A DNA stretch of 57,214 nt, from assembly GCA_000999465.1 (NCBI GenBank), contig LCGB01000001.1, positions 1 through 57,214 of the forward strand, given 5' to 3'. Numbering within the stretch: position 1 is the stretch's first letter; every line of letters starts with the position of its first letter. The notes beneath the pieces are model-generated. The model saw nothing but the letters and a program-made list of their open reading frames with translations, did not search any database and was not told the DNA's origin. A program made the translations under genes and the position numbers. Origin of the DNA: Candidatus Nomurabacteria bacterium GW2011_GWB1_43_19 (GTDB taxonomy: Bacteria > Patescibacteriota > Minisyncoccia > Phycocordibacterales > UBA9973). Positions 1 through 57,214 of the stretch are shown one piece after another.

Positions 1-316
1 TGCTGCTTCTCTCCGTATTCTCGGCATGTTCTTGTTTGTTGTGTATGGCATATCTCAATGATATTCCAGTGAGTGGTGCCAAGCTATTGAACCTATACTA
101 TTACCTAGACAGGAGAAACACTTTCTGTTATACTACCTGTGTTGAATTTTACAAATTTTTTGATTAATCTACAGTCGGGTTCGCAGGAATATTCCATATA
201 TTTATTATGACGTTTAAAAGAGAACAAGAAAACTTTCCAATCTTTTCTGAAATCCTCTCTGGGCAACAATAAAACCAAAATATAGAGGTATGTTCTTGTA
301 AGCTGGCAGCAAGCTT

Positions 317-1846
317 ATGAGCATGACAATAATAATTCTAATCGGAGTCGGAGTACTCCTTTTGGGCGTGGGAATCGGATACTATCTCCGTCTGATAATC
401 GCATTAGGGAAAAGAAGGTCAATTGAAATAGACATCAAACAAATGATGGTCGGCGCCAAGGAAGAAGCACAAAAAATCACCGATGAGGCAAAAAAGGAAG
501 CGGAATTAAAACTAGCGGAATTAAAAGAAGAAGAAAAGGAAAAAGAACAGGAATTCAAAGATAAGGAATTAAGGCTGATAAAAAAAGACGAGTTTCTGGA
601 CGCACGGCAAGTTGAAGTGAATAAAGAAATGGAAAATATCAAACTCAAAGTAGAAGAGGTAAAAAAAATCCAAGAAAAAGTATTAAAAATAGAAGAAGAA
701 AAAATAATAGAGTTGGAGAGAGTATCAAAATTGAGCGAAGAAGGAGCAAAAGAGGAACTCTTAAGAGATGTTGAGAAAAAATACGAGGAAGATATTCTGG
801 TTAGGATTCAAAAACTGGAAAATACCAACGAGGAGAAGTTGGATCGCCGGGCTAAAGATATTTTGGCGACCTCCATCCAGCGTCTTGCCTCTAGCACTGC
901 CTCTGAACTGATGACTACAGTAGTGTCCATCCCTAATAATGAAATCAAGGGTAAAATTATCGGAAAAGAAGGCCGAAACATTCGAGCTTTTGAAAGAGCT
1001 TCGGGCGTGGAACTTATCGTAGACGATACTCCAGGATCAATTGTCATTTCTTCTTTTGATCCTATCAGAAGGCAGGTCGCCCGTTTAGCTCTTGAGAACC
1101 TGATACTTGACGGACGCATTCAGCCGGCCAAAATTGAAGAATTAGTGGAAAAAGCCAAAGAAGAAATAAACAAAATAATCAAAGAAAAGGGAGAACAGGC
1201 GGTCTACGAGTGCGGAATATTCAATTTTGACCCGCGCATCATTGCCATCATCGGCCGGCTGTATTTCCGCACCAGTTACGGGCAGAACGTGCTCCAACAC
1301 TCCATTGAAATGGCGCACATTGCCGGCATGTTGGCGGAAGAACTCGGCGCGGACGTGGCCATCGCCAAGGCGGGCGCTCTGGTGCACGACATCGGTAAGG
1401 CGCTAGACCACGAGGTGCAAGGCACGCATGTAGAAATAGGCATGCGTATATTACAGAAATTCGGCGCGGATGAGCGCATCATTATCGCGATGAAATCGCA
1501 CCACGAGGACTACCCTTACGAAACGATAGAAGCTGTAATTGTCCAGACCGCCGACTCAATCTCCGGCGGACGACCCGGAGCCAGAAGGGACTCGGTGGAA
1601 AATTACCTGAAACGCCTGCAGGAACTGGAAGCATTGGTAAATACCTTCCCGGCTGTTGAAAAATCCTACGCGCTTCAGGCCGGACGCGAAATCCGCATCT
1701 TTGTCACGCCGGAAAAGATATCCGACGCCGAAGCCAAACTGATGGCCCGCGATATCGCCATGAAAATAGAACAAGAACTGAAATATCCGGGAGAAATTAA
1801 AGTCACAATGATCCGCGAAACGCGAATCATTGAATATGCAAGATAA
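317..1846 (+). CDS. rny: Ribonuclease Y
   Basis: 509 aa with an N-terminal TM helix, a K/E-rich coiled coil, a KH motif (GKIIGKEGRNIRAFE) and an HD domain (ALVHDIGKA...SHHED). This is the canonical RNase Y architecture. Confidence 0.9.
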   Translation: MSMTIIILIGVGVLLLGVGIGYYLRLIIALGKRRSIEIDIKQMMVGAKEEAQKITDEAKKEAELKLAELKEEEKEKEQEFKDKELRLIKKDEFLDARQVEVNKEMENIKLKVEEVKKIQEKVLKIEEEKIIELERVSKLSEEGAKEELLRDVEKKYEEDILVRIQKLENTNEEKLDRRAKDILATSIQRLASSTASELMTTVVSIPNNEIKGKIIGKEGRNIRAFERASGVELIVDDTPGSIVISSFDPIRRQVARLALENLILDGRIQPAKIEELVEKAKEEINKIIKEKGEQAVYECGIFNFDPRIIAIIGRLYFRTSYGQNVLQHSIEMAHIAGMLAEELGADVAIAKAGALVHDIGKALDHEVQGTHVEIGMRILQKFGADERIIIAMKSHHEDYPYETIEAVIVQTADSISGGRPGARRDSVENYLKRLQELEALVNTFPAVEKSYALQAGREIRIFVTPEKISDAEAKLMARDIAMKIEQELKYPGEIKVTMIRETRIIEYAR

Positions 1847-1847
1847 A

Positions 1848-1963
1848 AATCTTTGCAAATATAGCTTTTGAAGGGGGTTTTGAGCTCGACGGAGCGAAAA
1901 CTTCAGGATTTTTTAAGCTTCAAAAAATCCGTACCCGAAAAAAGCTGATATTTGCAAAGATTT
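1848..1963. repeat. Intergenic structured element: long outer stem enclosing the 80-nt two-hairpin module (copy A)
   Basis: AAATCTTTGCAAATAT-AGCTTTT (1848-1870) pairs with AAAAGCTGATATTTGCAAAGATTT (1940-1963). The enclosed module 1865-1944 recurs at 30990-31069 (67/80 identical). Confidence 0.7.
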
Positions 1964-2104
1964 CCCTCGCTATACACACCCCTTGCCTTAAAAAACCCTT
2001 GCTATATAATACTATGGTACTAGAGAGGTAGTAATTATAAGGGTAAAAAGCCGCCGCTTAGTCGGGGCAAGGTCGAAATATTACAAATTTTATCTAAAAT
2101 TTAT

Positions 2105-2377
2105 ATGAATAAACAAGGATTAGCCGACTGGGTACACGGAAAGCTTGGCGGCACCAAAGTTCAGGCCGAAGAAGTAGTGGATGGAGTATTCGGAGCCATC
2201 ACCGACACCCTGAAAGGGGGCGGTGAAGTTTCAATTGCCGGCTTCGGAATCTTCTCAGTAAAGAGTCGAGCAGCCCGCATGGCCCGCAACCCGAAGACCG
2301 GAGAACAGGTTAAAGTGGCGGCCAAGAAAGTTCCAAAATTCCGAGCAGCAAAAGGTCTGAAAGACACGGTTGCATAG
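2105..2377 (+). CDS. hup: HU-family DNA-binding protein
   Basis: 90 aa with the typical HU/IHF arm RMARNPKTGEQVKVAAKKVPKFRAAKGLK and the size expected for the family. Confidence 0.9.
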   Translation: MNKQGLADWVHGKLGGTKVQAEEVVDGVFGAITDTLKGGGEVSIAGFGIFSVKSRAARMARNPKTGEQVKVAAKKVPKFRAAKGLKDTVA

Positions 2378-2420
2378 TTTCACCTGTCTGCGCAGGCAGG
2401 TCTCGAGATAAAAAATAAAA

Positions 2421-2446
2421 AGCCCCGGCAAGGGGTTTTTTATTTT
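2421..2446. terminator. Putative bidirectional intrinsic terminator
   Basis: AAAAAGCCCC-GGCAA-GGGGTTTTTTATTTT: a short GC stem flanked by an A-run and a T-run, between convergent hup (+) and the 2445-2951 ORF (-). Confidence 0.5.
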
Positions 2447-2951
2447 ATAAATGTAATTCTCGATTGTAAAGTTTTTTATAAATTTCTTTTGATTCTTGTA
2501 TTAATCTAATAATATGTCTCTTTAAATAAATACGGTATTCACCATAGAAAAAAGCGACGTCGTCTTCGTATTCCGCTCCATACGATTTACCATCTATAAC
2601 AATAGCATTAGGAACTTTCCCAACCATTATATTGAACACAAACTTAATTTGAGATTCCTCGTCAAGAATATTTTCATGTGAATCTAAGTGACAAATTGCA
2701 TTACGTACCCTTCTGGTAAGTTCAGTAATATCAACATCTGAGACAGAAATGTCCTCGTTAAATACAATTCTGTGACCTAATCTATCGAACTTTTGTAATA
2801 AATCATTTAATTTCAAAGCAATTGAAACAAAAACTGGCTCACGAAAAACCCTAAGAACATCGGCACCAAACACGCCGGTATTAATGAGTTGAACTATGCC
2901 TCTAATATTCGATTCAATTTGAGATTTTATAAAAAAATTATCTTTATCCAT
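2445..2951 (-). CDS. Hypothetical protein with HEPN-like Rx4H motif, first gene of the AT-rich RM island
   Basis: 168 aa containing RRVRNAICHLDSH (R-N-x-x-x-H as in Abi_2/HEPN RNases). It is co-oriented with and adjacent to the REase/MTase pair. Function is inferred from the motif and context only. Confidence 0.4.
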   Translation of the reverse strand: MDKDNFFIKSQIESNIRGIVQLINTGVFGADVLRVFREPVFVSIALKLNDLLQKFDRLGHRIVFNEDISVSDVDITELTRRVRNAICHLDSHENILDEESQIKFVFNIMVGKVPNAIVIDGKSYGAEYEDDVAFFYGEYRIYLKRHIIRLIQESKEIYKKLYNRELHL

Positions 2952-2989
2952 ATTTTTAGTATTTCCTTATTACCACTTTGACGTCTGCG

Positions 2990-3514
2990 TTAATGTTTTG
3001 GTACTGGCAACCCAAGTTTTTGTAACGGTAAATATTTAAAATAATATTGGCACCCCACAGATATTATATAATCACAAACATCTTTATATGATTGATGTCT
3101 AAACCAATCACTTAATATATAAATATATTCAACTTCTATGTTAAGAGGTGCCATTAATTTTGCATATTGTTTTCTTTTAAAATCACAGGTTTGTAGTTTT
3201 TCATCAACGGAACCCGCCACCTTTTGAAACTTAACTTCAATTATGAAAAGCGTATTATTCACTATCACATAAATGGCTTCATCGGGCAGTAATTTTTTAG
3301 AAAGAATCTTTTTATACTTTACTTTTTTTGACTCAAGAAATTTATATAGGGCATTCTTTTTGAAACTTCTAGCAACCTCTTTTTTCATATAAAAAATAAC
3401 ACTACCTTTTACTTCATAACCCTTCTGTTTTTTAAGTAACGCTAAAATATCACTTTCCCGTTCAAAGTTTAGTCCTGTTATTGTATTTCCGCCTCCTTTT
3501 CCTTTTTCTATCAT
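2990..3514 (-). CDS. Putative type II restriction endonuclease, PD-(D/E)XK-like
   Basis: 174 aa with LLPDEAIYV...IIEVKFQK, which fits PD...ExK. It lies 1 nt downstream of the methyltransferase gene on the same strand, in AT-rich sequence. Confidence 0.5.
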   Translation of the reverse strand: MIEKGKGGGNTITGLNFERESDILALLKKQKGYEVKGSVIFYMKKEVARSFKKNALYKFLESKKVKYKKILSKKLLPDEAIYVIVNNTLFIIEVKFQKVAGSVDEKLQTCDFKRKQYAKLMAPLNIEVEYIYILSDWFRHQSYKDVCDYIISVGCQYYFKYLPLQKLGLPVPKH

Positions 3515-3515
3515 A

Positions 3516-4337
3516 TTATTTTTTCAAATCAGAAAAACGTTTAATTGATAATTCGAGATAATCTTTCTCAGAATCAATACCAATAAATTTTCTTCCATTA
3601 ACTATAGACGCCAGCCCTGTTGTTGAACTTCCTGTAAAAGGATCTAAAACAACATCACCTTTATTGGTGCTAGAAAGAACAATACGCTTTAGTAAATCTA
3701 GGGGTTTTTGAGTTGGGTGTTTCCCAAATTTTTTTTCTTCTGGTTTAGGCGTCCCCATAGACCAAACCGACCGCATTTGAAGACCTGACTTTTTAAGCTT
3801 ATCTTCCGGCCAATTTCCGTCTTTCATTTCTTTGTAATTAAAAGTGTGCTTTGCCTTTTTATCTTTTCTTACCCAAATAATTGTCTCATGGCTGGCAGTA
3901 AAAAAACGACAACTCAAATTAGGAGAAGCGTTGGGTTTGAACCACGATATGTCGTTGAGAATATGATATCCAAGCGACTGCAAGGCGTGTCCACATTGAT
4001 AAATTGAATGGTAGGTGCCGCTTACCCATAAAGTACCATTTGGCTTTAAAACTCGCCTGCAGGCCTGTAGCCATCGGTAATGAAATTCGTAGTCGTCTAT
4101 AAAACCTTTACTTATATCCCATTTTCCTTTGTTTACGCTGACCATTCGGCCCGCATGCACGGTAAATCCGCCATTAGAAAGGTTGTAAGGGGGGTCCGCA
4201 AAAATCATATCTACAGAATCTTCTGGGAGTTGATTTAAAATATCTAGGCAATCTCCATGATATAAAACAAAATTGTCTTTATTGAAATAAGGTTTGTTTT
4301 TAACTATTGAAAGTATTTTTCTGTCGATTACTACCAT
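3516..4337 (-). CDS. Beta-class DNA methyltransferase (DPPY; N6-adenine/N4-cytosine type, DpnA-like layout)
   Basis: 273 aa with FADPPYNL (motif IV) preceding HPTQKP and VLDPFTGSSTTG (motif I), the order typical of beta-class amino-MTases. Specificity cannot be inferred. Confidence 0.9.
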   Translation of the reverse strand: MVVIDRKILSIVKNKPYFNKDNFVLYHGDCLDILNQLPEDSVDMIFADPPYNLSNGGFTVHAGRMVSVNKGKWDISKGFIDDYEFHYRWLQACRRVLKPNGTLWVSGTYHSIYQCGHALQSLGYHILNDISWFKPNASPNLSCRFFTASHETIIWVRKDKKAKHTFNYKEMKDGNWPEDKLKKSGLQMRSVWSMGTPKPEEKKFGKHPTQKPLDLLKRIVLSSTNKGDVVLDPFTGSSTTGLASIVNGRKFIGIDSEKDYLELSIKRFSDLKK

Positions 4338-4356
4338 ATGTCTATTATATCATTTC

Positions 4357-4923
4357 TTAGTATTTCCTTATCACCGCTTTGACGATTGCGTTGATGTTGA
4401 GCGAATGTTCCGGATATATCGGCTGGTAGTTTTTGTTGGCCGGTTCAAGCCACACCTTGCCACCCTTTTTGCGGAGATATTTCATCGTGAACTCCCCGTC
4501 CACTTCGGCGATGACGATATCTCCGTCCTTGGCCTGGTTGGTCTTCTCCACCAGAACCATGTCCCCTTTTTTGATATGGGCGTCAATCATAGAATCCCCA
4601 TCAACTTCCAGCATATAAGTTAGCGGCTTGTTCCTAATAAGCAGGTCGTCCAGGTTGACTGTATCCGCCAATTCTTCCTCCACCGTAGCTGGCAGTCCGG
4701 CGGTAACGGAACCCGGAAAAGGAATCTCGCCAAAGAGTTTGCTCGGAATCAATCTCCCCAGGTGGTCCTTGGCTACCAGTCCTGCATCCTTCAATTTCTC
4801 CACCACCCGAAAAACGGCATTCTTGGACTTGAAGCCGAAAAGCGAGAGCATTTCGGAATAACTCGGCATTCTTTTATTTTTCGAGTAGAATGACTCCAGT
4901 TTGTTCTGGTAAATATTACGCAT
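4357..4923 (-). CDS. lexA: LexA-like SOS repressor (S24 peptidase)
   Basis: 188 aa with an N-terminal wHTH, the cleavage-region motif GSVTAGLP, the catalytic Ser in VDGDSM and Lys in FTMKYL. Confidence 0.85.
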   Translation of the reverse strand: MRNIYQNKLESFYSKNKRMPSYSEMLSLFGFKSKNAVFRVVEKLKDAGLVAKDHLGRLIPSKLFGEIPFPGSVTAGLPATVEEELADTVNLDDLLIRNKPLTYMLEVDGDSMIDAHIKKGDMVLVEKTNQAKDGDIVIAEVDGEFTMKYLRKKGGKVWLEPANKNYQPIYPEHSLNINAIVKAVIRKY

Positions 4924-4939
4924 ACTTGTCCGCCGAAGC

Positions 4940-5167
4940 CTAGGCGAAGGAGGAGCTATTGCTTTTTAAAATATCTTTCCGAAAAAATAAATTGGCAAAT
5001 CTATTCATCAAACTTCTCCGGGTATGATAGCGGACCTTGCGGAGGAGCAATTTGTGTTCCCGGGCCTCTTTGAGGTAATTATCTCCGCGGACGATTTTCT
5101 GGTCTATTATCTTGTTAATCCTTTGAATCTCTTTTTCAATTGATTTTAAGTATTGTTTTTGCGACAT
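4940..5167 (-). CDS. Small basic hypothetical protein, first gene of the lexA operon
   Basis: 75-aa ORF 16 nt upstream of lexA on the same strand and directly downstream of the LexA-box promoter. I recognise no family. Confidence 0.5.
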   Translation of the reverse strand: MSQKQYLKSIEKEIQRINKIIDQKIVRGDNYLKEAREHKLLLRKVRYHTRRSLMNRFANLFFRKDILKSNSSSFA

Positions 5168-5206
5168 AAATTTATACTATTTAAACTTCTAATAATCGAC
5201 TTAAAT

Positions 5207-5236
5207 AGTATAAGTGAACGAGCGTTCACTTGTCAA
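5207..5236 (-). promoter_or_regulatory. Sigma70-type promoter with a LexA (Cheo-type GAAC-N4-GTTC) operator filling the spacer
   Basis: The minus strand reads TTGACA-AGTGAACGCTCGTTCACT-TATACT. The 18-nt spacer (5213-5230) is an 8+2+8 perfect palindrome containing GAACnnnnGTTC. Confidence 0.65.
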
Positions 5237-5303
5237 CTACTCCCTGTGGATAACTTTAGGTGTTTTAAAAATTACTGTCGTTAAAACATATTATAATAAA
5301 ATT

Positions 5304-5822
5304 ATGCGCTCAAAGAAGAAAGGATTTACTCTCATAGAACTCTTGATTGTTGTGGCAATCATTGGAGTGTTGGCTAGTGTGGTTTTGGCATCTCTTAATA
5401 GTGCTCGTGCTAAGGCCAGAAATGCCAACAGAATATCCGGCATCAAACAAATAATTACCGCTTTTAATCTTGCCTATACTGCTGCTTGGCCCATTAATAA
5501 TTCTGGTGCTTGGGCTTGTATTAGCGCTACTTGTTATAACGGCTTTGCTTCATATGTGGCTGTTCCAAACATAGACGCTTTTTTTACGCCCTATATGCCT
5601 TCGAAGCCCATCGACCCTGCCGGCGGATCAACTAATAGATTCGGGGGGGTTATATATAGTCAGTGGGTGGGAGGTACCAGCCCATATGATGGACATATTG
5701 AACCTGCGGGAAATTACATTTATTGGGCGGTTGAACCTCCACTGACTCCGACCTCTTGCGGTCCCGGAAAGATTTGGAATGCGGGAGCGGATTCCGTTAA
5801 CTGTCATTTTAATTTTGAGTAA
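5304..5822 (+). CDS. Type IV pilin-like protein (prepilin N-terminal methylation motif)
   Basis: Internal ATG at 5304 gives MRSKKKGFTLIELLIVVAIIGVLASVVLASLNSARAKAR. This is a class III signal peptide with G-F-T-L-I-E, and I prefer it to the 5214 start in the ORF track. Confidence 0.8.
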   Translation: MRSKKKGFTLIELLIVVAIIGVLASVVLASLNSARAKARNANRISGIKQIITAFNLAYTAAWPINNSGAWACISATCYNGFASYVAVPNIDAFFTPYMPSKPIDPAGGSTNRFGGVIYSQWVGGTSPYDGHIEPAGNYIYWAVEPPLTPTSCGPGKIWNAGADSVNCHFNFE

Positions 5823-5958
5823 ATCCGATTTTGCCGTCTAACTTGTTTCATTTTTGGTGCCGTGCAGTTCCCTTTCAAAATTCCGTTAAGCTGTATCCCA
5901 GGCATGCAATTAATTTGGCTATAAATTCATTTCATTTCCTCAAACTCATTGAAAGTAA

Positions 5959-6135
5959 TCACGGTAATTTTATCCAAATCGTAGCCGTAGTGCCGGAAGA
6001 CCTCCCGTCCGCCGCGTGGAAAATTATTTCTTCCAGTTTTTCCTCTCCCTCGTCGGATGCGCCGAGAGACACAAGCTTCTTCACAAGTTCTTCCTTATCA
6101 ATGTCCAGAAATCTGGTTTCTATTTCCTTTTCCAT
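5959..6135 (-). pseudogene. Possible truncated/frameshifted CYTH-domain (triphosphate tunnel metalloenzyme) remnant
   Basis: A 58-aa ORF below the track cutoff: MEKEIETRFLDIDKEELVKKLVSLGA..., resembling CYTH N-termini (EIExKF). A +1 frame continues with ALRLR. There is no room for a full domain before 5823. Confidence 0.3.
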
Positions 6136-6238
6136 AAGTTTATTTTAACATTTTTTCGCTTTTTTACTTTTTACTTAAAATTCAGCGATAGCAGAAATAT
6201 AAGTATTCCCATACATTCATCCCTCGCCTCGCCCGAGA

Positions 6239-7828
6239 TCACTGCGTGACCTTCGGGCGGTATTGAATGGCTTCCAGGATATGATTGGACTCCACTTCGG
6301 AAGAACTTTCCAGGTCGGCGATGGTGCGGGCAATTTTAATGACCCGGTGGTAGGCGCGGGCGGAAAGACCCAAGCGTTCGGCGCTGTCGTCCAGCAGGTC
6401 CCGCACTTTCAGGGAAAGTTTGACCATGGAGGACAGGTCTTTCACATTCATTTCGCTGTTGGTCTTTTTTCTACCAGAGGCGGATCCACCTTGGGCGGAA
6501 AATCTGTTTTTTTGAATTTCCCGCGCTTGCATTACCCTCGCTTTTATTTTTTCGCTCCGCTCGCCGTTTCCTTCTCCGCCCAATTTTTTATAGTCCACAT
6601 TTCCAACCGATACCCATAAATCAATGCGGTCCATTATTGGTCCGGATAATTTTCTTCTATAGCGGTCTAGGTCGGAGGGCTTACAGACACATTCTTTCTT
6701 TTTACTGCCCAAATTTCCACAAGGACAAGGATTCATGGCCGCGACTAGGATGAAATTGGAGGGAAAAATAGCCGTGCCTTTGGCGCGAGAAATTGAAACA
6801 ATATTGTCTTCAAGCGGCTGGCGGAGCGATTCTATTACCCTCTTTTCAAATTCCGGAAATTCGTCCAGAAACAAAACTCCGCGGTGCGCCAGCGTCACTT
6901 CTCCCGGCTTCGGAAAAGTTCCCCCGCCGATAATCGCCACATAAGACGAAGTATGATGAGGGGCGCGGAAGGGCGGAAAGCAAACGAGTTCTCCTTCCAG
7001 GTTTCCGGCCACCGAATGAATGCCGGTTATTTCAAGAACTTCTTCCATACCCAAATCCGGCAAGAGTTGCGAAAATGCCCGCGCCAGCATCGTCTTACCG
7101 GTGCCCGGCGGACCATACATGGCAATATTGTGCCCGCCGGCCGCCGCAATTTCCAGTCCGCGCTTGGCGCCTTCCTGTCCGCGAACATCGGAGAAATCCC
7201 CGTCTTTTGTTCCCTTTTTGTAACTGATTGCTGTTTTCGGCTGTTGAGGTATTTTCGTTCCCGACGCTCTAACTTTGTTGGAGGTCGGGACCCCGACCCT
7301 TTTGGGCGTCGGGGCAAGATGCTCCGCCACTTCTTTCAAACTGCTGGCTCCGAAAACTTTTATGCCTTCAACCAGCGCTGCCTCTGCCGCATTTTCTTTC
7401 GGCAAATATATTTCTTCAAAACCGAGCCGTCTGGCCTCTTGAGCGAGCGGCAGGGCGCCGCGAATTCGGCGGAGTGTGCCGTCCAACCCTAGCTCGCCTA
7501 GGAAAATCTTTTTCTCCGAATTGAATTTGATGTCTCCCGAGGCGAGCATATACGAGAGCGCGATGCCGAGGTCAAAAAACGGCCCCTCTTTTTTTAAATC
7601 GGCCGGCGAGAGTGATACTATTATTTTCTGGTTCTGCGCTTTGGGAGATTTGTAACCGGAATTTTTTATTGCCCCGCTGACGCGGTCTTTGGATTCATCC
7701 ACCGCTTTATCCGGCAAGCCGACAACATTAAAAGCGTGAAGTGTTCCTTTGGAAATATCCACCTCAATCGTTACGATGGCGCCCTTAAGCAAATTAACTT
7801 GCGCCGAATAAACTTTTGCAAAGCTCAT
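6239..7828 (-). CDS. comM: Mg-chelatase-like AAA+ ATPase ComM/YifB
   Basis: 529 aa with an N-terminal Lon-protease-like domain, Walker A GPPGTGKT, Walker B LFLDEF and a C-terminal Mg-chelatase subunit ChlI-like domain. Confidence 0.9.
   Translation of the reverse strand: MSFAKVYSAQVNLLKGAIVTIEVDISKGTLHAFNVVGLPDKAVDESKDRVSGAIKNSGYKSPKAQNQKIIVSLSPADLKKEGPFFDLGIALSYMLASGDIKFNSEKKIFLGELGLDGTLRRIRGALPLAQEARRLGFEEIYLPKENAAEAALVEGIKVFGASSLKEVAEHLAPTPKRVGVPTSNKVRASGTKIPQQPKTAISYKKGTKDGDFSDVRGQEGAKRGLEIAAAGGHNIAMYGPPGTGKTMLARAFSQLLPDLGMEEVLEITGIHSVAGNLEGELVCFPPFRAPHHTSSYVAIIGGGTFPKPGEVTLAHRGVLFLDEFPEFEKRVIESLRQPLEDNIVSISRAKGTAIFPSNFILVAAMNPCPCGNLGSKKKECVCKPSDLDRYRRKLSGPIMDRIDLWVSVGNVDYKKLGGEGNGERSEKIKARVMQAREIQKNRFSAQGGSASGRKKTNSEMNVKDLSSMVKLSLKVRDLLDDSAERLGLSARAYHRVIKIARTIADLESSSEVESNHILEAIQYRPKVTQ
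6472..6498. repeat. GGATCC-centred double-hairpin element, degenerate copy inside comM
   Basis: TACCAGAGGCGGATCCACCTTGGGCGG, which in gene sense encodes SAQGGSASGRKK. It belongs to the same family as 11183, 21800 and 31497. Confidence 0.75.
7260..7313. repeat. Intragenic alternating CCCGAC/GTCGGG hairpin cluster in the comM linker
   Basis: Units are CCCGACGC (7260), GTCGGG (7284), CCCGAC (7292) and GCGTCGGG (7306), which can form nested or tandem hairpins. The cluster encodes part of the variable linker PTPKRVGVPTSNKVRASG. Confidence 0.5.
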
Positions 7829-7834
7829 GGCCTT

Positions 7835-7917
7835 TAGCTAGTTATAAGGTAAAAAGTTTGTAAAGTTTGTAAAGCATTTTTCTTTATGAACTTGATGACT
7901 TTATGAACTTTTAACTC
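7835..7917. repeat. AT-rich imperfect palindrome built from AAGTTnnTAAAG-type units (site 1)
   Basis: AAGTTTGTAAAGTTTGTAAAG faces CTTTATGAACTTGATGACTTTATGAACTT, between the comM start and the dksA-like stop. Related sites are at 22748, 37564 and 38708. Confidence 0.55.
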
Positions 7918-8267
7918 TCAAGGTGTTTTTTACAGGTTCGGGCGGCCGGATTGGCTTCCAAACGCGCCGTTTCAATATCTTTTTTGCAAATTTCGCATTT
8001 GCCGAAAGAATCCCTATTCAACTTCTTTAAGGCCTTTAAAATATTGTTCAGACGCGGTTCCAGGGTTCTCATCATTGAACTTCTCGCTTCAAAATCCTCA
8101 AACCGGTCTGCCTTGTCATTCTCGTCCGATTCCGGGAATTCTAGTTGTTCCGGAGTCGCTTCCCACTCTCCCGTCTCCGCGTCCAGTTTGCCCATGTCCT
8201 TGAGCTGCTCCAAGAGGATATCCCGTTCGTGTTCCAGATTTTCTTTAATTTTTTTCTTGTCCGGCAT
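7911..8267 (-). CDS. DksA/TraR-family C4 zinc-finger protein
   Basis: 118 aa, acidic coiled coil followed by CEICKKDIETARLEANPAARTCKKH (CxxC-x17-C). Confidence 0.75.
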   Translation of the reverse strand: MPDKKKIKENLEHERDILLEQLKDMGKLDAETGEWEATPEQLEFPESDENDKADRFEDFEARSSMMRTLEPRLNNILKALKKLNRDSFGKCEICKKDIETARLEANPAARTCKKHLES

Positions 8268-8361
8268 CAGTCAATAATAGCATGTTAATTTCCCATAGCA
8301 AGTGCTATACCCTGTAGTAGAATTTTGAAAAAATTTCACTACGGGGTATACTCCATTTGCC

Positions 8362-8431
8362 TGTCCCGTACTAAATTTTTAATTACGGGATATGTAGATA
8401 AACGTTATTAATAAAATTTTAGTACTGGGAT
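8362..8431. repeat. Inverted-repeat pair (24-mer + 20-mer), copy 1, abutting the metK start codon
   Basis: TGTCCCGTACTAAATTTTTAATTA (8362-8385) and TAAAATTTTAGTACTGGGAT (8412-8431). The second copy at 34606-34711 matches 23/24 and 20/20. Confidence 0.7.
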
Positions 8432-9491
8432 GTTTTACAAGCATGACAACTATACGGTTGAGAGTGTTACCTCCGGCCATCCGGATAAAATCTGCGACCA
8501 GATATCGGATGCCATTTTGGACGCGTATCTGAAAACGGACCCGGAAAGCCGGGTGGCAGTGGAGACCTTCGGGGGGCACGGCAAGTTGGTCATCGGAGGA
8601 GAAATAACCTCCCGAGGAAGAGTTGACTGCGTAAAAATCGCCCGCGAGGTCTATAAAAAAATCGGCTACAAAGACAAGCTTAAAATATCGGCTCGTATCG
8701 TTACCCAGTCCCCGGACATTGCCCGAGGAGTGGATTCGGGCGGAGCCGGCGACCAGGGAATAATGTATGGCTTTGCCACCAAGGAGACGCCGGAATTCCT
8801 GCCGAAGGGAGTGGTACTGGCGCATCAATTGGCAAAAAAACTGGAAGAAGTAAGGAAAAGTAAAAAAATAAAATGGCTCCGGCCGGACGGCAAAACGCAG
8901 GTAACTTACACCAACGGAAGATTGGACACCGTCCTGGTCAGCGCCCAGCACGCCCCCCAAGTGCAGTCGGCGGAAATAAAAAAAGAAATCACCAAAAAAA
9001 TAATTTATCCCCTGCTTTCCCCGAGGGAGCGGAAAGAAGTGAAAATCCTGGTGAACCCAACCGGCCATTTCGTACAGGGCGGATTCAAGGCGGATACCGG
9101 ACTGACCGGACGCAAAATTATGGTGGACACTTACGGCGGAATTATTCCGCACGGCGGAGGATGTTTTTCCGGCAAGGACGCCACCAAGGTGGACCGCTCC
9201 GGCGCCTACATGGCGCGTTTCGCCGCCAAGAACCTGGTGGCCGCGGGCTACGGCAAGGAGGTATTGGTATCGGTTGCTTACGCCATCGGCCTGCCCGAGC
9301 CGCTGATGATTGAAGTCATCAACGAAAAAGGAAAAGATTTGACGAAAATTGTCCGCAAAAATTTTGACTTCCGGCCGCTATCCATCATCCGGCGGCTCGG
9401 TCTGCGCAAGCCGGTTTTTTTCAAAACCGCCGCCTACGGCCACTTCGGCAAAAAAAATCTCCCCTGGGAAAAAATTGAAAAGGTTAAATAA
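8430..9491 (+). CDS. metK: S-adenosylmethionine synthetase
   Basis: 353 aa with ESVTSGHPDKICDQISDAILDA, GAGDQGIMYGFA and GGGCFSGKDATKVDRSGAY, the hallmark MetK motifs. Confidence 0.9.
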   Translation: MFYKHDNYTVESVTSGHPDKICDQISDAILDAYLKTDPESRVAVETFGGHGKLVIGGEITSRGRVDCVKIAREVYKKIGYKDKLKISARIVTQSPDIARGVDSGGAGDQGIMYGFATKETPEFLPKGVVLAHQLAKKLEEVRKSKKIKWLRPDGKTQVTYTNGRLDTVLVSAQHAPQVQSAEIKKEITKKIIYPLLSPRERKEVKILVNPTGHFVQGGFKADTGLTGRKIMVDTYGGIIPHGGGCFSGKDATKVDRSGAYMARFAAKNLVAAGYGKEVLVSVAYAIGLPEPLMIEVINEKGKDLTKIVRKNFDFRPLSIIRRLGLRKPVFFKTAAYGHFGKKNLPWEKIEKVK

Positions 9492-9526
9492 ATTATAAAA
9501 ATTAACTTTGTTAAGGCAATGAAAAT

Positions 9527-9871
9527 ATGAAAAAAACTTACTTTAAATTTTTTAAAGATGGCTACAGGAAAGTCCGAGGGGGTTACTCTCGTTTTTTAAA
9601 TGTATATTGCGCCAGCTGTAAAGCACATTTATTTTTATATCAAAAGGACGGCCCTGGTGCCTTAAAACGTACATATTTAGACAGAATCTTAGCTCCAAAA
9701 ATCAAGAAAACAAAAAACGAACTAGTTTGCGAAAAATGTAAAAAAGTTATCGGTACTTTTTTCATCTATAAAAAAGAAAGCCGCCCCGCAGTGCGTTTAT
9801 ATCAGGATTCTGTGATTAAAAAAATCGGACGAGGAATTTACCCTCCGCCATCTTACAATTCCAAGTTTTAG
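9527..9871 (+). CDS. Hypothetical zinc-ribbon protein (cassette ORF 1)
   Basis: 114 aa, basic, with CASCK...CEKCKK (two CxxC pairs). It lies in the AT-rich segment between the duplicated metK ends. Confidence 0.45.
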   Translation: MKKTYFKFFKDGYRKVRGGYSRFLNVYCASCKAHLFLYQKDGPGALKRTYLDRILAPKIKKTKNELVCEKCKKVIGTFFIYKKESRPAVRLYQDSVIKKIGRGIYPPPSYNSKF

Positions 9872-9889
9872 GATAAATTAGACAACATA

Positions 9890-10159
9890 TTGGAGGATAA
9901 AAAACCTGAGCCAATTTTAGTTTCCCGCTTTCTTGATATACGAAAAAAGCCCGAAATAAATCCTACGATGGAGGATTTTCCAAACATTTTGAAGGACGAA
10001 CGGTATCGCAAACATTCTCTAGAAGAAGCAAAAAGGCTTTCCGCAGATAAATTTCATGTTTTGAGGCGATATTTTAGATCATTTTCACATATTGCATTAG
10101 AATTTGAAAAAATTAAGCCTTTCATAGAGAGAGTTTGCGGTTTAACAGAACAGTCCTAA
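9890..10159 (+). CDS. Hypothetical protein (cassette ORF 2; start uncertain, TTG at 9890 or a later ATG)
   Basis: 89-aa ORF with no recognisable motif. It may start at the internal MEDFPN. Confidence 0.3.
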   Translation: MEDKKPEPILVSRFLDIRKKPEINPTMEDFPNILKDERYRKHSLEEAKRLSADKFHVLRRYFRSFSHIALEFEKIKPFIERVCGLTEQS

Positions 10160-10171
10160 CTTTTTAAAAGC

Positions 10172-10218
10172 GGCAAAAAAAATCTGCCTTGGAAAAAAAT
10201 TGAAAAGATGAAATAAAT
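10172..10218 (+). repeat. Duplicated metK 3' end (direct repeat of 9447-9493)
   Basis: 42/47 nt identical to the metK terminus. It would encode GKKNLPWKKIEKMK* versus the genuine GKKNLPWEKIEKVK*. Confidence 0.8.
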
Positions 10219-10279
10219 AGTAAATTACGTAATCGATTACATAATTTACTACGTAATGTTATTAGCCTAGAACCAAAAA

Positions 10280-11167
10280 TTATTGCTTCGTCTGGCTGGA
10301 AGCCAGACGAAGCATAATTTCACGCGCAACTTTTTCAGTATTGGCAATAATAACGGACTCTTCATCGGCAAAAATATACATCATTACTATTTTATTGCTT
10401 CCCGGATTCGGATTTTCGGACGATACCTCCTCTAATCTGTAAAGAATGCGCGCATTCTTATTGCCCACAATACCATCATCAAAATTTCTGGCAAGAAGAT
10501 AACTCGTCTCCGGAGAAATGATCACTCCGAAAAATCCGTGCAAGTCGGAAAACATTTTATTCTCCCAGGCGCGCAAACTTTCAAAAATATCGGCGGTGGA
10601 GCGCGTTTTTATCAGGATAAAAAAATCTTTCGTTTCATTGTTCATGACACCCAGAAGAAAGTTGTCGCTAACAAGCAATATATTGTTGCGCGGAGTGAAA
10701 TTGCCCTTAATAAAGGAGATAAATTTCCTTAATCCGATGATTTGTTTATTTTCAGTAAGATAAATTCCTTCAATACCCCCACTTTTTACCTTAGTGGTAT
10801 TAACTTCATTCAAAACAATTTGCGCTATTTCATCTTTATTAAGCCCTGAGATTTCAAGATATATGGACTGGTCGTTGAAAATAAGAGGGACAAATTGTTT
10901 TTCCACTTCCACCGTATTGATATCTTTCTTAAAGAGAAAAAAAGACAAAATCGCTAAAGCCAACACAAAAAGCGCGATGCCGGTCCACATAAAAATTTTA
11001 TTTTTCATTATCTCGGGAGGCAAACTTCTTTTCCGTATTTCGTATTCTTCCTCCTCATGGATTATTTTTTTTACCAGACCTTCTTCCGTGCCGCTATTAA
11101 TAACTTTCGCTATGTCGCTGGCATAAGTTTCAATAGCTTCATCTTTTGTTTTTTTCTCCGGTTCCAT
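10280..11167 (-). CDS. Membrane-anchored hypothetical protein (single TM), co-transcribed downstream of pnp
   Basis: 295 aa with one hydrophobic helix (IFMWTGIALFVLALAILSFFLF). It starts 5 nt after the pnp stop. Confidence 0.6.
   Translation of the reverse strand: MEPEKKTKDEAIETYASDIAKVINSGTEEGLVKKIIHEEEEYEIRKRSLPPEIMKNKIFMWTGIALFVLALAILSFFLFKKDINTVEVEKQFVPLIFNDQSIYLEISGLNKDEIAQIVLNEVNTTKVKSGGIEGIYLTENKQIIGLRKFISFIKGNFTPRNNILLVSDNFLLGVMNNETKDFFILIKTRSTADIFESLRAWENKMFSDLHGFFGVIISPETSYLLARNFDDGIVGNKNARILYRLEEVSSENPNPGSNKIVMMYIFADEESVIIANTEKVAREIMLRLASSQTKQ
10284..10314 (-). terminator. Perfect 14-bp-stem hairpin overlapping the last 11 codons of the 10280-11167 gene
   Basis: TGCTTCGTCTGGCT-GGA-AGCCAGACGAAGCA. 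On the minus strand it is followed by ATAATTTTTGG, and it encodes MLRLASSQTKQ*. Confidence 0.5.
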
Positions 11168-11172
11168 TATTT

Positions 11173-13368
11173 TTAATTATTTCCGCCCGAGGCGGATCCG
11201 CCTTTGGCGGAGAAGAAATTTTTATCCGCTTCTTTGATGGACAGGCCGATTCTGCCTCTTTCCAGGTCAATATTTATAATCTTCACCGGCACAATCATGC
11301 CTTCTTTTATTATACTGCCAACATTCTCCACGCGCCATGGCGCTATTTCGGAAATATGCACCATGCCATCGATGAAATCGTTTAACCGCACAAAGGCTCC
11401 GAAGTCGGCGACTTTCACGACTTCACCCTTGAGCATTTCACCTACCTGAAATTCGCGGGTCATTTCTTCCACGATTGCCTTGGCTTTCGCGGCCGAATCG
11501 TCCCGGCCAGTCAGATAAACAGTGCCGTCGTCCTCAATGGTTATTTCCGCTCCCGTCCTTTCCTTTATATCTTTGATAGTTTTTCCTCCCCCGCCGATGA
11601 CCAGTCCGATTTTATCCGGATTGATTTTGATTATCAAAATTTTCGGAGCATTGGGGGAAATATTCGCCCGCGGTTTCGGAATTTCTTTTTCAATCCTATC
11701 TAAAATGGCCAGCCGCGCGGATTTCCCCTGTTTCATCGCCTCGCCCAGTATTTTTATCGGCACGCCCTCCACCTTCACATCAAGCTGGATGGCGGTAACG
11801 CCGTTCCGGGTGCCGGCAATTTTGAAATCCATATCACCATAATGATCTTCCGGTCCCTGAATGTCGGTCAAAATTTTATATCTGTCATCGGACTCGTACA
11901 TTAGACCCATGGCAATGCCGGCCACCGGCGCCTTAATAGGCACACCGCCGTCCATCAGAGCCAGAGTAGAAGCGCAGATTGATGCTTGAGAAGTGGAACC
12001 GTTGGAAGCCATTGACTCGGAAACAATCCGGATGGTGTACGGAAATTCCATCGCCGTTGGCAGCACCATCTCCAGTGCTTTTTCGGCGAGGGCTCCGTGT
12101 CCGACTTCCCGGCGGTTAGTAAATCCGGCCCGGCCCACTTCTCCGGACGAGTAAGGGGGGAAGTTGTAATGATGCATGAATCTTTTTTCTTCTTTGAGCT
12201 GCAACCCGTCAACCAAATTCCTGTCTTCCGGTCCGCCCAAGGTCAAAACCGAGAGGACATGCGTCCCTCCGCGGTAGAAAATTCCCGAACCGTGGAGAAT
12301 GCTGGAGAGTTCCCCGGCTTGCGCGTAGAGGTCGCGAAGTTCATCCATCTTCCGGCCGTCGGCGCGCTTGTTTTGCTCTATCGCGCTCTTATGCAGAATA
12401 TCGTTTTCCGTATCGTCAAACAAATCGTCTTCCAGGGCAAAGTCCTCTCGGTCCGGGAATTTTTCGCTGTAGTATTCTCTTGCCAAATTGTTCCAAGTAG
12501 TATGTAAGGCATCTATTTTTTCTTTGCCCGCCTCTGCGTGGCCGAAGCCCGCTTCGGCGAGGCGAAGGCCCGCTTCTCCGAAAAGCGCTTCTTCTATGTG
12601 AGGCAGGATGTTTTCGTTAAATAAAATGACAGATTCGGGAGAAATCGTTTCTTTTTCTATTGCTCTTTTCTCTTTCCCTATTTCAGCCATTATTTTCTTC
12701 TGAAAATCCTCCAGTTTGGCTATTTCCCGGCTGGCTTCTTCCAGCGCCGCTTCCAGTTCCGCCTCGGCGATTTGGTGAGCGGACGCCTCAATCATATTTA
12801 TCTTGCCGTCTTTGCCGCAGACCGTCAGGTCAAATTTATAGGGCGCATCGTCTTCCAGGCGCAAGGACTGTGGAGGGTTGATTTGGAGTCCATTGCCGTC
12901 ATACTTGCCGATACGCACGCAGCCGATGGGGCCATTCCAAGGAATATTAGAAACGGAAAGCGCCAAGGATGCGGCGTTTACCGCTAAAATTGTCGGGTCG
13001 TTATCGTCAACGGAAAGAACCGTCACAATTACCTGTACCGCGTGACGAACCGACTGATCAAAAAGCGGGCGCAGGGTACGGTCTATCACCCGGCTGGCCA
13101 AGATGGCCTCCTCCGACGGCTTGCCTTCTCGGCGGACAAAACGGGAGCCGAGAATTTTTCCGGCCGCGTAAAACTTTTCCGTATAATCAACCGTCAGATT
13201 GAAGTATCCTAAACCCTGCTGTTTATCCTTGGACATGCAGGCGGTGGCCAAGACAATCGTCTCTCCGCATTTCAGGATTACCGAACCATGCGCCTGTTCC
13301 GCTAAGTCGCTAAAAACGGCCGTTAAAGTTTTGCCTCCGATTTCCACGCTATACTCTTTTTTCTTCAT
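11173..13368 (-). CDS. pnp: Polyribonucleotide nucleotidyltransferase (PNPase)
   Basis: Two RNase PH domains, KH (GGGGKTIKDI) and S1 (GEVVKVADFGAFVRL). I prefer ATG at 13368 (MKKKEYSVEIGG) to the TTG at 13389. Confidence 0.9.
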   Translation of the reverse strand: MKKKEYSVEIGGKTLTAVFSDLAEQAHGSVILKCGETIVLATACMSKDKQQGLGYFNLTVDYTEKFYAAGKILGSRFVRREGKPSEEAILASRVIDRTLRPLFDQSVRHAVQVIVTVLSVDDNDPTILAVNAASLALSVSNIPWNGPIGCVRIGKYDGNGLQINPPQSLRLEDDAPYKFDLTVCGKDGKINMIEASAHQIAEAELEAALEEASREIAKLEDFQKKIMAEIGKEKRAIEKETISPESVILFNENILPHIEEALFGEAGLRLAEAGFGHAEAGKEKIDALHTTWNNLAREYYSEKFPDREDFALEDDLFDDTENDILHKSAIEQNKRADGRKMDELRDLYAQAGELSSILHGSGIFYRGGTHVLSVLTLGGPEDRNLVDGLQLKEEKRFMHHYNFPPYSSGEVGRAGFTNRREVGHGALAEKALEMVLPTAMEFPYTIRIVSESMASNGSTSQASICASTLALMDGGVPIKAPVAGIAMGLMYESDDRYKILTDIQGPEDHYGDMDFKIAGTRNGVTAIQLDVKVEGVPIKILGEAMKQGKSARLAILDRIEKEIPKPRANISPNAPKILIIKINPDKIGLVIGGGGKTIKDIKERTGAEITIEDDGTVYLTGRDDSAAKAKAIVEEMTREFQVGEMLKGEVVKVADFGAFVRLNDFIDGMVHISEIAPWRVENVGSIIKEGMIVPVKIINIDLERGRIGLSIKEADKNFFSAKGGSASGGNN
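11183..11210. repeat. GGATCC-centred double-hairpin element, copy at the pnp C-terminus
   Basis: CCGCCCGAGGCGGATCCGCCTTTGGCGG, the exact reverse complement of 31497-31524. It encodes the terminal SAKGGSASGGNN* of PNPase. Confidence 0.85.
12541..12576. repeat. Intragenic tandem hairpins in pnp (GAAGC-CC-GCTTC units)
   Basis: GCCGAAGCCCGCTTCGGC followed by GAAGGCCCGCTTC. They encode LRLAEAGFGHAEAG in the variable inter-domain helix region. Confidence 0.45.
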
Positions 13369-13399
13369 ATTATTCTCGCCCCGGGCCAAGCCGGAGGGT

Positions 13400-13466
13400 G
13401 GTTCGTATCCAGACTACAGTGTTGTTCCATAAAGATGGAACACTACTTTGTGTCCGGGCGCGAACC
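13400..13466 (-). promoter_or_regulatory. Long imperfect hairpin in the pnp 5' leader
   Basis: GGTTCG...AGTGTTGTTCCAT-AAAG-ATGGAACACT...CGAACC, lying 30-100 nt upstream of the pnp start. Confidence 0.4.
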
Positions 13467-13520
13467 CGATTAACTTATAAGCTTTTGTCATAGTAGCACT
13501 TTTATCTAAAAATGCAAAAA

Positions 13521-14030
13521 TTATTTCCCGCCCAGTAGATATTTTCTCGGATTTTCGGAAAGGTCAATAAAGTCGTCCGCCGCTTCGCGTAGTTTTCCGG
13601 AAGTTGATTTGCCGAAGGAAACAACTTCCACCTGCACACCAATCGTCTGCAGATACTCCACCAGCGGAACAAAATCTCCGTCACCAGAGACAATAATAAC
13701 CGAATCCAGGCGCGGGGACATTTTAATCGCATCCACCGCCAGCCCCACATCCCAATCCGCTTTCTTGGCGCCCCCGGCGAATATTTGTAAGTCCTTTGTT
13801 TTGGTTTCAATGCCCAGCTTGGCCAGCGCTTCAAAAAAGTTCTTCTCGTCTCCCGCTTCGGTGGTGATGACATACGCCACTGCGCGTACCAGTTTCCTTC
13901 CCGCCACCGCGTCTTTCAAAACCGCGCCGAAATTAACCCGCGCCTGGTAGAGGTTGCGGGCCGAATGGTATAAATTTTGCGTATCAATAAAAACACCGAC
14001 TCTTTGTTCTTTATGTTTTATTACTGTCAT
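13521..14030 (-). CDS. NYN-domain (LabA/DUF88-like) protein
   Basis: 169 aa with VGVFIDTQNLYHSAR and VIIVSGDGDFVPLVEYLQ, the typical NYN/LabA acidic motifs. Its start overlaps the MTase stop by 4 nt. Confidence 0.8.
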   Translation of the reverse strand: MTVIKHKEQRVGVFIDTQNLYHSARNLYQARVNFGAVLKDAVAGRKLVRAVAYVITTEAGDEKNFFEALAKLGIETKTKDLQIFAGGAKKADWDVGLAVDAIKMSPRLDSVIIVSGDGDFVPLVEYLQTIGVQVEVVSFGKSTSGKLREAADDFIDLSENPRKYLLGGK

Positions 14031-14854
14031 ATTTTAATTAATGTATTATGAATAATATTTTTGCTTTTAACAATATCTTTAAAAAGACCTGCCTCCCCTT
14101 TTCTATTTGAAACCCTTTCATTGATTATTTTATAATAATTCTTATTTATCTCAAAACCAATATAATTTCTCTTTGCATTAATTGCCGCTATGGCAGTCGT
14201 GCCTGTTCCCATAAAAGGATCTAGAACAATACCTCCGACAGGACAACTGGCCTTTATAATTCTTTCAATTATTTCTAGCGGTTTCTGTGTTGGATGATTT
14301 TGTCTCTCGGGAGCTTGCGCATGAATCCGACTTACACTCCATATATCTTTTGGATTATAACCAATCTCAAGCCATTTTTTACCGATGAAAATTGATCTTG
14401 TTCTAGCTTTTTTTGTTTCTTCGTCGTATGGAATTCTAATACTATCAATATCAAAAAAATATTTCTTATTCTTTTTAACAAAAAACCCTATATTGTCATG
14501 CACCGAAGAAAATTTTCTCGTCGATCCGCCCATACTTGGCACCCTTCTATCCCAAATTACTTCATTAATCATCAACATTTTTGTCTTTATGTAAGAAAAA
14601 ATTTCTGGGCTATATTGCCAGCTGAGAAAAACATAAAAACTCCCTGTGTCTTTAAGTTTTGGAATTACCGAATCTATCCATTTATATGTCCACTCTAAAT
14701 ATTCTTTAGAATTAAGCTTATCGGAATTATTTTCATAGTCTTTACCTAAACAATAAGGTGGGTCTGCAACGATTAAATCCAAAGAATTATCTGGTATTTT
14801 TTTTATGCCAATTAAACAATCCTCATTAAAAATTCTATTTTTTATTTTTTCCAT
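14027..14854 (-). CDS. Beta-class DNA methyltransferase (DPPY)
   Basis: 275 aa with IVADPPYCL, then NHPTQKP and VLDPFMGTGTTA. The sequence is AT-rich. Confidence 0.9.
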   Translation of the reverse strand: MEKIKNRIFNEDCLIGIKKIPDNSLDLIVADPPYCLGKDYENNSDKLNSKEYLEWTYKWIDSVIPKLKDTGSFYVFLSWQYSPEIFSYIKTKMLMINEVIWDRRVPSMGGSTRKFSSVHDNIGFFVKKNKKYFFDIDSIRIPYDEETKKARTRSIFIGKKWLEIGYNPKDIWSVSRIHAQAPERQNHPTQKPLEIIERIIKASCPVGGIVLDPFMGTGTTAIAAINAKRNYIGFEINKNYYKIINERVSNRKGEAGLFKDIVKSKNIIHNTLIKI

Positions 14855-15461
14855 ATTTCTTTAATACAATACTTTTTGAACCTATTCTTAATAAATCCAT
14901 AAATCTTTTTCTGGACCTTGTTATTGGTTTATGATTATACAGAGCTTGTATCTTGTCGTTTCTTGGGTTTATATATATAGGTAAAAATTGAGGGGAGAAT
15001 ATTTCTAGATAATCCTTAACAAAAAGTATTTTGATATCTTTAAATTTTATCCCAAAACAAGCATATATTAAATTGTAGTCGCTGTTTGTGGAGTATTGAA
15101 AATAAAGTTTCTCAACTGCAGCTATGTCATTTTTATTTTCCTTACCATCAGTATTGTGAATTTTAACATTCACAAAATATTTTTTACCACCAGCTATTAT
15201 TTCACAATCATGCAGACATGTGTCTGGTAAATCAAAATTTACATCCTTTATCCCCAGATCTTTCGCTCTGAATTTTGTTTGTTGTACTATAACTTGCTCA
15301 ACCAACCACGAAACTGACCTTGTATGTGCTTTTAAACCATAGGGTAAAACCTTCCTATCCGTCACATCAAAACTCGGTAAAATATTTAAAAGTTTTAGAT
15401 ATACCCCCCTTATAAAATCCAAGCCAGCCACAATATTTTGTGATCCATCTTTTCGTCTCAT
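14835..15461 (-). CDS. Candidate cognate restriction endonuclease (by position only)
   Basis: 208 aa, AT-rich, overlapping the MTase start by 20 nt. I could not assign a clear catalytic motif (possibly LPD...VNVK). Confidence 0.4.
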   Translation of the reverse strand: MRRKDGSQNIVAGLDFIRGVYLKLLNILPSFDVTDRKVLPYGLKAHTRSVSWLVEQVIVQQTKFRAKDLGIKDVNFDLPDTCLHDCEIIAGGKKYFVNVKIHNTDGKENKNDIAAVEKLYFQYSTNSDYNLIYACFGIKFKDIKILFVKDYLEIFSPQFLPIYINPRNDKIQALYNHKPITRSRKRFMDLLRIGSKSIVLKKYGKNKK

Positions 15462-15500
15462 ATTGGTTTTAAGTATAGCATAAACAAAAACCCTTCCTAC

Positions 15501-15541
15501 CTCTCCTTATCAGGAGAGAAAAGTCCCCCTAATAAGGGGGG
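15501..15541. repeat. CTCTCC/GGAGAG + CCCCC/GGGGG double hairpin (intergenic copy)
   Basis: CTCTCC-TTATCA-GGAGAG then CCCCC-TAATAA-GGGGG, between the REase start and the rpsO stop. Confidence 0.6.
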
Positions 15542-15551
15542 TTATAGAGGG

Positions 15552-15815
15552 TCAGGCGAGATCCATTTTCTTCATCAGCGCGGCGTAGCGAGGTTTGCTT
15601 TTGCGTTCCAAATATTTTAAATGAGTTCGCCTGTCAGCCACCATTTTGATAAGCCCGCGACGGGAATGGTTGTCTTTCTTGTGCTTTTTTAAATGCTTGG
15701 CCAAAGCGTCAATCTGTGTAGATAAAACGGCCACCTGCACTTCCGGAGAACCCGTATCCGTTTCATGAATCCGGTTTTTCTTAATAACTGCTTGCTTTTT
15801 CTTAGTCGCCAACAT
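15552..15815 (-). CDS. rpsO: 30S ribosomal protein S15
   Basis: 87 aa with HETDTGSPEVQVAVLSTQIDALAKHLKKHKKDNHSRRGL, the canonical S15 sequence. Confidence 0.95.
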   Translation of the reverse strand: MLATKKKQAVIKKNRIHETDTGSPEVQVAVLSTQIDALAKHLKKHKKDNHSRRGLIKMVADRRTHLKYLERKSKPRYAALMKKMDLA

Positions 15816-15849
15816 GTCCGTTATAGTAGCATAAAACCCTTAAAAATGC

Positions 15850-15887
15850 AACCCCGAACCAAAGCGGAGCTTGGTATGGGGCAGGCC
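15850..15887. repeat. 38-nt hairpin repeat, copy A (rpsO/xerC divergent spacer)
   Basis: AACCCCGAACCAAAGCGGAGCTTGGTATGGGGCAGGCC, 33/38 identical to 54338-54375. The differences preserve base pairing. Confidence 0.7.
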
Positions 15888-15941
15888 CCTAAATATTTGG
15901 CGACCCGCCAAAGGACGGGCAGGCGTGGTAAAATCATAAGT

Positions 15942-16928
15942 ATGGCATCGCTCAAACAACTAAAAACCCAGTTTCTGGAATACATTGAGATAGAAAAAGG
16001 GCGCGCTATCAGAACCGTAGAAAATTACGACCACTACTTGACCGTATTTATTGAGCAGACAAAGATTAGCGACCCGAAAGACATTACCGATGTAAAAGTG
16101 CGGGATTTTCGCATTTGGCTCAACCGCCAGACGACCGGCAACAATCGCGCGACGGGAGACACAATAAAAAAGAAAACGCAGAATTATTACCTGATTGCGC
16201 TCAGAAGTTTTCTCAAATTCCTGGCCAAGAGGAATATCGCTTCCCTGCCGGCCGACCACATAGAACTCGCCAAGGTCGGCGAAAGACAGATTGACGTCAT
16301 ATCGCAAGAAGAATTGAAACGGCTCTTGGACGCCCCGAACAAAGAAAAAAATCCGGAAAAAAAATTTCGCGACAAGGCGATACTGGAAATGCTTTTTTCC
16401 ACCGGCCTGCGCGTCTCCGAGCTTTGTTCGCTCAAAAATGACTTGGACTTGCGCCTGGACGAATTTTCCATTCGCGGAAAAGGCGGGAAGGTTCGCGTGG
16501 TTTTCCTGTCCGGCGAGGCAAAAAAGGCGGTGAAGGACTACCTGGCTTTGAGAAAAGATATGTCCGAAGCACTTTTTGTGGAAGTCGGCCAGGACTCTTC
16601 CCAAAAGTCGGACTTAGGGGCAACAAAAAAACAACAAAAATCCCTAAGTCCGACTTTGGGGAACGGCTTCAAGAAAGCCCTCACTCGCCGTTCAATTGAA
16701 AGAATTGTAAAAAGATACGCTACTATCGCCGGCATATCCAAAAAAGTAACTCCGCATGTTATCCGTCATGTTTTTGCCACCGACTTGCTTTCCAACGGCG
16801 CCGATATCCGTTCCGTCCAAGCAATGCTCGGCCACGCCAACATTGGCACCACCCAGATTTACACCCATGTGACCGATAAACACTTGCGAGATATTCATAA
16901 AAAATTTCATAACAAAAAAATAACATGA
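15942..16928 (+). CDS. xerC: Tyrosine recombinase XerC/XerD family
   Basis: Internal ATG at 15942 (MASLKQLKTQFLEY). It has an N-terminal SAM-like domain and a C-terminal catalytic region HVIRHVFAT...LGHANIGTTQIYTHV. Confidence 0.85.
   Translation: MASLKQLKTQFLEYIEIEKGRAIRTVENYDHYLTVFIEQTKISDPKDITDVKVRDFRIWLNRQTTGNNRATGDTIKKKTQNYYLIALRSFLKFLAKRNIASLPADHIELAKVGERQIDVISQEELKRLLDAPNKEKNPEKKFRDKAILEMLFSTGLRVSELCSLKNDLDLRLDEFSIRGKGGKVRVVFLSGEAKKAVKDYLALRKDMSEALFVEVGQDSSQKSDLGATKKQQKSLSPTLGNGFKKALTRRSIERIVKRYATIAGISKKVTPHVIRHVFATDLLSNGADIRSVQAMLGHANIGTTQIYTHVTDKHLRDIHKKFHNKKIT
16600..16661. repeat. GTCGGACTT-GGGG palindromic element inside xerC
   Basis: CCCAAAAGTCGGACTTAGGGG - 21-nt A-rich loop - CCCTAAGTCCGACTTTGGGG. 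It encodes SQKSDLGATKKQQKSLSPTLGN and is related to 45542-45584. Confidence 0.8.
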
Positions 16929-17716
16929 AAATAATTTCCTGGAACGTCAACGGAATACGGGCGGTGCACAAGAAGGGATTTTTCCTGCCTTTTATACAAA
17001 AATACCAGCCGGATATTTTATGTCTGCAGGAAACCAAGGCCGAACAGAATCAAAGCGAGGTGGACTTGCCGGACTACGAGGAGTACTGGAACTCCGCCAC
17101 AAAAAAGGGCTACAGCGGCACGGCTATCTTTACCAAGACGAAATCGCTCTCTATAATCCTGAACTTTCCCGAAAATATTTTAAAAAAATACAAACTATCA
17201 GACAAGTATGGGGACCCGAACACCGAAGGCCGCGTCGTTGCCGCCGAATTCAAGAACTTTTTCGTGGTCAGCGTTTATACTCCGAACGCCAAGGACGACC
17301 TCTCCCGCATCCCGCTACGATATAAAAACTGGGACCCCGCCTTTCTGGAGTATATGAAATCTCTAGAAAAACGGGGCAAGCCCGTCATTTTTTGCGGCGA
17401 TTTGAATGTGGCGCACACTCCTGAGGACCTCGCTCGCCCGAAGGAAAACGAAGGAATGAAGGGGTACACTAAAGAAGAACGCGAGGGTGTAGACAACATC
17501 ATCAAGGCCGGATTCGCGGATACTTTCCGAATTTTTACCAAAGGCAACGGGCACTATAGCTGGTGGAGCCATTTCGCCAATGCCCGCGAACGAAATGTCG
17601 GCTGGAGAATTGATTATATTTTTGTCAGTGAACGGTTAAAAAACAAAGTGAAAAAAGCGAAAATTTTGCCTCAAGTCCTCGGCTCCGACCATTGTCCGGT
17701 TTTACTTGAAATCTAG
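16925..17716 (+). CDS. xth: Exodeoxyribonuclease III
   Basis: 263 aa with MKIISWNVNGIRA, LCLQETK, GDLNVAH and GSDHCPV. Its ATGA overlaps the xerC stop. Confidence 0.9.
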   Translation: MKIISWNVNGIRAVHKKGFFLPFIQKYQPDILCLQETKAEQNQSEVDLPDYEEYWNSATKKGYSGTAIFTKTKSLSIILNFPENILKKYKLSDKYGDPNTEGRVVAAEFKNFFVVSVYTPNAKDDLSRIPLRYKNWDPAFLEYMKSLEKRGKPVIFCGDLNVAHTPEDLARPKENEGMKGYTKEEREGVDNIIKAGFADTFRIFTKGNGHYSWWSHFANARERNVGWRIDYIFVSERLKNKVKKAKILPQVLGSDHCPVLLEI

Positions 17717-17736
17717 ATGTGTGCTATTATTTCGAT

Positions 17737-18399
17737 ATGAGCCACACACGCCTAGATCAGCTTTCCGACGGCATTTTTGCCATCGTGATGACGATTCTCG
17801 TTTTTGAAATCAAGACGCCCCTGGTCTGGGAGCCGATAAACAACATGGGTCTCTGGCTGGAAATTGAGGGCCTGTTGCCGGTATTTTTGAGTTATGTTTT
17901 GAGTTTTTTCCTCCTTTTCACCTACTGGCGGGCGCACCATTTCTTCATTTCCATCTACGCAAAAAATGTGGACACGATGCTGACCAATATCAACGCTTTG
18001 TTTTTCATGCTTATCAGCTTGGTCCCCTTTTCGGCCGGCGTCCTTGGAGAATTCAACCATAATGAACTTTCAATAATAATCTTCAGCGTGCACACAATTC
18101 TAATCGGCCTGACGCTCTACTGGATGCGCCGGTATGTGCTATTTTCTCCCCATATCCAGAATCCGGAAATTACCAAGCGTGAAATCCGCGGCAGCACCAT
18201 CCGCACCCTGGCCCCGGTCGTTTTCGCCCTCATCGCCATTCCCCTTTCCTTTTTCAGCATCAAACTCGCGCTGACCATCCTTACCCTGATGGTAATTTTC
18301 AATCTCTCTTCCTATAGCACCCGCCTCTTTGATAAAATTGCGCAGAAACTCCACCGCCTCATGTTCGGCGAAGACACCAAGGGCCACTTCGCCGACTAG
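17737..18399 (+). CDS. TMEM175/DUF1211-family membrane protein (putative K+ channel)
   Basis: ATG at 17737. LSDGIFAIVMTILVFEI matches the DUF1211 signature, and about 6 TM helices are present. Confidence 0.7.
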   Translation: MSHTRLDQLSDGIFAIVMTILVFEIKTPLVWEPINNMGLWLEIEGLLPVFLSYVLSFFLLFTYWRAHHFFISIYAKNVDTMLTNINALFFMLISLVPFSAGVLGEFNHNELSIIIFSVHTILIGLTLYWMRRYVLFSPHIQNPEITKREIRGSTIRTLAPVVFALIAIPLSFFSIKLALTILTLMVIFNLSSYSTRLFDKIAQKLHRLMFGEDTKGHFAD

Positions 18400-18404
18400 A
18401 TGAT

Positions 18405-20084
18405 ATGCAAAAAAGTTGCAGCAACTGCAAAAAAGAATTCACGATAAGGAAAGAGGATTTGATTTTTTATGACCAGTTAAAAGTTCCGCCGCCTTTGATG
18501 TGCCCGGACTGTCGAATGCAAAGACGGATTGCTTTCCGGAACGAAAGGACTTTATACCGCCGGGCCTGCGACCTGTGTAAGAAAGACGGAATTTCTTTGT
18601 ACACCGAAGGCGCCCCTTTCCCTGTTTACTGCCACCAATGCTGGTGGGGTGACGATTGGGACCCTCTATCTTATGCCTTGGAATATAATCCGCAAAAATC
18701 TTTTTTGAAGCAGTTAAGAGAACTCAGGAATAAAGTGCCGAGGGTCCGGCTGCTTTCAATCAACAGCATAAATTCCGAGTATGAAAACAATTCTTCGGAA
18801 AATAAAAATTGCTACTTGATTTTCGCCGCCGAAAACAACGAGGACTGTCTCTATGGTCGGTTGGTCCAGCACTGCAAGAACTCCATGGATTGCGACTTTC
18901 TTTACGATTCGGAGCTTTGCTATGAATGCCTGGATACCAGAAAGTCCTTCAAGTGCCTTTACGGCGAGCGGCTGCAGGAATGCGTGGACGTCCTGTTCTC
19001 TTTTGATATGCGTAATTGCCAAAATTGCATTTTTTGCGTTAACGGGCGCAATTTGAGCTGTGCCATAGAGAACCAGCCGTGCACCAAAGAAGAATTTGAA
19101 AAGAAAAAAGCGGAAATTTTTAGAAGTTATGAAAGCATAGAGGAAGCGAAGGCAAAATACGGCAAATTAAGGAGTGGGGCCTTGGTAAAATACGCCTTCG
19201 CCACTAAATGCGTGAATGCGACAGGCGACTATGTGTACAATTGCCATGACGGCGTGCGGATTTTTGACGCCTCCAACGCGAAAAATTGTTCCTACATCGC
19301 CGATGCGGAGGACCCAATCGACTGCCAGGACATCAACAACCATTATTTCAAAGGCGAGCGCTGCTACAACGTCATGGGCGCGCTCCAGGACCAAAACTGC
19401 ATCGCGGACGCCTTCGTTTTTTACTGCAACAGGGTGGACTACTCCGACAATACCCGCAATTCTTCCGATTGCTTCGGTTGCGTCGGAATGAATAATAAAA
19501 AATACTGCATCTTAAACAAGCAATATTCTCCAGAAGAATACAAAATTCTAAAAGAGAAAATAGTGGAAAGCCTAAAAAAGGAAGGCGTCTATGGAGAAAT
19601 GATGCCCCCGCGGCTTTCGCCCTTCCCCTATAACGACACCCTGGCGCAGGAATACTATCCGCTGACGGAAAAAGAGGCCAGAGCCCTTGGATACGAGTGG
19701 CAAACCAAGGCCTCCGGCACCTACGGCAAGGAAACAATCGCGGAAAAAGACACGCCGGCAACCATTGGCGAGGTATCGGAAGATATTTTGAATCAAGTTC
19801 TGGTCTGTAAGGACTGCAAAAAGAATTTCCAGATTACCCGGGCAGAATTTGATTTTTATAAAAGGATGAATCTGCCCCTGCCGCATAAGGATTTTGAGTG
19901 CCGGCACCAGGACCGGATGAAAAAGCGCAATCCGCGCAAACTCTGGCCCCGCGCCTGCATGTGCGAACTGAAAAATCACCTTCACGGCGCAAAAAAATGC
20001 CCGAACGAATTTGAAACCAGCTACTCCCCCGACCGGCCGGAAGTTGTCTACTGCGAGAACTGTTACCAGCAAGAAGTTTCTTAG
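18405..20084 (+). CDS. Cysteine-rich hypothetical protein with paralogous N- and C-terminal zinc-ribbon modules
   Basis: 559 aa with more than 40 Cys. CSNCKKEFTI...FYDQLKVPPPLMCPDCRMQRR...VYCHQCW recurs as CKDCKKNFQI...FYKRMNLPLPHKDFECRHQDR...VYCENCY. Confidence 0.6.
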   Translation: MQKSCSNCKKEFTIRKEDLIFYDQLKVPPPLMCPDCRMQRRIAFRNERTLYRRACDLCKKDGISLYTEGAPFPVYCHQCWWGDDWDPLSYALEYNPQKSFLKQLRELRNKVPRVRLLSINSINSEYENNSSENKNCYLIFAAENNEDCLYGRLVQHCKNSMDCDFLYDSELCYECLDTRKSFKCLYGERLQECVDVLFSFDMRNCQNCIFCVNGRNLSCAIENQPCTKEEFEKKKAEIFRSYESIEEAKAKYGKLRSGALVKYAFATKCVNATGDYVYNCHDGVRIFDASNAKNCSYIADAEDPIDCQDINNHYFKGERCYNVMGALQDQNCIADAFVFYCNRVDYSDNTRNSSDCFGCVGMNNKKYCILNKQYSPEEYKILKEKIVESLKKEGVYGEMMPPRLSPFPYNDTLAQEYYPLTEKEARALGYEWQTKASGTYGKETIAEKDTPATIGEVSEDILNQVLVCKDCKKNFQITRAEFDFYKRMNLPLPHKDFECRHQDRMKKRNPRKLWPRACMCELKNHLHGAKKCPNEFETSYSPDRPEVVYCENCYQQEVS

Positions 20085-20117
20085 TTACCAAAAGATTCCT
20101 GACTTGGTTTCGTTCCG

Positions 20118-20612
20118 TTACGGATACAAAACTTCATAGAAGCCGGCCGCAGGAGTAGGCACGGAGCCCCATGTATACGGCGTAATCTGGTAAGCGGCCG
20201 TTTCAAAATATACTCCAAGCTTCGGCGTACCGTCGGGATACCCTGTATAGAAATAAATATCTCCTTGAGGACCCACAAGGCTACAAGTTGAGGAGAGATA
20301 AGGAATAAGACCCCCGTCTCCTCCTGTCCCGCAAGGCGGGTATCCGGTTGTACCGGCATAATTATTGTCACTAATCCAATAGACCGTATCGTAACTTCTG
20401 GCAGGATAATAGCCGTGGTCATTATAATACAATTCTAAAGCATTTTTTATAGACCGGATATCGCCAAGGCGTCGCGCGTCGCGCGCTTTGGCTCGCGCGG
20501 AATTAAGAGAAGCCAAAACCACACTAGCCAACACTCCAATGATTGCCACAACAACCAAGAGTTCTATGAGAGTAAATCCTTTCTTAAAATTTATCTTAAA
20601 AACTGAATACAT
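20118..20612 (-). CDS. Type IV pilin-like protein (second paralogue)
   Basis: 164 aa with KKGFTLIELLVVVAIIGVLASVVLASLNSARAKAR. The N-terminal coding DNA is 82/84 identical to pilin 1. Confidence 0.8.
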   Translation of the reverse strand: MYSVFKINFKKGFTLIELLVVVAIIGVLASVVLASLNSARAKARDARRLGDIRSIKNALELYYNDHGYYPARSYDTVYWISDNNYAGTTGYPPCGTGGDGGLIPYLSSTCSLVGPQGDIYFYTGYPDGTPKLGVYFETAAYQITPYTWGSVPTPAAGFYEVLYP

Positions 20613-20619
20613 TGTTTAA

Positions 20620-22230
20620 TCATGTACTATTTTTTCTTACTCCGTGTTTAGTATGCAACTTCTCAATCTCTTGCTCTTCTAAACTTTCTTTTTTCTCTTT
20701 TCCGCGCTCGCCCAGGGTCCGGAGCTCCGCATCGCCCAGCACATTGAGCGATTTCGTCAGTTCCGAGAGATGCTCTACTGTATTTTTCTCCGGAGCGTCC
20801 AGGATTTCTTCCAAAAGCGCGTGCAAAATCCATCCCATCCTCGGTCCCGGCTTAATCTCTAGTTCTTTTATCATAAATTCTCCGTCAATTTTCAGTTGGC
20901 CGACGGAAATCGGGTCCCGCAAGGCCTCTTCAATCATCGCGAAATACTTGCGCAGGCGGTAGGGCACTTCTTTTTTCTTCATTCCCACCCGATCACATTC
21001 ACGGACATTCATTAAGAGCCAGATATTCTCCACACTGACTTTAGTGATGATCCTCCGCACGGCCGAGAGCGTAATTAACTCCGTGTCGGAGAAGAACATA
21101 TGGTTACGGACAAGCTTTTCCACCAGTTCGGTCTCCTTTTTCGAGAACCGGAGCCGTTCCATTATTTTTTTCGCCATCCGCGCGCCGATAACCTCGTGGC
21201 CGTAGAATGTGTATTTCTTTTTTGAATTTATTTTCGGAGCCGGATGTGCAAAATCGAGTCCGTGTCGGAGCCCGCTTGCGGGTAAAGCGGCGAGATTTTG
21301 CATATCCGACGAAGAATTAGCATTTCTTCTACTTCTCGGCTTCCCGATATCGTGAAAAAGCGCCGATAACCTTATTTCTAAAGGCCATTTCTTGTCCGCC
21401 GCATGCTGGACGGCATGGAGTAAATGCTCCCAAACGTCATAGATATGCTCCCCCAGTTGTTCGCAACCCACCCCTTCCAGAAGCTCCGGAATGGTATTTT
21501 TCAGCAAGCCGAGCTTCTGCAACATAACAATTCCGCTGGCTGGATTGTCCGACATGATTATTTTTACAAACTCGTCCCGAATCCGCTCAAAGGATATTTT
21601 TTGGAGCAAGTCGGCATTTTTTAAAATACTTTCGGTTGTTTCATACGACACAGAAAAGTTAAGTTGGCAAGCCAAACGGACAGCCCGCAGCATGCGGAGC
21701 GCATCCTCGGTAAACCGGTCATCCGGATTGCCTACTGCTTTTAACGTTTTATCTTGGATGTCCTTTATGCCCCCGAAAAGGTCAACTATCTGTCCTTTTC
21801 CGCCTGAGGTGGATCCGCCTTTGGCGGAAGAGTTCAATGCGAGGGCATTAATAGTGAAATCACGTCTTTTAAGGTCGTCTTCCAGCTTGTCGCTGAACTT
21901 TACCTCATCCGGATGTCTAAAATCGCTATATTTTGCCTCAATTCTATAGGGGGTAACCTCAACGACTCTTAATGTTTCTTGTGAAACATCTTCCTGAATA
22001 ACAGCGACTGTTCCAAAGGCATTCTCATATACTGTCTTTTTAAACAGGGAGATAATTTCCTCCGGTTTGGCATTGGTTGCGACATCCCAGTCCTTAGGTT
22101 CTGTTCCCATTACAAGGTCGCGGACGCATCCGCCGACCAGATATGCCTCAAAACCCGCTTTTTCAAGTGTGTCTGTTACATGTGAAACTTCTTTGGGTAT
22201 TTTTTTTATTAAACTGTTGATGTTTTCCAT
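20620..22230 (-). CDS. cca: CCA-adding enzyme / poly(A) polymerase family with HD domain
   Basis: 536 aa with the nucleotidyltransferase motif LVGGCVRD...DWD, RRDFTINA and HD-domain LFHDIGKP. It carries two palindromic insertions. Confidence 0.85.
   Translation of the reverse strand: MENINSLIKKIPKEVSHVTDTLEKAGFEAYLVGGCVRDLVMGTEPKDWDVATNAKPEEIISLFKKTVYENAFGTVAVIQEDVSQETLRVVEVTPYRIEAKYSDFRHPDEVKFSDKLEDDLKRRDFTINALALNSSAKGGSTSGGKGQIVDLFGGIKDIQDKTLKAVGNPDDRFTEDALRMLRAVRLACQLNFSVSYETTESILKNADLLQKISFERIRDEFVKIIMSDNPASGIVMLQKLGLLKNTIPELLEGVGCEQLGEHIYDVWEHLLHAVQHAADKKWPLEIRLSALFHDIGKPRSRRNANSSSDMQNLAALPASGLRHGLDFAHPAPKINSKKKYTFYGHEVIGARMAKKIMERLRFSKKETELVEKLVRNHMFFSDTELITLSAVRRIITKVSVENIWLLMNVRECDRVGMKKKEVPYRLRKYFAMIEEALRDPISVGQLKIDGEFMIKELEIKPGPRMGWILHALLEEILDAPEKNTVEHLSELTKSLNVLGDAELRTLGERGKEKKESLEEQEIEKLHTKHGVRKNST
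21241..21308. repeat. 68-nt imperfect palindrome inside the cca HD domain
   Basis: CGGATGTGCAAAATC...(inner CCGCTT-GCGGGTA-AAGCGG)...GATTTTGCATATCCG. It encodes an extra segment between HDIGKP and FYGHE. Confidence 0.65.
21800..21827. repeat. GGATCC-centred double-hairpin element, copy inside cca
   Basis: CCGCCTGAGGTGGATCCGCCTTTGGCGG, which in gene sense encodes SSAKGGSTSGGKG. Confidence 0.85.
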
Positions 22231-22240
22231 TGAACTTTTG

Positions 22241-22312
22241 TGCGCCCGGCAAGACTCGAACTCGCAACGACGGTTCCGAAGACCGTTGTGATATCCATTT
22301 CACCACGGGCGC
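22241..22312 (-). tRNA. tRNA-Arg (anticodon TCG)
   Basis: Manual cloverleaf: acceptor GCGCCCG/CGGGCGC, D stem GTGA/TCAC, anticodon arm ACGGT-CTTCGGA-ACCGT, T arm GCGAG-TTCGAGT-CTTGC. No CCA is encoded. Confidence 0.85.
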
Positions 22313-22460
22313 AAAAATTACTTAATAATGTATATACTTTACACTATTTAAATATAAATGGCAAATAACCTTTATTTTACAAACTGATTCTACAATTGCA
22401 TTAATTGTTTAAAAATAATATAATAGATAAGCTTTTTTAAAAAAGAAGAATAAAAAAATT

Positions 22461-22534
22461 GCGGTCATGGTTTAGTGGCAGAACAACTGGTTGCCAATCA
22501 GTTGGCGGGAGTTCGATTCTCCCTGGCCGCACCA
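22461..22534 (+). tRNA. tRNA-Gly (anticodon GCC), CCA encoded
   Basis: Acceptor GCGGTCA/TGGCCGC, anticodon loop TTGCCAA, T arm GGGAG-TTCGATT-CTCCC, 3' ACCA. Confidence 0.85.
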
Positions 22535-22747
22535 ACATATGTCCTTTATAACACCACCTCGTTGCTTATTAAATATAAGGATTTTATTTAAAAATGTGGA
22601 TAACTATGTTAGTAATGTTTATAAAGGACATTTTTTAAGATAGTGTTTTGCGAGCTATTTTGTCTAAAATACGTTGTGAAATAAGGATATTTTTATAAAA
22701 GACATCAAATTGACTAAAAAGGTTTCACGTGAAACACTGCATGGTTA

Positions 22748-22836
22748 AAAGTTATCAAGTTCATAAAGTTCTTAAAGTAAAATATTCGTTAACCCAACTT
22801 TATAACTTTCTACTTTATAAACTTTAAAAACTACTT
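22748..22836. repeat. AT-rich imperfect palindrome of AAGTTnnTAAAG units (site 2)
   Basis: AAAGTTATCAAGTTCATAAAGTTCTTAAAGTAAAA faces CAACTTTATAACTTTCTACTTTATAAACTTTAAAAAC, immediately upstream of yraN. Confidence 0.55.
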
Positions 22837-22839
22837 AAA

Positions 22840-23250
22840 ATGCCAAAAGTATTTACATCGGAAACACAAAAGACCGGGGAAATTGGAGAAAATATCGCTG
22901 TAAGGTTTCTCGTGAAACGGGGTTTTTTAATTTTAGACAGGAATTACACTAAAAAATGGGGGGAAATAGACATAATTGCCGAAAAGGCCGATAAAATATA
23001 CTTTGTTGAGGTTAAAAGTGTTTCTTCCTTTAACATATCTCAGAACGTTCCACATGAAACATCCCTTGGTAGACCAGAAGATAATATGCACCCCTGGAAA
23101 CTGAAACGACTGTCGCGCGCCATTCAAACCTACCTTTTGTCTAAGAAAATAGCGGAAGAAAAAGAATGGCAAGTTGATCTTTTGGTTGTCTTTTTGGATT
23201 TAAAAAGCAAGAAAGCCAGGGTAAAAGTGGTAAGAGATATTGTTTTATAG
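22840..23250 (+). CDS. yraN: YraN-family (UPF0102) endonuclease-like protein
   Basis: 136 aa with GEIGENIAVRFLVKRGFLILDRNY..GEIDIIAEK...YFVEVKS, the typical YraN PD-(D/E)XK core. Confidence 0.8.
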   Translation: MPKVFTSETQKTGEIGENIAVRFLVKRGFLILDRNYTKKWGEIDIIAEKADKIYFVEVKSVSSFNISQNVPHETSLGRPEDNMHPWKLKRLSRAIQTYLLSKKIAEEKEWQVDLLVVFLDLKSKKARVKVVRDIVL

Positions 23251-23252
23251 TG

Positions 23253-23323
23253 TGCGGGATAGGGGAATCGAACCCCTGTCCACAGTTTGGAAAACTGTTA
23301 TTTTACCATTAAACTAATCCCGC
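23253..23323 (-). tRNA. tRNA-Gly (anticodon TCC)
   Basis: Acceptor GCGGGAT/ATCCCGC, anticodon arm ACAGT-TTTCCAA-ACTGT, T arm AGGGG-TTCGATT-CCCCT. Confidence 0.85.
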
Positions 23324-23368
23324 CTTCGCTAAAGCTTCGGCGGGCAGGCCCGCTTGGGCTTCAACTTG

Positions 23369-23439
23369 TCGGGCCGCTGGGAATTGAACCCAGTCTAAAT
23401 GCTCCCAAAGCACTTGTACTACCGGTATACTACGGCCCG
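23369..23439 (-). tRNA. tRNA-Pro (anticodon TGG)
   Basis: Acceptor CGGGCCG/CGGCCCG, anticodon loop TTTGGGA, T arm CTGGG-TTCAATT-CCCAG. Confidence 0.85.
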
Positions 23440-23495
23440 TTATGGCTTAAAAACTGAATTATCTTAACATAAAAAAGATAAATATTCTACTTCAT

Positions 23496-23523
23496 TTGAC
23501 AAAAAGTTTTTTTATTGTAGTAT
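23496..23523 (+). promoter_or_regulatory. Near-consensus sigma70 promoter for the small GC-rich ORF
   Basis: TTGACA (23496-23501), a 16-nt spacer, then TAGTAT (23518-23523), about 20 nt upstream of AAGGAGG-N4-ATG. Confidence 0.5.
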
Positions 23524-23543
23524 CAAAAACGAAAGGAGGCACC

Positions 23544-23705
23544 ATGGCAACGTCGTTGTCCGGAGGGGGGCAAGAAACCCCCCCACTGAAACCGCCGTCC
23601 AAATCGTGGACGGTGGCAAAGAGGGTTCTGCTCGTTGTTGCATTCGCGGCCCTCGCGGTCGCTGGGATCCTGGCTGGTGTGGCGATCTACGCGCTGGCTG
23701 GCTGA
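23544..23705 (+). CDS. Small single-TM protein (53 aa) encoded by an anomalously GC-rich mini-cassette
   Basis: AAGGAGG lies 4 nt before the ATG. The product is MATSLSGGGQETPPLKPPSKSWTVAKRVLLVVAFAALAVAGILAGVAIYALAG, followed by a strong terminator. Confidence 0.55.
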   Translation: MATSLSGGGQETPPLKPPSKSWTVAKRVLLVVAFAALAVAGILAGVAIYALAG

Positions 23706-23709
23706 TCAA

Positions 23710-23758
23710 GGGCGGGCGTCGGAAAGAATATCTTCCGACGACCCGCCCATCGCTTTTT
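23710..23758 (+). terminator. Intrinsic terminator
   Basis: GGGCGGGCGTCGGAAAG-AATAT-CTTCCGACGACCCGCCC followed by CGCTTTTT. Confidence 0.75.
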
Positions 23759-23806
23759 ATGGCAAAATTTTGCAAATAATTTTTATTTGGTATACGATAA
23801 GCACAC

Positions 23807-24556
23807 ATGATAACGATTTATATATATGCCTTCGTGAGCGTAATAATAGTAAGCATGGTTTCCCTGATAGGGGTCTTTTCCATTTCGCTCAAGGAAGAAG
23901 TTGTAAAAAAATATGTCAGTTTGTTTATCAGCCTGGCGGTCGGCGCGCTTTTGGGCGACGCGTTCATTCATTTAATTCCGGAGGCCTTTGAAAGTTCTTT
24001 TAGTCCGGCCGTTGTGGGTCTTTTGACAATATCCGGCATCCTTGTATTTTTTATAATAGAAAAATTCCTGCACTGGCACCACCACGGAGAAGACAAAGAA
24101 GAAACACAAATACACCCAGTGGGAAGATTGCTGCTTTTTACCGACGGTTTTCACAATCTGATAGACGGAGTAATCATCGGCGTTAGTTTTTTGGTCAGTA
24201 TTCCAATCGGAATTGCGACAACAATAGCAGTGGTTTTGCACGAAATTCCCCAGGAAATAGGGGATTTTGCGGTTCTGCTTCATTCCGGCTACGACAGAAA
24301 AAGGGCTTTGTGGCTGAATTTTTTTTCGGCATTGACAGCTATTTTGGGAGTGGCTATCGCTCTGTTATTCGGAGGATTGGCGGAGGCCTTTACCCTCTGG
24401 GTCCTGCCGATTGCCGCCGGAGGCTTTATTTATATCGCGGTTGCCGACTTGATTCCCGAGCTTCAGAAAACAAAAAAATTAAAATATTCCGCCTTGCAAT
24501 TTCTCATGGTCATCGCCGGAGTCCTGGCAATGCTGGCTTTGGTTTTAATTGAGTAA
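23807..24556 (+). CDS. ZIP-family divalent metal (zinc) transporter
   Basis: 249 aa, multi-TM, with HNLIDGVIIG and HEIPQEIGDFAVLLHSG, the ZupT-like signatures. Confidence 0.85.
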   Translation: MITIYIYAFVSVIIVSMVSLIGVFSISLKEEVVKKYVSLFISLAVGALLGDAFIHLIPEAFESSFSPAVVGLLTISGILVFFIIEKFLHWHHHGEDKEETQIHPVGRLLLFTDGFHNLIDGVIIGVSFLVSIPIGIATTIAVVLHEIPQEIGDFAVLLHSGYDRKRALWLNFFSALTAILGVAIALLFGGLAEAFTLWVLPIAAGGFIYIAVADLIPELQKTKKLKYSALQFLMVIAGVLAMLALVLIE

Positions 24557-24576
24557 AAAAAGAAGAAAGGGTTTTT

Positions 24577-25743
24577 TTACTGATGAGCCCAACTCCAATC
24601 GGCGCCGGGATTTCTGGCGCCAAAGACTTCAAAATGCAGATGCGGGCCGGTAGAGCGCCCGGTGGAACCCACGTAGCCGATTAGTTCTCCCCGTTCAACC
24701 CGCGCGCCGACTTTCGTCGCTATTCTGGACATATGCGCATAGAGAGTTTTGGTGCCGTTAGGATGCTGGATTGTAACCATGTTGCCATATCCACCATTAT
24801 ACCCGAGGCGAGCGAAGATTACCGTTCCGGGCGCCGAAGCCAGAATACGGGTTCCGGTCGGAGCCGCCAAATCAATCCCGCGCATGCCGGGACCGTGCAG
24901 ACCTTGGCTCTTTCGTTTAAATTCGGGAACCGGATTTATAAAATAGCCGGCAATATTTTTTAGCGTGCTTTGAATCGTGTTGCTTTTCTTCGGTGTGGAA
25001 CTCGGAATGTCGTCGGTCGGCATTTCGGCATCCGGAATTATCAGCTCGTCGCCGATGGCCAGCTTGGCGTCAGCGTCAATTCCGTTGAAACTGGTAATGG
25101 TCAGGGTATCTACTTTGTAGCGTTTGGCAATGTTTGCCAGAGTTTCACCTTTGACTACCGTGTGTTGGATGCCGGATATGGGTAATATAAGCAGAGTGTC
25201 GCCTTCGGCCAGCTTGTCGCTCTTTTTCATGTCATTCGCCCATAGAATCGTGTTAGTTGAAACGCCGAACATGTCAGCTATCTGGGAAACGGAGTCCCCC
25301 TTCCTGACAACATAGACACTCATGTCCTCAACGGTAAAATCAGGGGTGCCCTTGCCGTCAAATACGCCCATCGGGCCGGTTGCGGGCTGAAGAGAGGTGT
25401 CAGAAACAATATTGATGTTAAGATTAGTATCAATACTCTTGTCGGCACCCTCTTTTTTACTATTTTTAATATCTTTATCTTCCAGAATCAAGGCAGAAGA
25501 GACATTAGCCTGAAGGAGTGTGATATTTTGTAAATTATTGGCGGCCGGAACCGAATTTTCCGTTACAGGATCAGCGTTCTTGATATAGGCAGAGTCGCCA
25601 AAAACAGAAGAAAAAAAGCCTGCTTCCACCGTCCGTAGAGGCACAAAAAGGGTCCCAAACAACAGGAAAAAGGATAAGGCAGATCTCAATATTTTGCTAA
25701 CTGTTTTAGTTGGAGGTTTTATAAAACAAACTAAATATCGCAA
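24577..25743 (-). CDS. LysM-domain M23 (lysostaphin-type) peptidoglycan endopeptidase
   Basis: Three LysM-like repeats (YVVRKGDSVSQIA, HTVVKGETLANIA) plus M23 motifs GIDLAAPTGT and GPHLHFEV. The start is uncertain (TTG at 25743). Confidence 0.85.
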   Translation of the reverse strand: MRYLVCFIKPPTKTVSKILRSALSFFLLFGTLFVPLRTVEAGFFSSVFGDSAYIKNADPVTENSVPAANNLQNITLLQANVSSALILEDKDIKNSKKEGADKSIDTNLNINIVSDTSLQPATGPMGVFDGKGTPDFTVEDMSVYVVRKGDSVSQIADMFGVSTNTILWANDMKKSDKLAEGDTLLILPISGIQHTVVKGETLANIAKRYKVDTLTITSFNGIDADAKLAIGDELIIPDAEMPTDDIPSSTPKKSNTIQSTLKNIAGYFINPVPEFKRKSQGLHGPGMRGIDLAAPTGTRILASAPGTVIFARLGYNGGYGNMVTIQHPNGTKTLYAHMSRIATKVGARVERGELIGYVGSTGRSTGPHLHFEVFGARNPGADWSWAHQ

Positions 25744-26043
25744 GAGTTCCTTTTCTGCCCTTTTAAGACAAGGATAGAGTTACAGCACGACCAAAATAGC
25801 ACTGCAAACAAAGGTTCTCACGATGTTACTGTCGGTTCTTTCTTGTCAGTCAACTCATACCGTGCCTCTTTTCGGAACTTCCCATAGGATAGCCCAAAAA
25901 GGACCAATAGTCAATCCGACCGGAGCCATATGTGGAAAACTGTTTGGGCCTTGGAATTTGACGAAATAATAAAAAAGGTGTATAATAAAGGAATCTTTTG
26001 GTGAAAATTGGCAGTAAAAATATAAAAACTATATAATAAAAAC

Positions 26044-27948
26044 ATGACCGAACCTACATTGGAAGAAATACAAAAGAGGTTAGCCGCCGCAAAAGCCGAA
26101 CAGGAACGTTTAAACGAAGCCGAGAGTTTAAGGTTGGCGGAAAAATTTGCCGCGGAACGAACAGCAGCAAAGGCCGCTCTGGCTGAGTTGAGAAAAAAAG
26201 AAATAGAAGATGACAGAAAAAGTAACAGAAGGGCGGAAGCTGACGATTATCGGAGAATAAAAGAAGAACAGGGAAAACAGTGGGATTCTTTCGGCCAAAA
26301 AAGCGAGGGAACGGAAAAAGTTGTCGCAAAAATCCTTCCAAATAATCCGGACCATGTAACCCAAAAAGAAGCAGAAAAGGAAATTGAAAAACTTCCGGAA
26401 GCAGATAAAGAAAAGATTGGTTGGGGACTAAATACTATTGGCTTCAAGGTTGAAAAAATGAAAGACGACCTTCTGGTCGGCGCTCTTAATAAAGCGCTAA
26501 GGCTGAAAAAGATTGACAAAAAAGGAACTGCTGGGAGATTTTGTATAGAAGCGCGAGACTATTTTATACATCGTGGCGCAGAGGCTCTTAAAAAAGCCAA
26601 GGACCAAGGAGTTTTCGTTGATACTAAGCTTGGATTAAATATTAAAGGCAAAAGACGAGGATTGAATATCAGCGGTCAAACACAATATATAGTAGCAAAT
26701 ATCGGCGCTTTTTCTGGAAATGTTTTAAGATACGGAAGATTAGTAGCGGATGCAACCGGACTTTCGCCAAGTTCTATCCCGCGTGTTGTAATGGCGGCCG
26801 GAATGGCAACCGCCTTCGCGTCTGAATTAGGAAAAGAAGTGCGTCTGAAAAATGAGGAAGTTATAGAAAAAACTAGAATCGGGCGAAAAGATATGGCTAT
26901 GGTTGGAAAAAGTCATGAAGAACAAGTGGATTGGTATACTGGATTAAGCCTACAGGATCAACAGGACATAGAGAGGGCACAAGAAGAGGCTATGGCTATA
27001 TACAATAATGCCCTGATAAAAGAAGGTAAGACAGGAGGTGAAAAAGTTTCAAACGCCGAAGCATTAAAGGACGCATACTTAATGCAAATGCCGAAAGATT
27101 TGCAAAAGAGGCTTGAAAATCCAAGTACCACAAACAATTTCATTCAAAGGATAGTAAAAAACGACCTTATGGGTGCAATTTCTAGACTTAATAAAAACAT
27201 AGAAGCAATAGAAGGGGACCCAAAACTTTCAGTTGAACAAAAAGAAAGCCAAAAAGAGCAACTTGTAAAGAGACAAAGAAAAAGTTTGGAAGACTATGAC
27301 CGTATTATCACGCAATACGGCACTGTGGACGAACTTGCGATGGGTTTGCGTTACTCTCAGACTGCCGGAAAAGCCGTTGTAGGGGCATTACAAGTTGAAA
27401 CATTGATTTTGTCGGTAGAAAAAATATGGGGTGCATTATCGCATGCACTTTCCTCATCTGATGCTCCTGCCGATATTACTACCGGAGGACATATCACTGT
27501 ACCTGCGCCAGAATCTGCGCCTATGACAGAAGTCCCGGTTGCACCGTCTGCTGCGCCAGATGTTGCAGAAACTCCAGACACCACGCCACCTACTACACCT
27601 GAACCTGCCGGTGCTCAAATTCCTGTACCCGAACCTGCATTATTTTCCGGCGCACCTCGCAGAGATCCCTTTGTTCCACTTGTGTCTGAATCAACTCCGC
27701 CACCTACGCCAGACACTACACCAGAAGCAGTTGCTCCTGTTGTTCCTCCCGCCGAACTAACGCCCCCGCCTACACCTGAACCCTCCGCTCTCGGAACCGA
27801 AGTAGGCGCGGAAAAATTAACAATAACGTTTGATAAAAGGCAAGGGCGGGCTGCAAGGAGTCCGGGACTTAAGGGCGCAGTTACGGGCGCAGTATCCGGA
27901 CGTTTCCAAAGCACCCGAGTCAGTACAGGATTTCTTGAAAGGTCCTAA
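26044..27948 (+). CDS. Large hypothetical protein, N-terminal part (coiled coil, Pro/Thr-rich linker), probably interrupted by a frameshift
   Basis: 634-aa ORF whose last ~37 aa look like out-of-frame read-through. It overlaps the next ORF by 119 nt. Confidence 0.55.
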   Translation: MTEPTLEEIQKRLAAAKAEQERLNEAESLRLAEKFAAERTAAKAALAELRKKEIEDDRKSNRRAEADDYRRIKEEQGKQWDSFGQKSEGTEKVVAKILPNNPDHVTQKEAEKEIEKLPEADKEKIGWGLNTIGFKVEKMKDDLLVGALNKALRLKKIDKKGTAGRFCIEARDYFIHRGAEALKKAKDQGVFVDTKLGLNIKGKRRGLNISGQTQYIVANIGAFSGNVLRYGRLVADATGLSPSSIPRVVMAAGMATAFASELGKEVRLKNEEVIEKTRIGRKDMAMVGKSHEEQVDWYTGLSLQDQQDIERAQEEAMAIYNNALIKEGKTGGEKVSNAEALKDAYLMQMPKDLQKRLENPSTTNNFIQRIVKNDLMGAISRLNKNIEAIEGDPKLSVEQKESQKEQLVKRQRKSLEDYDRIITQYGTVDELAMGLRYSQTAGKAVVGALQVETLILSVEKIWGALSHALSSSDAPADITTGGHITVPAPESAPMTEVPVAPSAAPDVAETPDTTPPTTPEPAGAQIPVPEPALFSGAPRRDPFVPLVSESTPPPTPDTTPEAVAPVVPPAELTPPPTPEPSALGTEVGAEKLTITFDKRQGRAARSPGLKGAVTGAVSGRFQSTRVSTGFLERS

Positions 27949-28804
27949 TGCCATAGAAGCTGCAAAAGAATTCGGATTTTATGATCCAAATAATTCAGAC
28001 GAAAGCGCACTGATACGGGAAGGTTCAAGTTTGAGATATGATGAAAAACTTGATAAAATAGTATTTCATGATGCAGCTACGGGCCAAGATGTTGAAAAAT
28101 ATGGGGGAAAAATGTTTGACAGCGACAAAAGCGGAGTATTGAGCGAGAATGCAAAACCTTCGATCGCTTCCATCGCCACGGAAAAACCGGGTTCATCCTT
28201 TTACCATCCGAAGGGTCCGGCAAATGACCCTTGGCATAATGTAAAATTTGAACAAACCCATTCGGTTGAAACGCCGTCCGCCGTTGATTTGCCGACTGAA
28301 CATGAAATTATTCCGGAAGCCCCTGCCGCTGAAGAAGCAATCAGGGCAAGGATCGTGGCGGATATGGACTTGGAGCGCCAGCCCGTAGAAACCGTCTCAC
28401 CCCAGGGCGGGACCAGAATTGAAGTATCCGACCACATATTGCAAACCCATCCTGAATTTGCTCACAATCCTTTTCATCTTGACGACCAATCGTTAATAGA
28501 AGTATATAAAGTGAATGAAAACAATCTGAGACACATATTCCCGCCGGATACTTTGGAACACTGGAATACCTTAAAATTATTAAAGGCAAAAGATATTTTG
28601 GCAGATAAAAATTTTGCAGACGACTCTGGTTGGAGATTTATGGTTGGGCATCTGCGCAGATTACAGGAAGTAACCGGGCTTAAACCCAAGGGTGGGGGGT
28701 TGTTCCGAAGAGCCGAAACTCTGGAGAAATATATTATCCGCGCTTCACAAAAAGTAATGGCGACACAAGGCTCGCTTGACAGCATTACTCTCCTGCGAAG
28801 ATAA
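27830..28804 (+). CDS. Hypothetical protein, likely the C-terminal continuation of 26044-27948
   Basis: +1 frame with no ATG start (TTG at 27830). Removing one A from AAAA at 27835-27838 joins ...LTITFDK to GKGGLQGVRDL... Confidence 0.5.
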   Translation: MIKGKGGLQGVRDLRAQLRAQYPDVSKAPESVQDFLKGPNAIEAAKEFGFYDPNNSDESALIREGSSLRYDEKLDKIVFHDAATGQDVEKYGGKMFDSDKSGVLSENAKPSIASIATEKPGSSFYHPKGPANDPWHNVKFEQTHSVETPSAVDLPTEHEIIPEAPAAEEAIRARIVADMDLERQPVETVSPQGGTRIEVSDHILQTHPEFAHNPFHLDDQSLIEVYKVNENNLRHIFPPDTLEHWNTLKLLKAKDILADKNFADDSGWRFMVGHLRRLQEVTGLKPKGGGLFRRAETLEKYIIRASQKVMATQGSLDSITLLRR

Positions 28805-28883
28805 TACGACTTCCCATGCAAGCAAGCATGTTATACCCGCACACTTTTTTTTGATTTAAAATAGGTGTTGGGGTATATTTGGA

Positions 28884-30971
28884 GTGGTGACCGACAACGC
28901 ACATCACTTAAGCGGCTTAAATAACGAACAAAAGGAAGCGGCGCTTCATATGAAGGGTCCGCTTCTTATTGTGGCCGGCGCGGGCGCGGGAAAAACCAAA
29001 ACAATAACGCACCGAATTGTAAATCTAATCAAAAACGGGGTGGCGCCGGAGAAAATTTTGGCCGTAACTTTTACCAACAAGGCGGCCAAGGAAATGCGGG
29101 AGAGAATTGTCTCGGAAATAGAAAAGAACGCAAAAGGACAGGACAGAATTCCATTTATCAGCACTTTTCATTCTTTGGGGGTCCATATTATCAAGGAAAA
29201 TGCCCGGCTGCTCGGGCTGACCAAATATTTCACCATTTTGGACGAAGGGGATTCAACTTCAATGATAAAAGAAATAGAAAAAGAGCTCGGTCTGGACCTG
29301 AAACAATACGACCCGAAAAGGATAAAAAACATAATCGCGCGCGAGAAGGGAAAATTCACGCATCTGGCGGACTATGCGGAAAGAGAGAAGGGGACGCTGG
29401 GCAGAATCGTCAGCCAAATCTGGGGTCCGTATGAAAAAAGAAAAACAAAGGAGAACGCGCTTGATTTTGACGACTTGCTCCTGAAAACGACCAAACTGCT
29501 CCAAGACAATACGGAAATCAGAAAAATTTATCAGGAAAAATGGGAATACATTCACGTAGACGAATACCAGGACACCAACGAAGTGCAATATCTGATGTCC
29601 AAACTGCTTTCCGAGAACAACAAAAACATCTGCGTGGTCGGAGACGCCGATCAGAATATTTATTCCTGGCGCGGGGCAAATTTGAAAAATATTTTAAGTT
29701 TTGAAAAAGATTACCCGGACGCGAAAATAATTTTATTGGAGCAAAATTACCGGTCAACGAAAAATATTCTGGAAGCCGCGAATGTTGTTATTAAAAAAAA
29801 TATCTACCGACCGGACAAGAATCTGTTCACCAATAACCCGACCGGAGGAAAAATCGGATTGTATGAAGCCCTAGATGAAACCGACGAAGCGGATTTCGTC
29901 GCGGCAAAAATTTTAGAAACAGCCGAAGCCGTCCATGAAGGACAAAATGTTTTCGAGCGAAGCATTGCGCAGGCTGGCGAGCCGAGCATAGCAATTCGCC
30001 AGCAGGCGAATATGCGCGCTGAGTCCGAGAATATTTTGTCCGAAATAGCAGTTCTTTACCGCGCCAACTTCCAGTCGCGCGCGCTTGAGGAGGCGATGCT
30101 CCGGCACAACATTCCATACCAGGTTTTGGGAGTAAAATTTTTTGAAAGAAAAGAAATTAAAGACACTTTGGCCTATCTGCGCGCGGCGCTGAACCCGGAG
30201 AGTTTGTCCGACATAAAGAGAATAATCAATTTCCCGGCCCGGGGCATCGGCAAAGTGACCTTGGCGAAAATTTTCGCCAATGATACGGAAAATCTGCCAA
30301 TAAAAACAAAAATCAAAATTAATAATTTTTACGGAGTATTGGAAGAAATAAAAGAAAAAGTAAAAACAGAAAAAGCGAGCCGAGTAATAAAATTTGTGGT
30401 GAAACATTCCGGCATTGAACGGGAGCTTTCAGAAGGCACGGAAGAAGATACGGAAAGATTGGAGAATGTAAAAGAACTGGCAACTCTGGCGCTCAAATAT
30501 GACGACTTGGCAAATGGACTTGGTGTTGAAAGGCTTTTGGAGGACGCATCACTTGCTTCCGACCAAGATTCTTTGATAATAAATTCGGCCAGTTCCGTTA
30601 GAGGCCGCGAGGACCCGCAGCGTGCTCTTGCCTCTAACGGGGTGAAGTTAATGACAGTGCACGCTTCCAAGGGGCTTGAATTCAAATATGTTTTTGTTGC
30701 CGGCCTGGAAGACAGACTTTTCCCCCACGAGCGAAGAAATGAAGACAGCCCTGCCTCCGCCGGTGGCTACGGCGAGGCGCAGGAAGAGGAACGCCGGCTT
30801 TTCTATGTGGCGCTCACGCGCGCAAAAGAAAAGTTGTTTTTGTCTTTTGCCAACTTCCGCACCATTTTCGGAGCGCGCAACATAAATGCTCCCTCGGAAT
30901 TTATTAACGACATCCCTGCAGGCCTGTTAGAAAAAGAAGGCGAGCATGGAGTAAAAACAATTTATATATGA
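28884..30971 (+). CDS. pcrA: UvrD/PcrA-family ATP-dependent DNA helicase
   Basis: GTG start, 695 aa, with AGAGAGKTKTI, VDEYQDTN, VGDADQNIYSWRGA, QNYRST, VHASKGLEF and YVALTRA. Confidence 0.9.
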   Translation: MVTDNAHHLSGLNNEQKEAALHMKGPLLIVAGAGAGKTKTITHRIVNLIKNGVAPEKILAVTFTNKAAKEMRERIVSEIEKNAKGQDRIPFISTFHSLGVHIIKENARLLGLTKYFTILDEGDSTSMIKEIEKELGLDLKQYDPKRIKNIIAREKGKFTHLADYAEREKGTLGRIVSQIWGPYEKRKTKENALDFDDLLLKTTKLLQDNTEIRKIYQEKWEYIHVDEYQDTNEVQYLMSKLLSENNKNICVVGDADQNIYSWRGANLKNILSFEKDYPDAKIILLEQNYRSTKNILEAANVVIKKNIYRPDKNLFTNNPTGGKIGLYEALDETDEADFVAAKILETAEAVHEGQNVFERSIAQAGEPSIAIRQQANMRAESENILSEIAVLYRANFQSRALEEAMLRHNIPYQVLGVKFFERKEIKDTLAYLRAALNPESLSDIKRIINFPARGIGKVTLAKIFANDTENLPIKTKIKINNFYGVLEEIKEKVKTEKASRVIKFVVKHSGIERELSEGTEEDTERLENVKELATLALKYDDLANGLGVERLLEDASLASDQDSLIINSASSVRGREDPQRALASNGVKLMTVHASKGLEFKYVFVAGLEDRLFPHERRNEDSPASAGGYGEAQEEERRLFYVALTRAKEKLFLSFANFRTIFGARNINAPSEFINDIPAGLLEKEGEHGVKTIYI
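29940..30041. repeat. ~100-nt imperfect palindrome inside pcrA
   Basis: Outer arms GGACAAAATGTTTTCG / CGAGAATATTTTGTCC and inner arms GCTGGCGA / TCGCCAGC. It encodes an extra ~35 aa before the conserved IAVLYRANFQSR. Confidence 0.6.
30595..30640. repeat. 46-nt hairpin insertion inside pcrA (CCGTTAGA termini)
   Basis: CCGTTAGAGGC - 24 nt - GCCTCTAACGG (perfect 11-bp arms). It encodes SVRGREDPQRALASNG just before LMTVHASKG. Confidence 0.65.
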
Positions 30972-32059
30972 AACTCGTCGAAGATACAACTTTTGGAGGG
31001 GGTTTGCCGAGCGACGGCGAGGCAACTTCAGGATTTTTTAATCTTCAAAAAATCCGTACCCAGAAAAAGTTTGTACCGAGAAAGAGTTTAGGGCAAAATT
31101 TTTTAAAATCGGAACCGGCTTTAAAAAAAATTATTGAGGCGGGAGAAGTAAAAAAGGACGATATAATTTTGGAAATCGGACCGGGCAGGGGCAAGCTGAC
31201 GGAAAAACTTTTGGAGCGCGCCGGGCTCGTCATCGCCGTGGAAAAAGACCGCGAACTTTTTGAGTTTTTGAAAACAAAGTTTGAGAAAGAAATAGAAACA
31301 AATGCTTTTGTGTTAATTCATGGGGACGTATTGAATTTTGATGTTCGCGAAACAATTCTCAAATTTTTCTCAGGTCCTCGGATTTCCGGGTCCCTATCCC
31401 GGCCAGACCATTCGAAAAATTTAGAATTGCTTCGCTATAAAATCATCGCCAACATTCCTTACAACATTACCGGAGCGATACTTAGAAAGTTTTTGTCCGC
31501 CAAAGGCGGATCCGCCTCGGGCGGAAAAAAATTTCTGACCGCCCGGAACCAGCCGGAGCGGATGGTGTTGATGGTCCAGAAAGAGGTGGCTGAAAGAATT
31601 CTTGGCAGGAGAGAAAATATTTCATACTCAAAACCTAGCCATGGCAGAAAATTGGGTAAGGAAAGTATATTATCTATTTCCGTCAAGGCCTACGGGGAGC
31701 CCAAAATGATAATGAAAGTGCCGGCGCGATATTTCTCCCCGACGCCGCAAGTAGACTCGGCGGTGATTTTGATAAAAAATATTTCTAGGAAAAATTTTGA
31801 AATCCCAGCCCAGCCCTCCCCAAAGGAGAGGGAGAGATTTGGAGCCTCCCCTTTTGGGGGAGGTATGGAGGGGGTAAATGAAGAAAGATTCTGGAAAATA
31901 GTAAAAGCGGGCTTTGCGCACAAGAGAAAAAAACTCTCCGGCAACCTGAAAAACCTTGTTTCTTTGGAAAAAACGAACTTGGCGGTTTTTAAAGACAAAA
32001 GGGCGGAGGATTTATCCCTTACGGACTGGATTTTACTGGCCCGCACACCTAATTTATAA
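30968..32059 (+). CDS. rsmA: 16S rRNA (adenine1518/1519-N6)-dimethyltransferase RsmA/KsgA, expanded by repeat insertions
   Basis: SLGQNFL, LEIGPGRGKLT, IIANIPYNITG and a C-terminal helical domain. It is 363 aa (family members I recall are ~260-290 aa). ATGA overlaps the pcrA stop. Confidence 0.85.
   Translation: MKLVEDTTFGGGLPSDGEATSGFFNLQKIRTQKKFVPRKSLGQNFLKSEPALKKIIEAGEVKKDDIILEIGPGRGKLTEKLLERAGLVIAVEKDRELFEFLKTKFEKEIETNAFVLIHGDVLNFDVRETILKFFSGPRISGSLSRPDHSKNLELLRYKIIANIPYNITGAILRKFLSAKGGSASGGKKFLTARNQPERMVLMVQKEVAERILGRRENISYSKPSHGRKLGKESILSISVKAYGEPKMIMKVPARYFSPTPQVDSAVILIKNISRKNFEIPAQPSPKERERFGASPFGGGMEGVNEERFWKIVKAGFAHKRKKLSGNLKNLVSLEKTNLAVFKDKRAEDLSLTDWILLARTPNL
30990..31069. repeat. 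80-nt two-hairpin module, copy B (inside the rsmA 5' coding region)
   Basis: 67/80 identical to 1865-1944. The hairpin GGATTTTTT-7nt-AAAAAATCC is conserved, and the first hairpin differs by paired substitutions. Confidence 0.75.
31497..31524. repeat. GGATCC-centred double-hairpin element, copy inside rsmA
   Basis: CCGCCAAAGGCGGATCCGCCTCGGGCGG encodes SAKGGSASGGKK. It is 28/28 identical to the pnp copy in gene sense. Confidence 0.85.
31814..31863. repeat. CCCTC/GAGGG + CCTCCCC/GGGGAGG double hairpin inside rsmA
   Basis: CCCTCCCCAAAGGAGAGGG then CCTCCCC-TTTT-GGGGGAGG. It encodes PSPKERERFGASPFGGGMEG. Confidence 0.65.
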
Positions 32060-32220
32060 TTGCGCTTAAAGCGCGTTATAAAACCATCATAAAATAGGTG
32101 TGTGGGCTGGCTGGACAGAAATAAATAGGGTATAATTATCCCATAACTAAATTAGATTGGTTAAAACACAAAAGAACGCTTTGGATTGCTTTTGCGATAG
32201 TTTTTCTTGTTGCGCTTTTT

Positions 32221-33075
32221 TTGTCAAAAACTTCATCGGTATTTAAAAATATAACAAACCCAGAATTGAATAATAATGAAAATCAAGGGCTGGTTTACAG
32301 TAATGCCTTAATAGGAGACCTGGTAAACATGGATACGGACGGGGACGGAGTGCTGGACTGGGAAGAATCTTTGTGGGGAACCGACCCGACCAAAAGAAAC
32401 ACCAACGATGACGGGACATCGGACTTTGTTGAAATAGAGAAGTTGAAAGCCGCGCAGGGCATAAGCGAACCAACCTGGTCGGAGCAAAATAACGAAAATT
32501 TGACGGAAACGGATAAATTTTCCAGAGAATTTTTCTCTACTGTTGTCGCCTTAAATCAGGCCGGAGTAATAGATGCAGCTACCGTGGACAAACTAGGAAG
32601 TACTCTCGCGGATGAAGTTAGTAATTCTGTACCGAGAAAAGTTTTCGCCATAAAAGATTTCAAGACGTCCGGCGATGACAAAAACTCCATCCAGATTTAT
32701 GGAAATGCCTTGGCTTCTATTTTTAATAAACACGCTATAAATATCAACGCGGGCGACATATTAGAAGAAGCTATAACCGAAGACGGGGAAATTGATGTGG
32801 AAGTTTTAAACAAGCTTGATCCTATCATTAAAAATTTTAATGGAATTATAAATGAGATGTCTAAAATAAATGTTCCACCATACTTTTTATCAGTCCATCT
32901 CCAGACCATAAATGGGCTTGAAAAGATAGCTGAAAATCTGGCCGACATAAAATTAATTGATAAAGACCCTTTGGCCGCTATGAGCGCCATGAGTCAATAT
33001 CCTAAAAATAATGAGGAGCTTCAAAGTTATATTGACACGCTGAATCAAAAAGGGGTGGAAAAATTGGGAAATTAA
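32221..33075 (+). CDS. Hypothetical protein with a thrombospondin-type-3-like Ca-binding motif, first gene of the T4SS-like cluster (start unresolved)
   Basis: Contains DTDGDGVLDWEE and TNDDGTSD. The frame stays open upstream to 32125 through a TM-like segment (TLWIAFAIVFLVALFL) with no ATG/GTG/TTG. Confidence 0.5.
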   Translation: MSKTSSVFKNITNPELNNNENQGLVYSNALIGDLVNMDTDGDGVLDWEESLWGTDPTKRNTNDDGTSDFVEIEKLKAAQGISEPTWSEQNNENLTETDKFSREFFSTVVALNQAGVIDAATVDKLGSTLADEVSNSVPRKVFAIKDFKTSGDDKNSIQIYGNALASIFNKHAININAGDILEEAITEDGEIDVEVLNKLDPIIKNFNGIINEMSKINVPPYFLSVHLQTINGLEKIAENLADIKLIDKDPLAAMSAMSQYPKNNEELQSYIDTLNQKGVEKLGN

Positions 33076-33088
33076 AAATAATAATCAA

Positions 33089-34576
33089 ATGATTTTTAAA
33101 AATAAAAGAATACAAAAATTTGTCTCCGGCCTGATGATTCTTTCCGTGTTGATTCCAGCCGTATTTATATCTGCCACCCCCAGGCAAGCCGAGGCCACCG
33201 GCTGGCCGGTAATAGATTTAGCCAATTTGGGTGCACAACTTAAGAAGATAGCTATAGAAATCGTCAAGCAGTACATGATACATATAGCCAGGAGTTTATT
33301 ACAACAAATGACCCAAAATACCGTTAATTGGATTAACAGCGGCTTTCACGGGAATCCGCTTTATCTGGAAAATCCCGATTCTTTCTTTAAAGACATAGCA
33401 AAATATGAAATTAGGAACTTGGTGGATATGTTCGGCTATGACCAGTTAAGATATCCCTTCGGTAAAGATTTTGCTTTAAACGCAATAGGCGCTTATCAAA
33501 GACAACTGGCTGACAATACCCAGTACAGTTTGAGTAAGGTTATTAACGATCCTATTTTTTTGGATAGTTTTAGAAACGACTTCAATGTCGGCGGATGGAA
33601 CGGCTTTTTGATTAATACGCAGTATCAACAAAATAATTATCTGGGGTTCCAGATGCTCGCAACCGAAGAATTGGCCAGACGCGTCCAGGGAACGAGCCAA
33701 ACCGCTACGCAAAAAGTGCAGACAACCTTACAGCAAGGGATGGGATTTTTGTCGCCAAAAACTTGTCCATCAAATCCCCTCTACAACAACGGTAAAAATG
33801 AATTTCTGCAGCCGAGTTTCAACTATAACCAATATCTAAAAGATCACCCATACGATTTTGAGGCGGCAAAAAAAAGTCCAACTTACGACATACTATATAG
33901 TGCCGGTATACAAGCCGCGGAACACGTCTGGAAACAAAAAAATACCTGCCCGGGCGGCCTAGTGGCTACCACTCCGGGTTCGGTGGTAGCCGGCACAATA
34001 ATGGAGGCGCTGGGTTCAAATACCCGTCAGGCAGAGCTTGGTACTGTTTCAGGTTCTATACAGGCAAGTATTGCAACTATTTTGGATGCCTTCTTAAATC
34101 ATTTCCTGCAAAAAGGATTAAATGCTTTGGGTAATAAAATTTATCCGCCCCAGGAAGACCAGACCCTGGATGACTTTATTTTCTTTGGTGATATGATAAA
34201 TACTGTTGGCGATGACATAGATACAAGCGTAACCCCGCTACCGGGTGACGGTATGCAACCACTATCTCTCCTTTCGGATGTTCAAGCCGAACGGGCAAAA
34301 TACGGAGCGATTGTACAAGACGCCGAACTGGGGGCGCTGTTAAATGCGGTGGCATGGAAAAATCGTGATGCGGGATGGGGTTTATCTCGCAAGGATTTTG
34401 GAGAACAATGCTCATCTCCGGTCGGACAGATTGCTTGTGATATCCTCTACCACAAACCGTCAAATACTATTTTTGACGTATTGTATGCCGCCGGTGAAGT
34501 ATCAACGCCAACATGGGACGCCCTCGGTCAAAATACCGACACAAGACGCCCTTGGGTGGCGCCGGTTCAACCATAA
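33089..34576 (+). CDS. Secreted hypothetical protein (signal peptide), T4SS-like cluster
   Basis: 495 aa with N-terminal LMILSVLIPAVFISATPRQAEA. The following WPVIDLANLGAQLKK...Q-rich helix is only weakly reminiscent of VirB5/TrbJ. Confidence 0.5.
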   Translation: MIFKNKRIQKFVSGLMILSVLIPAVFISATPRQAEATGWPVIDLANLGAQLKKIAIEIVKQYMIHIARSLLQQMTQNTVNWINSGFHGNPLYLENPDSFFKDIAKYEIRNLVDMFGYDQLRYPFGKDFALNAIGAYQRQLADNTQYSLSKVINDPIFLDSFRNDFNVGGWNGFLINTQYQQNNYLGFQMLATEELARRVQGTSQTATQKVQTTLQQGMGFLSPKTCPSNPLYNNGKNEFLQPSFNYNQYLKDHPYDFEAAKKSPTYDILYSAGIQAAEHVWKQKNTCPGGLVATTPGSVVAGTIMEALGSNTRQAELGTVSGSIQASIATILDAFLNHFLQKGLNALGNKIYPPQEDQTLDDFIFFGDMINTVGDDIDTSVTPLPGDGMQPLSLLSDVQAERAKYGAIVQDAELGALLNAVAWKNRDAGWGLSRKDFGEQCSSPVGQIACDILYHKPSNTIFDVLYAAGEVSTPTWDALGQNTDTRRPWVAPVQP

Positions 34577-34605
34577 AATATGAAAAAGTTTCTGCCTTAC
34601 ATTCT

Positions 34606-34711
34606 TGTCCCGTACTAAATTTTTGATTAAGTTATATAAAAATGAAAAAGGTTATAAAAGAAAAAAGTAAATCAAGAATAAAAACTAAAAGTAAAATTTT
34701 AGTACTGGGAT
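34606..34711. repeat. Inverted-repeat pair (24-mer + 20-mer), copy 2, bracketing the start of the VirB6-like gene
   Basis: TGTCCCGTACTAAATTTTTGATTA (34606-34629) and TAAAATTTTAGTACTGGGAT (34692-34711). The right arm lies in the signal-anchor codons KILVLG. Confidence 0.7.
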
Positions 34712-36990
34712 TAATACTGATAATCGCAGCCGGATTTTTTATCTCGGTACAAAATGTAAGCGCGCAAGAAGTAAAAAGGGCTTGCTATGATGGAGATTTT
34801 TTCTTTGTTTCAGGAGTCACAGATGAGACAGATTGCAAAAGCAGGGGCGCTGACCATCATTGGTGGACTTCGGCAGAAGCTGCGGCCGCTTTAACGGCTT
34901 CACGACAACGAGACCCTTCAAAGAAAATGTGTTTTGACTCAAAGGGATTTTCTACCAGCGCCACAACTGAAACAGAATGTTTAACTCCCGCGGGAAATGG
35001 AAATGTCTGGAGGACGGCGGCAGAACAAGCAGCGGCAAATGCGACAATATCAGCTAACCAGTCGCCATTTGACGCAGCAGTAAATCTTTCCAAGAACTCA
35101 TGCAATGTCACCCCCGTTGGTGGGGGCAGTTTTGTAGGATGCATATTGCAGTTCGTTTATTGGACTTTCTATACACTTGGAGCTTGGTTGCTGGCTATCG
35201 CTGCTTCTTTTTTCAACTACTTCATAAAAATCACCCTGGGCCCCGAGCTACTCAAGTCGGATTTCGTCTCCCATGCCTGGGGAGTGGTGCGGGACCTTTC
35301 AAATATTTTCTTCATTCTCATCCTGCTTTTTATAGCCATCAAAATTATTCTAGATCTAGGTGGAAGTGAGGCAAAAAAAATGATAGCCAAGGTTATAATC
35401 ATCGCCTTGCTCATAAACTTTTCCATGTTTTTCACCCACATGGTCATTGATTCTTCAAATATCTTGGCATTAATTTTTTACAATAAGCTTAATACGGTTG
35501 ATGAAAAAAATCCCAACAAGGCGGAACAGCTGATTGATTATGCCACTGGACAAAAAGACCTGGCCGGGGGACTGACCCAATCTTTCAACCCGGTATATAA
35601 ACTGGATAACAAATTCTTCACCGAGGCCAAAGAAATAAGAATACCGGGACGGCCCCCCATAAAGGAGCCGGTTTCAACTGGCACCTTGATCGGAATCACT
35701 GTGATAGCCGGAGCGATTATGCTCTTTGCCGCCTACGCTTTATTTATTTCAGCTTTGGCTTTTCTAGGCCGGTTGATTGAACTTTTTGTATTAATCATTT
35801 TTTCGCCCTTTGCTTTTATGTCTTTTGCCGTACCAAAACTAGCTGGTATTGAATACTTGGGGTGGGGGGCTTGGTCTAAGCGCCTGCTTACGGTGTCATT
35901 TATGGCGCCGATTTTCATGTTTTTCCTTTACTTCATATTCTTATTGCTGGGGGAAAGCGAAGGGAAAAACATGTTTACCGACTCCCTAAAGGGAGAAGGG
36001 ATGGTGCGGACACTTTTGAGTATAATAATTCCGGCCATGGTGGTTTTGATTCTGCTTCTGAAGGCAACTGAATTCGCCAAAAAGGGCTCTGGGACGTTCG
36101 GGGAAGCTATTATAAAAGGAGGAAAAATGGTGGCGGGTGTTGCCGGAGGGCTTGCCTTGGGAGCCGCGACCGGCGGAGCAGGGTTCGCGCTCAGGGCCGG
36201 AATTGGAGGCGTAGGGGGAACCCTTGCTAATAAAACAGCTTCGGGGGTAAACTGGCTCGCGAAGAAAGATAGTTGGATAGGCAAGGGAGCAAGAGGATTG
36301 GGAGCCAATAGGATTGCCAGCGGGCTGACATATGCGGGCGCATTGGCGCAAAGGAGCAGTTTTGACCTTCGCGCCGGTGGCGGATTGGCTAGAATGACTG
36401 GCCTTAATATCGGCCAGGCACAGAAGGGCGGAAGAGAACAAGCAAGGAAAGATAAAGTGGAAAAAAGACAAAAGAGGGCAAATATGCTCAAGGTTAGAGA
36501 TGATGAAAGTATAAGCAAAAAGATAAGAGCTAAGGAAATGGACTTGCAAGTAATGTTAAATAAGGTTGCCGGAGATTTTCATACATTAGATGAAGCAATA
36601 AAAGATAAAAGACAAGACAAAAGAGACGAAACAGACCCAGTAGAAAAAAGAAGGATTACCAATGAAATTAAAGAACTATTAGCTGTAAAAAAGACTATAA
36701 AATCAGGAGGGGTGGCAACTCTGGCCGCGGGGAAACTGGGCGCTGGCTCTGCCGCAAGAACCTTTACGGGGCCAACACAGAATGGTGAAACTATCAAAAG
36801 TTTGTCAAATTCTAATAATGGCATAATCACAGAACTAAAAAACAAAAAAGAACTTGAGAGCAGGAGAAGGACGACTGCTTTTGCTAAAAGAACAGGAAGA
36901 TGGTACAAGGGATCGGCCAACAAACAAGCAAAGTATGAAATAATTATGGAGTCAAAAATAGCAACTCCAGGGGAAGACCATTCAACATAA
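34642..36990 (+). CDS. Polytopic membrane protein, VirB6/TrbL-like
   Basis: 782 aa: signal anchor, Cys-rich extracytoplasmic domain, at least 6 TM helices, a Gly-rich segment and a charged C-terminal tail. The assignment rests on architecture and its position next to VirB4. Confidence 0.5.
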   Translation: MKKVIKEKSKSRIKTKSKILVLGLILIIAAGFFISVQNVSAQEVKRACYDGDFFFVSGVTDETDCKSRGADHHWWTSAEAAAALTASRQRDPSKKMCFDSKGFSTSATTETECLTPAGNGNVWRTAAEQAAANATISANQSPFDAAVNLSKNSCNVTPVGGGSFVGCILQFVYWTFYTLGAWLLAIAASFFNYFIKITLGPELLKSDFVSHAWGVVRDLSNIFFILILLFIAIKIILDLGGSEAKKMIAKVIIIALLINFSMFFTHMVIDSSNILALIFYNKLNTVDEKNPNKAEQLIDYATGQKDLAGGLTQSFNPVYKLDNKFFTEAKEIRIPGRPPIKEPVSTGTLIGITVIAGAIMLFAAYALFISALAFLGRLIELFVLIIFSPFAFMSFAVPKLAGIEYLGWGAWSKRLLTVSFMAPIFMFFLYFIFLLLGESEGKNMFTDSLKGEGMVRTLLSIIIPAMVVLILLLKATEFAKKGSGTFGEAIIKGGKMVAGVAGGLALGAATGGAGFALRAGIGGVGGTLANKTASGVNWLAKKDSWIGKGARGLGANRIASGLTYAGALAQRSSFDLRAGGGLARMTGLNIGQAQKGGREQARKDKVEKRQKRANMLKVRDDESISKKIRAKEMDLQVMLNKVAGDFHTLDEAIKDKRQDKRDETDPVEKRRITNEIKELLAVKKTIKSGGVATLAAGKLGAGSAARTFTGPTQNGETIKSLSNSNNGIITELKNKKELESRRRTTAFAKRTGRWYKGSANKQAKYEIIMESKIATPGEDHST

Positions 36991-36994
36991 ATTT

Positions 36995-37555
36995 ATGATA
37001 ACTGAAAAATCAAAAGCAATTATAAAAGAAGAAATGTTGGCCCTGCCAAAAGAAGTACGGGAAGCCGTTGAACTTTCTAATTGGGAAAAAATATCTGAAG
37101 AAATCGGCAAGAAATACCTGCTGGATGAAGATGAAATAGAGACCTTGCAGTTGGAAACGGCTTCTTTCCTGCTCGGCTTGGTAGACGAGGACGCATACCC
37201 GAGAGATATTGAAGACGAGGTGGGCACCAGCCGGGAAGAGGCCGAAAAAATATCCGGGGAAATCTTTGAAAAGATATTTGAGCCGATAGACAGCGCGATA
37301 ACTGAAAATATAAAAAGGAGCGGAAAAGATAAAAGCCCGAAGCCGGACCAAACGATTGATTTCATTCTCTCCGGCGGAGATTATTCCAATTTTCTGGAAG
37401 AGAGGGAAACACAGACCCCCTCTGGCTCCCCCTTAGTAGGGGGAGAGGAATCCTCCCGCCCTACGAAGAGAGGGGTTGGGGAGGGTCAAAATCAAACAAA
37501 TGCGCCGGTCAAACCACGGACAATCACGGACATAAAAAGCAAATTCACCGTATAA
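36995..37555 (+). CDS. Acidic hypothetical protein (paralogue of 37595-38281)
   Basis: 186 aa sharing LQLETASFLLGLVDEDAYPRDIE...EEAEKISGEIFEKIF with the next ORF (EIETELLLCGLVSSQDYPKELE...AEANELVVEMNKEVF). Confidence 0.55.
   Translation: MITEKSKAIIKEEMLALPKEVREAVELSNWEKISEEIGKKYLLDEDEIETLQLETASFLLGLVDEDAYPRDIEDEVGTSREEAEKISGEIFEKIFEPIDSAITENIKRSGKDKSPKPDQTIDFILSGGDYSNFLEERETQTPSGSPLVGGEESSRPTKRGVGEGQNQTNAPVKPRTITDIKSKFTV
37426..37484. repeat. CTCCCCC/GGGGGAG + CCTCCC/GGGAGG double hairpin inside the 36995 ORF
   Basis: CTCCCCC-TTAGTA-GGGGGAG then CCTCCCGCCCT-ACGAAGAG-AGGGGTTGGGGAGG. It encodes GSPLVGGEESSRPTKRGVGEG. Confidence 0.65.
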
Positions 37556-37594
37556 TATTGTAGTTATAAAGTTCATAAAGTAAAAAACAAAAAA

Positions 37595-38281
37595 ATGCAG
37601 GATACAATAGATTTATTGCAAATAAAAATTGAGAGGGCTAAAGCGCAGTTGTCCGAAGACACGCTTGGTGCCATTGCCACCGTTCCGTGGCAAGCGGCTA
37701 TTCTTAAAATGAGAGAAACAAAGGGATACAGCTTTGAGCAACTAAATGATTTGGAGATTGAAACGGAACTCTTGCTTTGCGGGCTTGTATCTTCCCAGGA
37801 TTACCCGAAGGAACTGGAAAATAGGATGAAAGTTTCCAGAGCGGAAGCGAACGAGTTGGTGGTGGAAATGAATAAGGAGGTTTTCTCAAAGATAAAGGAA
37901 GAATTGATTAAAATTACCGAACGAAAAAAAATGTCTGGGAAAAATTCTCCTCTTGAGGAGTACCCGGCAGGGAGAGGTGGACAGAATCCATCCACTCTGT
38001 CTCTACAAGCCACCCCTCAAGAGGGAAATAGACACGACACCACCAAAGAGGAAAAAACAAACACCCAAGTATTGAAATCAGCCGGGATTGAAATAACAAA
38101 CGGGAGAGAAAAAAGCGAAATACACCAGATATTGGCGCGAAAATTATCCGGTCCTTTCCAAATTCCATCGGTAAAAACCGAGCACACTTTGGAAAATATT
38201 ACAAAAACAGGTGTCTCATCTCCTGTAAACACGCAAACCGACAAGCCGCGCTTGGATCCTTATAGGGAAGTGCCTGAATAA
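37595..38281 (+). CDS. Hypothetical protein (paralogue of 36995-37555)
   Basis: 228 aa. The N-terminal half aligns with the previous ORF. The C-terminal half carries the inverted pair CCTCTTGAGG (37948) / CCTCAAGAGG (38012). Confidence 0.55.
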   Translation: MQDTIDLLQIKIERAKAQLSEDTLGAIATVPWQAAILKMRETKGYSFEQLNDLEIETELLLCGLVSSQDYPKELENRMKVSRAEANELVVEMNKEVFSKIKEELIKITERKKMSGKNSPLEEYPAGRGGQNPSTLSLQATPQEGNRHDTTKEEKTNTQVLKSAGIEITNGREKSEIHQILARKLSGPFQIPSVKTEHTLENITKTGVSSPVNTQTDKPRLDPYREVPE

Positions 38282-38285
38282 GAAT

Positions 38286-38714
38286 ATGCAATTCAAAGTT
38301 CCACAATTTTTAGACATAGAAGACAAAATTTTCGGCCCTTTTACTTTCAGGGAATTTGTTTATCTGGCGGGCGGGGCTGGGTTGTGCTTTATTATTTATA
38401 AATTGCTGGGGCTCATTCTGGGAACCATACCGATTCTGATTATTGCCGGTTTTTCTTTGTTGCTCACTTTTTACCGCCCCAATAATAAGCCCTTCGTTAA
38501 TATGATTGGGGCGGGATTCAAATATTTTACGCAAAACAAACTTTATATTTGGAAAAAGGACAAAGAGAAAGACAAAACGAAGCGGCCGCCCGCATCCAAG
38601 GATGAAATTAAAATCAGAATGATGTCGGAGGAAGGATTAAACGGGAGCAAACTTAGAGATTTGGCCTGGAGTTTGGATGTGCTTGATTTGAGTAGGCATA
38701 AAAATGAGTTATAA
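38286..38714 (+). CDS. PrgI-family / VirB3-like small membrane protein
   Basis: 142 aa. MQFKVPQFLDIEDKIFGPFTFREFVYLAGG followed by two TM helices is the PrgI-family pattern found next to Gram-positive VirB4 genes. Confidence 0.6.
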   Translation: MQFKVPQFLDIEDKIFGPFTFREFVYLAGGAGLCFIIYKLLGLILGTIPILIIAGFSLLLTFYRPNNKPFVNMIGAGFKYFTQNKLYIWKKDKEKDKTKRPPASKDEIKIRMMSEEGLNGSKLRDLAWSLDVLDLSRHKNEL

Positions 38715-38799
38715 AGTCATCAAGTAAAAAGTTTATCAAGTAAATATAATAAAAATTCAATGCAACTTTATAACTTTAAGAACTTTATAACTTTCAACT
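38708..38799. repeat. AT-rich imperfect palindrome of AAGTnATnAAGT units (site 4)
   Basis: GTTATAAAGTCATCAAGTAAAAAGTTTATCAAGTAAA faces CAACTTTATAACTTTAAGAACTTTATAACTTTCAACT. CAACTTTATAACTTT is shared with site 2. Confidence 0.55.
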
Positions 38800-38807
38800 A
38801 GACATTT

Positions 38808-39446
38808 ATGGCACTAAAAGCAAAAGCAACACAAGAATTTATACCGATTAAGGAGGTACGGGATGGAGTCGTCGTGCTAAAAAACGGCGACCTGCGCGCC
38901 ATCGTGTTGGCCAACTCAATAAATCTCTCCCTGAAATCTATCGACGAACAGAAAGCCACCATAATGGAATTCCAGAATTTCCTCAACACACTTGATTTTT
39001 CCGTGCAAATATCGGTCCAATCCAGAAAGCTGGATATTCGACCCTACCTTTTGCTTCTGGAAGACAGAATTAAGGTGCAAAACGAGCCCTTGCTTAAACT
39101 ACAAACCAGGGAATACATAGAATTCATCAGAAATTTTACCGAATCGGTCAGCATAATGACAAAAAGTTTCTTTGTGGTGGTCCCTTACACGCACACCATC
39201 TTGAAGTCGGATTCCGGAATATTTGGGAGGATGTTTTCCGGAAAAAGTAAGGAAGAGGCGCGGCTGGCAAAACAGGTGGACTTTGAAGAAAAGAGGTCGC
39301 AGTTGGAAGAAAGAGTGTTGGTCATCCAGCAAGGACTCGGGCGCTGTGGCATCAATTCGGCCCAGCTGGGCACTGAGGAAGTCGTGGAAGTGTTTTATAA
39401 GGTCTTCAATCCGGGGGCGGTAGAAGGAAAGATAAGGTTGGAATAA
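38808..39446 (+). CDS. Stand-alone protein resembling a Firmicutes-type VirB4 N-terminal domain
   Basis: 212 aa. ATQEFIPIKEVRDGVVVLKNGDLRAIVLANSINLSLKSIDEQKATIMEFQNFLNTLDFSVQISVQS matches the N-terminal pattern of TrsE/TcpF-type VirB4 as I recall it. Confidence 0.4.
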   Translation: MALKAKATQEFIPIKEVRDGVVVLKNGDLRAIVLANSINLSLKSIDEQKATIMEFQNFLNTLDFSVQISVQSRKLDIRPYLLLLEDRIKVQNEPLLKLQTREYIEFIRNFTESVSIMTKSFFVVVPYTHTILKSDSGIFGRMFSGKSKEEARLAKQVDFEEKRSQLEERVLVIQQGLGRCGINSAQLGTEEVVEVFYKVFNPGAVEGKIRLE

Positions 39447-39450
39447 ATAT

Positions 39451-41301
39451 ATGATGGATTTTTTCAAAAAATTATTCAAAAAACAAAATGCGGTTTCTGC
39501 GCCGGAAACGCAAACCTCTATCCTGGCGGTTTTGCCGGAAGAAATTTATGAATCCGCTAATCTGGAACTGCAGGATGTCATTGCGCCATCGGCGCTAAGG
39601 ATCGAATCGAAGTCCATCAACCTGGGTGAGAAAATCGCCCGGACTTTTTTTATAATATCTTATCCGCGATTTCTGACCGATAATTGGTTTTCTCCGATAA
39701 TCAATCTGGATAAAGTTTTTGATATCTCAATTTTTATTCATCCGATAGACACCTCGCTGATGCTCCGGCAATTTCAGAAAAAAGTCGCGGAGGTGCAGAG
39801 CCAAATAAATGTACGCGAAGGCAAGGGAATGGTGCGCGACCCGATGCTGGACACCGCCTATCAAGATCTGGAAGGGCTTCGCGACAATTTGATACAAGCG
39901 CAGGAAAAAATGTTTGATGTTGGTGTTTACATTACAATTTACGCGGACAACGAACTGGAGCTTTTCAAAATTGAAAGTGAGATAAAATCAATGCTGGAAT
40001 CAAAACTTATATACATCAAACCGGCGCTTTTTCAGCAAGAAGAAGGGTTTAAAAGCGTTCTCCCGATAAATACGGACTTATTAAATATCCATCAAAAACT
40101 AAACTCGGAACCGCTTTCCAGTATATTCCCGTTCATATCTTTTGACCTGACTTCCAGCCGAGGAATACTTTACGGTATCAATCGGCATAATTCCAGTTTG
40201 GTTATTTTTGACCGATTTTCATTGGAAAATTACAACTCGGTGACCTTTGCCAAGGCGGGCGCCGGGAAATCCTACGCGACAAAATTGGAGATACTAAGGT
40301 CTTTGATGTTTGATGTGGATGTTATTGTGATAGACCCGGAAAAAGAATATGAATTTCTGGCGGAAGCCGTCGGTGGAAGATATTTCAGTATTTCTCTTTC
40401 ATCCGACCACCACATTAACCCTTTTGACTTGCCGATGCCACGCGAGGATGAAACCGCCGAAGATGTTTTGCGTTCAAATATCATTAATCTGGTCGGATTG
40501 TTCAGATTGATGTTGGGTGGCCTAACCCCGGAAGAGGACTCAATGGTTGATCGGGCTATTTCGGAGACATATGCCATAAAAGATATCACTCCGGAATCCG
40601 ACTTTTCAAATATTGAGCCACCGCTCCTTTCCGATTTTGAAATGGTGCTTTCGGGAATGGATGGAAGCGATTCGGTTGTGCAAAGACTGGTAAAATACAC
40701 AAAAGGTTCCTGGGCAACATTCTTAAACCGGCCGTCCAATGTGGATATTAATAAAAAATTCATCGTGTTTTCGGTCCGGGATATGGAAGACGAATTAAAG
40801 CCGGTGGCAATGTATATTATCATGCATTACATCTGGAATGCCATCCGCAAAAATCTGAAAAAGCGTCTGATGGTGGTAGACGAGGCGTGGTGGATGATGA
40901 AGTCCGAGGATACGGCGTCATTTTTGTACTCTATCGCCAAAAGAGGCAGAAAATATTACTTGGGCCTTTCTACTATCACCCAGGACGCGGCTGATTTTTT
41001 GAACTCTCCTTACGGAGTTCCGATTATCACCAACTCCTCCATTCAACTGCTTTTGAAGCAGTCCCCGACCACGATTGATTTGTTGCAAAAAACTTTCAAC
41101 CTCACAGATGAAGAAAAATATCTGCTTTTGGAGTCAAATGTCGGAGAAGGGATATTCTTCGCCGGCTTAAAACATATCGCCATAAAAACCATCGCTTCTT
41201 ACACCGAAGACCAGATCATTACTTCCGATCCTTCTCAGATATTATCCAACAGAAAAGCCAAGGAAGAACATGAAGCGGCCGATATGGCAGGAAAACAATG
41301 A
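39451..41301 (+). CDS. virB4: VirB4-family type IV secretion ATPase
   Basis: 616 aa with Walker A AKAGAGKSYATK, Walker B LMVVDEAWWMM and a C-terminal ITQDAADF motif. Confidence 0.85.
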   Translation: MMDFFKKLFKKQNAVSAPETQTSILAVLPEEIYESANLELQDVIAPSALRIESKSINLGEKIARTFFIISYPRFLTDNWFSPIINLDKVFDISIFIHPIDTSLMLRQFQKKVAEVQSQINVREGKGMVRDPMLDTAYQDLEGLRDNLIQAQEKMFDVGVYITIYADNELELFKIESEIKSMLESKLIYIKPALFQQEEGFKSVLPINTDLLNIHQKLNSEPLSSIFPFISFDLTSSRGILYGINRHNSSLVIFDRFSLENYNSVTFAKAGAGKSYATKLEILRSLMFDVDVIVIDPEKEYEFLAEAVGGRYFSISLSSDHHINPFDLPMPREDETAEDVLRSNIINLVGLFRLMLGGLTPEEDSMVDRAISETYAIKDITPESDFSNIEPPLLSDFEMVLSGMDGSDSVVQRLVKYTKGSWATFLNRPSNVDINKKFIVFSVRDMEDELKPVAMYIIMHYIWNAIRKNLKKRLMVVDEAWWMMKSEDTASFLYSIAKRGRKYYLGLSTITQDAADFLNSPYGVPIITNSSIQLLLKQSPTTIDLLQKTFNLTDEEKYLLLESNVGEGIFFAGLKHIAIKTIASYTEDQIITSDPSQILSNRKAKEEHEAADMAGKQ

Positions 41302-41352
41302 AGCAGGCATTAGATCTAGGCGTTAGACCTTAGTAAATGATATAATTGAAAT

Positions 41353-42339
41353 ATGAGGTTAAAATTTTTATTTATATTTTTAATTACGGGATTTATGGTA
41401 ATGGGAATTATTTTACCGTTAAAGACCAACGCCGCCTCGTCTAGTAGTATTTTAGTGAATATAGCGCCTGAAAATCCGGCTCCAAATGAAAATGTAGACA
41501 TTAATTTGAGTAGTTACGCCTATAATTTGGACAATGTTTTGATATCGTGGTCGGTAGACGGTAAAAATTCTTTGTCGGGGATTGGTAGAAAATCTTTCTT
41601 GATAAACGCCCCGGCCGCCGGCTCGGAAACAAGTGTCGTGGCTATGATTTCTTTGCCGGACGGCGCAGTAGATATAAGAATAATAATAAGGCCCGCTATT
41701 ATGGTGCTACTCTGGCAGGCAAATGACTCGTATGTTCCGCCTTTTTATAGGGGCAAGGCAATGCCGACACCGGACAGTGAAGTGAAAGTGGTGGCTATGC
41801 CGGAAATAAAAAGCGGTTCTACTTTTGTTGATTCAAAAAATATGACTTACGCTTGGAAACAGGATTACAATAATGACCAAGAAGCTTCAGGTTATGGTAA
41901 AAATTCTTTTATTTATATGAATGATTACCTGGACAACTCAAACAACATCTCGGTCACGGCTTCAACCATAGACCAAAAGTATTTCTCGGAGGCAAGTTTG
42001 GATATAGGAACAACCCAGCCAAAGATTTTATTTTACAAAAATGACGCCAATCTGGGAACAATCTGGGAAAAAGCGCTCTCTAACGGACATAAAATAACGG
42101 GTGATGAAATTGTGGAGGCGGTTCCGTATTTTATATCACCAAAAGACATACGGATTCCGATATTAACTTGGAACTGGTTTATTAACGACAGTTTGGTAAA
42201 TATCCTTGGTTCCAGAAAAAATTTGATGCCGCTTAAAATAGAGGCTGGGGTTTCCGGGACAGCAAAAATAAAACTGGAAGTTAATAATACTTACAAGGTT
42301 TTTGAATCGGCCAGCAAGGAAATCAGCGTGGAATTTTAA
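41353..42339 (+). CDS. Secreted hypothetical protein (signal peptide; beta-rich)
   Basis: 328 aa with MRLKFLFIFLITGFMVMGIILPLKTNA, then repetitive beta-strand-like sequence. It is part of the T4SS-like operon. Confidence 0.55.
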   Translation: MRLKFLFIFLITGFMVMGIILPLKTNAASSSSILVNIAPENPAPNENVDINLSSYAYNLDNVLISWSVDGKNSLSGIGRKSFLINAPAAGSETSVVAMISLPDGAVDIRIIIRPAIMVLLWQANDSYVPPFYRGKAMPTPDSEVKVVAMPEIKSGSTFVDSKNMTYAWKQDYNNDQEASGYGKNSFIYMNDYLDNSNNISVTASTIDQKYFSEASLDIGTTQPKILFYKNDANLGTIWEKALSNGHKITGDEIVEAVPYFISPKDIRIPILTWNWFINDSLVNILGSRKNLMPLKIEAGVSGTAKIKLEVNNTYKVFESASKEISVEF

Positions 42340-42349
42340 AATAAAAATA

Positions 42350-43633
42350 ATGAAAAAATATTTTTCTTACATTTTAATACTAATCGCGCTAACGATAGGA
42401 CTGTCGGTTCCAATATTTAGCGTAAATGCACAGTATGCGGGGGCAGGAGTATGTTGGAAATCAGGACTTGTTGTTGACGGAACCCTTGCCCAACCAATGA
42501 ATTCTGTATCAGATTGCAATAGAGTTGGTGGAACTTGGCAAGCTCCGGGAACCTCGGTCCCCCTTCCTCCTAACGGGCCGGCCGCCCCCACAACACCGGC
42601 GCCAACCGAACCACCAAACCCTCCTATGGGCGGGGCATGCCGATGGCACTTGGACAGGTTTCATAGCGAGGGTGAAATTGACACTAGCAACCCCCCGCTT
42701 ACTAAAGAGCAGTGTGATTTGAATTCTCCCCATACTTACTGGGATCCAAGCGCAACGCCGGCACCAAAACCGCCGGCACCACTACCAGGGACACCTATTC
42801 CAATACCATCAGCTCCTCCCTTAACGCCCTATCAGCTCTTGGCCCCACTGCCTTGTGAAAGTGGCCCAGGGTGTGTTGAAAAACAACTTACAACCTTTGA
42901 CACTACGGGTAAAGGTGGGGGAGCTTTGGGCGGATACTTAAACCTAATGATCAAACTCTTCATCGGCATCTGCGCCGTTCTGGCTGTGATAATGATAGTA
43001 ATAGGCGGAATTCAGTATATGACTACCGAACTGATATCAAGCAAGGAAGAGGGTAAGAAAAGAATACTGGGAGCGATTTTTGGACTGCTTTTAGCACTTG
43101 GCGCTTATACGCTTTTGTACACGATTAATCCCAATTTGTTAAAAAGCGATTTGTCAAAATTAATCGATGTAACAGTGGAAGTGGACTTAAATGATAATAT
43201 CGCACAAACATACGACCCAGTAACTAAAAAATACCGGAATGGAGCCGTTTTTGGTGCAAGTTGGGATGCCACCAGAGGGGAGTTTGCTGATTTGGCAGCC
43301 AGTGGCGCAACTATTTACAATTCGCAGTGTACAACAATAGGCCAACAAAATTGCACATCAACCAGGGGGCTTGATCCAAGTGTTTTAAATACGATACACC
43401 AACAATGCCCTGATTGCACACTAATAATCACCGGTGGAACAGAGTTTTGGGCGCATGGCGGCACAACAGGAAGCACTAATCATCAAGTTGGCAATACAAC
43501 AATAGATCTTAGGCTTAACCCTGCTTTAGATGCATATTTATCGGGCGGAAAACCCTTAGTCAAAATGCAAAGATACCAATCACCTGTTGGCTCAGTATTA
43601 TACGAGGGAAATCATTGGCATATCGGCCCATAA
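42350..43633 (+). CDS. Fusion-like protein: signal peptide, Pro-rich spacer, VirB2/TrbC-like TM hairpin, C-terminal LAS/M15-like zinc peptidase
   Basis: ATG at 42350. LMIKLFIGICAVLAVIMIVIGGIQYMT...ILGAIFGLLLALGAYTLLY is pilin-like. STNHQVGNTTIDL and EGNHWHI resemble HxxG..D / HxH of LAS hydrolases. Confidence 0.45.
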   Translation: MKKYFSYILILIALTIGLSVPIFSVNAQYAGAGVCWKSGLVVDGTLAQPMNSVSDCNRVGGTWQAPGTSVPLPPNGPAAPTTPAPTEPPNPPMGGACRWHLDRFHSEGEIDTSNPPLTKEQCDLNSPHTYWDPSATPAPKPPAPLPGTPIPIPSAPPLTPYQLLAPLPCESGPGCVEKQLTTFDTTGKGGGALGGYLNLMIKLFIGICAVLAVIMIVIGGIQYMTTELISSKEEGKKRILGAIFGLLLALGAYTLLYTINPNLLKSDLSKLIDVTVEVDLNDNIAQTYDPVTKKYRNGAVFGASWDATRGEFADLAASGATIYNSQCTTIGQQNCTSTRGLDPSVLNTIHQQCPDCTLIITGGTEFWAHGGTTGSTNHQVGNTTIDLRLNPALDAYLSGGKPLVKMQRYQSPVGSVLYEGNHWHIGP

Positions 43634-43639
43634 TATTTT

Positions 43640-45196
43640 ATGTCAAAAAGAAATTCTACACTTTTAATAATAATCCTGGCTCTAATAATAATCGGGTTTT
43701 TCGGATTTTTATATTTCCAAAAAAGTCCAGCGGCTCCGACGGAAGAAGGTCCGGGCACGAATTTTTTCTCGCAGTTCAACCCGTTTGGAGCAAGCAAACC
43801 GATGCCTTCGCCCGTAACGCCTCCGGTGGACATCTCCGGATATGAACCCGAGCTCGGGTCGGAGATAATAGGTGCAAAATTAATGAAAGTTTCGAGCGTT
43901 CCTGTCGCGGGATTTATAGTATTTCAAAAAGAAAGATTAATAGATGTGCCGATTATTATACCAACAACAACTCCGAGCGCGCCCTACGATTTCGGCAGCA
44001 CTACCCTTAAAAATGGAAGCGTCGGCGGGGCGGTAGAAGAAATTCAAAGGTTTTTAAACGACACGCTTAGTCTGGGCTTGGAGCCCGATGGCGTATTTGA
44101 TACGGAAATAGCTGATGTGATTAAACAATGGCAGAGTGACAACAAACTGGTTGCCGATGGTATCGTCGGCGCAAAAACAAAAGCACAAATGTATTCTTCG
44201 GTGAACCAAAAAATGGAAACGACAAAACCGACTCCGCCCTTGACTGAATTTGTGCCGGCTGTAAGGTATGTTGACAAAGCAACAGGAAATATTTACCAAA
44301 CTTTTACGGACAAAATAGAAGAGAGAAAATTTTCAACAGCGCTAATTCCTAAAGTTTACGAAGCGTTTTTCGGGAGTAAGGGCGAGTTTGTGGTTATGAG
44401 ATATTTAAACGCGGACGGCAGAACAGTTGAGACCTTTGTCGGCAATCTGCCGAAGGAACACTTGGGCGCAGATACGACTCCCGACGAAATAAAAGGTTCC
44501 TTTCTGCCGAAAGACGCAAAAGATGTAAGCGTGTCGGCGAACGCCGAGAGTATCTTCTATCTGTTTAATGTCGGAGATAATATGGTGGGTACCACCCTTA
44601 ACTTGTTAAATAATAAAAAAGTTCAAGTTTTTGATTCACCTTTCGCCGAATGGTTGTCGTGGTGGCCGAACAATAAAATGATTACCTTGACCACCAGACC
44701 CGCGTACGGCATACCGGGATATATGTATGGGGTAGACCCGACGAGCAGCAATAAACATCTGAACAAAATTTTTGGCGGTATAAACGGACTTACCACGCTC
44801 CCAAGTCCCAATGGAAAGTTGGTTCTCTACGGCGATGGCGGTTTGTCACTTAGTGTTTATCACACGGATACAAAGGTTTCGGACTTGTTGGGAACCCGAA
44901 CTCTGCCGGAAAAATGCGTCTGGGACAGAGCAAGTGACGCGGTTTATTGCGCGGTGCCTAAATTTATCGGCGCAGCTCAATATCCGGATATCTGGTATCA
45001 GGGAGAAGTGTCTTTTTCGGACCAACTTTGGAAAGTGGACATAGTGAACGGAAATGCTACCTTGCTTTTGGACCCAATCACAATTACCAACGGAGAAGAA
45101 ATTGACGGCATAAAACTTTCTCTTGATGAAAACGAAAATTATTTATTTTTTGTAAATAAAAAGGACTCCTTCTTGTGGAAACTTAATCTGAAATAA
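43640..45196 (+). CDS. Membrane-anchored protein with a peptidoglycan-binding (PG_binding_1) domain and a beta-propeller-like C-terminus
   Basis: GSVGGAVEEIQRFLNDTLSLGLEPDGVFDTEIADVIKQWQSDNKLVADGIVGAKTKAQM is a classic PG-binding repeat. The C-terminal region is TolB-like and beta-rich. Confidence 0.6.
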   Translation: MSKRNSTLLIIILALIIIGFFGFLYFQKSPAAPTEEGPGTNFFSQFNPFGASKPMPSPVTPPVDISGYEPELGSEIIGAKLMKVSSVPVAGFIVFQKERLIDVPIIIPTTTPSAPYDFGSTTLKNGSVGGAVEEIQRFLNDTLSLGLEPDGVFDTEIADVIKQWQSDNKLVADGIVGAKTKAQMYSSVNQKMETTKPTPPLTEFVPAVRYVDKATGNIYQTFTDKIEERKFSTALIPKVYEAFFGSKGEFVVMRYLNADGRTVETFVGNLPKEHLGADTTPDEIKGSFLPKDAKDVSVSANAESIFYLFNVGDNMVGTTLNLLNNKKVQVFDSPFAEWLSWWPNNKMITLTTRPAYGIPGYMYGVDPTSSNKHLNKIFGGINGLTTLPSPNGKLVLYGDGGLSLSVYHTDTKVSDLLGTRTLPEKCVWDRASDAVYCAVPKFIGAAQYPDIWYQGEVSFSDQLWKVDIVNGNATLLLDPITITNGEEIDGIKLSLDENENYLFFVNKKDSFLWKLNLK

Positions 45197-45209
45197 TAAC
45201 CACCCCTAA

Positions 45210-45279
45210 CCCCTCCTCCACAAGGAGGGGAGGAATTACTGAACCCTCTCCCCCTGCTAAGGGGGAGCGCCCGAAGGGC
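45210..45279. repeat. Triple GC-rich hairpin cluster (intergenic copy of the CCCCTCC/CTCCCCC family)
   Basis: CCCCTCC-TCCACAA-GGAGGGG, CTCCCCC-TGCTAA-GGGGGAG and GCCC-GAA-GGGC, between the convergent T4SS-like operon and jag. Confidence 0.6.
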
Positions 45280-45286
45280 AAGGGGG

Positions 45287-45793
45287 TCAGATTGTTCCCA
45301 CGTATTTAATCACCACCCGGCGAGCATATCCCGTGCCTACTGACTCGGTCTTTAGGTCAATTGCGTCGGATAAAAATTCGTGGATAATCCTGCGTTCAAA
45401 AGCCGACATCGGGTCAACTTCTATGTTGGATTTGAAATATCTCGCCCTTTCCGACATCATGTGAGCCACTGCGCGGATGTTTTCTATGTGTTTCTTTTGA
45501 AAGCCGTTTATGTCAATGAGAAGGCCTAAACCTTGTTGCTGCCGCATGTCGGACCTGGGGGATTCCCCCAAGTCCGACATGCGGGGGGTTTTTGTCTCAA
45601 TAATTCTGCGAACAATGTGGTTTAAGGCTTGCAGGCCTTCGCCGTCCCGTCCCACAAAAAAATGAGGTTCGTTAACTTCCACAGAAACCCATATGTTTTG
45701 AGTTCCGTCTTCGGTAACGGAAATATCATTTAATTTTACCGTGGTTTTTTCAACCAAATCTTTTATTAAATTTTTTATTTCTTCTTTTTCCAT
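45287..45793 (-). CDS. jag: Jag/SpoIIIJ-associated RNA-binding protein (KH + R3H)
   Basis: ATG at 45793 (MEKEEIKNLIKDL), 1 nt after the yidC stop. The C-terminal ERRIIHEFL...GTGYARRVVI is an R3H motif. Confidence 0.8.
   Translation of the reverse strand: MEKEEIKNLIKDLVEKTTVKLNDISVTEDGTQNIWVSVEVNEPHFFVGRDGEGLQALNHIVRRIIETKTPRMSDLGESPRSDMRQQQGLGLLIDINGFQKKHIENIRAVAHMMSERARYFKSNIEVDPMSAFERRIIHEFLSDAIDLKTESVGTGYARRVVIKYVGTI
45542..45584. repeat. GTCGGAC-TGGGGG palindromic element inside jag
   Basis: CCGCATGTCGGACCTGGGGGA-T-TCCCCCAAGTCCGACATGCGG (20/21 arm pairing). It encodes PRMSDLGESPRSDMRQ and shares its core with the xerC element. Confidence 0.8.
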
Positions 45794-45794
45794 G

Positions 45795-46550
45795 TTATTT
45801 TTCCCCGACGCTATAATTTTTAGTAAAGGTCGGGGTCCCGACTTCACGTCGGGACTTAACATAAATCTGTTGTCCCACCATAAAAATGTTACTGGTAATC
45901 CAATAAAGCGCCACGGCACCGGAAATACTGTAAGCGATAAAAGCAACGATAAACGGGAATATATATTTCATTTGCGTATGCATACTTTTGGCAAAAGAGT
46001 CCGAAAAGGAGCCGGTGGAGCCGCTTGGGGTAGGGGCGGGCTTTGGCATAAAGTGGGCCTGTAAATACTGGGACACCCCCGCCAGAATTGCCAAAACCAT
46101 ACTCTTCTGGCTTATATCTATAACCCCCAGGAAAATCATATTTATACTTTCGGGAATATGAATAAAAGAATAGAGAAGCCCGTTTTCAAAACTAAGCCCT
46201 TTGAAGAAAACAAAATACAGAGCAAAAATAATGGGAATTTGGATTAACACCAAGAGGCACCCGGAAAACGGGTTGGTTTTGTGTGTTTTATAAAGTTCAA
46301 AAGTCAGCTTGGCCTGTTCTTCTTTGCTTTTACCGCTTGTCTTTATTTTATTAAGTTCGGGAGCCAGCAGATTCATCTGGGCCTGGCTTTCAATAGATTT
46401 TTGGGAAAGAGGAAAAAGTATGATTTTAACGAGAATGGTGAGAACAATAACCGCGACCCCAACGTCTCCGCCAGGGATAATTGACACCAAAAAGGCCAAG
46501 GCGTTCAATAATGGCTTATATAAAATGGTATCCCAGATGCTTGAAAGCAT
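45795..46550 (-). CDS. yidC: Membrane protein insertase YidC (short Gram-positive type)
   Basis: 251 aa, 5 TM, with conserved ...NPFSGCLLVLIQIPIIFALY... and position upstream of jag. Confidence 0.9.
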   Translation of the reverse strand: MLSSIWDTILYKPLLNALAFLVSIIPGGDVGVAVIVLTILVKIILFPLSQKSIESQAQMNLLAPELNKIKTSGKSKEEQAKLTFELYKTHKTNPFSGCLLVLIQIPIIFALYFVFFKGLSFENGLLYSFIHIPESINMIFLGVIDISQKSMVLAILAGVSQYLQAHFMPKPAPTPSGSTGSFSDSFAKSMHTQMKYIFPFIVAFIAYSISGAVALYWITSNIFMVGQQIYVKSRREVGTPTFTKNYSVGEK

Positions 46551-46649
46551 TGTCCCATTCTACCCCGAAGTAAAATTTTTAGCAAAATTTACCGCCTTAG
46601 GTGTTGGACACCAAGAATTCGGGTGTCCAACACCTGGAATCACCTGAAA

Positions 46650-46871
46650 CTATTTTACCGGATCTATGTGATTCTTTTGCCAAGGGTGGCAACGCAGGAT
46701 GCGTAAGATTCCTAAATAGACACCTTCAAGGACGCCGTATTTTTTTACCGCTTGTTTGGTGTATTCGGAGCAAGTGGGATAAAAAACACAACTGGGCTTT
46801 TTAAAAAAGCTTATTTTTCTCTGGTAGAAATTAATTAATTTTATTAACAATATTTTTAATTTCATTTTCAA
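46650..46871 (-). CDS. yidD: Membrane protein insertion efficiency factor YidD
   Basis: 73 aa with CVFYPTCSEYTKQAVKKYG...LRILRCHPW, the YidD signature. Confidence 0.8.
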   Translation of the reverse strand: MKMKLKILLIKLINFYQRKISFFKKPSCVFYPTCSEYTKQAVKKYGVLEGVYLGILRILRCHPWQKNHIDPVK

Positions 46872-47157
46872 TAATCAAAGCGTCATCCTGATATCTTTTA
46901 AAAACAAAAACTCCAAGCAGTCCGGCAGGGAAGTATTTGATATGTTTTTTTAAAACAGCATATCCGCGCCTCCTTAACGAATTTCTTTTAACGGCCAACT
47001 TGGCTACATCTTTTGGCGCAACGAAGGAAATGCGGGGAGAAATCGGAGTATTGGTCAATATGAACCTAAAAGAAAAGCAGGAAAAATTCAACGTTTTGCC
47101 TTCTTTAAAGATTCTTTCTACGGCTTTTTTATCAACCCTGTTTTTTTTAGAAAGCAT
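46831..47157 (-). CDS. rnpA: Ribonuclease P protein component
   Basis: ATG at 47157 (MLSKKNRVDKKAVERIFKEGK...). 108 aa, basic, 2 nt after the rpmH stop. Confidence 0.8.
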   Translation of the reverse strand: MLSKKNRVDKKAVERIFKEGKTLNFSCFSFRFILTNTPISPRISFVAPKDVAKLAVKRNSLRRRGYAVLKKHIKYFPAGLLGVFVFKRYQDDALIIENEIKNIVNKIN

Positions 47158-47159
47158 AC

Positions 47160-47294
47160 TTAAACGGATAATTTTTTCCTGCCTTTTTGACGCCTTCTCG
47201 CCAGCACATTCCGGCCGGTTTTTGTTTTGGATCTGACTAAAAATCCGTGGGCCTTGGCTCTTTTTCTCTTTTTTGGTTGATATGTTTGCGACAT
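47160..47294 (-). CDS. rpmH: 50S ribosomal protein L34
   Basis: My translation gives [44 protein letters not shown] (44 aa). It is masked in the ORF track by a longer out-of-frame ORF. Confidence 0.9.
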
Positions 47295-47388
47295 GGTGTG
47301 TAGTATATAACATTATCCACAGTTTATCAACATAGTTAATAAGATTTAAAAGATGTCATTCGGTTTTAAAATAGTATAATAAAAAACC
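47295..47388. promoter_or_regulatory. rpmH-dnaA spacer with a perfect DnaA box (dnaA promoter / part of oriC)
   Basis: TTATCCACA at 47313-47321 followed by the near-box TTTATCAAC. The rpmH<->dnaA arrangement is canonical. Confidence 0.55.
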
Positions 47389-48732
47389 ATGAATACAAAA
47401 CAGCTCTGGAAAAATTGTCTGGTTGAAATAGAAACAGGTATATCAAAAGCAAATTTCAGCACTTGGTTCAAGAATACATCTATCATAAAAGAAGATGCGG
47501 GGATTGTTTATGTCGGGGTCCCAAATGAGTTTGTTCGTGATTGGCTTATAAACAAATATCACAAGCTTATTACCAAAACCCTAACGAACGAATATGAGAA
47601 CATGCGCGCCGTAGAATACGTTATCACTAAAATAGAAAACGCCAATCAACAGGAAATTGTCGTGATAACCGAGACAGCAAACAAAGAATTACCCCTAAAA
47701 GATTTATATATAAACCCGGAAGATAATTTAAATCCAAGATATCATTTTAATTCCTTTATTGTGGGAACTTTTAATGAACTGGCTTATGCCGCGGCCCAAG
47801 CAATAATAGAATCTCCGGGAACTAAATATAACCCGTTCTTTATCTATGGGGGCACCGGACTTGGAAAAACCCATTTGATTCAAGCGGTTGGAAACTCAAT
47901 AAAAGAAAAATATCCCGGTAAAAAGGTGCATTATATGACCCTGGAAAAGTTTGCGACAGATTTTATTAACTCTTTGCAAAATAATAAGGCAAACTCTTTT
48001 AAAGAAAAATATCGCAAATATGATCTTTTAATTATAGACGACATTCAATTTATCGGCAAAATGGAAAAAATCCAGGAAGAACTTTTTCATACATTTAACA
48101 CTTTCCATGAAAACAATAAGCAAATTATTTTTTCTTCCGATAAACATCCCAACTATATTCCGGAACTGGCGGACCGTTTAAAGTCCCGTTTTGCGGCCGG
48201 CATGATTGTGGATATTTCCGAACCGGAATATGAATCGCGCCTGGCGATTTTAAAAGTAAAACTCCGCGAACTTAATGTCGATTTAGCGGAGGATTTGACA
48301 GAGTATGTTGCAGGAGCCGTACAGGGCAATATTCGCGAACTTGAGGGGAGTTTAAATCTGATTGTTTGCCAATATCGCTTGAAAAATAAGCCTTTGGTGT
48401 TGTCGGAGGTAAAGAATTTGTTAAAAAACAATATGCGTCCAAAGAAAAATATGGCAATAAAAGATGTTGTAAAAATAGTGAGCGAATATTATAAACTGGA
48501 AGAGATGTCTGTCTATGAAAAAACTAGAAAAAAAGAAATAGTCAAAGCCAGACAAGTTGTAATGTATCTGCTCCGGGAAGATTTTAATATTTCTTATCCC
48601 TTAATCGGGCAGAAATTAGGCGGAAAGGACCATACAACCGTGATGCATTCGTGTTTAAAAATCAAAACAGACCTAAAAAACGACCCACAACTACTCCAAG
48701 AACTGGAACAAATAAGAATTATGTTTAAGTAG
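47389..48732 (+). CDS. dnaA: Chromosomal replication initiator DnaA
   Basis: 447 aa with GGTGLGKTHL, LLIIDDIQF, and C-terminal HTH DHTTVMHS. Confidence 0.95.
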   Translation: MNTKQLWKNCLVEIETGISKANFSTWFKNTSIIKEDAGIVYVGVPNEFVRDWLINKYHKLITKTLTNEYENMRAVEYVITKIENANQQEIVVITETANKELPLKDLYINPEDNLNPRYHFNSFIVGTFNELAYAAAQAIIESPGTKYNPFFIYGGTGLGKTHLIQAVGNSIKEKYPGKKVHYMTLEKFATDFINSLQNNKANSFKEKYRKYDLLIIDDIQFIGKMEKIQEELFHTFNTFHENNKQIIFSSDKHPNYIPELADRLKSRFAAGMIVDISEPEYESRLAILKVKLRELNVDLAEDLTEYVAGAVQGNIRELEGSLNLIVCQYRLKNKPLVLSEVKNLLKNNMRPKKNMAIKDVVKIVSEYYKLEEMSVYEKTRKKEIVKARQVVMYLLREDFNISYPLIGQKLGGKDHTTVMHSCLKIKTDLKNDPQLLQELEQIRIMFK

Positions 48733-48971
48733 ATGTTAATAAAGGGTTAAAAAACAAGGAATAAATAAAGAAAAAGTTGTTGGTAAAAAGGTATAAAAAA
48801 CAAAGTTTAAATTTTATAAACCATAATAGATAAAATAAAAAAAGTTATTAAGTTTATAAAAAACAAAAACAATAAAAAATAACCATATCAAATAAACTTA
48901 AAAAACTTTATCCACTTATAAACACAACTAATATTATTAATAAATTAAATATAAAAGATATAAACAAATAT
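48733..48971. other. Very AT-rich dnaA-dnaN spacer, candidate oriC unwinding region
   Basis: 239 bp made almost entirely of A/T runs, with the near DnaA box TTATCCACT at 48908-48916. Confidence 0.45.
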
Positions 48972-50069
48972 ATGAAAACAGAATGCTCGGTTGAAAAAAT
49001 TAAAAATGCCGTTTCTCAAGTAGAAAGAATAACCGGAAAAAACCTGACTTTGCCAATTCTGAACACAATCTTATTAACTGCATCGGAAAAATCCTTAAAA
49101 CTTAAATCCACAAACCTAAATCTCGGTATTGAAATTGAAATTCCCGCGAAAACGGAAAAAAGGGGAGTTTTGGCGGTATCCGGGTCGGTGCTAAATTCCG
49201 TTTTTGTTAATATTTCTCAAAACGAAAACGTGCATCTTGAAGAAAAAGACGGAAATTTACTGATCAAAACAAAAAAAAGCCAAATAAAGTTGAAGTGTGT
49301 TCCACACGACGATTTTCCCACAATACCCACGGTTTCCGGAACCAGTTTTGAAATAGAGTCAAAAAAACTGGTTGAAGGCATTAAGTCAGTTTTTTACAGC
49401 TCTTCCGTCTCAGATATAAAACCCGAAATTTCTAGTGTTTTTATGTATACCAATAATGATAATTTAATTTTTGTTTCCACAGATTCTTTCAGGTTGGCTG
49501 AAAAAAAGGTTAAAATAAAAGGTCTTGAAGAAATACCGGGGATTTTAATTCCGTTTAAAAACACCGGGGAAATATTAAAAATTTTTGGAGAAATTCCGGG
49601 TGTTTTAAAGGTGTGTTTTAATAAAAACCAAATTTCTTTTTCTTCAGACAATATTTATTTAACTTCACGAATAATTGACGGAATTTTTCCGGATTATCGT
49701 CAAATTATTCCAAAAGATCTGTTGACCGAGGTGGTGGTGTTAAAACAAGACCTATTAAACGCCCTCAAACTCTCTAATGTTTTTTCGGATAAATTTAATC
49801 AAGTTAATTTGAGAATTTTACCCAAAGAAAAAATCTTTGAGTTATCGTCCATGAATAACGATATTGGGGAAAACAGAACATATCTGGATGCGGTTTTAAA
49901 CGGAGAGAATATTGAGTTGAGTTTTAATTATAAATATTTTCTGGATTGTTTTCAGTCAATCACCACAGACAGCGTTTCTATAAAATTATCCGGAACCTCT
50001 AAACCGATAGTCGTTTCTCCTGTTTCCGATTTGTCGTTCACCTATCTTATAATGCCGATGAACAGGTAA
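48972..50069 (+). CDS. dnaN: DNA polymerase III beta sliding clamp
   Basis: 365 aa with a three-domain clamp pattern, C-terminal YLIMPMN-like ending, and position after dnaA. Confidence 0.9.
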   Translation: MKTECSVEKIKNAVSQVERITGKNLTLPILNTILLTASEKSLKLKSTNLNLGIEIEIPAKTEKRGVLAVSGSVLNSVFVNISQNENVHLEEKDGNLLIKTKKSQIKLKCVPHDDFPTIPTVSGTSFEIESKKLVEGIKSVFYSSSVSDIKPEISSVFMYTNNDNLIFVSTDSFRLAEKKVKIKGLEEIPGILIPFKNTGEILKIFGEIPGVLKVCFNKNQISFSSDNIYLTSRIIDGIFPDYRQIIPKDLLTEVVVLKQDLLNALKLSNVFSDKFNQVNLRILPKEKIFELSSMNNDIGENRTYLDAVLNGENIELSFNYKYFLDCFQSITTDSVSIKLSGTSKPIVVSPVSDLSFTYLIMPMNR

Positions 50070-50074
50070 TATTT

Positions 50075-50332
50075 ATGATTGAAATAAAAGATTTACTCGG
50101 CCGGTTCGATAAACTTCTTTTTTCCGAAAAAGAAAAAAAAGAATCGGTTAGAAAAATTATTTCAGAAATCATTAATCTATCCATTAAAAACGAGGACATA
50201 AAGATAAAAAACGGCACAATTTACTTAAACATTAAACCCATATACAAAAACGAAATTTTTCTTAAATGGGAAGAAATTATTTTAAGGTTGAAAGAATCTT
50301 TAGGTAAAAAAACTCCCCGAAATATCATATAA
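50075..50332 (+). CDS. Small DUF721/DciA-like protein
   Basis: 85 aa directly after dnaN. IKIKNGTIYLNIKPIYKNEIFLKWEEIILRL resembles the DUF721 core (L-x-V-x-V...W..EL). The assignment is weak. Confidence 0.4.
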   Translation: MIEIKDLLGRFDKLLFSEKEKKESVRKIISEIINLSIKNEDIKIKNGTIYLNIKPIYKNEIFLKWEEIILRLKESLGKKTPRNII

Positions 50333-50348
50333 CAAACTATGTTTTTTA

Positions 50349-52871
50349 TTACTCCACTTTAAAATTAAGGTTTATTTCATCGCGGTTATATACGGTGTCA
50401 TAGGAAATTATTTTTAATTCATTGTCAGTTTGCAGATTTTCCAATTCCGCGGGTTTAAAGGAAAAGTTAAACGGCGGCTGGACTGCGCCTAAATATATAC
50501 CGTTTATAAAAATATCTATTTTTTGAATAGGAAATATGCCCGAATTGAATATTTTTAAGTTTATTCTTTGATCAGGTGAATAAATCGTTTCTTCGTTCGG
50601 TTCCAGAATTGAAACAACCGGGGCTGATATGTCGGTGTGTATATCATCAAATAGGACCGGCTTTTCACTCCATGTCGTTATGGGATATTTATCCCTATTT
50701 TGCGCCCACCATCTTTGTACCGGAATTTCCCAATGACTGAATTGGGGGTTGCTTTCGGGGTTAAGCGGCGCTTGGCCTGAAATATCGTTTCTATCCACCC
50801 AATAAAGGATAGAATGCACATTTGTTATAACCTTTTCCTGTAAAGTTTCCTTGGGTGTGTTTTCCGTGGCTAATTTTCCAGATATTTTGTCTATAAAAAA
50901 GTTCTCATTTCCCTGCCAAAATCCGCGCAGAATTGGTTTTACTTTAATTGGATCAACTTCCAAATCCGGCTTCTCAAAACTTTCATTCGGTAAATTTTTC
51001 AACGCTTCATTCATAAATTTATTCCAAATCGGTCCAGCCATTGCCGCTCCGCCTTTTTTCATCGGGACATTGTCGTTGTTGCCGGCCCAAACACCCACCA
51101 CAAGAGACGGTGTATAGCCAATAATCCAAGCATCCCTGTTGTTGTTGGTCGTTCCGGTTTTTGCGGCCACACTTCTGTTCGGGATAAAAAGAGCCGAATG
51201 GGCTCCGAAGGTTGGTGTGCGGGCTTTCTCGTCCGACAAAATATCTGAAACAGTCAGAGCGGTATTTTTTGGTAAAATTTCCTGCGGATTGGCCTTAAAT
51301 TCTTCCAGGATTTTTTCGCTTAAATTTTCTATTTTTAAAATTCCCGTGTATGGATTTTTTATACCGCTATTCGCAAAAACTCCGTAAGCCGATGTCATAT
51401 CCAGAAGCGATACTTCTCCACCCCCGATAACCAGGGTAAGCCCGTACCGGCTGATATCCTGAAGCGTGCTGATACCCATACTCTCCGCTGTTTTTAGCGA
51501 ATCGGAAAGCCCGGCCAGGTAAAAGAGTTTTACGGCTATAAGGTTAATTGACTGGCCCAAAGCGTCCCGCAACGACATTGGACCGCGGAATTTTCCGTCA
51601 TAGTTATCCGGCATATAACAATTTGCCTGATTATGTCCCGACAGAGCTCTTCCCGTTGCGTCGCAGGTCGTTTGAAACTCCGTAGGCAGGTCAAAAAGCA
51701 CCGTATCCGGGGTAAAACCCTTATTGAAGGCCGTGGCGTAGATAAAGGGCTTAAAGGAAGATCCCGGCTGCCTGCTCGCTGTTGTCACATTGTAATTTCC
51801 GTCAATGTTTTTATCGAAATAATCTCTGGATCCGACCATTGTCAAGATTTGTCCGGTTTTTGGATCAATAGCGACCAGCGCCGCATTTTTTCCATTCCAA
51901 TCTTTTTCATTTTGAAGCGCGCCACTTTTAACGAATTGCTCCGCTTTTTCCTGTAAATCAATATCAAGGGTTGTGGTGACTTTAAAACCACCTCGTTCCA
52001 CCGCCTCAATTCCGTATTTTTTTTCCAAATAATCTTTAATAAAAAAAACGAAATGCGGCGCCCTGATACCCATGGTTGCCTGCGGAATGAAAGTTACTAT
52101 TTCTTTTTTTGCCTTATCGTATTCTTCTTTAGAGATAAAACCAAGCTCTAACATTCTGGAAAGCACCAAATTTTTCCTGGTTTCCAGTTTATCCCTGTTT
52201 TTTCCGTAAGGAGAAAGAAGAGTCGGAGATTGGGGAATTGAGGCAAGATAAGATGCTTCTGCCAACGTTAGATCTATCGCGTTTTTATTGAAATAGGTTT
52301 TACTTGCTTCTTGTATTCCATAAACATTTCCGCCGTAAGGAACTTCATTCAGATAGTATTCCAGTATTTTTTCCTTCGGCATGGATTTATCTATTTTAAC
52401 CGCCAGAACCCATTCTTTTATTTTTCTTATATATCGGGCATAGCCCTTTTCGGAGGTGAGTAGGGTGTTTTTTACCAACTGCTGGGTTATGGTTGAGCCT
52501 CCACCACCTATTCCAAAATTAAAAAGATTTGAAAAGATTGCTCGAAGAGTGGAAGTTACGCGTATTCCGCTGTGATTATAGAACTCCGAGTCCTCTATGG
52601 CGACGGTTGCGTTTTTTATATTAAAACCCATTTTATCGAACGACACCCCCGTGCGTTTGACATCCTGGTGTATGTCGTAAAGCAAAATTTCTCCGGTACG
52701 GTCATAAATTCGGGTGGAATTGATCACTTTTCTATTCTCAAAAGAATTAAAATCCGGAATCTTCAGGGAAGAAAGCCAAACCAGCGTAACCCCAAATAGC
52801 AAGATAAAAACGCCGGCGAAAAATAATGCCAGATTTTTTAGAAGTCTTTTATTCTTTCGTAATTTCTTCAC
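50349..52871 (-). CDS. Bifunctional penicillin-binding protein 1A (glycosyltransferase GT51 + transpeptidase)
   Basis: 840 aa with an N-terminal TM, GT51 motifs AIEDSEFYNHSG and GGSTITQQ, and TP motifs SSFKP and KTGTT. Confidence 0.9.
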   Translation of the reverse strand: MKKLRKNKRLLKNLALFFAGVFILLFGVTLVWLSSLKIPDFNSFENRKVINSTRIYDRTGEILLYDIHQDVKRTGVSFDKMGFNIKNATVAIEDSEFYNHSGIRVTSTLRAIFSNLFNFGIGGGGSTITQQLVKNTLLTSEKGYARYIRKIKEWVLAVKIDKSMPKEKILEYYLNEVPYGGNVYGIQEASKTYFNKNAIDLTLAEASYLASIPQSPTLLSPYGKNRDKLETRKNLVLSRMLELGFISKEEYDKAKKEIVTFIPQATMGIRAPHFVFFIKDYLEKKYGIEAVERGGFKVTTTLDIDLQEKAEQFVKSGALQNEKDWNGKNAALVAIDPKTGQILTMVGSRDYFDKNIDGNYNVTTASRQPGSSFKPFIYATAFNKGFTPDTVLFDLPTEFQTTCDATGRALSGHNQANCYMPDNYDGKFRGPMSLRDALGQSINLIAVKLFYLAGLSDSLKTAESMGISTLQDISRYGLTLVIGGGEVSLLDMTSAYGVFANSGIKNPYTGILKIENLSEKILEEFKANPQEILPKNTALTVSDILSDEKARTPTFGAHSALFIPNRSVAAKTGTTNNNRDAWIIGYTPSLVVGVWAGNNDNVPMKKGGAAMAGPIWNKFMNEALKNLPNESFEKPDLEVDPIKVKPILRGFWQGNENFFIDKISGKLATENTPKETLQEKVITNVHSILYWVDRNDISGQAPLNPESNPQFSHWEIPVQRWWAQNRDKYPITTWSEKPVLFDDIHTDISAPVVSILEPNEETIYSPDQRINLKIFNSGIFPIQKIDIFINGIYLGAVQPPFNFSFKPAELENLQTDNELKIISYDTVYNRDEINLNFKVE

Positions 52872-52909
52872 TATTCGAATTATAACAGAAAATATGGTAT
52901 TATTCGAAT

Positions 52910-54085
52910 ATGAAAGCGAAGAAAACTGGAGACAAAATTGACGAATTACTGAACCGGGGGGTTGATAAGGTATATCCCTCCAAGGAGGCGTTGGAAAAGA
53001 TATTGCGCTCCGGCAAAAAACTGAAATTATACCAAGGATTTGACCCGACAGGGGCCAAATTGCATATCGGGCATATGGTGGGGCTAAGAAAGCTTGCGGA
53101 GTGGCAGGCCCTAGGGCACCACGTCATATTTCTAATCGGTGATGCCACAGGGATGATTGGGGACCCTTCCGGTAAAACCGAGGCAAGGAAAATGCTCACC
53201 CGGGAGGTTGTCCTAAAAAATGCTGAAAATTATAAAATCCAGGCAGGTAGAATTTTGAGGTTTAAAGGCGAAAATCCGGCGGAAATCAAATATAACAGTG
53301 AGTGGTTAGACAGCCTAAGCGGCTTGGAGTTTCTACAAATCGCAGGCCACCTTTCCTTCCAGCAGGTTATAAAACGGGATTTGTTTCAAGAGAGAACGAA
53401 ACAAGGACAGGATGTTTTTATGAACGAGTTTCTTTACCCTGTAATGCAAGCATACGACTCCGTGGCCATGGATGTAGATTTGGAAATCGGCGGCTCGGAT
53501 CAAATGTTTAATATGCTGATGGGAAGAAAACTTATGCGACATATGCTTGGAAAAGAAAAATTTGTAATGACCCTCCAGCTTCTCACTGATTCCCAAGGTA
53601 AAAAAATAGGCAAAACCGAGGGCAATGCAATTGCCCTAGACGACAGACCAGAAAATTTGTTTGGAAAAATAATGGCTTTTCCTGACGAGGTCCTGACAAG
53701 GTGTTTTGAATGTTTGACCAATATGCCTATTGACGAGATTAAAAAAAAGGATGCAATGACGAACAAAAAACGCCTCGCTTTTGAAATTGTAAAAGATTTA
53801 AATAATGAAAGTGCTGCGAGGCAGGCGCAGGAAAATTGGGAAAATACTTTTCAGAAAAGGCAGATACCGGGCGAGACGGAGGAAATAAAAGGGACCGGCG
53901 GACTTGGGGCGACGCTGGTGTCAGAAAAAATAGTAGCATCCATGAGTGAGTGGAGAAGGTTGGTCGAAGAAGGAGCGGTAAAAAAATTAACCGAAAAAGG
54001 GGAAGAAAGAATCATCAATTTCAAGATAGAGGCATCTTCGGGGGTCTATAAAATCGGCAAACACAGATTTATAAAAATAAAGTAA
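52910..54085 (+). CDS. tyrS: Tyrosyl-tRNA synthetase
   Basis: 391 aa with a class I HIGH motif (KLHIGH), the KFGKT-type second motif (KIGKTEG) typical of TyrRS, and a C-terminal S4-like domain. Confidence 0.85.
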   Translation: MKAKKTGDKIDELLNRGVDKVYPSKEALEKILRSGKKLKLYQGFDPTGAKLHIGHMVGLRKLAEWQALGHHVIFLIGDATGMIGDPSGKTEARKMLTREVVLKNAENYKIQAGRILRFKGENPAEIKYNSEWLDSLSGLEFLQIAGHLSFQQVIKRDLFQERTKQGQDVFMNEFLYPVMQAYDSVAMDVDLEIGGSDQMFNMLMGRKLMRHMLGKEKFVMTLQLLTDSQGKKIGKTEGNAIALDDRPENLFGKIMAFPDEVLTRCFECLTNMPIDEIKKKDAMTNKKRLAFEIVKDLNNESAARQAQENWENTFQKRQIPGETEEIKGTGGLGATLVSEKIVASMSEWRRLVEEGAVKKLTEKGEERIINFKIEASSGVYKIGKHRFIKIK

Positions 54086-54086
54086 C

Positions 54087-54116
54087 AAAAAATCCGCCAT
54101 GTGGCGGATTTTTTGT
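54087..54116. terminator. Bidirectional intrinsic terminator
   Basis: AAAAAATCCGCC-ATGT-GGCGGATTTTTTG: an 8-bp core stem flanked by an A-run and a T-run, between convergent tyrS and the ruvC operon. Confidence 0.8.
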
Positions 54117-54118
54117 TT

Positions 54119-54244
54119 TTACCTATCTCTGTCCGGGTCCTCTTCGTCTAAACCAAAATCATTCATTCCCTCAACCGTATCCAAATCATCATCACCATCC
54201 ATTTTAAAAATACTCTCTTCTATTTCCTCATCCTCATCATGCAT
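54119..54244 (-). CDS. Possible small highly acidic peptide downstream of ruvC
   Basis: MHDEDEEIEESIFKMDGDDDLDTVEGMNDFGLDEEDPDRDR (41 aa) ends right at the terminator. I see no homology, so coding status is uncertain. Confidence 0.25.
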   Translation of the reverse strand: MHDEDEEIEESIFKMDGDDDLDTVEGMNDFGLDEEDPDRDR

Positions 54245-54337
54245 AAAAATACTTATTTTTAGTTTTGTTAAACGACCTACTAATAATTTCCTACTTTGTA
54301 ACAAAAACCAAAAGGATTGGCAATAGAATATGTGGAT

Positions 54338-54375
54338 AACCCCGAACCAGAGCAAAGCTCGGTACGGGGCAGGCC
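54338..54375. repeat. 38-nt hairpin repeat, copy B (abuts the ruvC stop codon)
   Basis: AACCCCGAACCAGAGCAAAGCTCGGTACGGGGCAGGCC, preceded by the perfect DnaA box TGTGGATAA (54331-54339). Confidence 0.7.
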
Positions 54376-54882
54376 TTATTTCAGGTGGGCGAAAGCCGTC
54401 AAGGCAATGGCAATGGCGTCCAGTTCATCGTCGGACTTCTTATCTTCGTCTATATTTACCAATATTTTTACCATTTTTATAATCTGCATCTTGTCTGCCC
54501 GCCCGTATCCGGTAGTGGCGATTTTTATTTGCGGGGGAGAAGCTTCAAAAATTTGGAGCCCGGCCTGGGCGGCTTCATAAATCACAACTCCGCGCGCCTC
54601 GGCGACGCGCATCACCGTTTTCTGGTTGGTGTTTAAAAAAAGAGTTTCTATAGCAAGGACTTCCGGCTTGTATTCTTTTATTATTTTTTTTACCTCTTCT
54701 CCGATTAAACGCAACCTCTCTGAAAATTCCAATTTTGCGGATGTTTTGAAGCACTCCGAAAAGAGCACACGCTCCATCGTCCCACCGTAACTTTTAGCGG
54801 AGGGGGATTTACCACTCTTATTCTTTTCCAGAACCGCTATTCCCAACCTCTCAAATCCCGGGTCTATTCCTAAAATTCTCAT
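54376..54882 (-). CDS. ruvC: Holliday junction resolvase RuvC
   Basis: 168 aa with MRILGIDPG..., internal EVLAIETLF and C-terminal DELDAIAIALT, the RuvC catalytic acidic residues. Confidence 0.85.
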   Translation of the reverse strand: MRILGIDPGFERLGIAVLEKNKSGKSPSAKSYGGTMERVLFSECFKTSAKLEFSERLRLIGEEVKKIIKEYKPEVLAIETLFLNTNQKTVMRVAEARGVVIYEAAQAGLQIFEASPPQIKIATTGYGRADKMQIIKMVKILVNIDEDKKSDDELDAIAIALTAFAHLK

Positions 54883-54958
54883 CCCGTTAGAAACAGGTCG
54901 CGGTCGTACCGTGACTGCCTCGAATTATTTTATAATAGCGACCGCGGTTTCTAACGGG
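54883..54958. repeat. Long bulged hairpin between yebC and ruvC (CCCGTTAGAAAC termini)
   Basis: CCCGTTAGAAAC-AGGT-CGCGGTCG ... 32 nt ... CGACCGCGGTTTCTAACGGG. The stem is 20 bp with a 4-nt bulge and starts 1 nt upstream of the ruvC ATG. Confidence 0.7.
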
Positions 54959-54979
54959 ACTCATAAATAGATTTTAGCA

Positions 54980-55516
54980 TTATTCCGCGTTGGTATATAC
55001 CTCCTGCACATCATCGTTTTCTTCCAAATCTTCCACCAGTTTATCCAAGAGTTCCAGGTCAGTATCCGAAAGGGGGACGAGGGTGTTCGGTTTCCAAACC
55101 AAGCCCTCCGGACTTTTTTCCTTTTGAAAAACCCAAATGACGGAGCCGATGCCTCCGAACGCGAAGCCGTTTTTAGAAAGAATGTGTTTCATTTCCTGCG
55201 CCGTCCGGTTCTTGTTGTCAGTTAATGTTTCAATAATTATACCCGCTCCGCCTGGGCCGTGCGTTTCATAAGTTATCGCGTCCATGTGCGCTCCCGGCTC
55301 GCTCGCTTTCTTGATGGTCCGCTCGATATTCTCCGAGGGCATATTCACCTTTTTTGCTTTTTCAATAGCCGCGCGCAGGCCCGGAGAATCCTTGCCGCCC
55401 GAGAGCTTGGCTTCCACCGAGATAAACCGCACCAACTTGGAAAAGATTTTGCTTTTCTTGGCGTCGGTGATACCTTTTTTATGTTTTATTTGAGTCCAAC
55501 GATTATGACCTGACAT
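54980..55516 (-). CDS. yebC: YebC/PmpR-family transcriptional regulator (short form)
   Basis: MSGHNRWTQIKHKKG..., GPGGAGIIIETLTDNKNRT and C-terminal DDVQEVYTNAE. It is 178 aa, shorter than typical family members as I recall them. Confidence 0.8.
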   Translation of the reverse strand: MSGHNRWTQIKHKKGITDAKKSKIFSKLVRFISVEAKLSGGKDSPGLRAAIEKAKKVNMPSENIERTIKKASEPGAHMDAITYETHGPGGAGIIIETLTDNKNRTAQEMKHILSKNGFAFGGIGSVIWVFQKEKSPEGLVWKPNTLVPLSDTDLELLDKLVEDLEENDDVQEVYTNAE

Positions 55517-55757
55517 AGTTTAATTTTATGGCTTCTAGGCAAAAAGGGCAAATACCCCCCATTTTGGTTATAAAAAAACATAATAAACAAAAACCTATTT
55601 TTTATCCTGTGGATAACTATATTGTTTTCAGAATATTACCCTTCAAAACCCTTATTTTTAAAGCGATTTTAGATTTGGTGATAAAAAGCTTGACAACGTG
55701 AAGCTAATCTGATAAACTCTCTTTATATTAATATTTTATCAGTTTAACTAAAAATAT

Positions 55758-56555
55758 ATGGAAACAGAGAAAAAAGAGGTTGTAAAAGATCCTAAGGCGA
55801 GAAGTAGATCATATCCACGCTACAATCTTGAAGAGGCTATTAAATTTGTCGAAATTGTAAGTAAATTGGGTAGAAAAAATATTTCAGAAAAATCTATTGC
55901 TGCGGAAAACGGCAAATCGATCACGAACTCTGGTTTTATTGGACGCATGAGTAGTGCTAAGCAATTTGGACTTATCTCAAAAGATGAGGGAAAGCTATCT
56001 TTAACACAATTAGGAAATGAAATTATGTTTCCACCGGATGATATCTCAAAGGTGAGGGCTATTAAAAAAGCTTTTACAATGCCGACTCTTTATAAAGAGC
56101 TACTAGATGCTTTTGGAGGAACAAAAATTCCCGAATATAGTTCTCTAGGGAACCGACTAGTAAATGATTATGGAATTGAGACTGGCGCAAGGGGTTTAGC
56201 ATCTAAGAATTTTATCAAATCCGCGGAGTATGCCGAAGTTATCCAAAACGGCATTCTTGTTGTTGATGCTGAACTTACTATGCCAGATTCTAATAGTAAA
56301 GACATGGCAGATACATTTAACAATAATATCAACAAAAACGCTAACCAAAACATAAGACAACCCGCAATACAAAGCGACAATATGGTATTTGAATTTTTTG
56401 GTGGGGTGAAACTTGTAATTCCACGCAGTAAAAAAGCATCAGATGCCGTCATGGATGGGGAACTTAAAATTATTAAGATCGGGTTAAATGAATTTTCAGA
56501 AAAATTTTGTAAAAAGGAAGGATTGTCGGAAGAAACCAATGGAGATAAAGAATAA
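55758..56555 (+). CDS. Hypothetical protein (AT-rich island)
   Basis: 265 aa with no motif I recognise. It is preceded by TTGACA-N17-TAAACT (55690-55718), and the next ORF starts 4 nt after its stop. Confidence 0.5.
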   Translation: METEKKEVVKDPKARSRSYPRYNLEEAIKFVEIVSKLGRKNISEKSIAAENGKSITNSGFIGRMSSAKQFGLISKDEGKLSLTQLGNEIMFPPDDISKVRAIKKAFTMPTLYKELLDAFGGTKIPEYSSLGNRLVNDYGIETGARGLASKNFIKSAEYAEVIQNGILVVDAELTMPDSNSKDMADTFNNNINKNANQNIRQPAIQSDNMVFEFFGGVKLVIPRSKKASDAVMDGELKIIKIGLNEFSEKFCKKEGLSEETNGDKE

Positions 56556-56558
56556 TTT

Positions 56559-57146
56559 ATGTTCAAACCAAAAACAGAGAGGATTGAAAAACTAGCAAAA
56601 CTATTTCCAGAAATCATACTAAGTATGGAGAAAATTTTTAATGGCCCGACGAATATTTATATTGATTGGTCAAATGTTATACACTGGCAGGATAAGCTTA
56701 GATGGAATTTCGATCTCAAAAGAATGAAACAATTCTTTGATTCTTTTGATACTATGCGCTCAATTAAAATTTATACAGGAACACTGGAAGGGAATAGACA
56801 ATCTGAGGATTTTATTCCCGAACTAAAAGCCATGGGATATGATGTTAGTACTAAACCAGTAAAGTTAATGAAAATGTTTATTGATGTATCTAGTATTCCA
56901 AAAGATTCTCCTGTTATACTGAAAAGTTTCATTAAAAAAAGTCTTTTATCTAAATTAGACATAGCGACAATTGAGTATTTAAATAATAAATTAGAAGCTT
57001 TTAATAAACAAGGAATTTTATACATAGAAGAACCAAAATGCAATTTTGATGTTGAAATGGGTAGAGATATGTTGCGGGATTTTGACAATGATGGTGTTGA
57101 GAATTATATTTTATGGTGTTTTAGGCACACACATATGGCGGTTTAA
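56559..57146 (+). CDS. NYN/LabA-like domain protein (tentative)
   Basis: 195 aa. NIYIDWSNVIHW resembles the first NYN acidic motif (hhIDxxN). It is AT-rich, and its 3' end overlaps a minus-strand ORF fragment. Confidence 0.4.
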   Translation: MFKPKTERIEKLAKLFPEIILSMEKIFNGPTNIYIDWSNVIHWQDKLRWNFDLKRMKQFFDSFDTMRSIKIYTGTLEGNRQSEDFIPELKAMGYDVSTKPVKLMKMFIDVSSIPKDSPVILKSFIKKSLLSKLDIATIEYLNNKLEAFNKQGILYIEEPKCNFDVEMGRDMLRDFDNDGVENYILWCFRHTHMAV

Positions 57147-57214
57147 TTAATTGATAATTGGCCAGAAATTCATTTGGTGTTTGTCCGTTTAAACCGCAAT
57201 GTTCTAAATCATTG
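57121..57214 (-). mobile_element. Partial C-terminus of a DDE (rve-type) transposase/integrase, truncated by the window edge
   Basis: The minus-strand frame reads ...NDLEHCGLNGQTPNEFLANYQLIKPPYVCA*. H-x-x-L-x-x-x-TP-x-E is typical of rve-domain C-termini. Only 31 aa are visible. Confidence 0.3.

Follow-up and report, generated by a model that had tools for sequence, protein, structure and literature searches.

What are two long DNA hairpins built around the same core doing inside two unrelated genes of Candidatus Nomurabacteria bacterium GW2011_GWB1_43_19? The organism belongs to the Patescibacteria (CPR), a huge radiation whose members have minimal genomes and are for the most part uncultured, and the window analysed here is a stretch of 57,214 nucleotides from one of its contigs (LCGB01000001.1). 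An earlier note had described palindromes with a shared core in xer and jag, and both were recovered with the sequences as quoted, as the two longest hairpins of the window. They are near-perfect rather than perfect as had been claimed, with one mismatch or wobble each (in jag a U.G wobble in the right arm on the sense strand), and the quoted arms, although correct in sequence, were too short, the stem running further (TTCCC...GGGAA). The host genes and the parts of the two copies are as follows.

15942..16928, + strand: host gene, Xer-type tyrosine recombinase (likely start ATG 15942; mechanical ORF from 15765)
16598..16619, + strand: left arm of the xer copy, TTCCCAAAAGTCGGACTTAGGG, reads S-Q-K-S-D-L-G
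16620..16641, + strand: spacer of the xer copy, 22 nt, A-rich, GCAACAAAAAAACAACAAAAAT, reads A-T-K-K-Q-Q-K
16642..16663, + strand: right arm of the xer copy, CCCTAAGTCCGACTTTGGGGAA, reads S-L-S-P-T-L-G-N
45287..45793, - strand: host gene, Jag/R3H RNA-binding protein (likely start ATG 45793)
45564..45584, - strand: left arm (sense orientation) of the jag copy, CCGCATGTCGGACTTGGGGGA on the - strand, reads R-M-S-D-L-G-E
45542..45562, - strand: right arm (sense orientation) of the jag copy, TCCCCCAGGTCCGACATGCGG on the - strand, reads S-P-R-S-D-M-R

The xer copy (16598-16663) has 22-nt arms (95% complementary) around a 22-nt A-rich spacer, and the jag copy (45542-45584) has 21-nt arms (95% complementary) separated by 1 nt. 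Their common core is GTCGGACYTRGGG. Allowing up to 2 mismatches, the core GTCGGACYTRGGGG has 6 matches in the window against 0.65 expected, a number reached in 0/100 shuffles. Folding as DNA and as RNA, a check that the earlier note had proposed, gave z-scores of -8.6 to -9.5 and -7.5 to -10.3, respectively, and 0/200 shuffles folded equally well. The remaining GTCGGAC heptamers in the window were rejected as further copies, being isolated chance sites. The two copies are only 55% identical to each other. Each is old and has been inherited vertically, orthologous copies being found in relatives at ~80% protein identity, and neither is a recent copy of the other.

Both copies are in-frame and without stop codons. 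Comparison of 115 Xer orthologues placed the xer insert in a hypervariable loop within the catalytic domain and not, as the earlier note had it, in the linker preceding that domain: the Pfam Phage_integrase match runs across the insert, and the alignment to XerD (1a0p) is interrupted there, between XerD residues 191 and 214. In the structure model the insert is a coil of very low confidence (pLDDT ~30) flanked by modelled elements. The jag gene lies in an rnpA-yidC-jag cluster adjoining dnaA. Its insert falls in the hypervariable linker preceding the R3H domain, and its proposed position, with the KH-like fold on one side and R3H on the other, is compatible with both the domain search and the structure model, in which the insert is again coil (pLDDT below 50; the whole Jag model is poor). 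The same Xer loop also harbours a clean 33-nt in-frame indel with an unrelated palindrome, without target-site duplication, between ~90% identical genes, and in other lineages unrelated palindromes occupy the same Xer and Jag loops.

The genome search for inverted pairs suggested in the earlier note did uncover further copies. A two-arm pattern scan of public genomes (596 Gb) retrieved 32 loci, where ~0.07 would be expected by chance by our own arithmetic. Twenty-seven of them come from 17 genomes labelled Patescibacteria or resembling them, represent about 20 distinct sites and often amount to several copies per genome. The repeat is built from a near-palindromic unit of ~19 nt, CC(C)NNN-GTC-S-GAC-NNN-GG(G), that occurs either solo (e.g. 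L114, L117) or as an inverted dimer, so that the whole element spans 19-66 bp. Dimer spacers range overall from 1 to 23 nt, being either 1-7 nt or a homologous A-rich segment of ~20 nt. As each arm is itself palindromic there are two nested levels of symmetry, both of them maintained. The 19-mer CCATAGGTCGGACCTAGGG is near-invariant over many sites in several Nomurabacteria-type genomes. Canonical units are scarce, with only 5 in an unbiased 892 kb, 3 of these within the xer loop. Five loci from Proteobacteria and Actinobacteria (L009, L011, L022, L028, L031) were set aside as look-alikes forming a family of their own; the 13-nt core is shared, but the outer stem is different and longer, and the loci lie in intergenic positions of GC-rich genomes. 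Family copies were absent from the viral contigs searched. We found neither this repeat family nor any in-frame palindromic repeat in Patescibacteria/CPR described in the searchable literature.

About half of the sites are intragenic (18 of 38 relaxed matches lie in coding sequence). The genes involved are uvrA, uvrB (twice), xer (twice), pif1, jag, gatB and carA, always in-frame and stop-free, and the copies fall in poorly modelled loops. DNA repair or recombination genes account for 6/9 of these intragenic sites. The intercistronic sites (rplR/rplF, rpsH, dnaN, rpsB-tsf, rsmH, zwf, nrdJ, pilB-pilC, ftsW, pbp2 and rnpA|dnaA) are flanked by the genes of housekeeping operons. One copy pair (L001) was considered as the possible flanks of a transposase and rejected, its neighbours being ribosomal-protein cistrons.

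Do these copies share a common origin? The xer spacer is homologous to the long-form spacers in uvrB, uvrA, a second xer site (site B) and positions between cistrons in other genomes; long-form spacers from unrelated sites can be aligned, with positions C21, A38 and A39 invariant, and this homology excludes an independent origin in place. Moreover, non-orthologous copies have an identity of 0.887 within a genome versus 0.699 between genomes (permutation p < 2e-4), and the spacer type is genome-specific even where genomes share a site. It could be argued that there is no family at all: fast-evolving loops would each have produced their palindrome on the spot through inverted duplication (template switching), with the core a coincidence or convergence. 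The unrelated palindromes in the same Xer and Jag loops of other lineages, and the small local palindrome at the xer site of L113, would fit such an origin. We nevertheless regard it as very improbable, given the significant core sharing within the window, the homology of 19-nt arms plus ~20-nt spacer across about 20 unrelated sites in 17 genomes, the genome-specific similarity and the fact that long-form copies can be aligned between unrelated sites, which contradicts it. What stands of the mobile or copy-pasted hairpin envisaged in the earlier note is one dispersed, copy-pasted family.

Mobility itself did not find support. A crude probe for Y1/RAYT-type transposases (tblastn of an IS200 TnpA query against 1.1 Mb of fetched loci) detected none, with a best E of 0.08, a weak negative; direct repeats that could represent target-site duplications were looked for around the copies and were absent; and no insertion polymorphism of the family was found between near-identical genomes. 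Target-site duplication is not expected for HUH/Y1-type mobilisation. At one Xer codon position, orthologues that are 85-100% identical carry a dimer, a medium dimer, a solo unit, a remnant or nothing, Jag orthologues go through the same turnover of states, and decayed copies occur among close orthologues (e.g. L036). L113 was examined as a clean empty site marking the insertion boundaries and rejected, because part of the left arm persists in its small palindrome; it is probably a deletion derivative and so uninformative on the junction. MDA or assembly errors, such as chimeric fold-back reads, can yield palindromes as well, but the chance that the family is an artefact of this kind is negligible: the same elements occupy orthologous sites in independent assemblies (NCBI, ENA, JGI, Logan), invariably preserve the reading frame and display covariation built up in evolution.

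This covariation is strict. In the aligned arms 97.9% of cells are paired, 8/19 pairs have changed on both sides and 0/500 shuffles match these values. G.U pairs make up only 2/339 cells, many of the switches are transversion double changes, and positions within the same arm covary too (18/18). The covarying positions vary freely from genome to genome. In uvrB the arms are 95-100% identical, compared with 61-82% in the flanking uvrB DNA. Quasipalindrome correction, in which intrastrand template switching copies changes from one arm to the other, would yield precisely this picture, with changes shared by the arms, transversion double changes, a lack of G.U intermediates and nested symmetry kept without selection. 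It is a mechanism and not an element family, one that would explain maintenance but not dispersal.

The peptide, on the other hand, is not what stays constant. The copies are read in three frames, the right arm in differing ones, and the predicted peptide changes with the frame (SDLG or VGLR; SLSPTLG or SPRSDMR). Since three frames are used, right-arm frames differ and intergenic copies exist, the conserved entity is the DNA and not the peptide. The earlier note had held that homologous peptides without palindromic DNA in orthologues would count against its reading; we found the reverse, peptides that vary over a DNA palindrome that is kept. The S-D-L-G of the left arm, which it had stressed, is indeed present in both genes. 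However, phase 1 contains a stop codon in 65/76 readings, which leaves only two usable frames and makes the shared frame weak evidence; as an argument for peptide selection it was rejected.

The orientation of the element relative to transcription is identical at 10/10 independent long-form sites, coding and intercistronic. Together with the conservation of the uvrB arms above that of the neighbouring essential coding DNA, this could indicate a cis-acting function and not a passenger. One form of it would be a selected RNA element, an mRNA hairpin acting in processing (e.g. as an RNase III site), stability, ribosome pausing or translational coupling, with the protein insert as a by-product. 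The long-form strand being the mRNA strand at all ten sites, the conserved uvrB arms, the intercistronic copies within operons, the great stability of the RNA hairpins (-34 to -43 kcal/mol) and three sites where the downstream ORF starts at an ATG or GTG inside the right arm all favour it. Yet G.U pairs are nearly absent and double changes by transversion are frequent, the covariation within arms is unneeded for a single long RNA hairpin, copies are patchy or decayed (as in L036) among close orthologues, and Rfam has no match above noise. Nor do stem mismatches on the sense strand show a clear G.U excess (4 of G.U type, 1 of A.C type, 9 other); the asymmetry between G.U and A.C mismatches was dropped as a test of RNA selection, the mismatches being too few. 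Furthermore, the orientation bias may stem from hydrophilic K/Q/N-rich coding or from avoidance of a terminator-like site on the T-rich strand. The latter is a weak explanation: among three copies tested, two have a weak terminator-like site on the antisense, T-rich strand (5-bp stem in L008 and L019) and the window copy lacks this stem. Overall, we consider a selected RNA element unlikely.

If a dimeric protein of Patescibacteria, such as a factor of the nucleoid or of replication, repair or recombination, bound the unit as double-stranded DNA and selection kept the site wherever it is located, this would account for the palindromy of each arm and the upkeep of both symmetry levels, for the near-invariant 19-mer at many sites of several Nomurabacteria-type genomes and for the concentration of 6/9 intragenic sites in repair or recombination genes. 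We find this explanation more doubtful still. Rather than promoters, the copies occupy coding loops of high variability and gaps between cistrons, the distance between units varies from 1 to 23 nt, the occurrence is patchy in close relatives with low and irregular copy number, and the freedom of the covarying positions between genomes fits structure over base-specific recognition.

Comparison with known elements brings two systems close to this family. Rickettsia palindromic elements (RPE) are palindromic repeats dispersed in a reduced genome, many of them in-frame in housekeeping genes including uvrB, at positions judged fold-compatible and read through as extra peptide (PMC10969869, PMC3733652); the short types RPE-4 and RPE-6 are CGTC-tagged (PMC3733652). 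The Patescibacteria repeat is likewise in-frame in unrelated genes at permissive surface positions. RPE, in contrast, are ~100-150 bp long, encode a conserved peptide and belong to the Rickettsia lineage, in another phylum, whereas our repeat spans 19-66 bp, has a frame-dependent peptide, no CGTC tag, a lower copy number, palindromy nested at two levels and spacer forms that differ by genome. REP units are imperfect palindromes of 20-40 bp, single or in inverted dimers folding into a longer hairpin, with arms more conserved than the spacer and a GTAG or CGTC tetranucleotide at one unit end (PMC3733652). The ~19-nt near-palindromic unit, its solo and inverted dimer forms, the stronger conservation of arms than of spacer, the occasional in-frame copies and the lack of target-site duplication recall REP/BIME/REPIN. 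However, neither tetranucleotide is found at the termini of the 26 tabulated Patescibacteria copies, which end in CC(C)NNN / NNNGG(G), and REP number hundreds of copies per genome, mainly extragenic, as opposed to a low-copy repeat that is about half intragenic. A RAYT (Y1/HUH) gene is typically REP-flanked in REP systems; the Patescibacteria copies are flanked by housekeeping genes. As a precedent from other phyla, REP and RPE units and dimers are found in-frame in uvrA, uvrB, recB and further genes (PMC3733652, PMC10969869), and the in-frame REP copies inside genes are in notable excess in uvrA, uvrB, recB, uvrD and polA (PMC3733652).

Other classes are more distant. Bacterial MITEs (Correia/CREE, ERIC, Nezha) are small non-coding inverted-repeat elements capable of in-frame fusions and of co-transcription within operons (PMC10969869). 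They usually measure 70-300 bp, with terminal inverted repeats of 15-30 bp around unrelated internal sequence, target-site duplications and a parent IS, while the present element is an inverted repeat throughout and lacks the duplication. An intrinsic terminator was rejected, with no terminator-like site on the sense strand at the element and copies inside ORFs, as was a dif-like tyrosine-recombinase core site (inverted arms around a fixed 6-8 bp centre, one site per replicon), with spacers of 1 to 23 nt and several copies per genome. At the gathering score, only tRNAs pass in an Rfam search of the window, and the only models returned by a sensitive scan were animal miRNA hairpins scoring below threshold (18-25 bits vs 70-99). 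The family resembles RPE and REP but does not fit the definition of either.

Our preferred reading, which we hold to be reasonably probable, is that the xer and jag hairpins each represent a short palindrome dispersed among Patescibacteria, spread by REP/RPE-like copy-paste and tolerated in permissive protein loops. Comparison between genomes shows that the element is copied among sites or homogenised within a genome, and this may proceed by transposition or gene conversion. In compact genomes selection would spare only in-frame, stop-free copies located in surface loops that permit them and carrying the A-rich strand of the spacer as the sense strand. Transcription and translation would run through such copies, so that the protein gains 7-22 disordered residues. 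The orthologues show that a resident copy undergoes long vertical inheritance, switching between dimer, solo, remnant and empty states with its arms kept strictly Watson-Crick complementary. Maintenance would act on the DNA, through arm-to-arm correction by intrastrand template switching, through a mobilising or binding factor that requires the hairpin, or both.

It is unlikely, but would be of interest, that the copies are maintained cis-acting DNA or RNA structures of ultra-small genomes, and not passengers. They would then be held at a higher conservation than the essential genes around them and in one orientation to transcription, and would settle repeatedly in the same loops of repair and recombination genes (uvrA, uvrB, xer, pif1) and at cistron junctions. 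Their role could be that of hairpins for translational coupling or processing, or of signals recognised by their structure, addressed to the repair and recombination proteins that the host genes themselves encode. If true, this would explain the excess of REP/RPE inserts in uvr and rec genes of other phyla. The preference of such elements for DNA-repair genes is, in any case, independently reproduced here.

In-frame palindromic repeats are known from Rickettsia RPEs and from part of the REPs; these results add the Patescibacteria/CPR. The family also offers a clean natural data set for deciding what makes palindromes last, selection or self-correcting mutation: its Watson-Crick covariation is strict on both nested levels, and its orthologous copies span deep divergence. 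For the organisms, it means that the hypervariable loops of CPR Xer, Jag, UvrA and UvrB are partly made of, and repeatedly remodelled by, palindromic DNA, which is relevant to the annotation, alignment-based phylogeny and structure prediction of CPR proteins.

The two longest hairpins of the 57-kb window both lie within genes, and both were found where the earlier note had quoted them, keeping the reading frame and containing no stop:

16598-16619 and 16642-16663, arms of 22 nt each, 95% complementary, with an A-rich spacer of 22 nt, in a gene for an Xer-type tyrosine recombinase (the xer copy)
45542-45562 and 45564-45584, arms of 21 nt each, 95% complementary, with a 1-nt spacer, in the gene for a Jag/R3H protein (the jag copy)

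The folding that had been proposed for them holds against shuffles, with z-scores of -7.5 to -10.3 (RNA) and -8.6 to -9.5 (DNA), and the palindromic feature is real and not due to chance. The degenerate core GTCGGACYTRGGGG has 6 matches in the window at up to 2 mismatches (0.65 expected), and the other GTCGGAC heptamers there are isolated sites. Both gene neighbourhoods are ordinary: rpsO, divergent, beside xer and an exonuclease III-like gene in one, and rnpA, yidC and jag, adjoining dnaA and dnaN, in the other. Judging by the names of its closest homologues, the host organism is of the Paceibacteria/Nomurabacteria type of Patescibacteria. The mechanically called xer ORF carries a 59-codon N-terminal extension (15765-15941) that is absent from every homologue and overlaps the region of rpsO; the homologues always start at MASLK..., which corresponds to 15942.

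A scan of 596 Gb, in which each species was represented by a single genome, for the pattern GTCGGACYTRGGG-N(1-31)-CCCYARGTCCGAC gave 32 loci, for a chance expectation of about 0.07 by our own arithmetic, and 27 of these, from 17 genomes and often two to four per genome, were Patescibacteria by label or appearance. On inspection of the copies, the stem is about 19 bp, CC(C)NNN-GTCGGAC-YTRGG(G), extended by TTCCC/GGGAA in some, and each arm is itself a near-palindrome centred on GTC-S-GAC. The unit may stand solo (L114, L117) or form an inverted dimer, the spacers of which fall into two classes, short (1–7 nt, e.g. GAATTC or GATTC) and long (about 20 nt). Long spacers from unrelated sites can be aligned and have invariant positions (consensus RCAAA...TAAAAAA...AAAGW), so that the whole element of about 60 bp is homologous across sites, which excludes an independent origin of each copy in place. 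The claim that the xer and jag hairpins belong to one DNA family is thus borne out by homologous elements at many dispersed sites, about 20 distinct ones altogether. The viral contigs searched yielded no copy.

Sites of the family in the window and in loci fetched from other genomes (L numbers)
Intragenic, all in frame and without a stop:
UvrB, site A: L003, L019, L024
UvrB, site B: L025
UvrA, one site: L014 (long form), L023 (short form)
Xer, site A: window, L030, L033, L059
Xer, site B: L005
PIF1-like helicase: L017
Jag: window, L004, L029
GatB: L002
CarA C-terminus: L013
Intercistronic or intergenic:
rplR/rplF and rpsH/rpsN: L001
upstream of rpsH: L010
dnaN to orf92: L006, L008
rpsB to tsf: L018
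rsmH to orf111: L021
zwf to META: L012
by nrdJ: L026
pilB to pilC: L027
by ftsW: L032
after pbp2: L015
rnpA/dnaA spacer: L020

At dnaN–orf92, rpsB–tsf and rsmH–orf111 the start codon of the downstream ORF is the ATG within the right arm CTATGG (GTG in L008) and is therefore buried in the 19-bp stem (L006 6671-6675; L008 1773-1777, minus strand; L018 3845-3849; L021 733-737, minus strand). Buried start codons at these three intercistronic sites may be a translational-coupling device.

Within genes, where the inserts would be translated, 14 coding copies are in phase 2 (x-S-D-L-G), three in phase 0 (V-G-L-R) and one in phase 1, an estimated 8:3:0 or so after manual collapse of orthologous sites. 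Because TTAGGG or CTAGGG arms give ACT-TAG, 65 of 76 phase 1 readings contain a stop codon; a frame shared by two copies is therefore near a coin toss, and the argument once made from the common frame of the xer and jag copies carries little weight. Their right arms are read in different frames (SLSPTLG and SPRSDMR), so it is the DNA that is conserved and not the peptide. The sense strand coincides with the A-rich strand of the spacer at 10/10 independent long-form sites, of which 4 are coding and 6 intercistronic (two-sided binomial p ~0.002). Possible causes of this bias are selection for stop-free, hydrophilic coding, avoidance of the terminator-like site that the T-rich strand has in L008 and L019, though not in the window copy, an insertion mechanism specific to one strand, or a role at the RNA level.

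Non-orthologous copies are 0.887 identical within a genome versus 0.699 between genomes (p < 2e-4), and the spacer type follows the genome even at sites common to several: upstream of rpsH, RAAC4 has the long form and JAHIVA the short one, and the uvrA site differs likewise. Such genome-specific likeness requires either that dispersed copies exchange sequence or that they are inserted anew. The window's own pair is an exception, only 0.55 identical, and each member has orthologous counterparts elsewhere, which makes them old residents. The copy-and-paste origin suggested in the earlier note is accordingly supported as exchange or re-insertion among the copies of a genome, and is not upheld for these two as recent copies of each other.

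The symmetry of the arms is kept up by compensation. Among 18 long-form copies, 97.9% of cells are paired, with both-sided change in 8/19 pairs; none of 500 shuffles reached any of the pairing or covariation measures, which collapse in slid registers. Columns 6 and 14 belong to one arm and covary in 18/18 copies; with the pairing between arms this means that symmetry is held at two nested levels. Four coordinated changes are seen in L059. In uvrB of three species the arms are 95–100% identical, the spacer 77–91% and the flanking DNA 61–82%, and the xer arms drift roughly at the flank rate, yet compensated. G.U pairs occupy 2/339 cells of the long-form copies and many switches are transversions; among the stem mismatches (14/494 positions), G.U is not clearly over-represented on the sense strand. 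Compensated, G.U-poor pairing argues for a constraint or process acting on DNA over a typical RNA stem. In quasipalindrome mutagenesis, template switching corrects one arm from the other; arm-to-arm correction of this kind could maintain the family, as could the need of some factor for the hairpin, each alone or together.

The family is one of short dispersed palindromic repeats, in frame and tolerated by permissive protein loops. Across 115 Xer and 119 Jag orthologues, 68–100% identical outside the host segment, the length of that segment is 9–38 aa in Xer and 15–33 aa in Jag; family-derived peptides are present in 9 of the Xer and 13 of the Jag orthologues. In the DNA of close relatives, one Xer codon position occurs in several states:

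long dimer: window; L033, GCCGGAC/GTCCGGC; L059, GACGGTC/GACCGTC
medium dimer: L115, GTTGGAC/GTCCAAC
solo unit: L114
small palindromic remnant: L113
nothing: protein homologue P0012

Jag behaves likewise: between the window and L116, whose proteins are 80% identical, there are two double changes, both fully compensated, and the orthologue in L117 has a solo unit. In general the Xer loop is a hotspot for hairpins: perfect stems of at least 10 bp are present in 4/43 loops versus 0/496 length-matched windows from the same genes, and by eye the loop houses several unrelated palindrome families. Between L044 and L045/L046, whose xer genes are about 90% identical, there is a clean 33-nt in-frame indel of a GC-rich palindrome, lacking a target-site duplication. 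The structure model has the Xer insert as coil (pLDDT ~30) within the catalytic domain, and it is precisely at the insert that the E. coli XerD (1a0p) alignment is interrupted; this corrects the former placement of the insert in a linker before that domain. The Jag insert likewise lacks structure, in a model that is poor overall.

Unrelated palindromes occupy the Xer loop in other lineages (L037 10637-10720, L038 1318-1380, L039 9900-9974, L043 10628-10729, L047 694-804, L050 600-710, L044 2486-2599); L047 and L050 have the loop GGGAATTAAAA in common, with different but compensated stems. Jag linkers elsewhere read HPPLDKGRVGEG (P0205, P0223, P0228) or SPLAGGE...PLPAKGG (P0145, P0180, P0220, P0226, P0232, P0236), peptides that back-translate to other putative palindromes, e.g. 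CACCCTCCCCTT-GAC-AAGGGGAGGGTG.

A second dispersed in-frame family, presumably the first palindrome family of the earlier note, consists of tandem doublets TCCGCC-NNN-GGCGGA-TCCGCC-NNN-GGCGGA, a pattern with 14 matches in 1.17 Mb of fetched DNA and the same peptide, S-A-K-G-G-S-A-S-G-G, in PNPase and KsgA.

Other palindromes in the window and fetched loci
11182-11211, minus strand: doublet, PNPase C-terminus
31496-31525, plus strand: doublet, KsgA/RrnaAD
21814-21828: partial doublet, CCA-adding enzyme gene
L038 2369-2398, L039 17814, L100 7388, L104 11494: doublets
21241-21308, and L080 14081-14158: nested in-frame hairpin; window gene 20620-22230, minus strand, PolyA_pol/HD CCA-adding enzyme
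10218-10251: 34-bp AT-rich near-perfect palindrome TAGTAAATTACGTAATC/GATTACATAATTTACTA, spacer upstream of gene 10280-11167, minus strand
L009 4633-4698, L011 1092-1158, L022 3183-3227, L028 649-717, L031 6891-6927: hairpins with the 13-nt core GTCGGACTTRGGG
L008 4576-4647, L024 5459-5527, L094 4333-4402 (three genomes): long hairpin ACCCCCACACCTATATTTTTAT...ATAAAAATATAGGTGTGGGGGT, loop of about 24 nt
L043 14331-14389, 18197-18252 and 14666-14717, L093 6008-6055, L057 19416-19465, L069 4759-4852: AT-rich hairpins of 22–31 bp, from (C)CCGCACA to TGTGCGGG

The nested hairpins share the inner core GTGTCGGAGCCCGCTTGCGGGTAAAGC, and their outer stems (15–25 bp) are wholly unlike and complementary in each. 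The GTCGGACTTRGGG hairpins, intergenic in Proteobacterial MAGs and one Ilumatobacter MAG, have this 13-nt core in common with the Patescibacteria family but differ from it in their other, longer outer stem (CTAGSAGYCT) and GC-rich loops. The ACCCCCACACCTATATTTTTAT...ATAAAAATATAGGTGTGGGGGT hairpin could represent a further repeat family or a structured RNA that lacks annotation; the (C)CCGCACA hairpins are mostly intergenic, several of them in contig L043. Cumulative GC skew in the window has its minimum at about 20–22 kb, with dnaA and dnaN at 47.4–50.1 kb; it mostly tracks gene orientation and so does not place the origin.

The closest known systems are the Rickettsia palindromic elements (RPEs) and REP/BIME/REPIN elements. 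RPEs and REP-type elements occur in frame inside genes, notably uvrA, uvrB, recB, uvrD and polA (PMC10969869; PMC3733652), and our family has 6/9 of its intragenic sites in genes for DNA repair or recombination, a host spectrum that parallels the REP/RPE bias, itself unexplained. Unlike REPs, however, the family has no GTAG or CGTC tag, a low copy number and about half of its sites within genes; no transposase adjoins any copy, and no RAYT was found with a crude IS200 TnpA probe, which had no match in 1.1 Mb (a weak negative). The element is also far smaller than classical RPEs, and on such defining features as tag, copy number and size it falls outside both groups. In the searchable literature we found no paper with the family sequence, and none tying REPIN or RAYT to Patescibacteria. 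The conservation and orientation of the family would be the more interesting if they are a true sign of a cis-acting function.

Follow-up and report, generated by a model that had tools for sequence, protein, structure and literature searches.

Dispersed hairpin elements as in-frame, probably translated loop insertions in the rsmA gene of a Parcubacteria-type bacterium

REPs and REPINs are extragenic and lineage-specific by definition, and Rickettsia palindromic elements (RPEs) are, to our knowledge, restricted to Rickettsia. RPEs form families of small palindromic, hairpin-forming repeats of ~150 bp dispersed in a small genome, with many copies in frame in unrelated housekeeping genes, where the extra peptides have been judged compatible with the fold; the mechanism that mobilises them is unknown (PMC10969869). 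REPs are very short imperfect palindromes of 20-40 bp, and in REPINs two inverted REPs fold into one hairpin and act as miniature mobile DNA (PMC3116915; PMC3733652). Two large REP superfamilies carry GTAG/CGTC terminal tags (PMC3733652). Small, GC-rich elements of one or two hairpins have repeatedly invaded the compact, AT-rich mitochondrial genomes of fungi and sponges, and their families are common to distant lineages (PMC2800124). Finally, quasi-palindrome or template-switch mutation can, in one step, give perfect inverted repeats as well as "compensatory" changes in stems (PMC8794818; PMC5453318).

In the 57,214-nucleotide stretch analysed here (the window; Table 1), the rsmA gene holds five in-frame extra segments at loop positions, four of which are hairpin repeats with copies elsewhere. 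We consider it likely that these four dispersed elements, with cores of 30-90 nt, and the one further segment are translated and tolerated loop insertions, and that the elements are selfish or semi-selfish DNA of an RPE-like kind. We found no description of such elements for these bacteria in the literature, and RPEs are the closest analogue, sharing with them the dispersal of palindromic repeats in frame within protein-coding genes. The two are nonetheless set apart by description: RPEs are ~150 bp long and belong to Rickettsia, whereas the present elements have cores of 30-90 nt and an ultra-small host that, going by what its relatives are called, is of Parcubacteria/Nomurabacteria type. Here, moreover, one family is near-identical across many phyla, four families occur in one gene, at least two families have conserved cores within complementary arms that vary from site to site, and at one site the same core is found in either orientation.

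Table 1. Positions of rsmA, its extra segments and related elements in the window.
Feature	Position	Strand	Remarks
rsmA/ksgA CDS	30968..32059	+	363 aa; ORF list, Pfam RrnaAD, PDB KsgA matches, AF2 model
Element 1, ~90-nt three-way-junction repeat	30984..31073	+	second copy in window; covariance-model match 109.6 bits
Element 1, second copy	1859..1948	+	intergenic; covariance-model match 106.8 bits
"ERT"-type diverged member, element-1 superfamily	29941..30046	+	in frame in pcrA (...FERSIAQAGEPSIAIRQQANMRAESENIL...)
S1 insert, ~90-nt hairpin	31347..31435	+	fold z = -4.6; reads ...ETILKFFSGPRISGSLSRPDHSKNLELLR...
S2 insert, 42 nt	31483..31524	+	30-nt GGATCC double hairpin (core 31496-31525) plus 12-nt target repeat
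GGATCC copy	6470..6499	-	comM/yifB-like Mg-chelatase gene, read SAQGGSASGR
GGATCC copy	11182..11211	-	extreme 3' end of a gene recognised from its sequence as, presumably, polynucleotide phosphorylase, read SAKGGSASGGNN-stop
GGATCC copy	21799..21828	-	CCA-adding enzyme / poly(A) polymerase-family gene, read SAKGGSTSGG
S3 segment GRRENISYSKPSHGRKLG	31604..31657	+	~14 aa longer than basal loop; overlooked in the first-pass annotation
S4 insert, 63 nt	31802..31864	+	reads IPAQPSPKERERFGASPFGGG
S4-like architecture (two C-run/G-run hairpins)	37408..37492	+	in frame, ORF 36995-37555 (QTPSGSPLVGGEESSRPTKRGVGEG)
S4-like architecture	45199..45290		between convergent genes 43640-45196 (+) and 45287-45946 (-)

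KsgA/RsmA enzymes dimethylate A1518 and A1519 in 16S rRNA. The ATG of rsmA shares bases (ATGA) with the stop codon of pcrA/uvrD, the gene before it, and the rsmA product matches Pfam RrnaAD (PF00398) with E=1e-46. The motifs EIGPGRG and NIPYN, which satisfy the SAM-binding E-x-G-x-G-x-G and catalytic N-[LI]-P-Y patterns, are invariant or nearly so among 120 relatives, and the first-pass annotation was right that GQNFL, EIGPGRG and NIPYN are intact in the reading frame. The AF2 model (mean pLDDT 81.6, core >90) has the two-domain KsgA fold, with a Rossmann-like N-domain and a helical C-domain, and its top Foldseek matches are KsgA/Dim1 throughout (TM normalised to target 0.72-0.85). Judged by sequence and model, the product is probably an ordinary, functional KsgA-type 16S rRNA dimethyltransferase. 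When it is aligned to solved KsgA structures the gaps coincide exactly with the extra segments, and the low-confidence or coil stretches of the model (residues 1-42, 135-156, 177-195, 213-233 and 278-304) are the inserts, each of which falls between secondary-structure elements of an otherwise confident model.

At 363 aa, the protein is the longest among its 120 best-scoring relatives (median 289), a set that is biased towards insert carriers because similarity to an insert-rich query determined the ranking. Across these relatives seven loop sites are variably occupied, the family that fills a given loop changing from relative to relative, and the five of seven filled in the window gene are the maximum; each of the five segments is found in some relatives and missing in others. 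Strains without the 42-nt or the 63-nt insert have flanking DNA that is 94-100% identical. Inserts are gained, lost or swapped between close strains, although counts of gain and loss rest on a poorly resolved tree. The description of rsmA as a hotspot thus stands in that the same loops are refilled, but not as a unique status: four other window genes (pcrA, cca, pnp and the comM-like gene) carry element copies, which makes the insertion habit genome-wide, and the families occur in other genes and between genes both in this genome and in its relatives. The count of three repeat families in rsmA likewise gives way to four hairpin families and one non-hairpin insert. Assemblers can be misled by short repeats, and the organism behind the window is uncultured, so that chimeras or collapsed repeats of metagenome assembly deserve mention as a source of the inserts. 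However, exactly this 363-aa protein is recorded for 39 contigs, from sources including NCBI, JGI and ENA, which shows that the inserts are not an assembly artefact; the same inserts also occupy the same sites in relatives from unrelated studies, and the elements are far below read length and always in frame. We regard the probability of assembly error as negligible.

The best-defined family is the GGATCC element of site S2, which had been reported at 31497-31524 and is borne out by four copies in the window against none expected. It is built of two palindromic units of 15 nt each, which may form either a pair of hairpins or a single long one (z = -5.4 for the S2 copy), and its consensus, TCCGCC-NNN-GGCGGATCCGCC-NNN-GGCGGA, is nearly invariant across many phyla. 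All four window copies are intragenic, in a single phase and a single orientation, reading SA[KQ]GGS[AT]SG[GR]; the S2 insert reads (RKFL)SAKGGSASGG, its exact placement being ambiguous inside the repeat. Elsewhere, 65 of 108 copies lie inside genes (an open frame of at least 200 codons), and 57 of these 65 read Ser-Ala-x-Gly-Gly-Ser-Ala-x-Gly-Gly, this being one of three phases that are almost always open (P=1.3e-19). The S2 insert is present in only 4 of the 120 relatives, and comparison of the window with L212 gives a clean 42-nt gap between flanks that are 94-95% identical. The filled site exceeds the empty one by the 30-nt core and a further 12 nt that repeat AAAAAATTTCTG. Since this target is a palindrome, the 12 nt can be read as a direct duplication (9/12) or as an inverted one (10/12) with about equal success. 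In its two palindromic units and its one- or two-hairpin folds the element resembles a REPIN; unlike REPs and REPINs, it is mostly intragenic, in one phase and common to many phyla, and its core lacks GTAG/CGTC tags.

The reading-frame bias of the GGATCC element makes sense only if the element is translated. In rsmA, all five segments have lengths divisible by three, contain no stop codons and encode 10-34 aa, and on these grounds the inserts are probably kept in the mRNA and translated, forming what would be flexible surface loops tolerated by the RsmA fold. An example of a peptide predicted from translated inserts is FLSAKGGSASGGKK. Of the two readings first offered for the gene, tolerance of several surface insertions is thus supported by length, open frame, loop position, variable presence and frame bias, and removal or skipping of the segments before the mature protein, through RNA splicing, programmed translational bypassing or protein splicing, is disfavoured. 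Programmed bypassing of hairpins is known from phage T4 gene 60, and the strong hairpins within the coding sequence and the GC-richness of the inserts compared with the gene speak in favour of removal; yet removal would leave length and frame free, and neither the five stop-free multiples of three nor the extreme GGATCC phase bias reflects such freedom. In one relative, moreover, an inverted S1 core is read in another frame, yet the segment keeps a length of 33 aa and the downstream frame is intact. No stop follows a possible take-off codon, the gene matches neither Rfam intron families (E up to 1) nor any Rfam family at the gathering score, and segments of 10-34 aa are far below intein size, so that the self-splicing introns, inteins and bypassed sequences described elsewhere offer no match. 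We consider removal very unlikely.

At site S1, a conserved 44-nt core (31370-31413) is enclosed by site-specific arms on both sides, with the hairpin CCGGG-TCCCTAT-CCCGG at its apex; this hairpin had been noticed as a possibility at 31395-31411, and it does exist, but at 31386-31402, some 9 nt away. No second copy of the core was found in the window, and it is dispersed in related genomes; the family numbers 15 copies, drawn from rsmA, uvrD, cca and further loci. In every copy the two arms are complementary over roughly 15-25 bp, and their sequence changes with the site. Genomes that agree at only 28-54% of fourfold-degenerate sites are 77-100% identical in the core. It is inverted at the same site in L121 and L122, the L121 core being the exact reverse complement of that of L123, and the two orientations give unrelated peptides (SGPRFSGSL... 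versus NGLAGIGTRRTEDL). Conservation of the S1 core is therefore at the DNA level rather than the protein level.

These results bear directly on another account, that the segments are ordinary lineage-specific RsmA loops under protein selection and that their likeness to sequences elsewhere is a coincidence of low complexity. Gly, Ser, Pro and Ala abound in the inserts, as in many natural linkers, and the S1 peptide SGPRFSGSLSRPDHSKN is common among relatives. Segment S3 fits this account: it forms no hairpin (z = 0.37), no DNA match to it was found elsewhere, and its sequence is confined to the query, P0002 and P0003, the loop being 5 aa long in 79 of the 120 relatives. However, the same nucleotides, synonymous positions included, recur in unrelated genes and in intergenic DNA; reverse complements at one S1 site encode unrelated peptides; presence and absence are clean among near-identical strains; and the chance expectation is zero for both repeats found within the window. 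The ordinary-loop account is contradicted for four of the five segments, and as a general explanation it is most improbable.

Element 1, which lies near the start of the gene, consists of a closing stem, a GGG/CCC stem and two hairpins, and in rsmA it reads in frame as an N-terminal extension of about residues 6-36. The 80-nt two-hairpin module originally delimited here (30990-31069) proves to be a genuine repeat: the two window copies are 82% identical over 85 nt, share a 36-mer that occurs twice against no expected occurrence, and adopt one common three-way-junction fold (z = -2.3 and -3.3). The second copy lies between the rny stop (1846) and an HU-like gene (2105), and no plus-strand ORF of at least 30 aa spans it. 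In an alignment of six copies, 9 of the 24 pairs have compensatory changes and none is broken, and one such change, G-C to G-U, keeps pairing on the sense strand only. More copies exist, both within ORFs and outside them, and three times the element sits at a gene boundary: in the rny-hup spacer and, in the window and in L208, at the uvrD-rsmA junction. Among the 120 relatives it is present in 4-5, most of the others reading MK-AKKSLGQNFL.

This pattern raises the question of whether the cores act in cis as nucleic-acid signals, maintained by the host or by a system that acts on them and tolerated in genes as harmless peptides. Roles considered were mRNA stability or processing, pauses in translation at domain boundaries, signals for DNA uptake or recombination, and protein-binding sites. 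Such a reading overlaps our preferred one, from which it differs solely in why the cores are conserved, and it can draw on the compensatory changes in element 1, including the sense-strand-only G-U, on the three gene-boundary positions, on the identity of the S1 core despite saturated synonymous sites and on the near-invariance of the GGATCC element in many phyla. Equal conservation, however, is expected from constraint by a trans-acting mobilising enzyme or from renewal out of a common pool. Furthermore, copies at unrelated positions, in unrelated genes and in both orientations are ill-suited to position-specific regulation, individual copies are missing from close strains, and no Rfam family is matched. 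Overall, we think cis-acting signals unlikely as the explanation. At the same time, the conservation of cores across distant genomes, and of the GGATCC element across phyla, could reflect a host function that a purely selfish model does not predict.

Regardless of what preserves the cores, a general course of events can be proposed for translated, RPE-like insertions. Selection would purge insertions that break the frame, add a stop or strike the protein core, and thus a few permissive loops would be refilled repeatedly by different families. The elements, as selfish or semi-selfish DNA analogous to RPEs, may spread through hairpin-recognising or replication-linked machinery, with a single-strand (HUH-type) transposase and template switching as candidates, and template switching or recombination between arms may both build the site-specific complementary arms and flip the 44-nt core. 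Template switching would account for perfectly complementary arms and loop inversion, but it is a mutational process rather than an element family, and it leaves the recurrence of 30-90-nt cores at many loci unexplained. Among ~20 window ORFs scanned we saw no transposase or other mobilising enzyme, only a tyrosine recombinase, and no gene of RAYT type, the Y1 HUH transposases that mobilise REPs and REPINs. MITEs carry terminal inverted repeats and a direct target-site duplication; in the S1 and element-1 copies the arms are inverted, not direct. The mitochondrial double hairpins differ in being organellar and mostly intergenic, whereas the present elements reside in frame in essential genes of a bacterial genome, and we have no evidence of common descent between the two.

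More tentatively, these families might belong to an undescribed class of ultra-small 30-90-nt elements, made up of a closing stem and one or two hairpins, that have essential genes as their main residence in Parcubacteria-type and other uncultured bacteria. A conserved mechanism, either recognising hairpins or linked to replication, would spread them, adding inverted arms specific to each site and turning the core around. If so, the class would be a general and overlooked source of protein loop insertions in these lineages. Many of the extra loops in these bacteria, often taken as lineage-specific or lowering homology scores, may be copies of mobile hairpin DNA, with consequences for annotation, for phylogenetic alignments (through homoplastic inserts) and for structure prediction. 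The rsmA locus adds to Rickettsia a further, independent example of the phenomenon, once more from a reduced genome, so that one can test whether such elements are favoured by genome reduction or by loss of repair pathways. A question also raised by the GGATCC element is that of what holds a 30-nt sequence constant in such distant bacteria, and filled and empty alleles in near-identical strains make turnover measurable in existing metagenome time series.

The C-run/G-run element of site S4 forms a family only loosely: it consists of two hairpins enclosed by an outer C-run/G-run pairing, and it has relatives at the same site in L210 and L211. In L010 a copy matches it over 73 nt with 73% identity, and half of the element is found in cca and rsmA of L123, likewise at site S0 in L210. 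The CCCTC/CCTCCCC double hairpin noted earlier is thus a real segment with related copies in other genomes, but its folding energy is unexceptional (z = -0.94) and no sequence-level copy was found in the window. Strains 94-95% identical lack the insert (a clean 63-nt gap), and the difference sits within a ~200-nt divergent, recombination-like tract, which shows allelic recombination, not transposition. The diverged ERT copy in pcrA scores just 5.4 bits with model R1, a weak link to the element-1 superfamily; its parts line up, in unchanged order, with those of ERT copies in L212 rsmA and L123 uvrD and of covariance-model matches in L142, L134 and L128, and a peptide motif scan also supports it.

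Overall, our analysis shows that four of the five extra segments in rsmA are copies of dispersed hairpin elements, that the presence of these segments varies by strain, and that they are placed in loops and conserved as DNA. The 363-aa product matches Pfam RrnaAD (E=1e-46), its relatives bear the name RsmA and come from Candidatus Nomurabacteria, Paceibacteria or Parcubacteria, and the motifs GQNFL, EIGPGRG and NIPYN are undamaged, as the first-pass annotation had claimed. Alignment to solved KsgA structures requires looping out five query stretches. In an AlphaFold2 model built from 120 relatives (mean pLDDT 81.6; core >90), residues 1-42, 135-156, 177-195, 213-233 and 278-304 are coil or of low confidence, and Foldseek with this model returned KsgA/Dim1/Erm structures only (TM normalised to target, 0.72-0.85). 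The order cca ... uvrD/pcrA, rsmA, type-IV-secretion-like cluster is kept in related contigs.

Two alternatives raised in the first-pass annotation, that the segments are ordinary conserved sequence shared across orthologues or that they are assembly chimeras, are not borne out. Among the 120 best-scoring RsmA relatives (261-363 aa, median 289), occupancy varies at seven sites, of which the query fills five, more than any other; because the relatives were ranked by how similar they are to a query rich in inserts, the occupancy frequencies in the table are biased upwards. In one further relative STKGGSAPGG sits at S4, not S2. The same 363-aa protein, identical throughout, is recorded for 39 contigs, from sources that include NCBI, JGI and ENA, and thus little doubt remains that the locus is genuine rather than an assembly artefact. 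Cluster members 94-95% identical to it (340-342 aa) lack the S4 segment only.

Positions of the rsmA segments and other features in the window, with occupancy among the 120 relatives where counted
Feature	Position	Strand	Location or content
rsmA	30968-32059	+	363-aa ORF
Element 1	30984-31073		N-terminus; in 4-5/120
Element 1, second copy	1859-1948		between rny stop and HU-like gene
S1	31347-31435 (core 31370-31413)		basal loop 10-12 aa; FFSGPRFSGSLSRPDHSKN in ~44/120, NGLAGIGTRRTEDL or NGLAGVGDPENRGPE in ~17/120, ERTLGRSGDDGQRKFSAENFRGESEN in ~10/120
Small hairpin in S1	31386-31402		tip of ~90-nt hairpin
S2, GGATCC element	31483-31524		RKFL-SAKGGSASGG in 4/120
S3, fifth segment	31604-31657		5-aa loop in 79/120; at least 5 other insert types
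S4, element 3	31802-31864		many insert types
Other GGATCC copies			comM-like gene; 3' end of pnp; cca
Element-3 architecture (two hairpins)	37408-37492		in frame within ORF
Element-3 architecture (two hairpins)	45199-45290		intergenic
pcrA/uvrD	28884-30971		directly upstream of rsmA
ERT element (probably related to element 1)	29941-30046		pcrA; others at S1 of rsmA in locus L212 and in uvrD of locus L123
Palindrome, 52 nt	45538-45589		in ORF 45287-45946 (-)
Candidate additional inserts	7279-7334; 12521-12582; 21253-21296		comM-like; pnp; cca
N6/N4 DNA methyltransferase genes	3516-4337; 14027-14854	-	
Weak PD-(D/E)XK nuclease match	2990-3514		adjoins one methyltransferase gene
Pilin-like genes	5214-5822; 20118-20612	+; -	N-terminal methylation motif
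Inverted repeat, 101 nt	5316-5416/20485-20585		N-termini of the pilin-like genes
Direct repeat pair, 45 nt	2953-2997/4354-4398		87% identical
Direct repeat pair, 54 nt	9446-9499/10171-10224		87% identical
Four tRNA genes	22240-23439	both	Arg-TCG, Gly-GCC, Gly-TCC, Pro-TGG

Between close strains, single segments differ as clean indels. The window and locus L209 are 99-100% identical at the DNA level outside one divergent tract of ~200 nt, which holds the S4 segment as a clean 63-nt insert; this difference looks like the product of allelic recombination. Against L212, which encodes the relative P0002, the S2 segment appears as a clean 42-nt gap with flanks of 94-95% identity. Element 1 and S4 are likewise missing from L212, an ERT-type element stands where the S1 core would be, and S3 is shared with the window. 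The 42-nt difference consists of a 30-nt core and a 12-nt repeat of the target AAAAAATTTCTG, and direct and inverted duplication fit about equally because that target is itself palindromic. The rsmA alleles of L209 and L212 are mosaic relative to window positions 30900-32062, with blocks of 94-100% identity alternating with blocks of 49-82% and with C-terminal ends exchanged between lineages, a pattern that indicates frequent homologous recombination within the population. Gain and loss mapped on a tree of 247 columns, which was poorly resolved, scored nearly every occurrence as a separate change, and was not relied on.

Three repeat families had been proposed for rsmA. The S1 core adds a fourth, likewise dispersed, and S3 is a non-hairpin insert with an unremarkable fold (z = 0.37). 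The possible smaller hairpin of the first-pass annotation is real, although it lies ~9 nt from the place given, and the ~90-nt hairpin of which it is the tip folds strongly (z = -4.6). BLAST and a termini-based search yielded 15 copies of the S1 core in the fetched loci, in rsmA, uvrD, cca and elsewhere, three of them within one 21-kb locus. Complementary arms, roughly 15-25 bp long, border all 15, and the arm sequences are wholly different between sites. At the rsmA S1 site the core occurs in both orientations, that of L121 being the exact reverse complement of that of L123 (44/44), and the NGLAG... peptides result from reading the reverse strand in two frames. Identity between relatives is 77-100% in the core but only 28-54% at fourfold-degenerate sites; the core is therefore constrained, or renewed, as DNA or RNA, irrespective of the encoded peptide.

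The description of element 1, the 80-nt module, as a repeat is upheld by its second copy; a 36-mer from it occurs twice in the window, with 0 expected, and the two copies fold with z = -2.3 and -3.3. Six copies support a consensus three-way junction of 24 pairs, 9 of which carry compensatory changes; no pair is disrupted. In locus L208, element 1 precedes the consensus start MKAKKSLGQ. The copies in the window and in L205, L206 and L207 follow the ATG and precede KSLGQNFL; no other start is available to the gene, so these copies must be read through. A covariance model of element 1, R1, found diverged copies, some intergenic and some in ORFs of 461 and 698 codons, with closing stems that are site-specific as judged by inspection. 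The ERT elements are collinear with these diverged copies when aligned through intermediate sequences; since R1 did not recognise the ERT copies, we consider a single superfamily of element 1 and ERT only probable. The ERT-related, hairpin-type insert in pcrA is in frame (FERSIAQAGEPSIAIRQQANMRAESENIL). Another kind of expansion is seen at the same gene boundary in the relatives P0062 and P0094, where the first ~15 codons of rsmA are tandemly duplicated (KKSLGLKTINGFSRAKKALGLKTINGFARAKKALGQ...).

The GGATCC element likewise proved to be a repeat, with four copies in the window and 0 expected, all oriented alike with respect to the coding strand and read in one phase, SA[KQ]GGS[AT]SG[GR]; with its A/T arms it folds with z = -5.4. 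A pattern scan of one genome per species gave at least 120 loci, where by our own arithmetic from the fixed bases of the pattern and the collection size ~4 chance matches are expected. Among the matches listed are many Patescibacteria lineages and, beyond these, assemblies whose labels include Omnitrophota, Kiritimatiellae, Lentisphaerae, Verrucomicrobiota, Ignavibacteria, Elusimicrobia, Melainabacteria and Planctomycetales. Frames without stops over at least 200 codons contain 65 of 108 copies, and 57 of these 65 are in the SAxGGSAxGG phase, with all three phases almost always open (P=1.3e-19). In IMG/VR viral contigs the GGATCC pattern gave 6 matches, ~3 of them true copies, and the S1 core pattern gave none; thus phages are not an evident reservoir of the elements. 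A crude measure of arm complementarity did not separate real GGATCC copies from shuffled ones (9.5 vs 8.3 mean pairs), so that our claim of long, site-specific arms is confined to the S1 core and the element-1 variants. In L003, L006 and L041, labelled Kiritimatiellae/Verrucomicrobia, the element lies within a longer shared repeat (...GGATTGTCCGCC...GGCGGAAAATTCCTATGCATTGAA); many of these element copies occupy short open frames, and this suggests a different, possibly intergenic, lifestyle in these genomes. GGATCC, which forms the centre of this commonest element, is a classic restriction-modification site, and the window contains two DNA methyltransferase genes.

Element 3, described earlier as a C-run double hairpin, fared less well: the segment is real, but no second copy of its sequence occurs in the window and its fold is unremarkable (z = -0.94). 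The relatives that occupy S4 in L210 and L211 show 75-82% identity, a copy in L010 (Portnoybacteria) is 73% identical over 73 nt, and there are half-copies in L123, within both cca and rsmA, and in L210 at site S0 of rsmA; element 3 is a loose family. A 54-aa concatenated peptide query gave 8 candidates, none at E up to 10, so that the peptide read from element 3 in that frame is not a common one.

We infer that the inserts are translated, because they show phase bias, contain no stops and have lengths in multiples of three, and because one relative reads the inverted S1 core in another frame with segment length kept; FLSAKGGSASGGK and FFSGPRISGSLSRPDHSK are examples of the predicted peptides. 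The idea of an rsmA hotspot holds in that the same loops are refilled and five sites are filled, but neighbouring genes also carry copies, and reuse of the same loops is thus better read as selection for permissive sites than as targeting of rsmA. The Rickettsia palindromic elements are the closest analogue, behaving in the same way and differing in size, host and probably sequence (PMC10969869); REP/REPIN elements are alike in size and form but extragenic (PMC3116915), and mitochondrial hairpin elements are a structural analogue (PMC2800124). Speculatively, the arms and core inversion could arise from template switching or recombination between arms (PMC8794818), and a single-strand transposase that recognises hairpins could explain the conserved cores. 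A weak search, mostly outside subscription journals, of the Patescibacteria/candidate phyla radiation literature on palindromic, in-frame or MITE elements returned nothing relevant, and the string GGCGGATCCGCC matched cloning primers only; within this limited search we found no earlier description of the phenomenon in these bacteria. Rfam over the window, whether at the gathering score or with E values up to 1, returned only four tRNAs, with nothing credible in rsmA or 1780-2110.

Several other features of the window were noted. A GC-island scan for inserts gave 115 islands, mostly ordinary coding sequence, and was too unspecific. The near-perfect 52-nt palindrome CCGCATGTCGGACCTGGGGGATTCCCCCAAGTCCGACATGCGG (-42.9 kcal/mol; coding frame TPRMSDLGESPRSDMRQ) is possibly a further family of in-frame hairpin insert, and GC-rich, strongly folding stretches in the comM-like gene, pnp (e.g. 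FGEAGLRLAEAGFGHAEAGK) and cca, genes that also carry the GGATCC element, are candidate additional inserts. The 101-nt inverted repeat, 91% complementary with halves 15 kb apart, was rejected as an element, as it represents the N-termini of two paralogous pilin-like genes. In L210 (6633-9920), the rsmA-adjoining uvrD relative of 1095 aa has a weak precomputed Pfam match to an intein splicing domain, which raises the possibility that these genomes host larger in-frame mobile elements as well. Finally, the 45-nt direct repeats lie a short way upstream of two genes on the minus strand around the methyltransferase and may be shared promoter or leader sequences.

Follow-up and report, generated by a model that had tools for sequence, protein, structure and literature searches.

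Eleven genes at positions 32221-45196 of the window (the whole 57,214-nt stretch of DNA analysed, from a groundwater bacterium of the Paceibacteria, CPR) resemble a T4SS that has neither relaxase nor coupling protein, and they raise the question of whether such a locus is the relic of a conjugative element, an apparatus for DNA transfer or uptake, or a machine with another task. The cluster is a genuine, intact and chromosomally fixed T4SS locus adjoining dnaA, and in all probability it represents, in Paceibacteria ('Ca. Nomurabacteria'), the T4SS of the Patescibacteria clade, a vertically inherited, MPF_FATA-derived operon that is uncoupled from a relaxase. The preliminary description of this DNA had likewise taken it for a fixed, non-conjugative chromosomal machine and had suggested a part in DNA uptake, effector delivery or host attachment of an episymbiont, a reading that agrees with the published view of Patescibacteria T4SS (PMC10633639; PMC12102498; PMC12857230). 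Its main points are already in the literature (Wang et al. 2023, Cell; Quinonero-Coronel et al. 2025, Microb Genom); a monoderm-type T4SS, the absent relaxase, the proximity to dnaA, a function other than conjugation and an essential part in growth as an epibiont have all been described (PMC10633639; PMC12102498).

Layout, inheritance and mobility of the cluster

The eleven ORFs (g1 to g11, Table 1) are all intact and, as first described, co-oriented, with operon-like intergenic gaps of 4-93 nt. The flanking genes rsmA, jag, yidC, rnpA, dnaA and dnaN bear out the placement between rsmA and jag near dnaA, and the cluster has the same borders in relatives, with rsmA/ksgA at most 1.5 kb upstream of g1 in 20/20 loci having sufficient flank. 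Two DnaA boxes stand side by side in the right flank, at 47313-47332.

Table 1. The T4SS cluster and its conserved neighbours (positions in the window)
Feature	Position	Strand	Description
rsmA/ksgA	30968..32059	+	Conserved left neighbour (Pfam RrnaAD, 1e-46)
g1	32221..33075	+	Acidic; bacterial thrombospondin-type-3 / EF-hand-like Ca-binding motif (DTDGDGVLDWEE)
g2	33089..34576	+	Secreted protein; signal peptide ending AEA, followed by TG
g3	34642..36990	+	Polytopic membrane protein; VirB6 candidate of 'extended VirB6' architecture
g4	36995..37555	+	Small acidic cytoplasmic protein; paralogue of g5
g5	37595..38281	+	Paralogue of g4
g6	38286..38714	+	PrgI-family (VirB3-like) membrane protein
g7	38808..39446	+	TrsD-like, detached VirB4 N-terminal domain directly upstream of g8
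g8	39451..41301	+	VirB4 ATPase of MPF_FATA / CD1110 type, without N-domain
g9	41353..42339	+	Secreted or anchored; two Ig/FnIII-like beta-sandwich domains, middle part unmodelled
g10	42350..43633	+	Signal peptide, VirB2-like T4SS pilin, C-terminal putative peptidoglycan enzyme
g11	43640..45196	+	N-terminally anchored; PG_binding_1 insert (residues 129-184); conserved C-terminal domain of ~300 aa
jag/khpB, yidC, rnpA, dnaA, dnaN	45287..50069	minus (jag/khpB, yidC, rnpA), then plus (dnaA, dnaN)	Conserved right neighbours

In a comparison of 45 species-level loci from related genomes, synteny of the g3-g11 core together with yidC-dnaA-dnaN was seen in 42-45. VirB4 identity exceeded that of DnaA in 57/59 loci, of DnaN in 55/55 and of YidC in 63/63, and the GC content of the cluster (0.428) equals that of its surroundings (0.424 for the window). 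Synteny, VirB4 identity above these three proteins and background GC thus point to vertical inheritance under strong constraint. Patescibacteria T4SS have been reported near dnaA/dnaN/rnpA/ksgA (PMC12102498). In RAAC4_OD1_1 (locus L059), genes 531/533/534/535/537 are collinear with g3/g6/g7/g8/g10 and have been called VirB6/VirB3/TrsD (FATA_TrsD)/VirB4/VirB2, respectively (PMC12102498 Table S3).

Profile searches detected no relaxase, VirD4/TcpA or plasmid-replication gene in any ORF of at least 100 aa in the window, and BLASTP with PcfC and PcfG of pCF10 matched neither the window nor any of 80 related loci. No integrase adjoins the cluster; the sole tyrosine recombinase of the window, an XerC/D-type integrase, lies 15 kb upstream. 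The non-conjugative character that had been proposed is therefore upheld by these absences, by synteny at dnaA and by background GC. As to the missing coupling protein, the claim holds locally, for the window and the related loci, whereas the chromosome of RAAC4_OD1_1 carries T4CP-like genes at other sites, as do further Nomurabacteria genomes (PMC12102498 table).

A decayed or domesticated ICE remnant, having lost relaxase, coupling protein and integrase and having no function of its own, would be in keeping with the conjugative CD1110/MPF_FATA type of the VirB4, with the absence of relaxase and T4CP and with the recombinase 15 kb away. This explanation is largely refuted and hardly credible, given that 11/11 ORFs are intact and tightly spaced, that the same chromosomal site and gene order recur in 45 species-level genomes, that VirB4 is conserved above DnaA at chromosomal GC, and that a homologous cluster in Ca. 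Southlakia (SEML1_0005-0019), itself without coupling protein or relaxase, is essential by Tn-seq (PMC10633639).

We consider it very unlikely that the locus still serves conjugation or chromosome transfer with the help of a T4CP encoded far away and a relaxase that escaped recognition. T4CP genes are frequently distant from virB4, and t4cp1-like genes with 87-88% profile coverage do occur elsewhere in related Paceibacteria (PMC12102498), but only 109 relaxases were found in 3035 Patescibacteria genomes, unlinked to the T4SS of the clade (PMC12102498), the T4CP-like gene of Ca. Southlakia is not essential whereas its T4SS is, and a mobile element would not be expected to keep one fixed position beside dnaA in all relatives. 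The T4CP-like genes elsewhere in related genomes nonetheless leave, on sequence alone, some room for a role in DNA transfer or uptake.

The VirB4 motor and its membrane partners

A VirB4 ATPase and a stand-alone protein resembling the VirB4 N-domain had both been proposed, and both identifications proved correct. In profile searches g8 matched P-loop_TraG/AAA_10 and the NCBIfam 'VirB4-like, CD1110 family' model (conju_CD1110; 2.7e-108, 363 bits, cutoff 325); it also matched PDB 4ag5 (3.6e-38) and has intact Walker A (AKAGAGKS) and Walker B (LMVVDE) motifs. Since g8 aligns with residues 228-772 only of pCF10 PrgJ (4e-42), and g7 matches N-terminal parts of VirB4 models (NCBIfam VirB4_plasma N-part, 4e-9; TrsD/TraD, 2e-5; CD1110 positions 1-102), g7 is correctly read as the detached N-domain, and the motor is, as judged from sequence, split between a TrsD-like g7 and the ATPase g8. 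Among the 45 loci g7 is always kept (median identity 69%) and g8 has a median identity of 84%. Homologues of g8 number more than 8000; the best 120 of these are 88-100% identical, all named ones being Patescibacteria, and the VirB4 of RAAC4_OD1_1, a genome within the published dataset, is 78% identical. The Patescibacteria VirB4 clade is nested in MPF_FATA, is found in 2417/3035 genomes and occurs without relaxase (PMC12102498).

The assignment of g6 as a PrgI/VirB3-like protein was supported by a match to Pfam PrgI (PF12666; 4.6e-8, 33.9 bits, above the GA of 27), and the gene is kept in 45/45 loci with a median identity of 54%. The polytopic protein g3, also kept in 45/45 loci, begins with a signal/TM segment and a small Cys-rich ectodomain; ~6 long TM helices come next, followed by a Gly-rich linker and, at the C-terminus, a helical domain (AF2 model, pLDDT 74). 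Its polytopic nature thus stood, whereas the VirB6/TrbL-like label found no match to Pfam TrbL, to PDB by sequence or profile, or by Foldseek, and hhalign detected no similarity to PrgH. We retain g3 as a VirB6 candidate on account of its topology, its position and the T_virB6 HMM match (73% coverage) by which its RAAC4_OD1_1 orthologue was called VirB6 (PMC12102498 Table S3). The view that most components have no recognisable family was overstated, as five of the eleven can be tied to T4SS families.

Envelope proteins and the g10 fusion

Signal-peptide-like N-termini were found in g2, g3, g9 and g10, in line with the secreted nature ascribed at first to g2 (495 aa) and to g9. The Ca-binding motif attributed to g1 corresponds to Pfam TSP3_bac (5.5e-4 for the window copy, 7.6e-9 for orthologues). 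Because a TM segment is encoded in frame at 32125-32220, upstream of the first canonical start, the true start of g1 probably lies upstream of 32221; orthologues open with a TM helix, and g1 is probably membrane-anchored. The gene was found in 32/45 full loci, the other loci ending at the flank limit. g2 has a hydrophobic N-terminus, a conserved N-terminal domain of ~350 aa and a C-terminus that varies across species (relatives, 323-1094 aa); W81, G168-G169-W170, N182-N183 and Cys residues are invariant in the family alignment (A3), and no Pfam or PDB sequence match was obtained.

The two acidic proteins are indeed paralogues (g4 vs g5, BLASTP 3e-10). In g4 a disordered tail follows a conserved domain of ~110 aa at the N-terminus; the protein has no TM segment and matched nothing in Pfam or NCBIfam. 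By tblastn, g4 was detected in 22/45 loci and g5 in 24/45, with a g4/g5-like gene at the g5 position in most loci where g5 escaped tblastn. The beta-rich character proposed for g9 (kept in 44/45 loci) is reflected in an AF2 model (pLDDT 63) of tandem Ig-like beta-sandwiches, for which Foldseek returned generic Ig/FnIII tandems. A VirB8-like identity of g9 was considered and rejected in view of the Ig-like fold and of 0.3% against PrgL by hhalign; no VirB8-like component was found in the cluster. For g11, also kept in 44/45 loci, the peptidoglycan-binding part of the original assignment was confirmed (PG_binding_1, 9e-12), in a domain present in 3/25 family members only. Its C-terminal domain carries SPDG-type motifs, with weak PD40/WD40 matches in single members and 3% against TolB by hhalign, and may be a PD40/TolB-like beta-propeller, a candidate suggested by the weak PD40-like motifs.

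g10, the sole pilin-domain ORF of the window, could also be read from an alternative TTG start at 42302. Its signal peptide is followed by a Pro-rich variable ectodomain, a conserved YxLLAPLP motif, a 2-TM pilin hairpin and a Cys-rich C-terminal domain. The window copy scores slightly below the GA of T4SS_pilin (PF18895; 3.5e-5 to 3.7e-5, 24.2 bits, GA 26.6); 22/24 orthologues match this family (best 1e-8) and five match TrbC/VirB2. The pilin half of the pilin-like/peptidase fusion first proposed is thereby secured, while the peptidase half had no profile match. The C-terminal domain, which had no PDB match, contains invariant E-x-W-x-H, H-x7-D and H-x-H, and these motifs, together with positional equivalence, suggest a putative metallo-peptidoglycan hydrolase. 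Among 66 orthologue C-termini we identified NlpC/P60 (12), VanY (8), Amidase_5 (6, which probably duplicate NlpC/P60 matches), YkuD (5), M15_4 (3) and SLT-type (4) domains, the enzyme module being exchanged among unrelated families even between close relatives. A lone pilin-domain protein with a C-terminal peptidoglycan-enzyme module that is swapped among relatives seems not to have been reported before, a modest detail. Lying within a protein of ~430 aa, the pilin domain may serve as a membrane anchor instead of a polymerising pilin. Type IV pilin-like genes, separate from the cluster, are also present in the window.

Relation to known systems and probable role

The T4SS of Ca. Southlakia epibionticum ML1 and the cluster studied here both lie at the chromosome start adjoining dnaA, and share a VirB6-like protein (in the window the candidate g3), PrgI, a TrsD-like protein and VirB4, with envelope proteins and hydrolases of the cell wall encoded after them; VirB2-like pilin domains (PF18895) are common to both, and both clusters are without relaxase or coupling protein. 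The two organisms belong to different classes (Saccharimonadia and Paceibacteria, respectively). Southlakia has an array of six small pilins, whereas the window has one pilin gene fused to a hydrolase module, carries the acidic pair g4 and g5 between the VirB6 candidate g3 and the PrgI-family gene, and differs in its accessory envelope proteins (TSP3 g1, Ig-like g9, PG-binding g11).

With Enterococcus faecalis pCF10 Prg/Pcf the cluster shares a CD1110-family VirB4, a PrgI-family protein and a gene order that runs from a polytopic protein through PrgI and VirB4 to a cell-wall hydrolase, being collinear with PrgH-PrgI-PrgJ-PrgK(lysozyme)-PrgL, with PrgH and PrgL similarity undetectable in the cluster by hhalign. 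The separate TrsD gene is a trait typical of the pGO1 subclass (pGO1/pIP501 Trs/Tra). Outer-membrane core components are absent from both Gram-positive MPF_FATA T4SS and the window. The window lacks the VirD4-like PcfC, relaxase PcfG, PcfB and adhesin PrgB of pCF10, has a VirB2-like pilin domain that Gram-positive systems lack, and, unlike Gram-positive conjugative T4SS, its cluster is chromosomal, fixed and vertically inherited.

The archaeal Ced/Ted systems resemble the cluster in being relaxase-free machines with a VirB4-family ATPase, in cells that have no outer membrane. A machine of this kind, or one like Helicobacter ComB, could bring in DNA from the host or the environment, either as a supply of nucleotides or for transformation, and VirB4-based importers are known, nucleotide synthesis is missing in Patescibacteria (PMC10633639) and comF/recG/radA co-localise with ABY1-class loci. 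We nevertheless regard DNA uptake as very unlikely: the match of g8 to CedB is marginal (2e-7, 30 bits, cutoff 700), the VirB4 clade is a different one, no Ced accessory protein and nothing resembling CedA or ComB7-10 was recognised, type IV pilin-like genes are separately present in the window, and competence in Ca. Southlakia relies on comEC and T4P, its comEC deletion being viable whereas the T4SS is essential.

As a relaxase-uncoupled Patescibacteria T4SS, the cluster would build its cytoplasmic-membrane translocon from g3, g6, g7 and g8. g10 would provide a pilin-like conduit or anchor and remodel peptidoglycan locally in the role of VirB1, and g1, g2, g9 and g11 would make up the extracellular portion or be attached to it. 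The machine would act where the cell touches its host and carry macromolecules, exporting proteins or taking in material from the host, instead of conjugating DNA. By analogy with Ca. Southlakia epibionticum, a member of another class (Saccharimonadia) from which we infer this functional role, it would be needed for epibiotic growth. In a cultured member, tubular structures interpreted as T4SS pili penetrate the host (bioRxiv 10.64898/2026.06.21.733656).

Gene content of the cluster and its published counterparts

The cluster between rsmA and jag, whose eleven genes are here called g1 to g11, is real, intact and was correctly read, and is an instance of a T4SS published between 2023 and 2025. 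In Ca. Southlakia epibionticum a homologous cluster (SEML1_0006-0019) opens the chromosome; Wang et al. 2023 (PMC10633639) described it as a T4SS closest to the conjugative systems of Gram-positive bacteria, in which the pilins are essential and no coupling protein or relaxase was recognised, and showed it by Tn-seq to be essential for growth as an epibiont. In 2417 of 3035 Patescibacteria genomes, Quinonero-Coronel et al. 2025 (PMC12102498) found VirB4 proteins of one monophyletic clade that falls within MPF_FATA, with TrsD, PrgI/VirB3, VirB6 and VirB2-like genes near virB4, relaxases almost absent and T4CP-like genes mostly at a distance; the location in Paceibacteria and Microgenomatia is near dnaA, dnaN, rnpA, ksgA and rpmH. 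A 2025 review (PMC12857230) lists the Patescibacteria system as a new T4SS superfamily member, and a 2026 preprint (bioRxiv 10.64898/2026.06.21.733656) describes tubular structures in a cultured member that penetrate its host and may be T4SS pili, and proposes host RNA uptake. Because of these four sources, the preliminary description of an origin-proximal T4SS-like cluster was anticipated point by point; its observation and interpretation are correct. The window adds nothing fundamental: as a complete and clean Paceibacteria instance it bears out what is published on this system, a machine that is, with few others, known to be essential to the epibiotic life of a huge, mostly uncultured radiation.

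The ATPase g8 is a VirB4: it matched Pfam P-loop_TraG (4e-25) and also AAA_10, scored 363 bits against the NCBIfam model 'VirB4-like conjugal transfer ATPase, CD1110 family' (curated cutoff 325), aligned with the solved VirB4 C-domain 4ag5 (3.6e-38) and has intact Walker A and Walker B motifs. Because its alignment with PrgJ of pCF10 starts only at PrgJ residue 228 (4e-42) and g7 matches the TrsD/TraD family as well as VirB4 profiles in their N-terminal parts, the two genes represent a split VirB4 in the TrsD arrangement, as expected from the proposal of a stand-alone VirB4 N-domain beside a VirB4 ATPase. The PrgI/VirB3-like assignment of g6 was likewise upheld by a PrgI-family match above the Pfam threshold.

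The g3 product, initially read as a VirB6/TrbL-like polytopic protein, is polytopic in its AF2 model (pLDDT 74), in which a signal/TM segment and a Cys-rich ectodomain are followed by some six long TM helices, the C-terminal domain being large and hydrophilic. Its link to VirB6 was not recovered by four sequence or fold routes: no Pfam match to VirB6/TrbL/PrgH across 25 family members, no match of the family profile to all PDB sequences (TrwI/VirB6 entries included), no VirB6-type match of the AF2 model in a Foldseek search of the PDB, and a null hhalign comparison of a 48-sequence profile with pCF10 PrgH. In RAAC4_OD1_1 (locus L059; VirB4 78% identical to that of the window), the gene occupying the g3 position was called VirB6 with the T_virB6 profile of CONJScan (73% coverage), and VirB3, TrsD, VirB4 and VirB2 are listed at the g6, g7, g8 and g10 positions (PMC12102498 Table S3). 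On topology, position and this published HMM match in an orthologue, g3 is a VirB6 candidate.

Among the envelope and accessory proteins, the Ca-binding motif noted in g1 is a bacterial TSP3 repeat, g2 is secreted as claimed, and the two supposed paralogues g4 and g5 are related at 3e-10 and matched no known family. The N-terminal domain of g2 is strongly conserved and of no recognised type, and its profile had no match among PDB sequences. Orthologues of g1 begin with a TM anchor, TLWIAFAIVFLVALF, which the window encodes in frame with no ATG, GTG or TTG before it, the first canonical start being a TTG downstream of the anchor, which points to either a sequence error or a start codon of non-canonical type. 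The beta-rich character ascribed to g9 agrees with its model, where two Ig/FnIII-like beta-sandwiches are predicted; its profile matched no PDB sequence. An identification of g9 as VirB8 (a TcpC/PrgL-like NTF2 protein) was rejected, given the Ig-like beta-sandwich model and a null hhalign comparison with PrgL. As for g11, described earlier as a PG-binding beta-propeller, the PG_binding_1 domain is present as an insert (residues 129-184) in 3 of 25 family members only, and so is not a family feature; in the conserved C-terminal domain, which carries SPDG-type motifs, the putative propeller corresponds to weak PD40/WD40 hints only, with 3% probability against E. coli TolB in hhalign and no match of the profile to PDB sequences. 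Locus L007 has a g11 paralogue on the opposite strand, between rsmA and g1.

Conservation of the operon

A species-level scan with one genome per species detected a relative in at least 593 genomes; 80 loci were kept, and synteny was counted in the 45 with full 10-kb flanks. Each of g3, g6, g7 and g8 was present in all 45 full-length loci and g9, g10 and g11 in 44, with yidC and dnaA found in 43 and dnaN in 42, in the same order and orientation throughout; rsmA lay at most 1.5 kb from g1 in 20/20 loci with enough upstream sequence. The GC content of the cluster is 0.428, against 0.424 for the window. The absence of a relaxase or coupling protein in or near the cluster held: no window ORF of at least 100 aa matched a relaxase, a VirD4/TcpA coupling protein or a plasmid replication protein, and PcfC (coupling protein) and PcfG (relaxase) of pCF10 had no BLASTP match in the window or the 80 related loci. 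Rather than a mobile element, the cluster is a chromosomal operon that is inherited vertically and under strong constraint, in keeping with the fixed chromosomal machine first proposed.

VirB4 has the highest median identity of the region (84%, versus 75% for DnaA, 67% for DnaN and 63% for YidC) and exceeds DnaA in 57/59 loci, DnaN in 55/55 and YidC in 63/63. This constraint is unusually strong for a secretion ATPase, and such extreme conservation of the motor may help workers on the Patescibacteria T4SS. The best VirB4 matches (88-100% identity) were from 'Candidatus Nomurabacteria', Paceibacterota, Minisyncoccia and Patescibacteria MAGs. The exact sequence is present in groundwater and soil metagenomes and was not found in metatranscriptome runs from the same studies; a promoter and terminator scan gave no enrichment over shuffles.

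The pilin-enzyme fusion and a proposed mechanism

The g10 product begins with a signal peptide and a variable ectodomain; a conserved YxLLAPLP motif then precedes the T4SS_pilin (VirB2-like) two-helix hairpin, and a C-terminal module of ~150-230 aa follows. Of the pilin-like/peptidase fusion originally described, the pilin half stands: the window copy scored just below threshold, and T4SS_pilin was matched in 22 of 24 orthologues, with TrbC/VirB2 matched too in five. This is the only pilin-domain gene in the window, and a single one is also found in 69 of the 72 related loci having a pilin-domain ORF; L016, L067 and L073 contain two each. The peptidase half corresponds to conserved motifs in a module with no Pfam or PDB sequence match. 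In this window-type module, a new Cys-rich domain common to about a dozen relatives, four cysteines and the motifs E-x-W-x-H, H-x7-D and H-x-H are invariant, a pattern that resembles the metal site of LAS/M15 enzymes and marks the domain as a putative enzyme.

Pfam searches of 66 orthologous g10 C-termini recognised NlpC/P60 (12), VanY (8), YkuD (5), SLT-type (4), Peptidase_M15_4 (3) and CHAP (1) domains; Amidase_5 was matched in six of the 66, probably the same members as those matching NlpC/P60. These families are unrelated to one another. SLT-like, VanY, NlpC/P60, YkuD and window-type modules are patchily distributed even where VirB4 is at least 89% identical to that of the window, which points to frequent exchange of the module at one set position while the rest of the operon is very conserved, and would fit adaptation to differing host cell walls. 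We tentatively entertain, as a rather doubtful possibility, that the three-part protein of ectodomain, pilin hairpin and enzyme is a T4SS-borne 'drill' matched to the host cell wall, whose module type sets which host envelope the epibiont can breach and acts as a host-range determinant comparable to phage tail lysins. A pilin domain joined to a swappable cell-wall enzyme is a concrete, testable candidate for host-envelope specificity and may also be of use to those studying the system. VirB1 homologues associated with virB4 have been reported in Paceibacteria, with no pilin fusion described there (PMC12102498), and full-text searches of the searchable literature found no description of such a fusion; the swapping of pilin-hydrolase modules may be a new detail and is a modest lead.

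Gene content, the split ATPase, the membrane or secreted nature of its partners and their conservation are established here. In the mechanism that we propose, g3, g6, g7 and g8 would form a membrane translocon, g10 would supply a pilin-like element plus local cell-wall activity, and g1, g2, g9 and g11 would form or decorate an extracellular part, the whole acting at the host contact site to move macromolecules and not to conjugate DNA. By analogy, the role of the machine appears more likely to be protein export, to the interior or surface of the host, or uptake of host material than DNA uptake, given that competence in Ca. Southlakia is ComEC-dependent and dispensable, yet its T4SS is essential, a comparison carried over across classes.

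Surroundings of the cluster and the origin

The eleven ORFs, separated by gaps of 4-93 nt, are flanked by rsmA/ksgA upstream and, downstream, by jag/khpB, yidC and rnpA on the minus strand followed by dnaA and dnaN on the plus strand; rpmH was not located. The remaining window is ordinary chromosome, encoding RNase Y, PNPase, MetK, a CCA-adding enzyme, PBP1, RuvC, YebC, a class I (Trp/Tyr-type) tRNA synthetase, four tRNAs, two DNA methyltransferases and, 15 kb from the cluster, a XerC/D-type recombinase.

Positions of the cluster and of neighbouring features in the window
Feature	Position	Strand
N4/N6 DNA methyltransferase genes	2990-4337; 13521-14854	
Type IV pilin-like genes	5214-5822; 20118-20612	
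Region of the cumulative GC-skew minimum (~22 kb)	21000-23500	
Two ORFs (634 and 324 aa)	26044-28804 (overlap 27830-27948)	
In-frame g1 TM anchor	32125-32220	+
T4SS cluster, g1-g11 (first g1 TTG at 32221)	32221-45196	+
g8 (VirB4)	39451-41301	+
g10 (pilin domain fused to a putative enzyme)	42350-43633	+
g11	43640-45196	+
rnpA ORF as listed	46831-47313	-
Two adjacent DnaA boxes	47313-47332	
Region of dnaA and the DnaA boxes (47 kb)	47300-49000	

The two overlapping ORFs upstream of rsmA had no Pfam match; Lys/Glu coiled-coil and Pro-rich stretches are abundant in both. They were rejected as an extension of the cluster, being absent from 80/80 related loci, and may be a strain-specific insertion or a single frameshifted gene. 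One of the methyltransferase genes adjoins a PD-(D/E)XK nuclease-like gene, the pair being a likely restriction-modification system, and the other adjoins an NYN-domain gene. The N-terminal methylation motif seen in both pilin-like genes is that of type IV pilins/pseudopilins, and the genes are part of a separate T4P or competence apparatus. The listed rnpA ORF is 160 aa long, versus 106-108 aa in relatives, with the RNase P domain from residue 56, and the true start is probably internal.

The cumulative GC-skew minimum coincides with a cluster of four tRNA genes, and the paired DnaA boxes lie beside dnaA, DnaA boxes showing no window-wide enrichment. With oriC at dnaA, transcription of the 13-kb T4SS operon would run towards the origin, head-on to replication; with oriC near 22 kb, transcription and replication would be co-directional.
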